The position numbers were made by a program, and so were the translations under genes. DNA of 64,000 bases, taken from NCBI RefSeq assembly GCF_035084215.1, contig NC_090330.1, positions 28,582,001-28,646,000 of the forward strand, read 5' to 3'. Numbering within the stretch: the stretch's first letter is position 1; each line of letters opens with the position of its first letter. Below, one piece after another: positions 1-64,000 of this stretch. The notes below the pieces were generated by a model, which saw only the letters and a program-made list of their open reading frames with translations, did not search any database and had not been told where the DNA came from. This stretch comes from Heptranchias perlo (lineage: Eukaryota).

Positions 1-1340
1 GGATTGTAAATGTAATGGGAAATACGTTTTGAGTATTTGTCCTTACACTCAAGTACTAATTAGATAACCAGTGCCAGTGGAATTAATTAAACTTCTAATT
101 TCTGACACGGGCAATAGGATACTTTATAACTGGTAAATTGTAGAAATTATTTTCAGTAATTATTTTTCAAGAATTTTTTTTTATCAGTGATGTTAGACAT
201 AATTTCACAATCTGAGGTTTCTTTATAACATAACTGAAGGTGGGCACATCCACATAACCTCTTGCTTGGTCTATGGATAGTACATTGAAAGATGTACTAT
301 CCATAAACCTTCTACATGGAGATTCTCAAGCGACTGGGGTTAATAGATCGCAGGTTTGCAGCGCTGTCTGTGGGATGGAAAGTCTGCAGCATTCTGCGCG
401 TCACAAAGACAGGATGTTCAAGAGCTCGAACCCACACCCAGCTCAAGACCGCTTTAACCTAACCCAACTCAATCCATCTTGGGGCTTGGTGTGTGCTCAG
501 TCTCAATTCACGAAGTCTGCTTTGAGCGAGGTCTCTGGGCATTAACTGTGGTGCAAAGTAGTAACCCACTGGACAATAAATCCAAATGAATGAAAGATTA
601 CCAATTGTCTCCGATCATTTTCACACCATGCTTGCGTAAAGACACTTAAAAAATTGAAATCGAATTTCAAGCATCTTGCTAACTTTGAATGGAGACGGAA
701 AAGTCGAGTTAGAAGGTACTTTTTGTGCGGCAGTTTTAATTTTGATTCAGTAGTAGGATGACATTTTAGTTATGTATAAGATTCATCAATAATATGTAAA
801 TTTCTAATCCCTCGTGTAAGTAAAAGACAGTATATTATTATAGTGATCAGCCAGCTCAGAATGTGCAATCGAGAGTTAAATTAGGTACCCCGCCCCCCAC
901 CCACCTCCGAACGATTTTATTTAGCCCAGGGATAGAATAGTAAATACACCAGGAGGTAACGTGTACCACAATACCAATTAAATGCACTTTTTTTTATTTT
1001 AGTAACTAAGTGGAACCGAATTTAATAAATTAAGACAAAATGATAAAGAAAGAACAGAATAAATGGAATGTTGTCAAATTCGCTGGCAATTTAAACGGGC
1101 GGGGGTCACGAATGTTACTTTTTCCATGTGTTTTTTATATATTTGTAGAGTATATGGTCTTATTTCCTAGCACAGGCTAGAAGTCCAAGGGTCAGTAATG
1201 AATCACCATTATTAAAATGTAATTTCAGGTACATAACACATTCGTGCTTCAATAATGGAAAAATAAAACCACCCTTCCATCATGCGTCCATTCCCCTTGT
1301 TCAGAAGTGTTTTCTTCCACGTCAGGGATGAATCGTGTTC
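1..1340. promoter_or_regulatory. CpG-enriched 5' part of flt1 intron 1 (probable CpG-island shore)
   Basis: About 30 CpG by eye in AT-rich non-repeat DNA, far denser than the following unique intron; GC boxes near 888 and 1097. Confidence 0.4.
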
Positions 1341-4300
1341 ACTGATGGACATGCCTCAGTGATTTCTTATAATAGTGTCTAGCAGTATTCAACAATTTTT
1401 GGTGTACGTATAAAGCTAGTTTTGTAGTGTAGCTATCAGTCTGAGACCAGTAGCTATAGAATCTATTCCAGCCTGACAGAATATGATTCATCCTGCTTTG
1501 TGAATTGATCCAGTAGAGAACTCTGTGCATACAGCTATATACACTCTCAAAACAATTCTGTATAAAGTTTTCTGAAGTGACTGAGATCCAAGGAGCTCCC
1601 TGAGTATTTTAAACCAGGTGTGACAATGGAGTTATACTTGACTTCAAACCCAGGCAGTGTGAAAAGGTTTCCTCAAGGGGGCCTGTCTGAGACAGCTTCC
1701 TCCAACAACTGTTAGGCAAGAATGCAAAAGTGGTTGTAGAATTACACCCAAAAAGTGGAGGCAGGTAGGATACTAAACAATGATGCATATAATTGAACAT
1801 CTATATTTCAGCATTAACAACTGCCTTACATTAAATAATATATTTTCATTGTATTTCATTCAATGCAATTGTAACAATATAATACTATACCACACCATAA
1901 CTAAGCAAGGGAAACAAGTGCTGAATATGAAAGAGAAAACTAGATTTTGTTTTGTGTATCTTGACATTTTTTGATAAGGGATTGTCCTCCATAGAGTACT
2001 TGACAATTGTCAACAGGAGCATATATTTTAAATCACTTCTTGGGATTGTTCATGTAGAAATTGCCAACCAGCTAAAAATATGGTTTGCTAGTGGTAATTT
2101 GAAAGCTCGGTTTTGATAAATTATCTTTATTAGCTGTTAAGTTGTAGTATTATAAAGAGGGCCCTGAACAATATTCAAATAGTAGCTGTAAGCTTGTAAT
2201 TTCTGAATCATCTTTGGTACAGTGACATGTCTACCAAATGTTTTAAAATGTACAATGTCATAATGAACTTTAACAAAAGGAAAAAACTTTACTTTGTAAC
2301 CAGGAAAGGTGGAGCCACAGTCCCCATTCCGAAGCGCGCGCACACACACAGTGGGGGTATTGTTTACTAGCCTGAGAGTGAAATTTTGGTAAATTAATGA
2401 GTGACTGATCAGCACAGTCACAATAGCAATTAAATGCACTTTTACTCTTTTCTCAGTTCTATTGTAGTAACTAAGTGGACCCAGGCAAAACGGATTAAGT
2501 CAAACAACTGGTTCCATGCTGATTAAACAACAAACAAGCTAATTTAAAATTGACATTCTTAATATTGACCCAGAGTTTGGTTTATCTTCCTTTCAGCATT
2601 TTACTTCATGCTGGATACCATATTGAAGTGTGGTGTGAGTGAAAGTCTCTAATAATTTCTGTGTCCTATTTTTTGCTTTGTTGGATATAGGACTGCAACA
2701 TTTTGTTGGAACTTCTCTACATTTATTCTAAAGTGGAGGTCACTGCATCTAAAAACTGCACAGTATGGTGAAAGGGCCTTTCTAGTGTGTCAATGTATGT
2801 CACTGCTTTTCGCTTCTGATTGTTCTGGATTCAGACCTCAGGACAATCCTTTATGCCTCCTCTGGAGTTCAGAAGAATTTATTTTACTCCATTGCACAGC
2901 TTTGAGCTAAAGCTACGGGATGCTCAGGGAGTTAGCTACAGTAATGTATCTAAATACTTCTTTACGTATTTTGGTAGCGCAGCCTATAACGAATACACAC
3001 CTGTGTGCCTTCAGATTTATGCAGGAGTAAGATTCAATGTAGCCACCATTTATTTTTTTCAGCAATAGAACTGTGATGGCTTTTCACCTTTATGATTACA
3101 GAAGGTTTTATATTTAACAATGCATGAGAAAATGTCTAATGAGGCTTGAAATGTATGCAGAAGGACCACTGTGCAAAACCATTGCTGCATGATTGATAAC
3201 TTTGTTACAAGTTGATGGCTATTTAGATCTTAAAGGTCAGGGGCTCTGTACACACCATGATTTGTTAACGGGAGTTAGATTTGTCCTCTATTAAAACTAC
3301 TTTAAAGTGATTTAAAATACATTGATTGACAAAAACATCAGTTTCTCACAGAAGCCATCCAATTGTAAAACTTGCCATGTGACTTTTTAATTAAAGTGTA
3401 TACCTGTAATTTAATCCGTTGTTTTTACTTACTAACGTAATGGCATGGGCATAAATAAAGAAGTAAAATGTACTGAATAATGTCAATGCTGCTTATAAGA
3501 TATTTACATTTTTTCTTTCGTACATATTTCCAGTCACTATTCAAGTGGTTCACAAAAGTAAATTACAGATTTTGGTAAGATTGAGACTGTCCTGAAGATT
3601 GGAAAGAAAACTCTTACATACAATTACACATAGTAGACTTAAGTGTATGCATGTAAAACTACTTGGAAATGAGTCACTGCTAAATAATGCATGTCAGACA
3701 ATCGTCCATTCAAAATCAGACAGAAAGCAATAGTAATAATTAATACCATGTTTCTAGGAATCTGGGTGTGGAAATTCCTGATTGCGCAGTTGTTTTTTCA
3801 TAGTTTGGGTTTACATTGCACGGAGTATTCAGACAAAATAGATATAAATAGAATTGTTTCACTTTAAGATGATTTTTTTTAGAATAATCCACTGGAAGAA
3901 TATAAATGTGGTCAGTTGTAACATTTGCTACCACTCTGAACTTAATTACAATTAAATAATATTGAATATTAAGTAATATTAAATAGAATTCCAGAGCTAG
4001 CTGTCTACCAACACAATCAGTCACTTCCTCAAATAGTGTAGACACATGGTTTTTATGCTGCTGTACTAATAATCCCTTCCATTTTCATTTAGAGAGGACT
4101 ATTGTATTATTTGAGTTTTGCTGAAAAATTTTCTTGAACAGTGAAGGGTATGGTATAATACACCCATGGAAAGTATAAAAAGGTAATGGTATAATACACC
4201 CATAGAAGTCATTTAAAAAGGGGGAGCAATATTGGAATTTATTTTATGTGGCTCCCACATTTCTGAGTTTTTCTCAGCCTTCTTTATGTTGGAATCACAA

Positions 4301-4986
4301 AAAATAGTCACAGTCAGGTGTAGGTCACTGCAGGGTAGGCTCCCAATGGTCGCTTGGTGACAGACAAGTTGATAAATTGCAATGTATTTTCGAGCAGTGA
4401 CCCTTTAAAGAAGCCTGTGTCAAAGTAAAGCGGATAGAATTTAACCACTTTGCAAATATTGACATTAGGAGTGTCTTTCCAAAGCCTTTAATGCAGATAA
4501 TCTCATTTATTATTTTGACCATTACTGTACTTACAGTTGGGTAAGAGAGTATTTGTGGTATGGATTGTGTAAAAGAACATCACCAAATATTTTCAGAACC
4601 CTTTCAACACTTATGTACTTTCTTCACATATCCCATGATGGATACATGATTTGCACAAACACTTGCAAACAATAGCATTTATTCTAGTTTATAAAGGGAC
4701 AAGAAAGGCACAGGTCAATTGTTGCTAAACTGCAGTAGCAGTTTTTTGCTTTGTTAATACTTATACTTCTGGTGATCTCATACTGAAACTGTTTTATTTT
4801 ACTGATTTTTCATAGGTGTTCAGGAATAGATAACCTAAGATGAGTCAAATGTATATTTAAAAAAACCTTCCAAATGGTTTGACCTCCTGGTGATCAAGTG
4901 GACATTCCTATTTTTCCGGAGGAGTGTTACTTTCTTACTTAGTGAAGAATTGAGAATATTTTAACCCTTTGGTATATCATTGTACC

Positions 4987-5062
4987 AAGGGCAATATGGG
5001 ATGGGCAATAAATGCTGGCCTTGCCAGCAACGCCCACATCCCATGAACAAATTTTTTAAAAA
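4987..5062 (+). mobile_element. 3' tail fragment of a second CR1-group LINE family
   Basis: gggatgggcaataaatgctggccttgccagc..cgcccacatcccatgaa, same tail as the RT-bearing copy at 52771-53727. Confidence 0.7.
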
Positions 5063-6365
5063 GCACAGGAAGAGGCCATTCGGTCCATCGTGCCTGTGCC
5101 AGCTCTTCAAAAGAGCTATCCAATTAGTCCCATTCCCTTGCTCTTTCCCCATGGACCTGTAATTTTTTTCCCTTCATGTATTTATCCAATTCCTTTTTGA
5201 AAGTTACTATTGAATCTGCTTCCACCACTCTTACAGGTAGTGCATTCCAGATCACAACAACTCGCTGTGTAAAAAAATGTTTCCTCATGTCACCTCTGGC
5301 TCTTTTGCCGATCACCTTAAATCTGTGTCCTCTGGTTACCAACCCTTCTGCCACTGGAAACAGTTTCTCCTTATTTACTCTGTCAAAACCATTCATGATT
5401 TTGAACACCTCTATCAAATCTCCTCTTAACCTTCTCTGTTCTAAGAAGAACAATCCCAGCTTCTCCAATCTCTCCACATAACTGAAGTCCCTCATCCCTG
5501 GCACCATTCTAGTAAATCTCTTCTGCACCCTCTCTAAGGCCATGACATCCTTCCTAAAGTGTGGTGCCCAGAATTGAACACAATACCCCAGCTGTGGCCT
5601 AACCAATGTTTTATAAAGGTTTAGCTTAACTTCCTTGCTTTTGTACTCTATGCCTCTATTAATAAAGCCCAGGATCCCATATGCTTTTTTAACCCTTCTC
5701 AACTTGTCCTGCCACCTTCAAAGATTTGTGTACATATACCTCCAAGTCTCTCTGTTCCTGCACTCCCTTTAAAATTGAACCATTTAGTTTATGTTGCCTC
5801 TCCTCATTCTTCCTACCAAAATGTATCACTTCACACTTCTCTGCGTTAAATTTCACCTGCCATACGTCTGCACATTTCACCAGTCTGTCTATGTCCTCTT
5901 GAATTCTGTTCCTATTCTCCACATTATTTACTACATTTCTGAGTTTCATGTCATCTGCAAACTTTGAAATCATACCCTCTATACCCAAGTCCAGGTCATT
6001 AATAGATATCAAAAAGAGCAGTGGTCCTAATACTGACCTCTAGGGAACACCACTGCATACTTTCCTCCAATCTGAAAAACAACTGTTCACCACTACTCTC
6101 TGCTTCTGTCCCTTAGCCAGTTTTTATATCCAGGCTGCTACTGTCCCTTTAATTCCATGGGCTTTAATCTTGCTAACCAGTCTATGATGTGGTGCTTTAT
6201 CAAATGCCTTTTGAAAGTCCATACATACAACATCAACTGCACTACCCTCATCAACCCTCTATGTTACTTCATCGAAGAACTCAATCAAGTTAGTCAAACA
6301 CAATTTTCCTTTAATAAATCTGTGCTGACTTTCATTATTAGCCCATACTTTTCCAAGTGCCAATT
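5063..6365 (-). mobile_element. CR1 LINE, 5'-truncated (ORF2 RT C-terminal part + 3' UTR)
   Basis: KFADD, LYKTLVRPQLxYCVQFWAP, [12 protein letters not shown] motifs in ORFs 5124-5702 and 5689-6012. Confidence 0.95.
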
Positions 6366-7525
6366 ACACACAATAAGCTTATAATATTTGCAGAGGTGTA
6401 ACAAAATATAAACTGGGCTCAAATTAATTGCTAGGATATCTATAAATAATAATGTCAAAACAAATAAAGGATGAACAGTTAATAAAATTACACTCCTCAG
6501 ATCTTTAAAGGCTCTTCAAGGAGGTAATAATATGATGTTGATTGGTTTCTAATTGTTGCATATATATTGAAACCACAAGGGGCACGGCTTTTCATATTGC
6601 TGTTTGGCATGGGTGAATGCCTTAGCAGTAGACTTAATCCTATTTGTTGGAATAAGCATAAGCTTGGTATAAGCTGAAGTATTAGGAATGCTACTTGATA
6701 TACTGATTACATACAAGGTACTTAAACAATTTCCATATAATTTCAGCACACCTGAAACATATGGAAAAAATTGACTGTACATTTTGTTTGGGGGGGAAAA
6801 TGTGGATAGTGGTATTTTGCGAACCATGTGCTAATTGTCTGGAACTGTACATTTTGGTTGACTTTTTTCAAAAATTATATTCTAGGGTAGTTTTTCTGCT
6901 TATCAAGGTGAGTGAGATCAGTGCTAGGAAATAGAATACTTTTCCATTTGAAGCATTCATTGTCAGTGTTCAGCAGGTCAAGGATAACATGGTTCAGGTG
7001 TAGAGTAAAGGTTTCTGTCCCAGCAACATCATATAACCATGACTTCAAAAGATCAGCCCTGTGTGAATATTTCCACTTCCACATTAGGTATCCAGTGTTG
7101 TGCATATTTTGTATATAGTGTCAGTTAGATGGCACTGACACAACCTGAGCTGTTTCAGAATATTCTAGACTGGCCTGCAATTGCAACATAGCCAAAAATC
7201 TAAGCTTTTCATGGATCACAAGCGAGATCATGATAGTGTCCTGATGAGCATAGCTAGAAAGTATAGTATAATCGTATACAAGTAGAAATATATAAATGAT
7301 TATACCTATATTTATGATTGAAATAAGGGGAAAATTGATTGATTATGGTAAAAATTTGCTATTTGCTGTGTATTAAATCAATATTTGACAGCAAAATACA
7401 GAACATTTACAAAGTGATTTTTCTCACATCTTGATGGAGAGTTCTTCTATTTGCGGCTAAATCATGAACCCCATAACTACAATAGAGGAAATATTACATT
7501 GTTGTAAATTGGAACTCAATTCATT

Positions 7526-8335
7526 TAGGAACATAGGAATAGAAGTAGGCCATTCATGCCCTCGAGCCTGTTCCGCCATTCAAAGAGATCATGGCTGATC
7601 TGTATCCTAACTCCATTTACTCACCTTGGCTTCATATCCCTTAATACCCTTGGCTAGCAAAAATCTATGGATCTCAGATTTAAAATTATTAATTGAGCTA
7701 GCATCTACTGCTTTTTGTGGGAGACAGTTCCACACTTCTACCCCCCTTTGCGTGAAAACATGTTTCCTAACTTCTCTGCTGAATGACCTGGTTCTGATTT
7801 TAAGATTATGTCCCCTTGTCCTAGACTCCCCCAGCAGCAGAAAAAATTTCTCCCTACCCTATCAATTCCTTTCAAAATCCTAAAACCTCAATCAAAGCAC
7901 CCCTTAACCTTCTTTATTTGAGGGAATACAAGCCTAGTTTATGTAATTGCTCCTCATAATTTAACCCTTGGAGCCTTGGTAACATTCTGGTGAGTCTGCA
8001 CTGCACTCATTCCAAGGCCAATATATCCTTTCTAAGGTGCGGTGCCCAGAACCATACACAGTACTCCAGGTGTGGTCTAACTAGGACTTTGTATAGCTGT
8101 AGCAAAACTTCCTCCTTTATATTCTATCCCTCTTTTATATATTATAACAGCTAATATTCCATTAGCTTTTTTGATTATTATTTTTTGTACCTGACCACTA
8201 CATTTTAGTGATCTGTGTACATGGACCCCTAAATCTCTTTGGACCTCCACTGTTCCTAGTTTTTCACCATTTTAAAAAAAATACTTGAATCTATCCTTTT
8301 TTTGGTCCAAAATGGATGACATTACACTTATCTGC
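7526..8335 (-). mobile_element. CR1 LINE fragment (3' end)
   Basis: aggaacatagga tail; degenerate ORF2 C-terminus on - strand. Confidence 0.85.
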
Positions 8336-8371
8336 TAAGTATCAAATAACACAGCAAGGGTGTTTATCTAG

Positions 8372-8508
8372 TGTCAGCTTGTTTCAGTGGTAGCACTCTC
8401 ACCTCTCTCAGAAGGTGATGGGTTCAAACCTCACTCCAGGACTTGAGGACCTAATCTAGGCTGATACTTCAGTGCAGTACTGAGGGAATGGTGCATTGTT
8501 GGAGGTGA
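8372..8508 (+). mobile_element. tRNA-derived SINE 5' part (Deu-domain type)
   Basis: A/B-box-like cagtggtagcac...gggttcaaac followed by cagtgcagtactgagggaatggtgcattgttggaggtg. Confidence 0.6.
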
Positions 8509-10434
8509 TTTGTCTCACGCACACCTGAACATGTCTTAGATGGCCTGGAGGTGCTTTTAAATCTGCCTCCTGAAAGATAGGAAAAATGTACGTGGTGGCA
8601 CGTGTGATTTCATTGTATCCAGTAGACACAACATGGCTAAAACTATTATGGTCCCCGGGCTATGCTAGATATTGGGTAATAAAGGTACTTTCTAGATTGT
8701 AGGGCATGCTAGGTCTACTGGCAGGAGTGACTGCTGATGTCAAACCTGACAGAATATCTAGTTCAGACCTGAAATTTTAACAAAGCACAATGGGGAATGT
8801 TTTCTACTCATTAAAACTGATGAACACTAGGAGATAAAACTGAAATTGCCAGTTTTTTTATTTTCAGTACAATTCCTTGTTTTCCAACCCAAAACACAGG
8901 GCGTGAAATTAAAACTAAATCTGCTGTTGCTTGTTAAGGCTTATTAATGCCTTGTTAGTGAATTTTCAGAGAAAGTTGAGGCAGCTTTCAATGGGGAAAA
9001 TTAAAATGACCAGGTAATAATTAGCTGATCCGTCAGCTGAACTTAATTCAACAATGGAGCAACTAAATATTTGATGCGGTTGTTATATTAACTGATTCAT
9101 TGTTGCTGGGATAAGATTATCCTGGAACTTAGGCTCCACTGGAAACTAAACACCTGCTCCCTCATCTACTAGCAAGCTTTCAAATGTGCTGATCACCAGC
9201 ACTGATCCATTGAGAAGCATCAGGTATTTTTTTCTCATGGGAAATCAAAGATTTCAAGATTCAAATCTTTTAATTCATCATTACAAACGTAGAGACGGCT
9301 GGAACCAAACAATCAATTAATTTTATTGTAATTTTCAACACTTTCTACTCAAATAGATAATGGACACAATTTTTAAAGTGTAGTTTACTTTTTATTTCTG
9401 ATTTCAAAACTCTATTATACACACGAGCAAATACTTTAGTTCTAATGTAATGATCTATGGATCACTCTTTAAAAATCCACATGTGGCTGTGTTAGTGGAT
9501 TGGGCTTTACAAGCTTATTCATGTGCTTAATTTCTTGTAGGTTTCTACTCTCTAAAGCTGGATGACTGGACTTGTTTGTTACTTTACGTAGTTAAGCAAC
9601 TTGAGAGTCATGAAAATGTTGTTATTGCAGGTGGGCCCTGATTGGTTAATTCTGCCAGTCAGGCTAACAAAATCCTATTAAGAAACTCACCCAGCAGAAA
9701 ACTGTATTTCTATTTGCTAGTAAAATGAACTCTTTGGTTTCTAAAATCAGAAAATATCTTTATCACTGGGGCAGTGTACAGGAAACCCTATTTTTCAGCT
9801 CTGTATCCCACACATGGCTGGGATTCTTGATGCTGACAGAGAGTGCCCAAAGAGGAAAAGTGTTCAATTCATCAGCTCTGACACTCCACGTAATTCAACA
9901 AAAAGTTCAGGTTTTAGGAAAAGAAACTTTTCATGTTGTTAAAGGCTTTGTGTTGTCAAAAAGAAAATACTGGTTAAAATTGGTGGTGACAGAGCAGCCA
10001 GTTAAGCAATGTCGAAGGCAGTGACTGACAAATAAGTCCAGCAATTTGTTGATTAAATATAGTTTTGAAAGTGAATGGGAGTTTCACAGGGGTAATTTTT
10101 TTTCCTTTTGGAAGATGGTGCTTTTGAGAACATTCATGTGTTCAGTATAAAAGTCATTGTGGACTTTTCTACTGATCAGCATTTTTAATAACATTACTAA
10201 AGTGACTTATTTACAGTAATATGATCATTTAGTGATACTTGTTGGACAAGATTATTTTAGTTTGTAAGCCAGAAATGTGTGAACATGCAGGGTCTTCAAA
10301 TTGTTGCTACCTTTTTGATATGCACGGCATTGTAGAGGTTATGTACTCCTGGCTGTTAACATCCAAAATTGTGCACATTCAAAGCTCATTTAAGAACTGC
10401 TGAAGAGCCAACAACCGGATAACATCAATTATGA

Positions 10435-11215
10435 CCATGCACAGAAGGAGGCCATTTGGCCCATCATGTCTACGCTGGCTCTTTGCTAGAGTAATCCAAA
10501 ATGAATCCCATTACCCTGCTCTCTTTCCCCATATCCCTGTACTTTCCTCTGCTTCCATTGTTTATCTACTTTTCCCATAAAAGATGCAAAGTTTTCTGCC
10601 TCTACTATTCCCTATGTCGATACATTCCATACACTTAAAAATTCTCCGCATAACAAAATATTTCCTAACTTGTCTTCTCACTCTCAGTGACAGTTTTAAA
10701 TTGATGACCCTTCTTCACTGACCTCTCAAACAGGGGAAAATAGTCTTTCCCTATTCACCCCAATAAACCATTCATAATTTAAAAAAACTTCTGTGATATC
10801 TTGCTGAGGCCTTCTCTGCTTCAGTGGAAAAGGTCTCTTTTGGTAACCATAGTTTATTTTTCCTGGTGAATCTATGGTGTATGTATGGCTTGAATATCCT
10901 TCCTATAATGGAATGCTGAAAACTGCAGACAGTACTCTAACTGTGGCCTAATCATTGCCTTCTGAAAATTTATCATAAGTTTTTTGCTCCTGTACTTTAA
11001 GTCCCAATTTATAAAAAAACAAAATGATACTGGCCTTTTTAATGGCTTTACCTGCCTGTGCACTCATTTTCTAAGAATTATGCATTCCTCGGCCTCTCTG
11101 CTCTTCCACAGCCTTCACTATCTTTCCTTTGCGTTGATACTCCCATTCCTTGTTATTCCTTTCATAATGGCACAGGCTCGATGGGCCGAATGGCCTCCTT
11201 CTCTGCTGTAACCAT
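10435..11215 (-). mobile_element. Old CR1 LINE fragment
   Basis: degenerate IRPQLEYCLQF motif (ORF 10872-11063) and CR1 3' UTR. Confidence 0.75.
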
Positions 11216-11707
11216 TCTAGGGGCTAGAAATTGGGCCGTGTAGCACCCGTTGTTTTGGCGCTATGCGGCCTTTCGAAGTGCCAAGTTGGCATCTTGGCTG
11301 CGCACTCATGTTTCCAGCATGACGTGCGCTGGATGCCATTTTGGTATAGGTATTACCGCGTGCGCTGAGTGCGATCGCCGGCAGTAAGTAAAGTAGGGAG
11401 AAAATGCGTACAATCAGTGTGCAATGTTTATTTAAAGTGATATGTTCCAAAATGGTGTTTAACGCTCAACTCAATGCACACCTGAACATGTCTTAGACGG
11501 CCCCCCACCTGCTCTATTTAACGGGACCATGCAGGTGTTGCAGGTTGGTTGCTGGATTATTGCTTCTGGCTGCTGGTGGAATTGGAAGTGTTTTTTTGAA
11601 GCTCCCTATATTACTGAGAGTTGCTACAGTACATTTGAGTGGTTTGGCAGGTACTGCCTTACAGTTTGAAAAGTTACAACCATGGTTGCACAACATTCCC
11701 GGCAACT

Positions 11708-12620
11708 ATGGGTGGTCTGCTAGGGCTCCCGCTGGGCATTGAGCACGACTGGGAGCATGCAGAGAGGCCACGCAGAGCAGGTCAAGCTGCGAAGAGAAGG
11801 AGGCGCAGGACACTGGGCAGGAGGCAGTATCTAATGAGGGCCTTCCGGGACCAATTCTCGTACCTCAACATGAGGGAGGAGCATTGCATCCGACGGCTGA
11901 GGTTCACCAAGGAGGTTGTGATGGAGATCTGTCAACTGCTGCGGCCGCAACTACAGCCTCTGAGCAGTGCAGGGACAGCATTGCCTGTGGCTGTGAAGGT
12001 AACCTTCTACAGCTCAGGATCATTTTAGTAGTGACATGTGCAACATCTTGCAGTATTCAGTGCACTGCTGCATAAGGAAGATCACAGACTCATTGTACGA
12101 GATGAGGAACAGGTTTATCATGTTCCCTTTTGATAGAGGTGAGCACGGGGGTTCGCTCACATAGCTGGCTTCCCCATGGTGCAGGGTGCCATTGACTGCA
12201 TGCACATTGCCCTGCGCGCCCCGCATTTCAACTCTCTCGTCTTCATGAACCGAAAGGACTTCTACTCCCTGAACGTGCAGCTGGGCATGCATCGAATCAT
12301 GGAGGTCAATGCCCACGACCCTGGGAGCAGTCACGATGCCTTTGCTATGCGGCAGTTCAACGTGCCAGCTATCTTTCACCTGGCTCGGCAGGTCAAAGGC
12401 TGGCTACTGGGCGACAAGGGCTATTCCCTCAGGCAGTGGCTCATGACTCTGGTCAGGAACCCATGCATACAGAGCAGGCCTACAAGGAGAAGACCCTGAG
12501 CCAGGGGAGAAGGAGAAGGGGGAGGAGCTGGAGGAGGAAGTGGAGGAAGACGCAAGGGTGCAACAGGGAACACGTCTTGTGTGCAAGGGCTCTGCGTGCT
12601 CGCTGATCCGTGCCCACTAT
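11708..12620 (+). pseudogene. Harbinger (HARBI1-like) DDE transposase, disrupted
   Basis: FSYLNMREEHCIRRLRFTKEVV...LPVAVKVT, GFPMVQGAIDCMHIAL, NRKDFYSLNVQ, PGSSHD, WLLGDKGY; deletions/frameshifts, third catalytic residue region lost. Confidence 0.9.
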
Positions 12621-14089
12621 CAATAATGTGAACTACATCCCCCAACTCAATAACAGTCCTACATTCCCCACCTGTCCGTTCCCACATGACAATCAAATCG
12701 CCCTCCATCTGATTACACATTGCTTTCCCCCTCAGCTCATCGCACAAATAAAACCGCTACCAAATTCAAATTCAAAGTCACATTTATCAATTAACAAATG
12801 AAATTATGCAAACAGAACAGGACTATTCACTCTTGTGCATTCCCTTAGTGACTGTCGCTCATGTGTCTTTACCTATCCTAGTGCTCCTACGAGCTGCATC
12901 CCCTGTGGCTGGAGCATGGGGGTGGAAGGCTGCTGGCCTTCAATGGAGGAGCATGCAGATGGTCTTGGAGGACAACCTCGAGCAGCTCCGGGGCAGTAAG
13001 GCCCCGCTTCAGACTGCACCATCTCGGCATGGACTGCAGCAGTCTGGCCTGGCTGGCTGATAGGCAACAACAAGGGCACTGACTGAGTGGCAGGGGTGGG
13101 AGCAGGAATGCTGCCATTCTGAGAGAGAACAGCAGGTCCGACTGCCATGGCACCACTGCCACTCTCCTGGGGCAGTGCCTCAGCAAGCCCGGTGATCAGC
13201 TGGAGAATGGATTGCTGGAGTGCTGTGACGACCTGCGAGCCTCATTCTACAATGGCACCCATAGCAGCAGTCTGCGCTTCCATTGCAGCAGTCTGAGCTT
13301 CAACCGTAGCTGGCAGACCTTTCATCACACTGCAATGGCAGCTGTTTGTGCTGCAATGGAAGCCGCGACATTGGCCATCATGGTGGTTCCACAGGTGTGC
13401 TGATTGAGGTGACCACCCATTCCATGTGAGAAAGGATGGGCTCCAAGCTCTGCATAAAGCCCTGTGCCAAGTTCGAGGTGGACTTCTCCATGACCCTTGT
13501 CATTGCGCGCAGGCTTTCCAGTGCATCAAGCATTTGGTGGTGTATGCCCATCAGCCATCTTCTGTAGCCTGGCCTATCAAAGCCCTCATCTGACTCCTCT
13601 GCAGCAGAACTAATGAGCGACCTCACCCTCCGGCGAGCTGGCACCTGTGGTATCCATTTCCCCCCCCACCCCTGCCCCGGCTCCTGCACAGTTGTGCCCG
13701 GTGTCTCACCACATGCAGATCCCTCCTCTAACTTAGCCTCTAAAGGACGTGCAGTGTCAGTCTCTGAGCTGGTCGATGCGAGTGTCAGATCGAGTGACGG
13801 TGTGGCTTCAGTGTCCACCGCCTTCTCCTCCTCGGACGGTGCCACTTGGGTGTTCTTGGGTATCTGGAATGACAAAGGGAAACAGGTTGAGTTGTGGAGC
13901 AGGGAGAGGAGCAAGTAAGACGTGCGGCCGACAGCATCTGCAGCATGTGAGTCAGAAAAGATTATGGGAGGAGGGAGATATGGGAAACAAGAAGGAGCAT
14001 TAGATATTCAGAGACGCTGTTCATTGGGACCTCCAGCGCAGCATGTGGTCACGGCTGCAGCGACGGCCCGCCCAATGATCCGAAGCACA

Positions 14090-14265
14090 GTCTCCTCCAA
14101 GGGGGTGAGGTCGTGTAGGTGTGCCTGTCCTCCCTCAGATCTCTCCTGCTGCCAGCTGTTGTGCGCCACCTTCTCCTGCAAGACAGAGGGCAGTATGTCA
14201 GTGAGTATCCTGCAAGGTGTCTGGGTGATGTGCCTATCATGGTTGAATAGCTGCCAGTGTGTGTG
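14090..14265 (+). repeat. 176-bp direct repeat, copy 1 (copy 2 at 15808-15983)
   Basis: identical except 2 substitutions seen. Confidence 0.95.
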
Positions 14266-14281
14266 TATTAGAATGTGTATC

Positions 14282-15809
14282 AGCTATTGAGGTTAGGTCA
14301 ATTGAAAATTTCATTTTGAGATTGATAAGATTTTTGTTAGGCAAGGGTATTAGGGCTTACAGAACCAAGGTGGGTAGATGGAGTTAAGATGCAGATCAGC
14401 CATGATCTAATTGAGTGGTGGAACAGGTTCAAGGGGCTGAATGGCCTACTCCTGTTTCTATGATTGTGCCCCTGTGGGACTTGGTTTATCTGGCCTACTT
14501 CAAATAGAGTCCCTTCATTATATTTGTACAGCTCATATTTCAGGTTCCATTGTTATTTGCTTACATTTACAAGTCCTTAGTCGCCCATTTAATTGAGGTA
14601 GCTTCCTTTTGAATGCTATCAGTCTTTCTTGTACGTGTCAACTGATATTGGGGTTAGTATCATTAGCAAATTTTCATAACTCATGATGTACTCATCTCTA
14701 TATTGCCCTAGAACAGAATCCTGCAGAACTCCACTAGTCACTGCCTCCAGCTAGAGCTTTTTCCACTTACCAACCGTCTGCACTTTATTGCTATGCCATT
14801 TTAATCCAATGAACTAATTTGTTATTACTAATATGGACCTTAATCCTCATTCTAATACTCATAGAATTACATGTAAATTACAACACAGAAACAGGCTGTT
14901 CGGCCCAACCAGTCAGTGTTGGTATTTACGCTCCACTGGGGCAGTAACCCTGATCCCGAGAGGGTTATATTGGATAACCCCTGAAACCGGGCGTGGGGGT
15001 AGTGGTGCGCGATTAACCTGCGTCCGGTCATTGAGATGCATGCAGCACATAACATTCGTGCTGCCTGGTAATTTACCTGATTGCTGCGAGCAGCCAGGTC
15101 TAGCTGCGCTGTTGAGTGGCTGCTGCAGGGGGCCCAGATATCTTGTGTGGTTAGCACCACTTAAAGGCACACTGCACCTCTTATTTGCAAAATACAGGAT
15201 ACGGGTCAGCACAAAGTCCGAATGGAGATCAGACATCGCACACGTAAAACACAAATGTAGGTCTCTTTCCTATGTTTACAAACTGTGTTATTTTAAAACA
15301 TTGAATAAAGGTTGCGCACTACTAAATCCCACATCCTCCAATCTGCATGCTAAACCCCACCAATCTGCTGATCTGAGTTTCTACCGGACTTGCAAGAGCG
15401 CGTGCACCAAGGTTCTCTAATGTTGCACTAGAGGCCTTGGTGCAAGTGGTAGACAGAAGGAGGGGCATCCTATATCCGCAGGGAGGGGGGGAGTGGGGTG
15501 GGGGGCAAGAAGCCCTCCAGACATATGCTCCCAAGGCAGTGGGAATTGGCAGGGGATGAAGTCAATGTCAGGCGTATAGCACCACCAGCATGGATGCTGT
15601 GCAGGAAGAAGTTGCTTTAATGCTTTGACCCGAATGGTCACGATGAGTGAGGTGAAATGTCAAATAGGATCTCCTTCCAACTGCACCTCTAGCAGCATCC
15701 ACTGCTCCACGCTCTACATCCCCATCACCCACTTACCAACAAACTCTTTTAATCAGTACTCAACTCTTCCAATCCGATGCTTCTTCTCACCCTCACACAT
15801 TACCAATGT
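14282..15809 (+). repeat. Local segmental duplication of 22208-23498
   Basis: near-identical text (ORFs 14833-15420 and 22521-23108); this copy has ~240 extra bp (~14561-14800). Confidence 0.95.
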
Positions 15810-18189
15810 CTCCTCCAAGGGGGTGAGGTCGTGTAGGTGTGCCTGTCCTCCCTCAGATCTCTCCTGCTGCCAGCTGTTGTGTGCCACCTTCTCCTGCAAG
15901 ACAGAGGGCAGTGTGTCAGTGAGTATCCTGCAAGGTGTCTGGGTGATGTGCCTATCATGGTTGAATAGCTGCCAGTGTGTGTGACCTGTGAGTGGTGGTT
16001 ATGTGGCCTGCAAGTATGGAACTATGTGCGGGTGAGATGTAGTATGCCAAGTGCAGCATTGCATATGAATGGGCAGTGTTTGTTGGTGGTTGGGTGATGG
16101 GGGGTGTGATGCATGGAGCAGTGGTGCAGTTGGTAGGATGTGCCACTTGACACTTGCATTCACTCACCTTGACCACTCGTGCCAAATCATTGAACTTCTT
16201 TCGGCACCGCACCCACTTGCATGGTGCTATGCTCCTGGCGTTCACTTCCTGGGCCACAGCCTCCCAATGCCTGCCGAGCTGGAGTCTGGAGGGTCTTCTG
16301 CCACCCTCGGGGTACATGTTGGCCCTCCTTTCGTCCACCCTTTCCACCAGGGCCTCCAGTGCATCATCGGAGAAGTGTGGGGCCCGCTCTCGCAACTGTC
16401 CCGCCATCCTTCTGGCCATCTCTCCCTCCTCCCATTGGACTGTGCATGTGCCATTTAAAATGTGCACCTACACCTTTAAGATTTAACCCCCTGTGATTCT
16501 AATGCATTGTCATACACACTTCTCAGTTTAACTTGCATGTGCTACCTGCACACCCATTCTACTAACCTGTCTGTCACCTTGAAGTCTTTTACAGTTCTCC
16601 TCCCTATTTGCCAAACCTCTTTTGTAAATAGATTTAGAATACTTCTCGCATGACCACAAGGCAAACATTTCCCAGATTTTTTTCCCCCAAATTGGCCTCT
16701 ATTTTTATCTTTTTTTTGCCTCTCCCAGGAGATCACATGGTTTTGGGTGGGGTGGCGAGTGTATATATTGTGATGCACTAGGTATCACAATTGTGTGGGC
16801 CAGGCTGGATGGACCAGAGGAGTCGGTTCCTGTCTGTCATTGTTTGTGTGTTCTTTGAACATTATAGGATACATCTTGAATTTCAAATGGTCTTGGGTGT
16901 AAAGAAACTACTCAATTACTGGAAGCTATGCAAAAGTTGTGTAGAATTTATTTACAACATTAATTGTTTCAGGCTGGTTAGGTCTGTATTGGTAAGATCT
17001 TCCGGATTGATATTGTGATTCATACAGCTACTGGGCTTAAGAAATTGAATAAATTATGGTGATGTGGTCACCTTCAAAAACAGAAACTTTTGGATTAGTT
17101 ATGTTGAAGCTCAACGGTAAGTGATTTGCGTTAGGGATTATCCCTACAAACTGCAATAGACGCCAACCATTATGCAGCCTTGTTTACAATTGTCAACCCC
17201 AGTCCATCACCGGCATCTCCACATCATACTTCTTTAACTGGCTGAATTATTGCTGAATCAAACCTTTTTTTGGTAAGATATAATAATGCTGTGGTGGGCT
17301 ACTTAAGTTCAGTAAAGAACAATTAAATAATTACCACTAAAAGTAAACTCTTAGAGTGAATTTTATAAACTATCAGTTTTCCATTGGGCACACTGGTTGG
17401 TACAGTAATGATGGTCAAGTGAGTGCCTTCTGGTTCAGTGTATGGTGAGGTAGTGCCCTGGAATCTGGATGTCAGGTTGCTCAAATGTAAGTATTTCAAG
17501 GCAATATCCACAAACCAAAGCATAAAATGATAACAAGTTTTCTATCTTTTGTTGCCGACTACATATCTTATCCATTAAGGTTTGTGGGAAAATATAACAT
17601 AAAGGGGAAGACACAGGCACAGGAAGATGAACCTGTCTCCGCTTCTGTCATCATTAGGGACTTTGTAGGCTATACTGTTCCACAATAGCCTCCTCTAGTG
17701 ATATCAGCATTTTGATCTATGGCCTATCAGCAATAGTCTTTCAAACCATGTGATTAAAACCCAGTGTTTGCTTGTTTTATTTTCTTTACCTCATGGAACC
17801 TTTTCCTGACCTATTGCCAGGTTCTACAATATTGACCCAGTTCTCCTCCCAAGCTTCCTTTCTTGTGAGTGCATTTTTGGGAGGAGGGGAGGGCAACATG
17901 TACCTGAATTATATATTACAGCCTTCTGGGCTAGCACTACTTCTACAATCAAATTAACCATAACAATGGTAAATTGTGCCTTTGTTGTAGATTCTTCAGC
18001 TGTGGTTCTGAAGCATTTGATCAGAAATATATTAGTGAACATCTAATTCTTATAGGAGTGTAGAGAGTTCATTTCCTACTTGTTAAAATGCTAAAGTGGG
18101 ATAACTACAGGTCTATTCTGATTGTTCACAAAGTTAGCAAATGGTAATGGACGAAGTGGGGCTGCTGTGAAGAAACTTTCAGATACAGC

Positions 18190-18440
18190 AGGGCAGTAAA
18201 ACAAGAAGGCACAAGTTCAGGATATGGAAGGGTAAATTTAGGACAGACATTAGGAAGTATTTCTTTACACAGAAGGTGATCAACAACTGGAACAGGTGCG
18301 AGGAAGAATGGTTGATGCTAGGATACAACTAGATGCTGTAATGGGAAGAAGGGAAGATTGCTATTTTGGAATGATTGGTATTCCAGAAGGATGGAATCAA
18401 ATGGCTCAAAAGGTCTCAATCTTCCAAAAATATCTTTTGA
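18190..18440 (+). mobile_element. Old CR1 3' fragment
   Basis: aaaacaagaaggcacaag...aggaagtatttctttacacagaaggtgatc CR1 C-terminal signature. Confidence 0.65.
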
Positions 18441-18625
18441 CTGTATTCTAACTATAAAGTATGCAGTATGCTCCTGTGGAAGCTGGTTTCACTGCAAAGG
18501 CAGCATGATTTCACCCCCCTCCGCCCCCAATTTGATGCTGTTGAAGCAAATACGAATCTCCAGTAAAAAAAATACCTATGAGATGTTATGTTGGAAGTTT
18601 GGTTGAATTGAATTTAAAAGAATTT

Positions 18626-18798
18626 GGGGTACATTTTCATCTTCGGCCTGGGCATTAACCTGGGATCACCCGCCCACTGTAGAACCCAACTTATTTTCAT
18701 TCTGTTGATTTCAACGGAACAAAAATAGGGTGAGTTCTAAAATTGCCAATCTGTTCTGCCAGATTACCACCATGGAAAAGAAGGTGAAATTTCACCCC
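18626..18798. mobile_element. Palindromic MITE (~175 bp)
   Basis: imperfect TIR ggggtacattttcatctt / aaggtgaaatttcacccc and internal hairpin around ctgttgatttcaacgg; partial relative near 21305-21435. Confidence 0.7.
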
Positions 18799-19016
18799 AA
18801 CATCTTTTCCATGTTTATCAGAGATTTTAACCAATATAATTATGCGATCATATAGCTTTGAATTTAGATTTGATCCTCATGTTACCAGCGGTGCAGAACA
18901 GGTGCTTTGTTTCACAAATTGAGACTTTAGAGGGAAGAGTGCAAGCAGCTGAGTGCAATTTAGTGTAAAATGTATAGTACTGTATTATGCAAAGTTTCTT
19001 ACAGCTGGTTTGTGCT

Positions 19017-20517
19017 ATCATAGAATCATAGAATGGTTACGGCACAGAAGGAGGCCATTCGGCCCATCGAGCCTGCGCCAGCTCTCTGCAAGAGCAATCC
19101 AGCTAGTCCCACTCCCCCGCTCTTTCCCCGTAGCCCTGCAAATTTTTCGCCTTCAGGTACCTATCTAATTCCTTTTTGAAAGCCACAATTGACCCTGCTT
19201 CCACCACCCTTTCAGGCAGTGCATTCCAGATCCTAACCACTCACTGCATAAAAAAGCTTTTCTTCATGTCACCTTTGGTTCTTTTGCCAATCACCTTAAA
19301 CTTGTGTCCTCTGGTTCGGGGCCCTTCCGCCAGTGGGAACAGTTTTTCATTATTTACCTTGTCTAGACCCTTCATGATTTTGAACACCTCTATCAAATCT
19401 CCTCTCAACCTTCTCTGCTCTAAGGAGAACAATCCCAGCTTTTCCAGTCTATCCACGTAACTGAGGTCCCTCATCCCTGGAACCATTCTAGTAAATCTTT
19501 TCTGCACCCTCTCTAAGGCCTTCACATCCTTCCTAAAGTGCGGTGTCCAGAATTGGACACAATACTCCAATTGTGGCCGAACCAGTGTTTTATAAAGGTT
19601 CAACATAACATCCTCGCTTTTGTATTCTATGCCTCTATTTATAAAGCCCAGGATCCCCTATGCTTTCTTAATTGCTTTCTCAACCTGTCCTGCCACCTTC
19701 AATGATCTGTGTACATATATCCCCAGGTCTCTCTATTCCTGCACCCCCTTTAGAGTTGTACCCTTTAGTTTATACTGCCTCTCCTTGTTCTTCCTACCAA
19801 AATGTATCACTTCACATTTCTCAGCATTAAATTTCATCTGCCACATGTCCGCCCATTCCACGAGCCTGGCTATGTCCTCTTGAAGTCTATCGCTATCCTT
19901 CTCACTGTTTACTACACTTCCAAGTTTTGTGTCATCTGCAACTTTTGAAATTGTGCCCTGTACACCCAAGTCCAAGTCATTAATATACATCAAGAAAAGA
20001 AGTGGTCCCAGTACCGACTGCTGGGGAACACCACTCTATACCTTCCTCCAGTCTGAAAAACAGCTGTTCACCACTACCTTCTGTTTCCTATTACTTAACA
20101 AATTTCGTATCCATGTTGCCACTGCCCCTTTTATTCCATGGGCTTCAATTTTATTGACAAGCCTATTATGTGGCACTTTATCAAACGCCTTTTGGAAGTC
20201 CATATACACAACATCAACTGCATTGCCCTCATCAACCCTCTCTGTTACCGCATCAAAAAACTCAATCAAGTTAGTCAAACACAATTTGCCTTTAACAAAT
20301 CTGTGCTGACTTTCCTTTATTAATCCACACTTGTCCAAGTGACCATTAATTTTGTCCCGGATTATTGTTTCTAAAAGCTTCCCCATGACTGAGGTTAAAC
20401 TGACTGGCCTGAAGTTGCTGGGTTTATCTTTACATCCTTTTTTTGAACAAGGTGTAACATTTGCAATTCTCCAGTCCTCTGACACCACGCCTGTGTCTAA
20501 GGAGGATTGGAAGATTG
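19017..20517 (-). mobile_element. CR1 LINE, 5'-truncated
   Basis: RPVSLTS, CLTNLIEFF, VYMDFQKAFDKVPH, ADDTKL motifs; (atagaatc) tail. Confidence 0.95.
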
Positions 20518-21761
20518 TATAGCTGTATGAAACGATTAATGTACTTTTGCAGGGATTATTCTAAAAATTACAAATCAAGCATCCAGAGCCTGAAGGTTAA
20601 AAGACTTTGTTGTCCTAAACCAGCAGCTGAGACTGTGTGACTTTGATTGATAATGACTCAAATATAGTTGCACTGTCCTAATTACAAAAATGTGTTCTAT
20701 ACGCCTGACTGCAGTGTTTTTAGCTTGAAAGGCACCTTCTGTTAAAGTCACTGGGCCATTAAAATACAGTATATTTGAACAAGAATAGATCATTATGACT
20801 CTTTGACTTTTGGAAACTTTTGATATCATTATGTATTATTATATGTTGTGCTCAGTAGTTTAGTAACTGAATTTTCAGTTTCAAAAACAAATATCAGTTA
20901 ACACCGTCATGTCAACTAAATTGTTGTAGACGTCATGTCAATCAAGGGAACCAAAATCTTATACAATACTCCTTCATTGTACAATGTTGGTTCTTGGGAG
21001 ACAAGAATATTCCGCGTTCTAGTAAAGTACATGATCGATATTGTGGGTATCATTTAATGTAAAGTGATGTAGCATATATCATGAAAAAGTCAAGGATACT
21101 TTTAATTGAGAGCTAAAGAATTAGCCAATAGGCTATTTTAAATTGTGCTTCTTAATTTTGGTCAAGGAAGGCTTGTCAGAATATTTTAATTAAACATTTC
21201 GGCCTGCGAGCTGTTTTCATCATGTTAGCTGTTTGTGGTCTTGTACATGACTGACAAATGTGAGTTGTTTTTAAATGTATCAACTTTATTAGTTAATAGC
21301 CACTAGGGTAATTTGTCTTCACTGCCTGGGCGGTAATCTGGCCAGTGCTGGTATTTAACCAGAAATGCCTGCCCTTTGTAGAACCCGAGCAATTTTCATT
21401 CTACTGGGCAAGTTCTACAAGGAGCGGGTGATCCACAGATTGGAAGACCACCTGGTGGGTCTGTTCCAGAGCACAGTCAAGGCTGTCCAGGATACATAGG
21501 ATTGCCAGCAAGCTTCCTCTGACTGCTTGCCCATATTTCAAGCAATACTTTGTGCCCAGGAGGCCTTTGAGCATGAATATGTGGTGCCTAGCAATTTATT
21601 GGATGCCTTCTTTGACTGGTGGACACCACATGGAATCCTTATTCTAATTTCCCTGACTTCACCATTCTAATTTAATTTTATTCTAATAACGAGTTTGGGT
21701 ACACCAAACCTACCGTGAAGAAATATTAAGAGAAGACACTACAAGTGCAAAAAATAATTTT

Positions 21762-22390
21762 AAAAGGCTAACGGAATGTTGGCCTTTATCTCAAGGGGGC
21801 TGGAATACAAAGGAGTGGAAGTTATGTTACAGTTATATAAAGTTCTGGTTAGACCCCATTTAGAGTACTGCATTTAGAGTTCTGGGCCTGTTCTGGCCTT
21901 GGAAGGGGTGCAGTGCAAATTCACCAGAATGATACTCGGGCTAAAAGCGTTAAATTATGAGGACAGGTTGCATAGACTAGGCTTGTATTCACTTGAGAAT
22001 ATAATATTAAGGGGTGATCTAATTGAGGTGTTTAAGATGATTAAAGGAATTGATAGGATAGATCGAGAGAAACTATTTCCTCTGGTGGGAGAGTCCACAA
22101 CAAGGGGGCATAGCCTTAAAATTAGAGCTAGGCTACTTCAGGGGTGATGTCAGGAAGCACTTCTTCACAAAAAAGGTAGTGGAAATCTGGAACTATCTTC
22201 CCCAAAAAGCTATTCAGGTTAGGTCAATTGAAAATTTCATTTTGAGATTGATAAGATTTTTGTTAGGCAAGGGTATTAGGGCTTAAAGAACCAAGGTGGG
22301 TAGATGGAGTTAAGATACAGATCAGCCATGATCTAATTGAGTGGTGGAACAGGTTCAAGGGGCTGAATGGCGTACTCCTGTTCCTATGAT
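21762..22390 (+). mobile_element. CR1 LINE 3' fragment
   Basis: YEDRLHRLGLYSLE...[10 protein letters not shown]; ctcctgttcctat tail. Confidence 0.9.
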
Positions 22391-22648
22391 TGTGCCCCTG
22401 TGGGACTTGGTTTATCTGGCCTACTTCAAATAGAGTCCCTTCACCTTATTTGTACAGCTCATATTTCATTTTCCATTGTTATTTGTTATTAATCCAATGA
22501 ACTAATTTGTTATTACTAATATGGACCTTAATCCTCATTCTAATACTCATAGAATTACATGTAAATTACAACACAGAAACAGGCTGTTCGGCCCAACCAG
22601 TCGGTGTTGGTATTTATGCTCCACTGGGGCAGTAACCCTGATCCCGAG

Positions 22649-24418
22649 AGGGTTATATTGGATAACCCCTGAAACCGGGTGTGGGGGTAGTGGTGCGCGA
22701 TTAACCTGCGTCCGGTCATTGAGATGCATGCAGCACATAACATTCGTGCTGCCTGGTAATTTACCTGATTGCTGCGAGCAGCCAGGTCTAGCTGCGCTGT
22801 TGAGTGGCTGCTGCAGGGGGCCCAGATATCTTGTGTGGTTAGCACCACTTAAAGGCACACTGCACCTCTTATTTGCAAAATATAGGATACGGGTCAGCAC
22901 AAAGTCCGAATGGAGATCAGACATCGCACACGTAAAACACAAATGTAGGTCTCTTTCCTATGTTTACAAACTGTGTTATTTTAAAACATTGAATAAAGGT
23001 TGCGCACTACTAAATCCCACATCCTCCAATCTGCATGCTAAACCCCACCAATCTGCTGATCTGAGTTTCTACCGGACTTGCAAGAGCGCATGCACCAAGG
23101 TTCTCTAATGTTGCACTAGAGGCCTTGGTGCAAGTGGTGGACAGAAGGAGGGGCATCCTATATCCGCAGGGAGGGGGGGAGTGGGGTGGGGGGCAAGAAG
23201 CCCTCCAGACATATGCTCCCAAGGCAGTGGGAATTGGCAGGGGATGAAGTCAATGTCAGGCATATAGCACCACCAACATGGATGCTGTGCAGGAAGAAGT
23301 TGCTTTAATGCTTTGACCCGAATGGTCACGATGAGTGAGGTGAAATGTCAAGTAGGATCTCCTACCAACTGCACCTCTAGCAGCATCCACTGCTCCACGC
23401 TCTACATCCCCCATCACCCACTTACCAACAAACTCTTTTAATCAGTACTCAACTCTTCCAATCAGATGCTTCCTCTCACCCTCACACATTACCAATGTTG
23501 CAAGCCGCAGACCCGCAACTCACAGGCCACACACACTGGTAGCTATTCAACTATGACAGGAACATCACCCAAACATCTTGCAGGACATTCACCGACTCAC
23601 GCCCCGCTTTCTTGCAGGAGAAGGTGGCGCATAACAGGAGGCAGCAAGTGGCAGTGGCTCCATAGAACATGAACCTGCTGACCTCTTTCAGGATGACAAT
23701 ATTCCTGTCCCACCCCTGCCACTCCGCCAGTGCCCTTGCTGTTGCCTGTCAGCTAGCCAGCCCATTCCCTGTAGAGTATTGAAACTTTATTATAGGAACA
23801 GGAGTGGACCATTTAACTCCTCGAGCATTCAATGAGATTATGGGTGATCTGTGACCTAACTCCATATACCCGCCTTAGCCCCATTTGGTTTAACCTTATG
23901 GTTAACAAAAATCTATCAATCTCAGATTTAAAATTAGCAAGTGAGCTAGCATCAACTGCCGTTTGCGGACGAGTGTTCCAAACTTCTACTACCCTTTGCG
24001 TGTAGAAGCATTTCCTAACTTCACTCCTGCAAGTTCTGGCTCTAATTTTTAGGCTATGTTCCTTAGTCCTAGTATTCAAGTATAGGAGACCTCCAAAAAC
24101 AGGTACAAATGCATCAGCAGCCAGAAGCAATAATCTAGCAACTAACCTGTAACTCCTGCATGATCCCTTTAAATAGCCCTCGTGGGGTTCCTCCATGCTG
24201 TTCAAGACCTGTTCAGCTATGCAAGGTTAAGACAGTGCATTGGCTGGAGCATTGAGTTCCAAAATCGCATATGTCGCTTTCAATCAGTGTTGCACACTGA
24301 TCTACCACATATTCGCCCTACTTTTCATGGTGCCAGCGTTCATTATCTACGCATGCACAAACGCCTGTACCAAGGTACGCCTACAAAACGGGCGCTGCAC
24401 GTCCCAATTTAGCCCCCC
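22649..24418. mobile_element. Internally deleted Harbinger (Myb remnant +, transposase-side end -)
   Basis: ends gggttatattgg / cccaatttagcccc; APRFSNVALEALV...CRKK remnant at 23080-23335; 24090-24418 is the reverse complement of a relative of 11220-11600. Confidence 0.8.
23792..24073 (-). mobile_element. CR1 3' fragment nested in Harbinger
   Basis: ataggaacaggagt tail; HSLKIRAR...FYTQRVVEVWN. Confidence 0.85.
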
Positions 24419-25695
24419 ATGTGTCCTCCACGTTCCAATATCCCTTTATCCCTCTTTCCTTCAACCTTGGTCTCTACTTCAATCACCAACTCCTGTTAGT
24501 ACATTCTACAACCCTCTGTGTTAAAAACATTTAACCTGTTCTATTCTAAATTTTTTACATTTAATCTTATATCTATGTCCCCTTGTTCTAGACTCATCAA
24601 TCACTGGAAACAGTCTGTTTCTATCTACTTTGTTCCATCCCTTCATAATTTAAATACCTCTATCAAATAAGCTTCCTTCAGTCCTCAGAATAACTTACTA
24701 TGCCTCCTATTTTAATGTTGTCTGCAAATTTGGACACCAATCCCTCTAGCTCAATATCCAAATGATTGATATACACAGTGAACGGAAGTAGTACCAGAGT
24801 AGAAGACCACTACCCACTTCCCACCTCTTTGTGAACTGCCCTTAACTCCGCTTCTCTGTTTCCATCCTTCAATTTTTAATGTGGAATTTTATCGTGCCTT
24901 CTGAAAATTTAAGTACATTTATCAACTGGATTTCCCTCATTAATCAATTCATTGACATCTTGAAAGAATTTCAGAAGATTTGTGAAGCACAAAATGTTGC
25001 TTTTTGCCCTGAGTTTCTATAGCATCCTGTAAAATTGAAAATTTTCCCCAATAACAATGCTGCATGGTATATAATTCATGGGTCGATATCTTGTTTGTTT
25101 TGTGAAGGTCAGGATAATATTCACTGTACTGAGGTATTTAGTTGTACCTCCTGTATTTATGGAATTTCCTAAAACATATTGACCAGAGTTTCATCTATTT
25201 ATGCTCTCATTTCCTTAAGGATTCTAGTGTATATCCCCTTTGTCCAGGAACCTTTAGTTTCTTGATTTTTTTTTCATAGCATATATGCTTTACTGATGTC
25301 TACTTGTTTTATAGATTCCTGTGCCAAAATGACAATGTCCAAGCTTTCATTTGTGAAAACTGATATGAATAGTTCATTTAACATCTTTTGTCATTTCTTG
25401 ACCTACAAATTACTACCAGTCTTTTTTCTTGCTATGTACATAGCTTTTTAAAAAAAATGGATCACTCTTGCTGCACTCCATAGTTGGCTTTCTACTGCCC
25501 TGTTACTTCTTCCAGTACCAATTTTAGTTAGCCTTAAATAGCCTCAATCTCAGGAAAGATTGAATAGGCTGGGGCTCTTTTCTCTAGAAAAGAGAAGGCT
25601 GAGGGGTGACCTGATAGAGGTCTTTAAGATTGTGAAAGGGTTTGATAAGGTAGACATGGAGATGTTTCCACTTGTGGGGGAGGCAGACACATCAC

Positions 25696-28584
25696 AGATG
25701 AAATTTAACACAGAGCAGTGATTCATTTTGGTAGGAAGAATGTGGAGAGGCAATATAAACTAAATGGTACAATTTTAAAGGTGGCGCAGGATCAGAGAGA
25801 CCTGGGAGTGTACGTACACAAGTTTTTCAAAGTGGCAGGACAAGTTGAGAAGACTGTTTAAAAAGACATAAGGAATCCTTGGCTTTATTAATAGAGGCAT
25901 AGGGCTCGATATTAGGAGGGCGGCAGGTTCGCGGCGGAGGGGCGACCCACGCGCCCGGTGAAATCAGTCTGCCCCGCGCGCGATCGCAGCCTAATTGGAT
26001 CCACTTACCTGGTCTTCCGGGTTCCCCGCTGCTGAGCTGCGCGTCGGGCTGACTGCGCATGCGCAGTAAGGCCTGTCAGCTGGAGGAGCTCTATTTAAAG
26101 GGCAGTCCTCCACTGACTGATGCTGCAAGAAATAGGAAAAATTACAGCATGGAGCAGCCCAGGGGGAAGGCTGCTCCCAGGTTTAATGATGCCTGACTCC
26201 AGGTATCATTGGATGGGGTGAGGAGGAGGGGGAGGACAGAGATCTTCCCCCCAGCGGGCGGGAGGAAGCGGCCTGCCTCTGCCACCAAGAAGGCCTGGCT
26301 TGAGGTGGCAGAGGAGGTCACCTGCACCACCAACATATTGCCCACCTGCATACAGTGCAGGAGGCGCTGCAATGACCTAAGTAGGTCAGCCAAAGTGAGT
26401 ACACTTACTCATTCCCCTACACTCCGTCTGCCACATCACCGCCCCCACCCCACATCTCCTTCTCCACTGCCAACACTACTCTGTCACATCACCCCTCACA
26501 CTCACTCAAACCTCATCCTCATCTTACCTGCACTTACTCACCTCGCCAGTACTCATCCTGCCACTACCACTCAACCCAATCCTCATACAATCTCATGGCT
26601 CTTTCTCATACTCACCCTCTCATGCATCTTTTTCACGGTCAGCCTCATTCAACCTGCCACTACCTGTGCTGCAGCCACAGGGCATGCATCACATATGTGC
26701 AGTAGGAAGCGTATGGCAAACGTGTTGTGAGCATGAAGGGGATGCACAAGGGTGTTTGAGGGTTTGTCATGGTTTTTACTTATATTAATTTCTGACCAAC
26801 TCACATCACATATTATATTGGCACCACTACTGCCACGTCTTTGCGAATCCTGTCTGGTTTGTGCAATAATGCCCTTTCCTGAGGATCACAATGAAGACCC
26901 ACCACTGATGCCACCCATTGTGTCACTGCAGAATGGGTGTAGATGTATTTGCAGGGCTCTTTTGTGCAGACGACTGAGAGACATCGGCGATGTCCCCGGT
27001 GGCACCCTGGAAGGATGCGGAGGAGAAGTTGTTGAGGGCAGTGGTGATTTTGACAGCGACAGGCAAAAAGATGGTGCTCGGGCCAGCCGGGAGCAGCTCG
27101 GCATGAAGAAGGCTGCAGATGTCCACGACTACATGTCGAGTGACTCTGAGCCTCCGTGTGCACTGCTGCTCAGAGAGGTCCAGGAAGCTGAGCCTCGGTC
27201 TGTGGACCCTGTGGCGAGGGTAGTGCCCTCTGCGAAGCATCTCTCTCTGCGGTTGCCCTCCCTTCTGCTGTGCAGGTGGATGTGTCACAGCACTGTGTTG
27301 TGGAGCTCCACGTGTCAGAGGTGGACGGCGTGGCCGGCGAGGCTGGTGATGCTGTTCACCCTCCGAGGAGGTCATGACTGCAACTACGGCGGCCCCCATC
27401 CGGAAGATGTACATCTGAGGGGGTCTGCAAGGTAGGTACATGTGTCTGGACCCCGGGGTAAGTGTGCATGTTGGTGAATTTGATTGTTAGGAGGAGGGTG
27501 GTGGAGGCTAAACTTTGTCCAAAGTGACAGAGTGGCCTCCTGCAATGAGTGAGGGTCTCCCCACCCCCACACCACCTGTCAAATGGACCTTTGCAGCTGC
27601 CACAGGCTGATAGCTGCAACATGTCCATTTCAACTGGGAGCATTTCCCCCAGTACGGGAAACCGTCCCAATTGTTTGTAAAATACCACCCCTCCTGAAAT
27701 ATTCCCTTAATCAGATCTGTTAACGACCTGAAATGCCTACATAAATACTGTCAAGTGGCACCAAGCCGGCTTTAATTGCCTGCGGGAGTCCCACATGCGG
27801 GGGCTGCGCGCGCACGTCAGCGCGTCTGTGGGGAACCCGGAAGTGGGCGGGTTGGAGCCGGGCTCCTGACCCGCTCCGGGATTCCCCGATTTTCGGAGCC
27901 CCCCCCCCCCCCTGCCAGGAATGCACCCGATAGCGGGTGCTAATATCGGGCCCATAGAGCACAAAAGCAAGGAAGTTATGCTAAACCTTTCTAAAACACT
28001 GGTTAGGCTCCAGCTGGAGTATTGTGGCCAATTCTGGACATCACACTTTAGGAAGGATGTCAAGACCTTGGAGAGGGTGCAGAGGAGATGTACTAGAATG
28101 GTACCAGGGATGAAAGACTTCAGTTATGTGGAGATACTGGAGAAACTGGGGTTGTTCTTGGAGCAGAGAAGGTTAAGGGGAAATTTGATAGAGGTGTTCA
28201 AAATCATGAAGGGTTTTGATAGAGTAAATAAGGAGAAACTGTTTCCAGTGGCAAAAGGGTCGGTAACCAGAGGACACAGATTTAAGGTAATTGGCAAAAG
28301 AACCCAGAGGCAATATGAGGATAAAAAATTTTGCGCAACTAGTTGTTATGATCTGGAATGCACTGCCTGATAGGGTGGTGGAAGCAAGTTCAATAATTAA
28401 TAACTTTCAAAAGGGATTTGGATAAATACTTGAAGTAGAAAAATTTGCAGGGCTATGGGGAAAGAGCAGGTGAGTGGGACTAATTAGATAGAATTAATTA
28501 GTTTCTATTAATTCAAAGAGCCGGCACAGGCATGATGGGTCGAAAGGCCTCCTTCTGTGCTGTATCATTCTATGATTCTATGAT
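25696..28584 (+). mobile_element. CR1 LINE 3' part split by Harbinger insertion A
   Basis: ...ggctttattaatagaggcata | gagcacaaaagcaaggaag... continues across 25902-27953; (attctatg) tail. Confidence 0.9.
25902..27953. mobile_element. Non-autonomous Harbinger copy A (subfamily A/D; Myb half +, transposase half -)
   Basis: TIR gggctcgatattag / ctaatatcgggccc; 3-bp TSD ATA. Confidence 0.95.
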
Positions 28585-29324
28585 TTGTTTTACTAAATTT
28601 TGGTTTTTGCAATTAAGCTCAGCATTAAATTACATTAAAAACCTTGATACAAAGGATATCAGTAACTATATCTCGATGCATTCTGACAGTTGAACCTGTA
28701 GCTGTGAGACTAACACATAGTTTTAACTGGATAATGCCATTTCTTGAGTCTTTTAGAGCAGGGTCAATGCAGTTCAAAGGAGAACAATTTGTCTGATAGA
28801 GGACCTTGAATGTAACTGCTCCAAAAATGAAACAATATATTGAGGTTTCATTTTGTTAGACAGAACAAACATTAAATTGAAAAGGATATGGGGCAACCCT
28901 CTATTGAATTTAGATTTGTAGCTTTCTGTAGCCATTTGGGACTCAAGGAAATACAGTATAATAAGACTTCCTGTATTGATTCTGAGAACTGTAAGCATTC
29001 ATTGTTTCATATTTACCCACTGTTACTCTCGCAGAACCCTGATATTACAAGGTGTTGGCATTGTTTCCATTTATGTTACTATAACTGTAAAACTAATTAA
29101 AAAATATACCACTCATGATTAGTTGATTTTTATGGAACTGGGAGACTATCCTTATGACCTTATTTAAGGGGGCACACTAGTTCCAACTTCAGTGCTTAAA
29201 ATCTCTATGGTTGTAATTGTTTATAATCTGTGCAAGAACAGGGTACTCAGAACTGGAAAAAATAGATTTATTTCACTAGCTTGAAAACCAATGAAGAAAA
29301 ATAAATATTTTTTCTGTTTTGCAG

Positions 29325-29421
29325 GATCAGCTGCCAGATCCGACCTCCTCAGTCCTGAACTTAGCCTAAGAGCTAAGCAACATGCCATCAGCATTAACCA
29401 GACACTACATGTGACATGCAG
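29325..29421 (+). CDS. flt1: VEGF receptor 1, coding exon 2 (start of Ig domain 1)
   Basis: tttgcag|GA...AG|gtaatt; 97 bp; (G)SAARSDLLSPELSLRAKQHAISINQTLHVTC(R), aligns with human FLT1 GSSSGSKLKDPELSLKGTQHIMQAGQTLHLQCR (recalled). Confidence 0.92.
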
Positions 29422-31190
29422 GTAATTTTGCAATAACATTTGTACATAGAAAACATTTTAATTAGAATGGTTTCTGATTAGGCTATGCATCACTACTCAA
29501 CAAAACAGTGTTAAATAGAAAATCAGACAATATTTTGGTATTTATATGGGATGTGAAAAGTAAGATTTTAGAGTTCTTCTTACAACTGAATGTATTTCAT
29601 GCCCATTAAATATTCAGCTGAAGTAATCAGTACCCTTTGGAAGTGAATTTCCTCACTATTTTGTGTGCAATAGTGGTGTATAAATGGCGTAGGAAATTTG
29701 GGTGGAAGTCGTTCCTACCACCTGTGCGTCTTTAAAATGCTTCACATGAGTTTTCTTGTATTTTTGAGCCTTCCTACGATCCGCCCACTGAGTCCCATTG
29801 GCATTTGTATGTGTTAGAGTGAGAGCCAGCGGTGTAGCAGCTGCGAGTTTCCTGGTTTTACATTGCTATTGCCCTCTGGTAACAAAACACTTACAGCAGC
29901 TGCCAGGATCACCTGATCAAGGCAGAAGTGAGGAGTCTGTGAGCTTTAAAAATCTGGGCATTTTATACAGTGATTTCTGCAACTTGGAAGCACCCTTTTT
30001 TTTGTATTTTTGTCTACAAAGACTTACACTTGATTCTGACTGCGTCTCACAAGGTCAGCCCACCCGAAGATTTTTGGAACCCCCCCCCCATCCGTAGTCA
30101 GGGCATCTTAGGAGTAGGTATGATATTCCCAAATGAGAATGCAACTCTATGGAAGAGGAGGAGGAGGAGCAACAAAGAGAGTCAGACATCATTCAAGGAG
30201 GATACAGCTCGCCAGGCTTTAAACCCCTCAGAGAATATACAGGCAGCACAGACCAGTTCAAAATAAATTAGCTAATGATTGTACCAAAATAGAGCAGGAA
30301 TTTATATGTAATCACATTAACTGGGGCGCTAATGCACTAAAGGAATTAACACCACAAGTAAATGTTATAAAGCCTCAGCATAGCCTCTAGAATTGTACTC
30401 CACTGTACTGATTGTATATCTCAACATTTCAATTATTTAAAAAAATTACTTCTCCACATTGTCTCAAATTGCAAGTTACTCTGAGTTGCTTGTTACTTCC
30501 AAGTCCTTTTCTAAGTCTCCCTGTGCTATTGTATTTTCATCACTGCATTTTTATGTTACTCATTTTGTGCAGTGTGGAATACTTCACAATTGTCAGTATT
30601 GCATTTAATTTGTCCTATGTCTGACCAGTTGTATAATTGACCTCAATCCATCTGCAAATTGTTAATTATATCCTCTGTCACATAAGATACCTACATTACC
30701 AGCCTGCACTTCTACATGCATTCTGTTCTGTAACGTTCAGTCTATTATAAGTCCTATCATTTTAATTTGAAAAAAGATAAAGATAAATGTTGGCAGCATG
30801 GTGGAGTTCTCCACGGTTGGTGTTTGTCATTATTTCATTTTGAGATGCCAGGAGGCAGGAAGATAAAACAGGTTGCTGGGGGTTAAAAACGGCCCTAACA
30901 GGTTTGTCATTCGGTCTTTTCAGTTTGTAGATGCTGACTAGTCTGCTGTATATTTCCAGCATTTTCTGTTTTTGTTCCACATCTTCACATTTGTGGCTTC
31001 TTTTTATTTAAGATAACTAAAACACACGAAGAAAGCATGTGCATAGGTTTGATTTTTGATTGCACATTCAGGTCAGTAATATGGGTATATTGAAGCTTCG
31101 GTGTACTGGCGATATTTCTGAGCTAATCTGATTCCTTTTCAAAGAAAAAATAAACTAGACTATGTAATGTTTATCTTTTTATTTCTACAG

Positions 31191-31408
31191 GGGATCATCA
31201 CCAATATCATGGTCTTGGCCAGATCATGTAAATAACGGCACTGAAAGACTAAGTATAATTAACTTTAACAGTGGGGACAACGATAGGCCTTACTGTAGTA
31301 ACCTGACTTTAAGCAAAGCTCAGGCTAAAGACACCGGCTACTATTACTGCAATAGCTCATCTTCAAATGTTCGACAAAAAAAGACTGCAGTCTATATATT
31401 TGTCAAGG
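31191..31408 (+). CDS. flt1: VEGF receptor 1, coding exon 3 (Ig domain 1)
   Basis: ttctacag|G...G|gtaaga; 218 bp; GSSPISWSWPDHVNNGTERLSIINFNSGDNDRPYCSNLTLSKAQAKDTGYYYCNSSSSNVRQKKTAVYIFVK; Ig DTGxYxC motif; phase fits exons 2 and 4. Confidence 0.93.
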
Positions 31409-31625
31409 GTAAGACAAACGTCACAGTTATTATTGGTTTACAAAGATCCTTTATGTTTCTGCTAAGTTTATAACATCATTTTACATTCAATGATTTATTA
31501 ATTTTGTTAGAAATAAAATGTTAAAAAATAAGGACTAGGTAGATGCAAGTTAGCAGTTCGGATTTACACTGAATTTTTAGTAACATCCAATATGGAGGTT
31601 TAAGCAAGGACATATATAGTAGGAC

Positions 31626-32097
31626 CATACAACCATAGAAATTAACAGCACAGAGGGGCACTGGGTCTATTGTGTCAGTGCCAGCTGTCTGCTGGAGCAA
31701 TCTAAAACTAATCCTACTGCACTGTTCTCTCTCCATAGTCGTGTATCTTCCTCTGCTTAAAATATTTATCCAACTTTCCCTTAAAAGATGCAGTGGTCTC
31801 TGCCTCATATACCCTCTGTGGCAAAGCATTCCATTCTCCAAAAACCTTCTGCATGAAGTCATTTCTCTTAACCTCTCTCCTCATTCTAGTGACAATTTTA
31901 AATTGATGACTACTCATCACTGACTCCCCATCAAGAAGAAATAATCTTTCCCTATACATTCTATCAAAACTCTTCATAATTTAAAAAAAAACTCTATTAA
32001 ACCTCCTCTTAGCCTTCTCAGCGGCAATGGAAATAGTCCCAGTATCTCAAATCTCTCCGCATAGCTGTAGTTTCCCATCTGTGGCATCATCCTGGAG
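31626..32097 (-). mobile_element. Old CR1 3' fragment
   Basis: ORF 31714-31977 with WNALPQRVYEAET...FKGKLDKY. Confidence 0.8.
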
Positions 32098-32559
32098 CAT
32101 CACTGTTGTTTTACTTCTTTGTCTGTCAACATTTTTCTCCAGTTTACCTTCCTTGACTCCATCCTCATTCTCTCATAGTTGGCTTTTCTAACTAACCCAA
32201 TACTTTGGTCTTTGTACTATCTATATTTCTCAATCATTAACTTAAACCTTATTATATTGTGGTTACTACTCACTAGATGTTCTCCCATGTTTAATTTTCT
32301 TATCTGCTCTGGTTAATTTCCCATTACTAGGTCCAGCAGTGTTTTCTCTCTTCTTACATTATGGGTCAGAAAGGAGTCCAGCAGTACAGCTCCTTCCTGC
32401 CCCAATACTGGTGAATGTTCCATGAACTGGAACCCCTCCTTCCCTTGCCACGTTTTCAGTCATGCATTTACTTTCCTGATCTGTTTCTCTCTATGCCAAG
32501 TAGTACCTTTGCTGTTTGCCAAACTTCCTACTTTATCAGTGTCATCAAATTCCTCTGCC

Positions 32560-33450
32560 CAAGTTCCTTCATCGTCACCGGGTCAAAATCCTGGAACTCC
32601 CTATCTAACAGCACTGTGGGAGAACCTTCACCACACGGACTGCAGCGGTTCAAGAAGTTGGCTCACCACCACCTTCTCAAGAGCAATTAGGGATGGACAA
32701 TATATGCTGGCCTTGCCAGCGACGCCCACATCCCATGAAGGAATAAAAAAAATTATTATTTTTATTTATCAAGATATCGAGTTACATAAAAACTACAGCA
32801 CAGAAACAGGCCATTCGGCTCAACTGGTCGATGTCGGTGTTTGTGCTCCACACGAGCCTCCTCCCTCCCTACTTCATCTAACTCAGCAGACCCTTTTATT
32901 CCTTTTTCCCTCATGTGGCTATCTTGTTTTCCCTTAAATGCATTTATACTATTTGCCTCAACTACTTCTTGTGGTACCATGTTCCACATTCTTGCCACCC
33001 TTTGGGTAAAGAAGTTTCTCCTGAATTCCCTATTGGATTTATTTGCGACTATTTTATATTTATGACCTCTAGTTTTGGATTTGAGGTCCAAAACTAGAGG
33101 TCATAAATATAAAAGTGGACCCAGCACTGATCCCTGGGGTACATCGCTTCCACCCCTTCTCCAATTTGAGCACCACCCATTTTCCCTATTTGTTTTCAGT
33201 CCGTCACCCAACTTTCTATCCATGCTGTTACATTTCCTCTTACACCATATGTTGCCATTCCTTCATCGTCGCTGGGTCAAAATCCTGGAACTCCCTACCT
33301 AACAGCATTGTGTGAGTGCCTTCACCACATCGACTGCAGCGGTTCAAGAACAAGGCCTACCATCACCGCCTTCTCAAGGGCAAATAGGGATGGACAATAA
33401 ATGCTGGCCCTCTCAGTGATGCTCCTAGCCCAAGAATGAATAAAATAAAA
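32560..33450. mobile_element. Cluster of LINE fragments (two + strand family-2 tails, - strand CR1 3' end 32779-33079, older CR1 piece)
   Basis: gggtcaaaatcctggaactccct...agggatggacaat tails; TRGHKYKI...FFTQRVARMWN. Confidence 0.8.
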
Positions 33451-34119
33451 AGAAAATACACCTGATAAATACACCTGATTATTTCTAACGAGGCTCTTGT
33501 GAGACACCTAATTAATTTATATTAGAATGTAACCAGCATGTCTTTTAAGTTTGATGAATGTTAATTTATTCTATACAGGCTTTAGTTAAAAAGAATCCTC
33601 CCACTGTTTTCAGTGTATATCAGTACTTGGGAAACAGATTGTGGTAGAATTAGAATCACTAGTAGCTCTGTATTGTTTCCTGTAGCAGGACATTGTTTTA
33701 GTCAACTTCCCAAATTAGCTCCATGAGGGCCACTGACCTGCCTTTTTCCCAGGTTTAAAGTGCAAATTCTGAGTTTGTATTGTTTGTAAACACATAAACC
33801 ACACCAAACGTGCCTTCAGTTTAGACAGGAAGTGTCAACTCATACTTTAAGAATTACTCTTCTTATCAGCCACATACTTTTATAAATTATTTCTGTTATA
33901 ATTAACTAATTATTAGTAATTGCCCAGTGAAAAATACTGTGTTCTATATAATTTATAACCTCAATGCTGAATTTTGTTTCCACCATACTGGAAAATTGGT
34001 TTCCCTAATCAGCAATGAGGTCAACTAATTTACTTCTTTGTAATACTGAATCTGATCTAAACCATCTCTGGAGCTTACATAGGATTTCCTTTTTAACAAA
34101 AAAGAAATCCCCACACATA

Positions 34120-34482
34120 TTTCTTCCCTTTTTCTCCACTTCTGAATGTTCTTTGCTGGGCTGTGGTTCTACAGGTGCTCAATTGTCCACCACTAATGTA
34201 TGAGTCTTGCAAATGAATGTTGGTATGCTACAGACTGTGGGAGGCATCTCAGCCACACCTGATGTTCATACAATTTCACTTCCATCAGGCCTGCTGGAAA
34301 GTGATCAGGTGCAGGAATCTTGGCCACTGTTCCTCTCCTTAACTCGGTGGCACTGAAGCCAAGGGTAGCAACCCTACAAGCTTCTTGGTTGAGATCAATT
34401 AACTCAGTGCAGGCTGGGGATCAAACTCAGGATTTTCCTGGTCTTTATGGCTCAACTACTGACTGGTTAACCAATGAGCCAT
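34120..34482 (-). mobile_element. LF-SINE-like element
   Basis: resembles LF-SINE core recalled from memory (gagttaattgatctcaac...ttggcttcagtgcc); related copy ~35725-36040. Confidence 0.6.
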
Positions 34483-35034
34483 TGGGGGGGGGGGGGGGCA
34501 CTTGTTTTATTTTTATCAAAGTTTTTTTGGGAATTACAATAAGGAACATTGCTGTAATATTATATTTTCAACCAGGAGTCCCAAATTCAAATCTGAGACT
34601 CCAGTAGTATCCAGATCTCCTAGCTTGCCTGTATGTCTAAGGTAGGGAGTGAAAACTGATAGGAGGGATCCATGAATCATGGCACTGGGCAGTTAATGAA
34701 GGAATAATATTGACAGTATCCTACCTCCTAATAGCAATTTTGATTGAATTGCTGCCTTCCTACTCACTGCCCACCATTTAGAATTCTTCCCCCAAACTAT
34801 GAAAAGACAGAATTTGGAGACCAATATATTAACTTGAAAATGAATAGTACGGTTGTGTAGGACAAGTTGTGATGTACAGAAATACAAATTGGCTGTTTAA
34901 GGGCCAATTTACCATTCTGTTTTCATGTCATTTATTGACAACTTTTTAAAAAAACTATGAACTACACAAAGCTTTAAATTTCTTTTGTAAGTCGGGCAAA
35001 AGTAGTAACTATGAAAAAAGTATCATTGAATTAT

Positions 35035-35612
35035 TAATCCATTTACACATCCGTCTCCATCCCTGCTTCGGCCCATCTGCTGCAGAAACCCTCATGTATG
35101 CTTTTGTTACCTCCAGACCCGATTATTCCAATGCTCTCCTGGCTGGCCTCTCATCTTCCACTGTCCATAAACTTCAACTCATCCAAAACTCCGCTGTCCA
35201 TAATATTGTAAACCACACTAAGTCCTGCTGAACTATCACCCCTGTGCTCGCTGACGTACATTGGCTCCGTGTCCACCCACGCCTCAATTTTAAGTTTCTC
35301 ATCCTCATCCCTCCCTATCTCTCTAACCTCCTACAACCCTCCAAGAACTCTTCGTTCTTCTAACTCTGGACTCTTGTGCATCCTCCACCCCACCATAGCA
35401 GCCACCTAGGCCATAAGGTCTGGAATTCCCTCCCTAAACCTCTCTGACTCTCTATCCCTTTCTCCTCCTTTAAGACCATCATTAAAATTGACCTCTTTGA
35501 CCAAGCTTTTAGTCACGTGTTCGAATGTCAATTTTGTCTTATTATGCTCCTTTGAAGCGCCTTGGGACATTTTCCTATGTGAAAGGTGCTATATAAATGC
35601 AAGTTGTTGTTG
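35035..35612 (+). mobile_element. L2 LINE 3' fragment
   Basis: AETLMYAFVTSRPDYSNALLAGL...KLQLIQNSA; tail aaggtgctatataaatgcaagttgttgtt. Confidence 0.85.
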
Positions 35613-38600
35613 GTTCTCAAAGTGGATAATTATTAGTTGGATCCATGCCTCCCAGGATACAGAAGTTTTCCTAAAGCAATACAATGAATAGTATTATGTT
35701 GTTAGTTCATCTTTATTTTAACCACAGGGGACAATGCAGGTGAGCCCAGCCCTATCCTCACCCATTGTCCACACAAATAGGAACATAGGAACAGGAGTAG
35801 GCCATTCAGCCCCTCGTGCCTGCTCCGCCATTTGATAAGATCATGGCTGATCTGTGATCTAACTCCATATACCCGCCTTTGGCCCATATCTGTTAATACC
35901 TTTGATTATCCAGCATGGATAACAATGATGAATGGTAACTCTGACTGATTTTACCATAACCCAGGGGCACTGAAGCCAATTGCAACACCTCTACTACTGC
36001 CCTGTTTGAGATCAGTTAGACCAGGGATCAAAAGTGAGTCCTTGCAAATTAGGGATGTAGCTACCCGCAAAATTATTTGAATTTAAGCTATCCTACATAA
36101 AGCTTCAAAATAAATTTGAAAGAAAAATAACTTCTGTAAATAATTGTGTTTTCAAGCATGTTTATTTTGTGAAACTTAGAATTACTTCTATCTGCACAAA
36201 ATATCTCTAGTTTCATATTTTTAATTTTGCAAAGGGTCTCAGTTCAAAAAAATACTGTGGAAGAATTGCAGGACCTCAATGTACTTGTTGCTATGTACAG
36301 CTGTCACTTCCTGTTCCAGTTCTTAGCAGTGATGGGATTGAGGTTAAAGTCAGTGCCAGTCCCATAGGTATATTGCTGGCTTCAGCTGCTGGTGACACTA
36401 TGTCTACATGCAGCAATGCCCAGCAACTCTTCCTAACACTTCTCATGATCTCCACAATGAGATGGTGATTCTCAGGAAGCCACATAGCAATAATCTTTAT
36501 GGAAGTAGATTTTTTTTTCATTTTGTGCCATTTTTGAATAGCCCACAAGGGAGTAATTATTTTTGCTCCCTGGTAATGGTTGTTGAGGCCGTGTATTATG
36601 CAACAAAATAACACTTTTTTTGTATTTTAAGAATACAACGTTCCTCAAATGAAAAAAAAACAAATCCAGGCTTTCATCTGATTAAGTGGTCCTCAGGGTA
36701 TCTTTTTCCTTCTGGCTTTTTTTTTGTGTGGGATCACAGACAATAGAAATGCCTTACTCAAAATACACTGAAATAGCTAGGGAATAAGTCTGTAAGACAA
36801 AGTTGGGAATAGTCTGATTAGTTGTGAGTTATTAAATCCACTGAGAGAGAGAAGGGTTGGTCTACTCTGTAGCTTTGAACAGTAATGCCATTCCATGGTT
36901 TAAATTGCCAGTATTGTGGATTGTTGTGGGATGAGGTGATTCTGGTTTGGTTGAGAATTATGATATTAATCACAGTCCAATTAAATTGCAGTTTTTGCAC
37001 TGATGCAAAGTTATTTTGACTATACATGAATGTATAACTTGTATGTGAAGCTGCCGCATGAAACGATGTTTAAAAACAACTTATATTTTTAGACAGCTTA
37101 CTTCGCACAGAGACGTCACAGAGAACTTTACACGGCAGTGGTTAGCAAACGGACACTCAATGGAAAGGGGAGGTAGAAAGGGGGAAAAAGCTGTATCAAA
37201 AAGGATAATTTAAAGGAGGTTTTTGAAGGTGGGGGTAGAAGTAGCAAGGCAGAGATGCAGAGGGAGGGAGATAGAGGAGGGAGGGAGATAGAGGATGGGG
37301 GAAAAGTGGTTGAAAGTTTCCAGATGATCGTTAAAATTTAACCAGCATATGTATGCCAATGAGCAAAGTTCTGCACATGCTTCCAAGTACTGTTGCACAG
37401 AGCATTTTTTCTTACTAGATGGAAATTTTGGCCCAACAGTGTAACTCGGGTTTGCTACTTTCACATTGCTATAAGCAGTACTTGTAGCATTACTGCATCC
37501 TAAGATATAAGGTAGTTTATGTTTGCGGCATTTAGACTGTCCACCCAGAATAGCTGTGGCATGTGTCGGGTTTGGTTCACTTTTGAAAACCTGATAATAT
37601 TCAAACAAAAGCCAGTTGCTATTGGGCTGAGCAGTTGCAAGACCTCTGCTGTTACAAAGAAACAAGTAGCCTATTGGTATTGCGTCAGACATATGCCTCA
37701 TCACACCATTCATCTATATATTATCATTATGTTCTGTTCCTGGCACATATTCTAATTGGATCTGTGGTACAAATGAACTCAGGTAGCCATTGGGTACTTT
37801 CAGCGGCAGTGAGGCAACAGCGTCTGTGTCACTGAGATTCACAACCATGGCAAGAATAAAGCCTGTGAAGCCTCACAATACCTGGTATACTTGAGAAACG
37901 ACTTTAAAGATACCCATCTGCTTAAAGATTATGCTCAGTAATGTTTTTGAAAATATTCCCATAAATAGTATAAAATTCCAATATTTTCAAAGATTTTACT
38001 GACGTTTCAACATATTGTAAAGTAAAATTGTAGTGTGGAACACAAAATGGCCTCCAAATTCCACCATATTTCCTTGCTTGATAACTAGTTAGTGGTTTTG
38101 ATTGAAGTTCTCTATTGTTGTCACAAAATGATTGTTCTTTAACATATAGCTAGGAGATAAAAAGTTCATTGGTTTAAACGAAAAATACTTATGAACATGG
38201 TCATATTTTTACATCAGAGATTGATTTCAGGAATGCATGAGTTGAGTGTACTCTTGCTTCAGAACTTCAGAACCTGAGTTCTGGCTCTGTGATTGGTAAA
38301 AACCCAAAGGCAAAGAGCAAAGGCACACAGACCATACAGTCTTGTAAACTGACCTTTTCATCAAAGTAACAACATAATGAGGCTAGAAAAAACTTTAAAA
38401 CATAACTCCTAACTATATATGAGAAATATAAGGTTATAGCAACTATGTGGCACTTTCATTTTAAATCACACCATTTTCTTTCTAATCTCAAATACAATAA
38501 CACAGGTTTATAGTGTTTATCTTGAGCAGACACTAGATGTATTGCAAGCAAAATATTGGACTTGTGATTGAAATTTTACCAGCTTTTAAAAAAAATTTTC

Positions 38601-38678
38601 ATAGAGGTTTGCTGGGGCTTCTTTTACAGACACACCTGCCCCTTATGAAGTTAGTGGTAGGCATCCAGAAAGTACAAC

Positions 38679-40765
38679 TTCATAGAATAATAGAAGGTTA
38701 CAGCATGGAAGGAGGCTATTCGGCCCATCGAGTCTGCGCCGGCTGTATGCATGAGCAATCCAGCTAGTCCCACTGCCCTGCCCTATACCTGTAGCCCTGC
38801 ACATTTTTTCGTTTCAAGTACTTATCCAGTTCCCTTTTGAAGGCCATGATTGAATCTGCCTCCACCACCCCCTCGGGCAGTGCATTCCAGATCCTAACCA
38901 CTCGCTGTGTAAAAAAATGTTTTTCCTCATATCACCTTTGGTTCTTTTGCCAATCACCTTAAATCTCTGCCCTCTGGTTCTTGACCCTTCTGCCAATGGG
39001 AAGAGTTTCTCCCTATCCTCTGTGTCTAGACCCTTCATGATTTTAAACACCTCTATCAAATCTCCTCTCAACCTTCTCTGTTCCAAGGAGAACAATCCCA
39101 GCTTCTCCAGTCTATCCACATAATTTAAGTCCCTCATCCCTGGAATCATTCTAGTAAATCTCCTCTGCACCCTCTCTAAGGCCTTCACATCCTTCCTAAA
39201 GTGTGGTGCCCAGAACTGGACACAATACTCCAGTTGTGGCCGAACCAGTGTTTTATAAAGGTTCATCATGACTTCCTTGCTTTTGTACTCTATGCCTCTA
39301 TTTATAAAGCCCAGGATCCCGTATGCTTTTTTAACCGCTTTCTCAACCTGCCCTGCCACCTTCAACGATTTATGCACATATACCCCCAGATCCCTCTGTT
39401 CCTCCACCCCTTTTAGAATTGTGTCCTCTAGTTTATATTGCCTCTCCTCATTTTTCCCACTGAAATGCATCACCTCGCATTTTTCTGCGTTAAACTTCAT
39501 CTGCCACCAGAGTGTCTATATCCTCTTGAAGTCTTTCGCTATCCTCCTCACTGTTTACTACCCTTCCAAGTTTTGTGTCATCTGCAAATTTTGAAATTGT
39601 GCCCTGTACTTCCAAGTCCAAGTCATTAACATATATCAAGAAAAGCAGTGGTCCCAGCACCGACCCCTGGGGAACACAACTGCACACCTCCCTCCAATCC
39701 GAAAAACAACTGCTCACCACTACTCTCTCTTTCCTGTCATTTAGCCAATTCTGTATCCATGTTGCTACTGCCCCCTTTATTCCATGGGCCGCAATCTTAA
39801 TCGCAAGCCTACCATGTGGCACTTTATCAAACGCTTTTTGAAAATCCATATACACCTCATCTACCCTCTCTGTTACCTCATCAAAAAACCCTATCAAGTT
39901 GGTTAAACATGATTTGACTTTAACAAATCTGTGCTGGTTTTCCCTAATCAATCCACACTCGTCCAAGTGACTGTTAATTCTGTCCCGGATTATCGTTTCC
40001 AAAAGTTTCCCCACCACCGTGGTTAAACTGACTGGCCTATAGTTGCTGGGTTTATCTTTACACCCTTTTTTGAACAGGGGTGTAACAGGTGCAATTCTCC
40101 AGTCCTCTGGCACCACCCCCCATCTAAGGATGTCTGGAAGATTATGGCCAGTACCGTGGCAATTTCCCCCCTTACATCCCTCAGCATCCTAGGGTGCATC
40201 CCATCCAGACCAGGTGACTTATCTATTTTAAGTACAGCTAGCCTTTCTAGTACCTCTTCTTTCTCAATTTTTAGCCAATCCAGTACCTTAACTATATCTT
40301 CCTTTATCGAAACTCTGGCAGCATTTTCTTCCTTGGTAAAGACAGATGCAGAGTACTCATTTAATACCTCAGCCATGCCCATGGCCTCCATGAGCAGATC
40401 TGCTTTATGGTCCCTAATCAGCCCCACCCCTCCTCTTACTACCGTTTACTGTTAACATGTCTGTAGAAGACTTTTGGATTCCCTTTTATGTTGGTCGCTA
40501 GTCTATTCTCATACTCTCTCTTTGTGCTCTTATTTCCTTTTTCACTTCCCCCCTGAACTTTCCATATTCTGCCTGGTTCTCACTTGTGTTATCAACCTGA
40601 CACCTGTCATATGTCGCTTTTTTCTGCTTCAACTTATTCTCTATCTCCTTCGTCATCCAGGGAGCTCTGGCTTTAGTTGCCCTACCTTTCTCCCCCGTTG
40701 GAATGTACCTTGTCTGTACTCAAATCATCCCCTCTTTAAAGGCTGCCCACTGTTCAATTACAGTT
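38679..40765 (-). mobile_element. CR1 LINE, 5'-truncated (~2.1 kb)
   Basis: ORFs 38814-39500, 39490-40116, 40023-40427 with KSPGLDG, DFQKAFD, PQGSVLGP, FADD. Confidence 0.95.
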
Positions 40766-41014
40766 GATGTGTGAGATGCTTCACTGGATATATGACATTA
40801 CTTCTCATCAACCTTGTATAATCATAAAATTAATCTAGACTTTGTAGAGCTATTTTGTTTACCTCAAAGTTTTAAATAAAAAATTTATATTTAAAAAAAA
40901 TAGATTTGTTCACCCATCTAGTGCTGACCTTTATAATGAGGACATGTTCTGTTATTTGTGTGATAGCGCAGTATAATATTTAAAGAGTTTGTCTATTTGA
41001 AATTAGTTTGAAAG

Positions 41015-41252
41015 CATTGCATGTATGTTGTCTCTCAGAAACATCCTAAAGCATTTCACATACAATGAATTACTTTGAAGGAAGTGCAGTCACTATTGTT
41101 ACATAGGTGAACACAATCGCCATTTTTTCACAGCAAGGTCCACCAAACAGCAATGACAAGAAAGACCAGTAAATCTATTTTTTGTTGGACAAGGAAACAA
41201 TGTTGGCTAGGACACCAGGAGAACTCCTTATCCTTCTTTGAACAGTGCCAAG
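41015..41252 (-). mobile_element. Deu-domain SINE fragment
   Basis: revcomp ggagttctcctggtgtcctagccaacatt...cattgctgttt...gtgactgcacttc; similar to 62625-62935. Confidence 0.65.
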
Positions 41253-41289
41253 ATAGCGCTTGAACCCACAATCTTGAGATGCGATTGCT

Positions 41290-41944
41290 GCCAACTAAGC
41301 AAAGCTGGCACTCAGATTGACTGGCTGGCTGCTTGTCGGAAGAGAATGGAGCCACGAATCGGAGAGGGGGGAGAGAGGGAGAGAGAGATCGTGGCCGTGG
41401 AAGAAATCGGAGGGGTGGGGGAGGTGGGAGAATGTGGACGACATCGGGTAGGCCTTGGAGAAGATCGGGAGGGGTCGACCACCGCGGGGGGTGGGGGTGA
41501 CTGCCTATCGCTGGAGTCCAATTATGCCACGTGAGCTTGTTGGGCCTGGATGAAGCACTCCTGCTCCTCAAGGCCCACAAGCAGTACAATAAAAGCACTC
41601 ACCTCATCAATCAGGCCCTTCCCACCTGCTTTCACCTGTCATGAATCAGAAGCGATGGGAAACCCGAACAGGTAAGGTTAAATTTGTTTGACGTTTCTAT
41701 TACACAAAAATTAAGTGCCTCAACTATCACAATGAGGTACATTGCTCCTTTAAGTATTGGTCCGCTGGCTATAAATGGGGACGGGACTTCTGGGTTTCTG
41801 TTGCACGCACGCATCCAAACGTGGCTGGGTTAGACCCGGAAGTAGGCACATTGGAGCCGGGATGTGGTCCCGCTCCAAAAATCAACTATTTTTACTGTCC
41901 ATCCGCCCTCAACCCACCCGTTCTTGGGGGTTAAAATAACTCCC
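41290..41944 (-). mobile_element. Older Harbinger-related MITE, relative of 58414-59445
   Basis: end ggggttaaaataactccc; 41531-41605 is the reverse complement of a relative of 58733-58806; shares ccggctccaa..cttccggg subterminal motif with copies A/D. Confidence 0.7.
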
Positions 41945-42194
41945 AATATATCTGTAAAATGGTTATGTTGCAATCACAGACTGTTTTAAAGACAACTGCC
42001 ATTTTTAGTGAAAAACACTGACACAATTCTGATTGTCTGTGCAGTTCTGTAACTTCAGGTTGTATATACTTTCATGCATGACTTAGATGAACTCTGACTT
42101 GATTCTGTCTTTGTGCTGGCATCATTCTGCACCACAGAAGGAATTATCTTATTCCTTACATTTTAACTGACTAAAAATGTTGATTCCGTTTCAG

Positions 42195-42319
42195 ACAAAC
42201 ACAATCCCTTTGTGGAGCAACACACAGATGTACCCGAAGTTGTGTACATGACCGAAGGAAAGAGGCTACTTATTCCATGCAGGATCACAGCCCCAGATCT
42301 CACTGTCACTTTGAAAATG
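42195..42319 (+). CDS. flt1: VEGF receptor 1, coding exon 4 (Ig domain 2, N-half)
   Basis: tttcag|AC...ATG|gtaggt; 125 bp; DKHNPFVEQHTDVPEVVYMTEGKRLLIPCRITAPDLTVTLKM vs human FLT1 DTGRPFVEMYSEIPEIIHMTEGRELVIPCRVTSPNITVTLKK. Confidence 0.95.
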
Positions 42320-45300
42320 GTAGGTTGAATGGGGTATCTACAGAGTAATACTAACAACTAGTAGCACTTCGCTGCTTCAAGAATTAGTTCCATGAGTTGT
42401 TCTCTGAATCCATAGTAACTGATGCTGATAACGATTGTTTATTTATCGAACTGATTAAACTGCTTGGCATTTGAAGAATTCAGAATAAATATACAATGGG
42501 GCTGTAAGCCAAATTGCAAACAAATATATCAGCAATAATTCTGAAAACGATAACAAATTTTACTCATTCAGTTTGGTTGCATTCAGCTTTATAGACTAAT
42601 CGTGCTGGTCTACCAACTTCTATTCAATTCAAAAATCACATTCTGCTTTCAGATGATCATTAAATTTTTTGAGTATTGATTTGTCTTTACAGCTTTTAAA
42701 ATGCACTCTTATTCTCTATCAAATGTCATCTACAATAAAATCTGTGTACTGTTTGATGTGGAATACTTAAAGTAAAATTTGTGTAAGAAATGTAGATGAC
42801 TTTTTTTTATTCATAGTAGTCTCTGATTAATCTGAAAAAATGTAAACTTTAATTTTAAAGATTTTTGTTAAAAATATTCCCTCCAAGATCTAAGAAGTGG
42901 TTTTTAGTAATAGTCTAGGAGGTCTGTGCTGGTCTTCACACCTTCTCATTAGAGCTTTTTGTAGCTTTAACCAGCTGTGGGCACCTACAGTGCTTGCAAT
43001 TCTGGGCAGATGGGCTTGTATTGTGAAAACTTTCTGCCACAGTCTATTGCCAGGATATGTAAATATAGCATTGGGTTGGATGTAGGACCACTTGGAACAA
43101 CTGTAGCCCTAAGCTTTCTCCTCAGTCAATACATTTTGAAATGCTCCTTCCTACCCCCATTCCTGTTGATTCTTAATTTCTACTGCTATTCCTTCAATCT
43201 TCTCTTATAAGTCCACTAACCTTGACCTGTGATTCCTCTACTGAGGTTGGCTAAGTCAGTGATTTCAGTGCTGCACTGGGGCCAAAAGATCTTGGGTTCA
43301 AATCCTAGCAAGGTTCACTCAGCCTTTCATCCTTCTGAGGTGGATAAGACCAGGTGGATCTTGGGAGATCAGGAGAAAGTAGGAGAGTGCATGTACTATG
43401 TAATGCTTGCCATGCAGTTTGGCATCTTAAGGAAGGAGCAGGACTGCATCCAATGGATATTTCATGATCGCTCGTCCCTCTTTTTTTCACTCCCTTCTGT
43501 GGTTATTTCCCTGCCTCTACTACTGTTGGGACAGAAATCAATTGTTTTTACTGCCACCTGGAGCTTTAAAGCAAAAAAAAAATGAGTGCAGAAAAATACT
43601 AAAGTGAGAAAGAAATCAGATTAAGAAACTTCTACCAAGTAAGATATAATTAACTTAAAGAAAAAGAAAAAACTTGCATTTATATAGCATTTTATCACAT
43701 CCCTCAAACAGCTTGAAGTGCTTCTCATACAGTGAATTATTTTGAAATGTAATGACTCTAGTTATGTGGGCAAACACCTATATAATGAGGAAAAAAAATA
43801 GGTACGAACACCAGAAAAAAAATTAGGAAAATGAGAAAAGAAATTAAATAAATACAAATATAGAATAACATTAATATAAATTTTAAAAGATTTACATATA
43901 TCAATAAAAATGCAAATGTTTTTTGATCCAGTTATTTAGTCCTGACTGTATTAAACAAAGTTGAATGAAAAGTGTTAACACAGGCCAGTAATCTTAAACA
44001 TTTCTAACTTATTCAGTGTGATTAATTTCTACATAATTATTTATTGCCAGGTTTATGGTGGTCCAAGTATCATAGTTTACTCTGCAATTTTTGTCACTTT
44101 CCTACAAGTCACTTAAACTGCAGCAATCTTAAAGTGTCCCAAAGTACATTTCATTTCACTGCTTTTTTTTGTAGGTGTAAATATACAAATAATAATTCCT
44201 GATGCTCTACTTGCCAATGTATATTTCCAAAGCATACTTCACAGTCTGGGTAGTAGGAAGAAAATATTTCCCATTAAGTGGTGTATTCCACAAGCAGGAG
44301 TTTCCATATAATACCTAAGTTGGCAGCGCAGAGCAGAGACAGTAGGTCTGTATCCTGTGTTGACAGGAAGTCAGTGAGATAGGCCCATAGTCATGTTTAT
44401 TACATCCTATTCGAGGCATCTCTCCTGTCCCACCCTGTAGAACTCTTTACTGAAAAAACATGAGAAGTCTATGCAATTACATTTGTTTCATATTGTTTTT
44501 TCCTTTTGCATCAAAGCACTTAGTTGGCAAAGTGTAATCTATAGGAATTGCTTTATTTTTATCTTTGTTTTTTTTTGCCCCTTTCTTCCCTTGAGAGCTG
44601 CTCACCACAATGTAACTGCCTTCCGCTGAGAGGGTGGAATTCTCTGTAGCATAGACTTTTCTATAGCCCCTTTTTAATGCTAGTCCCTGCTCAGCTAACA
44701 GAACTGGGATGACTATATATTTTCCTCTCCCTGAGATAAACCTGGCTACTGTAGTATAGCAGTCCATATAGCAGTAACTGACCAAGGCAGCTCTCCATAG
44801 TGGCAGAAGTACTGATGTTTTTGCAAATTTTTATGGTTTTTGTCCCCTTGGAATTTGGCCTCCATGCAGTGTTCTTCAACTGAAAGTGAGAGTGGATGTG
44901 ATATTAACTTCTATTGCTAATAGAATCTGTACTTGTTGCTCGGGGCAGGCTGTGGGGTGCAAGCTAAGGAACTCCATCTCAGTCCCCAGGCCCTTCAGGT
45001 GATATATTTTGCAACTGTGAAACTCCTCCATTTAACCTTTTCCCCCTAGCGAGATATCTTTCATCTGTTCTCAAGTGTTGTTGACAGATTGCCATATCAA
45101 ATAGCCTTAGGACTCCAGCCCTGTGATCAGAAAGTCCTGAAGTGAGCATTTTATTTGTGGTAGCTCAGCTCCATAGATTACAGGTATAAAGATTGCTTTG
45201 TGGGAGAAGGTACTGTGTGCTGAATGAGTGTGGTCAGCAAGGATTCTGATTGTAATAAGATGTTTACCAGGCTCTAGAGCTGAATCATCTGCTTATCATC

Positions 45301-45774
45301 CAAGTTAAATATGCTAGGTGAGGCCCACCAAATGTTCTTAAAAGTGCATCTCTCTTTCAGTCTCCCAGCAAATAGCTTCATTGTAGAATGAATTTACACA
45401 TTGTGTTTAGGGCTCATTGTACAGAGGAGAAAGTTGTTTAGCAGAATGTTGCCATGAACTTAGTTGAATGAAACATAATTTTAAAGATCCTTTCATTAAA
45501 ATGCTGGATATTTTAAAATTAAATTCTAATGCAGTTAATGTGGAAATAATTAGTTATAACATAACTTAGAATTTTAGACTCACCTGTAATGTGTTAGTGT
45601 TAAAGCACACCAAAATGTTTTAATACATTCTATGGTGATTTATATAAAGTAAAATATCAACCCCAAAGTACTAACCTTGCTAACTTAAGTTTCCATTCCT
45701 TACAGCCACAATCCAATCTCCAATCATATAACATGAGGAAAACCCAAGGTCACATTGACCACTTGGGACACAAT

Positions 45775-47811
45775 GGGCTCGATTTTGGCGTCGGGTTTCC
45801 GGCGGGGGGGCCCCGAAAATCCCGATATCCGGTCACGTGACCGGATCACGACGAAATCCCGGCCACTTCCGGGTACCGCGCTGACGTGCGGGGCTGCGCG
45901 CGCAAGCCCCGCTGGTGGGAATCCCGCAGGCAATTAAAGCCAGCGGGGTTCCACTTGAGAGTACTTACCTTGCTTGTTGAGGTCAGTTAATGAGCTGAAT
46001 CAGCTGTCAAAAGAGGAAGTGTGGGATTTTAGGTTCAAGGCAGTGAGTTTCCCACACTGGGTGAAACAGTCTCTCTCCAACCAAGCGTGTTGCAGCCAGC
46101 AGCCTGTGGCAGGTGCCAAGGTGCACCCCACGGGGGAGAGCCCTCACCCACGCAGGAGGCCACCCCGTCACGTAGGGCAACCCCTGCCCCCCACCACCCC
46201 CCGCCAAGCCAGAGGACAGACCGACACGAAACCGCAGCCCCAGTCCGAGGAACCACCCACCTACCCTGCACAACCCCTCAGACCAACACCTGCCAGATGG
46301 GTGGTGTGTGGACACCCTCGGAGGACGAACAAAATGACCAGCCCCAGCAGCCTCGCAGTCCACGCCGTCCGCCGCAGAGACGTGGAGCCCCCCAACACGG
46401 TGTTGTTGCACGCCCACCTGCACAGCAGGAGGGAGGGCTACCGCAGAGAGAGACGCATCGCAGAGGGCACTACCCTCGCCACAGGGTCCACAGACTGAGG
46501 CGCAGCTCGCCGGACCTCTCCGAGCAGCAGTGCACAGGGAGGCGCAGATTCGCTCGACATGTAGTCATGGAGATCTGCAGGCTCTTTCATGCCGAGCTGC
46601 TCCTGGCTGACCCCAGCACCAACTGCTTACCTGTCGCTGTCAAAGTCACCACTGCCCTCCACACCTTCTCCTCCGCATCCTTCCAGGGTGCAGCCGGCTA
46701 CACCGCCGATGCCTCTCAGTCGTCTGCGCGGACGAGCCCTGCAAATACACCTGCACCTACTCTGCAGTAACACGATGGGTGGCATCAGTGGTGGGTCCTC
46801 ATAGTGATACCCAGGAGCGGGCATTATTGGACACAGCGGACAGGATTCGCGGAGACGTGGCAGTGGTGGTGTCAATATAATGTGTGCTGTTTGTTGCTCT
46901 GAAATTCAATATAGGTAACACCCATGACAAACCCACAGACACCCTTGTGCACCCCCTTCATGCTCACAACACGTTTGCCTTACGCTGCCTACTGCACATA
47001 TGTGATGCATGCCCTGTGGCTGCAGCACAGGTGGTGGCAGGTTGAGTGAGGCTGGCCGTGAGGGAGATGCACGAGAGGGTGAGTATGGGATGGAGCAATG
47101 AGATTGTATGAGGATTGGGTTGCGTGTTAGTGGCAGGATGAGTACTGGCGAGGTGAGTAGGTGGAGGTAAGATGAGGATGGGGTTTGAGTGGGTATGAAG
47201 GGTGATGTGACAGAGTAGTGTTGGCAGTGCCGAAGGAGATGTGGGGTGGGGGCAGTGATGTGGCAGACGGAGTGTAGGGGAAAGACTTCGTGTTCTCACT
47301 GTGGCTGACCTACTGCGGTCATTGAAGCGCCTCCTGCACTGTATGCAGGTGGGCCATATGTTGGTGGCGCAGGTGACCCCCTCTGCCACCTCGAGCCAGG
47401 CCTTCTTGGTGGCAGAGGCAGGCCGCTTCCTCCCGACCGCCGGGTGGAAGATCTGTGTCCTCCCCCTCCTCCTCACCCCATCTGATGATACCTGGGGTGA
47501 GGCATCATTAAACTGGGAGCAGCCTTCCCCCTGGGCTGCTCCATGCTGCAATTTGTTCCATTGGTTGCAGCATCTGTCAGTGGAGGACTGCCCCTTTAAC
47601 TAGAGAGCCTCCAGCTGACAGATCGTACTGCGCATGCGCAGCCCGCTGACGCGCAGGCCAGCGCCGCGGACCACGGAGGAGCAGGTAATTGATTCCTATT
47701 AGTGTGTTGCCTGCTACGATCGCGCGGGCAACCCACTAATTTCTCCGAGCGTGTTGACCACGCTCGAAACCCAACCCGCCGGAAACCCGCAGGCCTGCTA
47801 AAATCAGGCCC
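45775..47811. mobile_element. Non-autonomous Harbinger copy B (subfamily B/C; transposase half +, Myb half -)
   Basis: TIR gggctcgattttggc / gctaaaatcaggccc; TSD AAT. Confidence 0.95.
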
Positions 47812-48877
47812 AATGTGTGTCGCAGTAAAGAGCGGTTACAAGCAACTAAAATTTCTCAGTATATTCAGAGACTATTGTGGCTTGAGAAATATTCTACAAT
47901 TTCAATGCTCTAATAAAGAAAATAATTAGATGACATTTCAACCTTTATTAGAGGCGAACCTGTGGGAACTGAAACTAGCTGGATGAGGAACAGAATGTGT
48001 GGCATTTATTAACATGGAAGGAGAAAAGATGAAAATGTAGATACGATGGGTGAAATTGGATATTATAGGAGGTATAATTTTAATTGCAGATGTTAGATGG
48101 CAAAAAACTAAAAAAGGGAATTTACACTCAATATGAAATGGCTTAAAACAATTAACAAAAAAAAATTAAATGTAAGAGGTGCATTTGTACTCTATACAAA
48201 AGAATTGAGCTCAGCAGTTTTTGATCCACTGATGTTAGAATTGAACTGATCTATAGCAAACAATCAGAGACAAACACTAGTCTAACAGGAAACAAGACTA
48301 CTATTCTAGTGTATTTATTATGCTTTGAGGCACACCATACACAAATATAATCATTTTGTATTTTTTTTACTAATTTATGTCTCAGAAAATTATACCTCCT
48401 CTTTAATATATTTCAAAAAATCTGTACTGTAATAGAAACCATTAATCTTCTGCAAAATGATCAACTTGTAAGTTAGTAAAAGGTTATATTAGGGGGAACA
48501 AACTGAGATGGAAAAGGCCTGAGAGGGGAATGGGTTAAACAAAAGTGCAAAATCTTCCTCTTCAGATAAATCTTTGCGATTTCTCAATGCTGAAAGTTTT
48601 TTTCAAATAGTGACTACCCTGACTGTGGATAAATGCCATGTTGTATTAGTAGACATCCATAAATTAAAAGGAGTGGAAAGTTATTTAAATAGGCTTGCTA
48701 ATGTAGACATAATCTGGTGTATTGTTTGAAACTTTTGGCTTTTTTTTCCCAGCAATTAATGAAATTTGAGGCCATATTTTAATCACCTTCCCATTTCTAC
48801 AGAAATGCTCTTATCAATTTCTTCCCACCCTGAGGTGATTCACTGTAGTAACATAACTTCTGTCTTTGTACTTTTAG

Positions 48878-49037
48878 CATTCCTTATCCTTTACAATTGA
48901 TGGAAAGGAGGTTATGTGGGACAGCAAACGAGGCTTTGTCATTCCCAGACCCACGTACAAATTTATTGGTCTGCTGATGTGCGAAACTACTGTGAATGGG
49001 AAGACTTTTCATTCTTATTATTTAACTCACAGACCAG
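48878..49037 (+). CDS. flt1: VEGF receptor 1, coding exon 5 (Ig domain 2, C-half)
   Basis: cttttag|CAT...G|gtttgt; 160 bp; HSLSFTIDGKEVMWDSKRGFVIPRPTYKFIGLLMCETTVNGKTFHSYYLTHRP; FLT1-type TYKxIGLLxCE and YLTHR motifs. Confidence 0.95.
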
Positions 49038-52000
49038 GTTTGTAGCTGCACTTCCTTTTTTTATTTGCCATTTTTATAACTGGTCTGTGTATATTCATTT
49101 TATTGTATTTTCATATCCACTGAACAATTCTTCGCCAGGCTGACGACTGAATCACAAGTAATGATGTTTGTGCGCTAGATACCTTGTAGTGATATGCTGT
49201 GTGAATGATATTCAAATCCTACATTTAAGTTTTTTAAGACATGTAACATGTCTCTCCTCCTTTCTGATATTTTCCCCCTTCCCTCTCTTACTCCCCCCAT
49301 GCCAGGGTTCATGCCACTCACTAGCTGATAAGATTTGATTTTTGGCTTCTACTGTACTGCTCTTGAATTACCCAGGAGTAGGTGCTCAGGATCAGATTGG
49401 TTGACTTGATCACTTTATTTCCCATCATCTCTGCTTATCGCCTCTTCCTAACAGACCTTCCAGTTTACCCTCATTTTTAGGAATGACACCCTCAAAACTG
49501 TGATTTCTGAATAACCAGTCTATTTTTTTTCTACATTCATCTGACTATTTAGAGCATTGGTATATTTTGTTTCAAACATTTGTGATGCTCCAAAGCTTTC
49601 GGGGACCCAAAGCAGACAATGAATTCCTGGCCAATTTGACTGTACCTGGCACCTTCGATGCTTGGCTGTGTATTCACATTCATAAAATTTACCTCAGATT
49701 TTCCATAATAATACATAGTATTTACAGCACAGCAATAGGCCATTCGGGCCAGCAAATCTATGCTCCTCACGAACCTCCTCTCACCTTACTTCATCTCACC
49801 CTTTCAGCATTTCAATTTGGAAGGCCTACACTGACATCATAACTAAGGTTGCCTTGCATAAATCACACCACTCAGAATGTTGCAGCACTGGTCTGCTGTG
49901 CAGGACATCACTGGGCCATCACTGGAACAGTTAGATTTGTAAACATTTCAGTTCTATGCTTGTAAGAATTTGAATATTTTTAGAATTAATTAATTTCATT
50001 CTTTAAAGTGCATCTGACCTGTTAATTAAGGTTATATATTTGCCAAACATTTTATACAAATATTAGCTTTCAGAGGCAGAAAGTAGCATTCTTACACTCA
50101 GTTTTAATGACTCTCAAGTGTTGGAGATCTTTCTGAGGTAATTTATTTAACATTAATCTTCAGAATATTATTGTGAATACCGTTTCAATGCCTGTCATGC
50201 CTTAAGTTGGTGCTTTTCTTTTTCCTGTCTTTCCCGTCTTAGTGTTCTGACCTAAAGACGGCCACTCATGCTGGAGTATGACTCTGCAGCTTACTGTGGC
50301 TCTACAGTATAATTATGACTTAAAACATCATAATGATGAGTCAGCAGAAACACAAAAACATCTTTTTGTATGATGACTATGAATTTGTAGCCCATGGGAT
50401 TGACAGTAAGCAGAAGCTAAGAGCAAATTAGTGGCTGCAGTTTCTACATTGGAGAACTATTTTTATTTCAAATCTCTCCAGCAGCTCATTCTGTTTAAGT
50501 TGATCTTATAGCACTACCTTCTAGTTGTTGTGAAGCCATATTTAGCCCAGCCCTTATAACTTTTAAAATACGCATGATTTCTCTCAGACCATATTTATGG
50601 TACTGACTGGTTGTGAATTTCTAATGCTGATTTTTAAAAAATAAGTATGCTCACCTACCCGCTTCGCGCCCCCCCCCCCCCCCCCCCCGCCCCACTCCGG
50701 TCATGCATCGGTCTAGAGGCTGAGACGGTCTCCTGTCAGGTTCTGTCACTGTAACCAGTTGCTCAAAGGTTAGCAACAGCTTACCAATTGACTCACCCTC
50801 TGATTTTCTCACAGTCTGTTGCTGGTGAGAAAAAAATATGCATCTCTACAGTATGTTCTTGTACTGCTTTTCACTTAGATGTGCAATAATTATAAATCTT
50901 GTATATATTTATATTTGAGTAGCAAATTCATGAGGCAGTTTGTTTCACTCTTAATTCCAATACGGACTAGTAAACATGCTTTTTCATTGTGAGACATATC
51001 TATACTCTATACACTGCAAGAAAATGTATCTTTTTGAATTTTGATTTGAAGTAGAAATCTTAATTTTTAAAAATAATTCCCCTTTCAAAGATGAATTACA
51101 AAAATATGTTTAATTTTAATACCTTTTTGTTTTTCTGTCCATTTTGTCAATTTCCTTAGAATATTTTGCGTTAAATATTGAGTATTAATGATGTCACTAG
51201 CTTGGAGTCATTCCACAGTGTGATTGAGAGGAATTAATGTCAGCATAGATGTCATTACTTGTGGTGTTTCAGTAAACTAGTATTTACAACTGTGTGTGTT
51301 AAAGGAATACTCCATAATAAGCCTATATGGCAGCCCACAATACTCTATCAAAACATTCTCCCATTTAAAAATGATCTTTTAGCTAAGATTTGGAATAAAA
51401 ATTAGTTTAATAAATGTAGTCACTAATAGTGCCTTTTAGATTGGAGCTGTCATTTAGGGGAATCCCCAAAAAAGCATGCGACTAATCCATTTTTTACAAA
51501 ATTAAAGCATAGTGGGCTGGGCAGTCTCACCTGATCTCTCTTTACCATTGTGGATGCAGTCCAAGAATGAAGATTGCAGTCTTAAGACATTTGCTTGTTT
51601 TGTATCATTTTGTATCATTGCAGAATTGTAAAGTGGATATATTAATCAATATATTTGAATAAACCTTTACTGTTGCTATATGCAGAGTGTTAATTGTATC
51701 CATGTGATTCATATCAATTAGTGTTAATTGCATTTAGGTGGTGCGTATCAATTGGGAACGCTCTTGTATCCATTTATAAGAGAGCTGATTTTTTAAATAT
51801 TTGTTCATGGGATGTGGACGTCGTTGGCAAGGCCAGCATTTATTGCCCATCCCTAATTGCCCTTGAGAAGGTGGTGGTGAGCCGCCTTCTTGAACCGCTG
51901 CAGTCCGTGTCTGGAGTGATCCAATGTGGCTCTCTGTGAATAAAAGCTTGGAAGCAATTGAAAACCAGGCTCTAGTATTCTATCCTTCACCACTTGGCTA

Positions 52001-52116
52001 TCCAATTTATAACATAGAGCAAAAATGCTCTATTCTGTTGCTTTGATTCAGTCTATTCCTTAAGGCGCATAAGAGAAAACAGATGTAAAGGCTTGTGGCG
52101 GCCTGAACAATGTTCA

Positions 52117-53838
52117 ATATCATAGTAGGTACAGCACAAGAGGAGGCCATTCAGCCCATTGTGCATGTGCCAGTTCTTTGAAAGAGCTATCCAATTAGTC
52201 CCATTCCCCTGCTTTTCCCCATAGCCCTCTAAATTATTTCCCTTCAAGTACTTATCCATTTCGCTTTTGAAAGTTACTAATGAATCTGCTTCCACCATCC
52301 TTTCAGGCAGTGCATTCCTGATCATGACAACTCGCTGCATAAAAAAATGTTTCCTAATGTTGCCTCTGGTTCTTTGCCGATTACCTTAAATCTGTGTCCT
52401 CTGGTTACCGACCCTTTTGCCACTGGAAACAGTTTCTCCTTATTTACTCTGTCAAAACCATTCATGATTTTGAAAACCTCTATCAAATCTTCCCTTAACC
52501 TTCTCTGTTCTAAGGAGAACAACCCCAGCTTCCCCAATCCCTCCACTTAACTGAAGTCCCTCATTCCTGGTACCATTCTAGTGAATCTCTTCTGCGCCCT
52601 CTCTAAGGCCTTAACATCTTTCCGAAAGTGTGTGCCCAGAATTGAATACATTACTCCAGCTGCGGCCTAACGAGTGTTTTATAAAGGATTAGCATAACTT
52701 CCTTGCTTTTGTACTCTATACTTCCATTAATAAAGCCCAGGATCCCATATGCTTTTTTAACAGCCTTTCTTTTATTCATTCATGGGATGTGGGCGTCGCT
52801 GGCAAGGCCAACATTTATTGCCCATCCCTAATTGCCCTTGAGAAGGTGGTGGTGAGCCGCCTTCTTGAACTGCTGCAGTCCGTGTGGTGAAGGTTCTCCC
52901 AGCTGTTAGGTAGGGAGTTCCAGGATTTTGATCCAGCGATGATGAAGAAACGGCGATATATTTCCAAATCAGGATGGTGTGTGACTTGGAGGGGAACTTG
53001 CAGGTGGTGGTGTTCCCATGTGCCTGCTGTCCTTGTCCTTCTAGGTGGTAGAGGTCGCGGGTTTGGGAGGTGCTATTGAAGAAGCCTTGGCGAGTTGCTG
53101 CAGTGCATCTTGTAGATGGTGCGCTGATAGTGAAGGGAGTGAATGTTTAAGGTGGTGAATGGGGTGCTAATCAAGTGGGCTGCTTTGTCCTGGATGGTGT
53201 CGAGCTTCTTGTGTTGTTGGAGCTGCACTCATCCAGGTAAGTGGAAAGTATTCCATCACTCTCCTGACTTGTGCCTTGTAGATGGTGGAAAGGCTTTGGG
53301 GAGCCAGGAGGTGAGTCACTCGATACAGAATTCCCAGTCTCTGACCTGCTCTTGTAGCCACAGTATTTATGTGGCTGGTCTCGTTTAGTTTCTGGTCAGT
53401 GGTGACCCCCCCAGGATGTTGATGGTGGGGGATTTGGCGATGGTAATACTATTGAATGTCATGGGGAGTTGGTTAGACTCTCTCTTGTTAGAGATGGTGA
53501 TTGCCTGGCACTTGTCTGATGCGAATGTTACTTGCCACTTATCAGCCCAAGCCTGGATGTTGTCCAGGTCTTGCTGCATGTGGGCACGGACTGTTTCATT
53601 ATCTGAGGGGTTGCGAATGGAACTGAACACTGTGCAATCATCAGTGAACATCCCCACTTCTGACCTTATGGTGGAGGGAAGGTCATTGATGAAGCAGTTG
53701 AAGATGTCTGGGCCTAGGACACTGCCCAACGAGTCCTACCACCTTCAAAGATTTGTGTACATACACCTGCAGTTCTCTCTGTTCCTGCACCCCCTTTAAA
53801 ATTGTACCATTTAGTTTATATTGTCTCTCCTCATTCTC
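52117..53838 (-). mobile_element. CR1 LINE 3' part interrupted by a second LINE
   Basis: LGLFSLEQRRLREDLIEVFK; host resumes at ~53728 (cctaccaccttcaaagatttg). Confidence 0.9.
52771..53727 (-). mobile_element. Second-family CR1-group LINE nested in CR1
   Basis: GSVLGPDIFNCFINDLP, MFTDDCT, YKAQVRRVMEY; (atgaatgaat) tail. Confidence 0.9.
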
Positions 53839-53983
53839 TGGTTTAAACTAATAGCTGGGAAACTTTAAAATGCTATTTTATTACATTAATAACTTAAACT
53901 AGATAAACTAATTAGTTAATAAAACTAAAAATAATCTAGTGAATAAAAACTTTAACTAATTAAATAAACAAGGTTAGATTGGG

Positions 53984-54198
53984 ATGGCAGGGCAGGTGGT
54001 GTGTCATAATTGCAGCATATGTGAGTTTGTGAAGACCAGCGAGATCCTGAGCAACCACATCTGCAGTAAGTATCTGCAGCTCGAGGAACCTCGGTTCAGA
54101 GTTGTTGGGCTGGAGTCCGAGCTGCAGACATTGCGATGCATCAGCGAGGGGGAGAGTTATCTGGACACTTTGTTCCAGGAAGCAGTTACACCCCTTGG
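53984..54198 (+). pseudogene. CR1 ORF1 N-terminus (zinc finger + leucine zipper), with probable 5' UTR from ~53840
   Basis: MAGQVVCHNCSICE...HICSKYLQLEE...LESELQTLRCISEGESYLDTLFQEAVTP. Confidence 0.75.
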
Positions 54199-54516
54199 AG
54201 TAGTGGGGAGAAACTCCATTGAATATAATCAGCAATGGAGGAGAGGTGCTAGGAATTTTAGGGTGGCGGTGACACAAGTTCTGCAATTGATAAATACATA
54301 AATCTGCTATTTAAACAAAGTTAGAACTATTGTGTAACACAGCTTAACATGTAAATGTGCTATATCATAAGTTACTGGGGTAATTCATATTCAGTTAATT
54401 TATAAAATAATAGAATAAAACTTGCTTGTATATAGAACAATGTGAAGCAATGCATACTCTGCCTAGTATCCAGATGTCTGACTTTTTTTACAATCTTAAT
54501 TTTTTTTAAAATTTAG

Positions 54517-54653
54517 TCAGCAGGATCAACAATGTACAGCTCAATGTGACCAATCCAGTCAAGATGCTGAGTGGAAAATCACTCGCTATCAAGTGCACAG
54601 TGACTGCAGAACTGAATTCAAGAGTTGAGATTCTCTGGGACTTCCCTGGCAAA
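54517..54653 (+). CDS. flt1: VEGF receptor 1, coding exon 6 (Ig domain 3, N-half)
   Basis: atttag|TC...AAA|gtaagt; 137 bp; VSRINNVQLNVTNPVKMLSGKSLAIKCTVTAELNSRVEILWDFPGK. Confidence 0.93.
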
Positions 54654-55941
54654 GTAAGTGTCTTAAGCAGGATACATACTTCAAAGGCATTGAAAGACAA
54701 AGTCTGGTTGATAACTCAGCCTTTGTTTCTGGGTCTCTCCCTTGCCCTTCAGAATTACCAGGAAATGTTGAAAGATGTTGCACTTTAAGTTCAAAGTATG
54801 AATAATTTGGATTGGCAGAGAGCATGGAAACTGAAAAAATATTGCACTGCCTTTAATTTCACATTTCTAAATCTTTGCACAGTGACATTCCTCCATAGTT
54901 TTAAAACAACACAAAATCTATTCAAAAATAACAGACTGCTGAAGAAGTGCAAAATAACATTAGATAAATTTAAACATAGTGAAAAAAGTATGCAGAACAA
55001 CCTTAAAAATACTTCCACATTCCTATTACTCTCTGAATAAGGTAGAAATGCAACCTTGCTATTCTTTTTTTGGTAAAAATACAAGTAAAAATAAATTATA
55101 TATTTTAAGTACAAACTTTTTAAATTGAGTTCCCTCTCTTACCCCCCCCCCCCCCCCCACCACAGACCACCGCCAAAACAAATAAATATTTAGGAGAAGC
55201 AATTTGAAGTTCCTTTCATGGCTTTTGCTTTACTGTAAAGATCTAGCCATTTGTTGGAAATCTATCATGTTACAGGTATTAGACACATTCTTTTGTAATG
55301 CAGTGATCCCTGAGATTACATTTGTTTCAACACATTCATGTAAAACACTGTCAGGTAAAAACACTCCCAGACTGGGTATATTTTGGAAAAGTTGTTATAA
55401 TGCCATTAATCAGGTTCTCATTTATAAAATGCCAGAAAGAACATTTTTTTGGGATAATGATGAGGGAAGGATTATTCTCACTATATTTCTCAAGTGAAAA
55501 AGCTGCAGAACGACTACTCAACATCACGAATGATTTGTCTGTCATACTGTATGGAAAATGTGCTACACAAAACATTTTTCTAATTTTGTTTTTATTTTAG
55601 GAACTTGGTTGAGTACAAATCATCATAGAAACAGCCTAATCTAAAACTCATATTTCCCCCCTCCCTTCCTGTTGAAATCAATGTGAAGAACATTATGAAT
55701 TGCTCCACAGGAAAAGGGTATTGTGTGTGCGGTACCCGTTGAGTGTAACAAATTATATTTCATGTACTATGGGAAAATGTGTAGTGGATTAAATTTGTTC
55801 AAACAAATGAGTCCTATACTAAATTAAAAGCAAATCCTATACTACACGAATTTAAAAAGAAAAAGTTTTGTACATTATGCAAGTAAAGCTGTGAAATAAA
55901 ATATGTTGTATTAGTACTCTGTTTTTGTATAATAACACACT

Positions 55942-57999
55942 GGGCTCGATTTTACCAGGCCTGCGGGTTTCCGGCGGGTTGGGTTTCGGGAGCGTGGTTA
56001 ACACGCTCGGCGAAATTAGTGGGTTGCCCGCGCGATCGTAGCAGGCAACACACTAATAGGAATCAATTACCTGCTCCTCCGGGTTCCGCGCCGCTGGTCT
56101 GCGCGTCGGGCGGGCTGCGCATGCGCATGCGCAGTACGATCTGTCAGCTGGAGGCTCTCTAGTTAAAGGGGCAGTCCTCCACTGACAGATGCTGCAACCA
56201 ATGGAACAAATTGCAGCATGGAGCAGCCCAGGGGGAAGGCTGCTCCCAGTTTAATGATGCCTCACCCCAGGTATCATCAGATGGGGTGAGGAGGAGGGGG
56301 AGGACAGAGATCTTCCCCCCGGCGGGCGGGAGGAAGTGGCCTGCCTCTGCCACCAAGAAGGCCTGGCTCGAGGTGGCAGAGGGGGTCACCTGCGCCACCA
56401 ACATATGGCCCACCTGCATACAGTGCAGGAGGCGCTGCAATGACCGCAGTAGGTCAGCCACAGTGAGAACACAAAGTCTTTCCCCTACACTCCGTCTGCC
56501 ACAACACTGCCCCCACCCCACATCTCCTTCGGCACCGCCAACACTACACTGTCACATCACCCTTCATACCCACTCAAACCCCATCCTCATCTTACCTCCA
56601 CCTACTCACCTCGCCAGTACTCATCCTGCCACTAACACGCAACCCAATCCTCATACAATCTCATGGCTCCATCCCATACTCACCCTCTCGTGCATCTCCC
56701 TCACGGCCAGCCTCACTCAACCTGCCACCACCTGTGCTGCAGCCACAGGGCATGCATCACATATGTGCAGTAGGCAGCATAAGGCAAACGTGTCGTGAGC
56801 ATGAAGGGGGTGCACAAGGGTGTCTGAGGGTTTGCCATGGGTGTCACCTATATTGAATTTCAGAGCAACAAACATCACACATTATATTGGCACCACCACT
56901 GCCATGTCTCCGCGAATCCTGTCCGTTGTGTCCAATAATGCCCGCTCCTGGGTATCACTATGAGGACCCACCACTGATGCCACCCATCGTGTTACTGCAG
57001 AGTAGGTGCAGGTGTATTTGCAGGGCTCTTCTGCGCAGACGACTGAGAGACATCCGAGGTGTACCCGGCTGCACCCTGGAAGGATGCGGAGGAGAGGTTG
57101 TGGAGGGCAGTGGTGACTTTGACAGCGACAGGTAGGCAGTTGGTGCTGGGGCCAGCCAGGAGCAGCTCGGCATGAAAGAGGCTGCAGATCTCGACGACTA
57201 CATGTCGAGCGAATCTGCGCCTCCGTGTGCACTGCTGCTCGGAGAGGTCCAGGGAGCTGTGCCTCGGTCTGTGGACCCTGTGGCGAGGGTAGTGCCCTCT
57301 GCGATGCGTCTCTCTCTGCGGTAGCCCTCCCTCTAGCTGTGCAGGTGGGCGTGCAACAACACCATGTTGGGGGGCTCCACGTCTCTGCGGTGGACGGCGT
57401 GGACTGCGAGGCTGCTGGGGCTGGTCATGCTGTTTGTCCTCCGAGGGTGTCCATGCACCACCCATCTGGCAGGTGTTGGTCTGAGGGGTTGTGCAGGGTA
57501 GGTGGGTGGTTCCTCGGACTGGGGCTGCGGTTTCGTGTCGGTCTGTCCTCTGGCTTGTCGGGGGGTGGTGGGGGGCAGGGGTTGCCCTATGTGCCGCGGT
57601 GGCCTCCTGCGTGGGTGAGGGCTCTCCCCCGTGGAGTGCACCTTGGCACCTGCCACAGGCTGCTGGCTGCAACACACCTGGTTGGAGGGAGACTGTTTCC
57701 CCCAGTGTGTGAAACACTCTGCGATGCAGGTAAAATCCCACACTTCCTCTTTTGACAGCTGATTCAGCTCATTAACTTACCTCAACAAGCAAGGTAAGTA
57801 CTCTCAAGTGGAACCCCGCTGGCTTTAATTGCCTGCGGGATTCCCACCAGCGGAGGTCACGCACGCAGCCCCGCACGTCATCGGGGAACCCGGAAGTGGT
57901 CGGGATCGCGGCGCGATCCGGTCACGTGACCGCATATCGGGATTTTCGGGGCCCCCCCCGCTGGAAACCCGCAGGAAACCCGACCCTAAAATCGAGCCC
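55942..57999. mobile_element. Non-autonomous Harbinger copy C (subfamily B/C; Myb half +, transposase half -)
   Basis: TIR gggctcgatttta / taaaatcgagccc; TSD ACT; near-identical inverted copy of B. Confidence 0.95.
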
Positions 58000-58413
58000 A
58001 CTCTCTCTATTTACTTAGTTGCTTGGTCCTCTCTACACAAATAGTCTACTATGGTCTGTATTTTGATGTTGCAGTAATTCCATGGTAACTGATGCGCAAT
58101 TATAATGACTTTTCTGGAGAATACCACTGGTTGCACCTTGTGTATAATTAACATTACGTCACTACAGGAATTCATGGTTACGATATAGATTCCAAAGCAT
58201 CTGTTGTACATATGATTAGAATCATTCTCTTTAAAATACAACCAGATGAGGAAAAATGGGGCTAAGATACTGTTCATTGTTTTTTATGAATGATGTGAAA
58301 ACAAAGGAACTTTAGAAATTTGCGTAGATTCACCCGATGGCTCAGTTCATAAATATGCTGTATGGTGTGACACTGAGTCATACGTCTGATCCCTGGACCA
58401 TACTCAGTTGTCT

Positions 58414-59445
58414 GGGGGTAAATTTTAACCCCACAAACAGGTGAATTGGGGGTGGCTGGGAAGGTAAAAATTGTAAAAAAACTAAAACCTACCTTCAACC
58501 TGCCCACTTCCGGTTTTGACGGAGGTGGATCGAGGGGCAGGCGACCAATCCGGAGGCGGGTTGAGGGGCGGGAGACGAACCCGCTCTTCGGAGGTAGGTC
58601 GGTCATTGACAGCTTTTAAGGAGACTGCAGGACTCCATGTTGTCAGCTTTTTTATTTTTAACTCCTGGGGGCTGGGATTCCCGGCCTTCTGCTTCACGCC
58701 ACATGAGAGGAGGCGAGAAGGCCCAAAACAGCACGTAAGTGGCTTTATTGCACTGCTTGTGGACCCAGAGGACTCGGAGTGCCTTCCCCAGGCTCAACAA
58801 GCCTACCTGCCACGATCCCACACACGCGATTGACCGAACCCCTCCCCCCCCCCCGACGATCTCCGACCCCTCCCCCCGACGATCTCCGACCCCTCCCCCC
58901 CGACGATCTCCGACCCCTCCCCCCCGACGATCTCCGACCCCTCCCCCCCGACGATCTCCGACCCCTCCCCCCCGACGATCTCCGACCCCTCCCCCCCGAC
59001 GATCTCCGACCCCTCCCCCCCGACGATCTCCGACCCCTCCCCCCCGACGATCTCCGACCCCTCCCCCCCGACGATCTCCGACACCCCCCACCGACTATCT
59101 CCGACACCGACCTCCCCCCGTCGATCAGCTAACCCGGCCCCTCCACCCCCGACGATCTCTAACTCCGACCTTCCCCTGACGATACCCGACCCCGACACCC
59201 CCCTCCCCGCCCCCTCGCCCATCTAAGACTTGCCTGCTAGCACCCGCTCCCTGGCTGTTCTCCCGTCCGACTGATGGCCAGCCTGTCAATCTGGCTGGCC
59301 TGTTGAATGGGAAACCTACAAAAAAAACGAAAGATGTCCTTACATCAAAATTGTACGGATATCCGGGAACCCGTATTTCGGGGCTTCAGATCAGGAAATC
59401 CGCCCCCACCACCCTCTTCCCGGCTGCTGGTTAAAATTTACCCCC
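58414..59445. mobile_element. MITE with 17-bp perfect TIR, Harbinger-related
   Basis: gggggtaaattttaacc / ggttaaaatttaccccc; TSD not resolved. Confidence 0.85.
58851..59200. repeat. 24-bp minisatellite (GACGATCTCCGACCCCTCCCCCCC) x10 plus ~4 degenerate units
   Basis: direct count of units starting 58855-59070. Confidence 0.95.
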
Positions 59446-59567
59446 AATCTCAGCCAAGGCAGTAATAGGGGTGTTACAATTGGCCTCAATCCCAGGTCAG
59501 GGAAGGGAAAAGTCAGCAGGGTTTCTGTTGCTGATGCCTAACCAGTCAGCACTGCTGGAAAAATTAT

Positions 59568-61610
59568 GGGCTAGATTTTCGCACCCGCGATCAGGTGCGT
59601 TCGTAGCAGGGGGCTGCGAAAATAGGGGATTCCCGGGGTGGGCCGGGAGCCCGGCTCCAACCCGCCCATTTCCGGTTTTCCACTGACGCGCTCACATGTG
59701 CGCGCAGCCCCCGCATGTGGGACTCCCGTCGGCAATTAAAGCCGGCGGGGTGCCACTTAAAGTACTTGAACAAGTACTTCAGGTTGTTTACAGACCTGAT
59801 TGACCTGTTATTTTAGCAGGGATGGGATTTTGCAACTGACTGAGACTGTTTCCCGTACTGGGGGAAACACTCCCAGTTCAAATGGACGTGTTGCAGCCAT
59901 CAGCCTGTGGCAGCTGCAAAGGTCCATTTGACAGGTGGGGGGGGGCGGGGGGAGACCCTCACTCATTGCAGGAGGCCACTCTGTCACTTTGGACAAAGTT
60001 TGGCCTCCACCACCCTCCTCCTAACAACAAAATTCACCAACTTGCACACTTACCCCGGTGTCCAGACATATTTAACTACCTTGCAGACCCTCTCAGATAT
60101 ACATCTTGCGGATGGGGGCCGCCGTAGCTGCAGTCATGACCTCCTCGGAGGGTGAACAGCATCACCAGCCTCGCCAGCCACGCTGTCCACCTCTGACACA
60201 TGGAGCTCCACAACACAGTACTGTGATACATCCACCTGCACAGCAGGAGGGAGGGCAACCGCAGAGAGAGAGATGCGTCGCAGAGGGCACTACCCTCGCC
60301 ACAGGGTCCACAGACCAAGGCTCAGCTTCCTGGACCTCTCTGAGCAGCAGTGCACACGGAGGCTCAGAGTCACTCGACATGTAGTCGTGGACATCTGCAG
60401 CCTCCTTCATGCCAAGCTGCTCCCAGCTGGCCCGAGCACCATCTTCTTACCTGTCGCTGTCAAAGTCACCACTGCCCTCAACAACTTCTCCTCCACATCC
60501 TTCCAGGGTGCCACCGGGGACATCGCCGACGTCTCTCAGTCGTCTGCACAAAAGAGCCCTGCAAATACACCTACACCCACTCTGCAGTGACACAATGGGT
60601 GGCATCAGTTGTGGGTCTTCATTGTGATCCTCAGGAAAGGGCATTATTGCACAAACCAGACAAGATTCGCAAAGACGTGGCAGTAGTGGTGCCAATATAA
60701 TATGTAATGTGAGTTGATCAGAAATTAAATATAAGTAAAAACCATGACAAACCCTCAAACACCCTTGTGCATCCCCTTCATGCTCACAACACGTTTGCCT
60801 TACACTTCCTACTGCACATATGTGATGCATGCCCTGTGGCTGCAGCACAGGTGGAGGCAGGTTGAGTGAGGCTGACTGTGAAAGAGATGCATGAGAGGGT
60901 GAGTATGAGATAAAGCCATGAGATTGTATGAGGATTGGGTTGAGTTGTAGTGGCAGGATGAGTATTGCGAGGTGAGTAAGTGCAGGTAAGATGAGGATGA
61001 GGTTTGAGTGGGTGTGAGGAGTGATGTGACAGAGTAGTGTTGGCTGTGCAGAAGGAGATGTGGGGTGGCGGCGGTGATGTGGCAGACGGAGTGTAGGGGA
61101 ATAAGTAAGTGTACTCACTTTGGCTGACCTACTTAGGTCATTGGAGCGCCTCCTGCACTGTATGCAGGTGGGCGATATGTTGGTGGTGCAGGTGACCTCC
61201 TCTGCCACCTCGAGCCAGGCCTTCTTGGTGGCAGAGGCAGGCCGCTTCCTCCCGCCCGCCGGGGGGAAGATCTCTGTCCTCCCCCTCCTCCTCACCCCAT
61301 CCAATAAGAGCTGGAGTGAGGCATCATTAAACCTGGGAGCAGCCTTCCCCCTGGGCTGCTCCATGCTTTAATTTTTTCTATTTCTTGCAGCATCAGTCAG
61401 TGGAGGACTGCCCTTTTAAATAGGGCTCCTCCAGCTGACAGACCTTACTGCGCATGCGTAGTCCGCCCGCCGCGCAGCTTAGCAGCAGGGAACCCGGAAG
61501 AACAATCAGCCTGCGATTGCGTGCGGGGCAGACTGATTTCACCGGGCACGTTACCCACGCGCCCAATCGACCCCCCGTCGCGAATCCGCCGCCATGGTAA
61601 TATCAGGCCC
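59568..61610. mobile_element. Non-autonomous Harbinger copy D (subfamily A/D; transposase half +, Myb half -)
   Basis: TIR gggctagatttt / aatatcaggccc; TSD TAT; inverted relative of A. Confidence 0.95.
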
Positions 61611-61929
61611 TATGTGTTTGTATTTTGATTGAGGTTTTAGCACAACCCCACTCCCCCAAATGATTCACTGATTCACACATTCTTACTTGAAAAACAGCCA
61701 TTTGGGTGAAACGACAAACAAAACACTGCAGATGCTGGAAATCTGAAACAAAAACAGAAGATGCTGGAAACACTGTGCACAGAAGAGTAGAAATCTATCC
61801 TGTTGGCAGAGATGGGATTTCTGCATTGGTTTCACTTTTATTATTGACAAGATAAACAATAATCAATAATTGGCTGAATCTACAGGCTAGTTATATACAA
61901 GCCCAATCACTTCTATCTGTGTGTTTCAG

Positions 61930-62104
61930 GGAAACAGAAGCACTTCCATAACGAATAGAATTGACCAGACAGATCCTGGGATAAATACATTCTACAGCAT
62001 CCTTGTTATAGATGAGGTGCTTAGATCTGACAAAGGGAACTACATATGTCAAGTGAAAAGTGGGGAAACAGTGAAAAAAAGGAAAGCAACGGTCAATGTT
62101 TATG
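61930..62104 (+). CDS. flt1: VEGF receptor 1, coding exon 7 (Ig domain 3, C-half)
   Basis: gtttcag|GGA...G|gtaaga; 175 bp; GNRSTSITNRIDQTDPGINTFYSILVIDEVLRSDKGNYICQVKSGETVKKRKATVNVY vs human RIDQSNSHANIFYSVLTIDKMQNKDKGLYTCRVRSG. Confidence 0.95.
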
Positions 62105-62624
62105 GTAAGAAATATTAAAATAAAATGAATATTCAAAGTCAAAATGTTCATTTATCCAGTGAGTCCTACAAATCCTTACTGTGTTCTTGCATTCTTGATG
62201 CTGTGCTTACCTGAGAGGTTCACGTAGGCCAGAAAACTTTATGCCAGCATTTGTGTTCTGTACATTGTCAGAGTTTGCAAGGTACATGAGACACTATGGA
62301 ACTCCAACTCGGGCAGCTTTTTGTATGAAGCATTTTCGTTTTCTCATTTCAAATGAATTCTAGAGCATACCAATCATTATTTAACATTACCACAGCAACT
62401 TTTAATGTCATTAGCAAAGAGAAAAAAATCCATCAACAATTAAAATGAATAGATGGAAAATCCTGTGGGCCCACTGATGTCTTTACTGGAATTCTCGACA
62501 TGTGCTCCCAGTGGGCGTGAATTTGTAAAAACCTGCCCAAAGAAATTGTGAAATATAATGTGAAGAAAACAATTTACAGTAAAACACTGACAAAGCTCAT
62601 ATATCAGTTTTATTAAATGTTTTA

Positions 62625-62935
62625 CTAAATGTCCTCAGAATACCCCAAAGTGGTTTACAGCCAATGAATTGCTTTTGACATGTAGTCACTACTGTTTTGT
62701 ACATAAATACAGCAACCAATTTGCAGACGGCAAGGTCCCACAAATAGCAATGCGATAAATAACTAGTTAATCTATTTTGGCTAGTACCAGCTGAGGGATA
62801 AATGTTGGCCAGTACGCAAAGAGAAACACCCACCTGTTCTTCAAATAGTACCATGGGATCTGTGACATTGCCTGAACAAACAGATAGGATCTCCATTTAA
62901 CGTATCATCCTCTGACAATGCAGCACTTGCTCAAT
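62625..62935 (-). mobile_element. Deu-domain SINE fragment
   Basis: revcomp atcccatggtactatttgaagaa...ggccaacatttatccctca...gtgactaca...cattggctgtaaa. Confidence 0.7.
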
Positions 62936-63032
62936 AGAAAGTTCCTTTTCAAGGGGCTCAATCTTTCTGAAAGAGTGGGAAGAGCCAGCAGAGCATTAGT
63001 ATCAATTTTATCATGATGATGTCACAAGTCAT

Positions 63033-64000
63033 GTAAGAACATAAGAACATAAGAAATAGGAGCAGGAGTAGGCCAATCGGCCCCTCGAGCCTGCTCCACC
63101 ATTCAATAAGATCATGGCTGATCTGATCCTAACCTCAAATCTAAATTCATGTCCAATTTCCTGCCCGCTCCCCGTAACCCCTAATTCCCTTTACTTCTAG
63201 GAAACTGTCTATTTCTGTTTTAAATTTATTTAATGATGTAGCTTCCACAGCTTCCTGGGGCAGCAAATTCCATAGACCTACTACCCTCTGAGTGAAGAAG
63301 TTTCTCCTCATCTCAGTTTTGAAAGAGCAGCCCCTTATTCTAAGATTATGCCCCCTAGTTCTAGTTTCACCCATCCTTGGGAACATCCTTACCGCATCCA
63401 CCCGATCAAGCCCCTTCACAATCTTATATGTTTCAATAAGATTGTCTCTCATTCTTCTGAACTCCAATGAGTAGAGTCCCAATCTACTCAACCTCTCCTC
63501 ATATGTCCACCCCCTCATCCCCGGGATTAACCGAGTGAACCTTCTTTGTACTGCCTCGAGAGCAAGTATGTCTTTTCTTAAGTATGGAGACCAAAACTGT
63601 ATGCAGTATTCCAGGTGCGGTCTCACCAATACCTTATATAACTGCAGCAATACCTCTCTGTTTTTATATTCTATCCCCCGAGCAATAAAAGCCAACATTC
63701 CGTTGGCCTTCTTGATCACCTGCTGCACCTGCAAACTAACTTTTTGATTTTCTTGCACTAGGACCCCCAGATCCCTTTGTACTGCAGTACTTTCCAGTTG
63801 CTCGCCATTAAGATAATAACTTGCTCTCTGATTTTTCCTGCCAAAGTGCATAACCTCACATTTTCCAATATTGTATTGCATCTGCCAAATCTCCGCCCAC
63901 TCACCCAGCCTGTCTGTATCCCCTTGTAGGTTTTTTATGTCCTCCTCTCTCTCTACTTTCCCTCCCATCTTTGTATCATCTGCAAACTTTGATATGTTAC
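63033..64000 (-). mobile_element. Young CR1 LINE 3' part with uninterrupted ORF2 C-terminus, running off the window
   Basis: open frame 63147-63968 (273 aa), [13 protein letters not shown]; (taagaaca)n tail. Confidence 0.95.

What the first reader, a model, noticed from the sequence alone, without database searches (positions are those of the whole stretch)
45775..57999. Inverted 2-kb Harbinger pair brackets frame-symmetric flt1 exons 5-6: predicted stop-free circRNA and hybrid-Ig skip isoform
Seen: copies B (intron 4) and C (intron 6) are near-identical and inverted. Between them lie only exons 5 and 6 (160+137=297 nt), which start and end in phase 0. Established: inverted intronic repeats promote back-splicing, exon skipping and ADAR editing. 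Inference: an exon 6->5 circle would have an endless open frame with internal ATGs (EVM, LLM, VKM). The linear skip product would join exon 4 (B-strand Cys, IPC) in frame to exon 7 (F-strand Cys, YIC), making one chimeric D2/D3 Ig domain that lacks the YLTHR VEGF-contact region. A DNA transposon could thus create a ligand-blind VEGFR1 isoform.
Basis: partly seen in the sequence, partly recalled or inferred. Interest (0 to 1): 0.7.

Follow-up and report, generated by a model that had tools for sequence, protein, structure and literature searches.

The report
Inverted transposon pair in shark VEGFR1
Two independently inserted, oppositely oriented copies of a very common jumping DNA element sit in the introns around two exons of a shark blood-vessel growth-factor receptor gene; they are predicted to pair in the unspliced RNA and would likely give at most a low-level circular or shortened by-product, and the RNA seen shows only the normal message.

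Summary
B (45775-47811) and C (55942-57999) are inverted 2-kb non-autonomous Harbinger copies, 94.5% identical. They bracket flt1 (VEGFR1) exons 5-6, which are 297 nt, phase 0/0, with a stop-free circular frame.

The layout looks like chance. B and C belong to sister subfamilies, each has closer relatives elsewhere (96-98%), and they share no private changes. The family has at least 5,136 copies, so about 40-150 such close inverted pairs are expected, and one control pair is 94% identical. The frame symmetry predates the insertions: three VEGFR paralogs share it.

Against: contigs from four likely-RNA runs (one sample) show only normal splicing through exons 5-7, and no annotated shark or ray VEGFR1 lacks these exons. 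Contigs drop rare forms, so a low-level circle or skip stays open.

The mechanism is known (TBXT Alu pair, laccase2), and this scan noted the same layout in other genomes. Verdict: ordinary layout; ligand-blind isoform unshown.

The parts
45775..47811 (+). Copy B: 2,037-bp internally deleted non-autonomous Harbinger in flt1 intron 4; short TIRs, TSD AAT; remnants of transposase (N-terminal part) and Myb-like gene
   Evidence: 39 other copies at 97-98% listed
55942..57999 (-). Copy C: 2,058-bp sister-subfamily copy in intron 6, inverted to B; TSD ACT
   Evidence: 39 other copies at 96-98% listed
42195..42319 (+). flt1 exon 4 (aa 126-167 of P0001; first half of Ig domain 2, B-strand Cys154; ends phase 0)
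48878..49037 (+). flt1 exon 5 (aa 168-220; second half of D2, Cys202, YLTHR; phase 0 to 1)
54517..54653 (+). flt1 exon 6 (aa 221-266; first half of D3, Cys247, Trp261; phase 1 to 0)
61930..62104 (+). flt1 exon 7 (aa 267-324; second half of D3, Cys306; starts phase 0)
59568..61610 (+). Copy D: older related subfamily in intron 6, inverted to C (80.6%, 1,568 nt away); competing same-intron pairing partner; TSD TAT
25902..27953 (-). Copy A in intron 1, inverted to B (80.3%) and D (90.8%); TSD ATA
29325..29421 (+). flt1 exon 2
31191..31408 (+). flt1 exon 3 (D1)

Best explanation
B and C are two separate insertions of an abundant non-autonomous Harbinger family that likely landed by chance in opposite orientation around flt1 exons 5-6; they are predicted to pair in the nascent RNA and would likely yield only a low-level, unselected back-spliced or skipped by-product, while the contigs examined show the normal spliced message. 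Shown: element identity, separate TSDs, sister-subfamily origin, family abundance, ancestral frame symmetry, canonical splicing in one sample. Inferred: pairing in vivo, ADAR editing, trace circle or skip, and rapid turnover of any protein made from them.
For: Each copy has its own 3-bp TSD. B and C are not among each other's top 40 matches and fall in different clades. B-C identity (95.5%) is close to the mean between their subfamilies (96.2%). They share 0 private changes (control pairs mean 0.5); B carries 1 and C 2 of 46 diagnostic sites of the other subfamily. Family size by exact patterns: 1,819, 5,136 and 15,431. Poisson expectation is 41 inverted pairs 2-12 kb apart for N=5,136; 3 inverted and 2 direct close pairs among the first 100 listed places scale to about 154. 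8 of 8 opposite-strand neighbours picked on C1 are true 1.5-2.1-kb inverted pairs, one at 94.0%. flt1 introns hold 57 inverted pairs bracketing 33 exon blocks, 9 frame-symmetric. 3 of 3 paralogs have 0/0 exon 5-6 blocks. One contig runs unbroken across both ends of exons 5-6 in X1, X2 and X3 (depth 41.6, 27.8, 9.9); exon 6 adjoins exon 7 in X1 and X4. 44 of 45 cluster proteins cover all 99 residues; the 45th is a 53-aa kinase fragment.
Against: B-C is the strongest inverted pair within 15 kb in the whole gene (bit score 3218, next 576 among exon-bracketing pairs). Its predicted duplex (1,946 WC + 22 GU pairs, -4,384 kcal/mol) beats C-D (-3,004) and A-B (-3,097), and B is transcribed before D. 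A 297-bp inverted sequence was enough to cause exon skipping in mouse Tbxt (PMC10901737 passages), so a strong effect is physically plausible. The RNA test is weak: one sample, RNA status guessed, library unknown, contigs drop rare forms, 29 joints and 409 loose ends not displayed, the X4 contig breaks inside exon 5, and it is unknown whether the RNA donor carries B and C.
Confidence: 0.75

Rival explanations
1. The pair drives an abundant exon 6-5 circular RNA that poly(A)-selected or contig data miss; it might be translated into a cytosolic repeat protein that is quickly degraded.
For: Very strong predicted duplex close to both splice sites. Stop-free frame with three ATGs. Inverted intronic repeats promote back-splicing (PMC6769675 passages). 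Rolling-circle products of endogenous circRNAs are reported, mostly at low abundance and unstable (10.1101/473207 passages).
Against: No back-splice joint displayed and main contigs unbroken in 3 of 4 runs. All three ATGs lack G at +4. The frame has no signal peptide. Same-intron partner D competes; most detected duplexes in human cells lie within one intron (78.9%, PMC13019944 section 4 part 1).
Confidence: 0.15
2. One reading: loop-out skipping makes a stable receptor with one chimeric D2/D3 Ig domain that cannot bind VEGF and acts as a ligand-blind or dominant-negative isoform.
For: The join is in frame. Both junctions fall just after the C strand (D3 from the model; D2 inferred from Cys154/Leu165), so the halves are roughly in register, with a Cys-Cys spacing of 53 against 48 (D2) and 59 (D3). 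Two of four contact segments lie in exons 5-6, one straddles the exon 4/5 junction and one stays in exon 4. PDGFRA lacking exons 8-9 is an in-frame Ig-region deletion that gives a signalling receptor (PMC5147052 passages).
Against: No skip path in X1 or X4 at the exon 7 start, although a minor intron-retention branch survived in X5 (depth 12.5 vs 22.6). No such isoform among 44 proteins. The hybrid loses both invariant tryptophans (Trp181, Trp261); D2 and D3 align only weakly (26% over 77 columns, probability 3.6%). The PDGFRA precedent is constitutively active, not a silent decoy. No sign of selection on the pair.
Confidence: 0.05
3. The pair matters at the DNA level: ectopic recombination between B and C inverts the 8.1-kb segment and gives an allele that always skips exons 5-6.
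For: 2-kb inverted repeats at 95% identity, 8,130 nt apart; that such repeats can recombine is established knowledge (recalled).
Against: Both TSD pairs are intact and the exons are in sense orientation. No mosaic or conversion tract.
Confidence: 0.03

Closest known systems
TBXT AluY-AluSx1 inverted pair (PMC10901737; passages seen)
   Same: Two intronic transposon copies in opposite orientation around an in-frame skippable unit of a developmental gene
   Different: There the skip isoform is detected and depends on both Alus. Here none is seen, the arms are 2-kb DNA-transposon copies 8.1 kb apart (1,448 bp in TBXT), and two exons lie in the loop
Genome-wide inverted-Alu loop-out skipping (PMC13019027, abstract and section 20; PMC13019944, abstract and section 4 part 1)
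   Same: Same predicted mechanism; a statistical tendency, with 232,493 Alu pairs also flanking constitutive exons
   Different: Different repeat class and lineage; no duplex or skipping data for this locus
Drosophila laccase2 circRNA and ADAR-antagonised back-splicing (PMC6769675 review passages; that the repeats are DNAREP1_DM is recalled and also named in scan notes)
   Same: Intronic inverted repeats flanking circularisable exons
   Different: The laccase2 circle is abundant and demonstrated; the flt1 circle is only predicted
PIF/Harbinger non-autonomous elements such as zebrafish Harbinger3N_DR (PMC2836001 passages)
   Same: Two-gene parent (DDE transposase plus Myb-like protein), 3-bp TSD, extended target preference
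   Different: 2-kb internal-deletion derivatives that keep gene remnants; a shark family; mobility not tested
PDGFRA lacking exons 8-9 (PMC5147052 passages)
   Same: In-frame loss of two exons in the Ig region of a related receptor kinase
   Different: A tumour-associated deletion in the dimerisation domains that activates signalling; here the ligand-binding domains, and not observed

Membership tests
PIF/Harbinger (non-autonomous derivative) | 3-bp target-site duplication | tested here: met
   B AAT, C ACT; 27 of 30 B-type loci and 12 of 14 C-type loci; 35 of 43 with a cruder end-caller
PIF/Harbinger (non-autonomous derivative) | Short terminal inverted repeats | tested here: met
   C 13 of 13 terminal bases match; B 12 of the first 15
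PIF/Harbinger (non-autonomous derivative) | Derived from a two-gene element: DDE_Tnp_4 transposase plus Myb/SANT protein | tested here: met
   A 4,183-bp relative in flt1 intron 27 (L086) has DDE_Tnp_4 E=1.5e-34 and Myb_DNA-bind_5 E=7e-9. B and C match both proteins by tblastn (E<=1e-33) and lack the DDE core. Direct Pfam scans of 8 ORFs of A-D found nothing
PIF/Harbinger (non-autonomous derivative) | Extended palindromic target preference | tested here: met
   Flanks of 43 copies favour CAGACAC-NNN-GTGTCTG, top base 37-63 of 86 per position
Inverted-repeat-driven circRNA locus | Reverse-complementary repeats in both flanking introns | tested here: met
Inverted-repeat-driven circRNA locus | Back-splice junction detected | tested here: inconclusive
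   None displayed in 4 runs of one sample; contigs only, library unknown, 29 joints hidden
Inverted-repeat-driven circRNA locus | A-to-I editing in the arms | not tested
Loop-out exon skipping (TBXT type) | Skip isoform expressed | tested here: inconclusive
   Exon 6 adjoins exon 7 in 2 of 2 same-species runs laid on exon 7; no protein lacks the block, 0 of 44; rare forms undetectable
Loop-out exon skipping (TBXT type) | Skipping depends on both repeats | not testable with these tools
   Needs deletion alleles or minigenes; no related genomes are held
VEGFR1 (flt1) | Best match to VEGFR1 over VEGFR2/3 and full exon chain | tested here: met
   PDB: E=4e-15 VEGFR1 vs 4e-7 VEGFR2 for exon 5; 100% identity to a protein NCBI labels VEGFR1; exon chain mapped

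The most novel reading that the evidence does not exclude
Two young Harbinger insertions force skipping of exons 5-6 in some vascular tissue or stage of this shark, producing a folded VEGFR1 with a chimeric D2/D3 Ig domain that no longer traps VEGF. This would be a DNA-transposon-made, lineage-specific change in the main VEGF decoy receptor, with a stop-free circle as its partner product.
Probability: 0.04. Interest if true: 0.65.

Novelty: new member of a known kind. Interest (0 to 1): 0.2.

Why it matters
If the skip form were real and stable, it would extend the TBXT-type mechanism from Alu in primates to DNA transposons in cartilaginous fish. It would also show a new Ig domain made by splicing halves of neighbouring domains, and would change VEGF decoy dosage (VEGFR1 acts as a decoy; PMC7765180 passages). 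On present evidence it is one of tens to hundreds of such pairs in this genome. It is a clean test locus for whether 2-kb duplexes affect splicing in sharks, not a demonstrated new function.

Tried and rejected
1. Local duplication or gene conversion between B and C: rejected (separate TSDs, separate clades, 0 shared private changes).
2. Frame symmetry as a special feature: rejected.
3. Structure model: AlphaFold on P0019 with 19 sequences gave mean pLDDT 54 and failed on D2 (residues 123-230 below 50). Only its D3 strands were used, and no fold search was run. The hybrid domain was not modelled, so its folding is open.
4. Profile alignment of D2 with D3 was too weak to fix the register.
5. 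Pfam on 8 ORFs inside A-D: no hits; identity rests on the longer relative.
6. Run search: no RNA holder listed on record; all 18 runs are guessed RNA. 6 of 18 were laid (X1-X6).
7. The A>G/T>C differences lie in multi-copy repeats of intron 5 at depths above 15,000 and were not taken as editing.
8. No single stretch holding both exon 4 and exon 7 was laid, so the skip test rests on contig continuity; exon 4 upstream of exon 5 is inferred from unbroken contigs.
9. In X5 exon 7 is a separate 175-nt contig and its upstream partners are not all displayed; in X6 the contig is unbroken but its upstream exon was not identified.
10. Literature: searches (listings only) showed no FLT1 isoform lacking exons 5-6 and no shark flt1 circle; a bovine circFLT1 paper (PMC7554329) is retracted and was seen as a listing only. 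No supplements were read; circRNA catalogues in supplements could list a mammalian FLT1 exon 5-6 circle.
Full report
Gene and exons. The window holds introns 1-7 of flt1 (VEGFR1). Exons 5 and 7 match VEGFR1 best among solved structures. Exon 7 is 100% identical to P0001, which NCBI labels VEGFR1 of the shark Heptranchias perlo. Mapping P0001 on the window plus 200 kb on each side gives exon 4 at 42195-42319, exon 5 at 48878-49037, exon 6 at 54517-54653 and exon 7 at 61930-62104. Exons 5+6 are 297 nt, phase 0 to 0. The circle has no stop in frame 0 and three in-frame ATGs, none with G at +4.

The repeats. B (45775-47811) and C (55942-57999) are inverted and 94.5% identical. Each has short terminal repeats and its own 3-bp duplication. 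Both match the transposase N-terminus and the Myb-like protein of a 4,183-bp two-gene relative in flt1 intron 27 and lack the DDE core. Flanks of 43 copies show a palindromic target preference. These features fit PIF/Harbinger as described in PMC2836001 (passages). Two older relatives, A in intron 1 and D in intron 6, are about 80% identical to B and C.

Is the pair special? B and C each have 39 listed relatives at 96-98% elsewhere, and neither is in the other's top 40. They sit in sister clades whose mean cross-identity (96.2%) is close to their own 95.5%. They share no private changes, and intact duplications exclude a past inversion. Exact patterns count 1,819, 5,136 and 15,431 copies at increasing breadth. 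With 5,136 copies, 41 inverted pairs 2-12 kb apart are expected; the first 100 listed places hold 3 inverted and 2 direct close pairs, which scales to about 154 (wide error). I fetched 8 opposite-strand neighbours from those lists: all 8 are true inverted pairs, at 82-94%. I did not check whether they bracket exons. Within flt1, 57 inverted intronic pairs bracket 33 exon blocks, 9 of them frame-symmetric.

Is the frame symmetry special? No. 16 of 28 two-exon blocks of this gene are symmetric. Three VEGFR paralogs on C1, C14 and C15 have the same 0-1-0 phases, with blocks of 309, 300 or 306 (two candidate acceptors) and 300 nt, and no such pair around them. An endless circular frame follows automatically from any symmetric coding block.

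B-C is by far the strongest exon-bracketing inverted pair within 15 kb in the gene. The alignment-derived duplex has 1,968 pairs and -4,384 kcal/mol, against -3,004 for C-D and -3,097 for A-B; these values ignore loop cost and kinetics. B ends 1,066 nt before exon 5 and C starts 1,288 nt after exon 6. B exists before D is transcribed, so B-C should form first if intron 4 is still unspliced (inference). Much shorter inverted sequences cause skipping in TBXT (PMC10901737 passages) and are enriched around skipped exons (PMC13019027; PMC13019944), though many also flank constitutive exons.

RNA. The run search listed 18 runs, all only guessed to be RNA. X1-X4 (one sample) match the exons without differences. 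The exon 5-6 joint is present in 4 of 4. In X1, X2 and X3 one contig (depth 41.6, 27.8, 9.9) runs 772, 767 and 204 nt upstream of exon 5 and more than 1,600 nt past exon 6 without a break; the X4 contig ends 38 nt inside exon 5. On exon 7, X1 and X4 show exon 6 directly adjoining. A surviving skip or back-splice path would break these contigs; in X5, another species, an intron-retention branch at about half the exon depth did survive. Limits: single-copy k-mers are dropped and graphs simplified (PMC12424806 passages); 29 joints and 409 loose ends and 148 loose ends were not displayed; poly(A) libraries would miss circles (recalled); the donor's genotype at B and C is unknown. So a major skip form in this sample is unlikely, and a minor one is untested. 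Among 45 cluster proteins, 44 cover all 99 residues and the other is a kinase fragment; these are annotation models.

The hypothetical protein. Human VEGFR1 D2 contacts ligand through segments 139-147, 171-175, 199-204 and 219-226 (PMC2911289 passages). By the alignment (shark Arg219 = human Arg224), two segments fall in exons 5-6, one straddles the exon 4/5 junction and one stays in exon 4, so ligand loss is likely if the form exists. The halves are roughly in register, but the hybrid loses both invariant tryptophans and D2 and D3 align only weakly, so misfolding is at least as likely (inference). The model failed on D2. PDGFRA lacking exons 8-9 shows that such in-frame deletions can give a working receptor, but an activated one (PMC5147052 passages). 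A circle-derived protein would lack a signal peptide; rolling-circle products are reported to be unstable (10.1101/473207 passages).

Comparison and verdict. It works like an inverted-repeat-bracketed exon block of the TBXT or laccase2 kind; membership as a circRNA or skipping locus is not shown. The scan recorded the same layout in other genomes, mostly without RNA support (unchecked notes), and Harbinger activity elsewhere in this genome. Searches listed no FLT1 form lacking exons 5-6. Best explanation: chance inverted insertions with at most trace by-products, confidence 0.75. Novelty: new member of a known kind. Interest 0.2; the ligand-blind isoform has probability about 0.04.

Noticed in passing
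L086:292-4474 (flt1 intron 27): 4,183-bp two-gene Harbinger with terminal repeats, TSD CAT, a 441-aa transposase frame and a Myb-like frame; 82% identical to the left half of B. Whether its catalytic residues are intact was not checked.
   Followed up: partly
window 11639-16467: Decayed two-gene Harbinger (DDE_Tnp_4 and Myb hits); the 1-kb stretch 14801-15809 is 98.7% identical to 22489-23498.
   Followed up: partly
window 63034-64000 continuing into L046, and about 87680-89388 in extended window coordinates (L048): 1.7-kb inverted pair of CR1-like LINE sequence at 96.7% brackets exons 8-10 (not frame-symmetric); the second copy interrupts a Harbinger-like relic.
   Followed up: no
extended window 68390-69318 and 70536-71471 (L046, intron 8): 948-nt inverted pair, 94.7% identical, 1.2 kb apart within one intron; a likely editing substrate.
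   Followed up: no
window 58819-59140: 24-nt GC-rich tandem array between C and D in intron 6.
   Followed up: no
window 25902-27953 and 59568-61610: A and D form an outer inverted pair (90.8%) nested around B-C and bracket exons 2-6, which is not frame-symmetric.
   Followed up: partly
L087:847-5900: Two family copies 94.0% identical, inverted and under 1 kb apart on C1.
   Followed up: partly
window 61869-61959, run X5: A contig from another species crosses the intron 6/exon 7 boundary (intron retention or pre-mRNA); the intron end is conserved (4 differences in 91 nt).
   Followed up: no
L002 and L022 or L010 flanks: Some family copies share the same flanking bases (L002 and L022 nearly identical at both ends), suggesting repeated insertion into a repeat or duplicated segments.
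   Followed up: no
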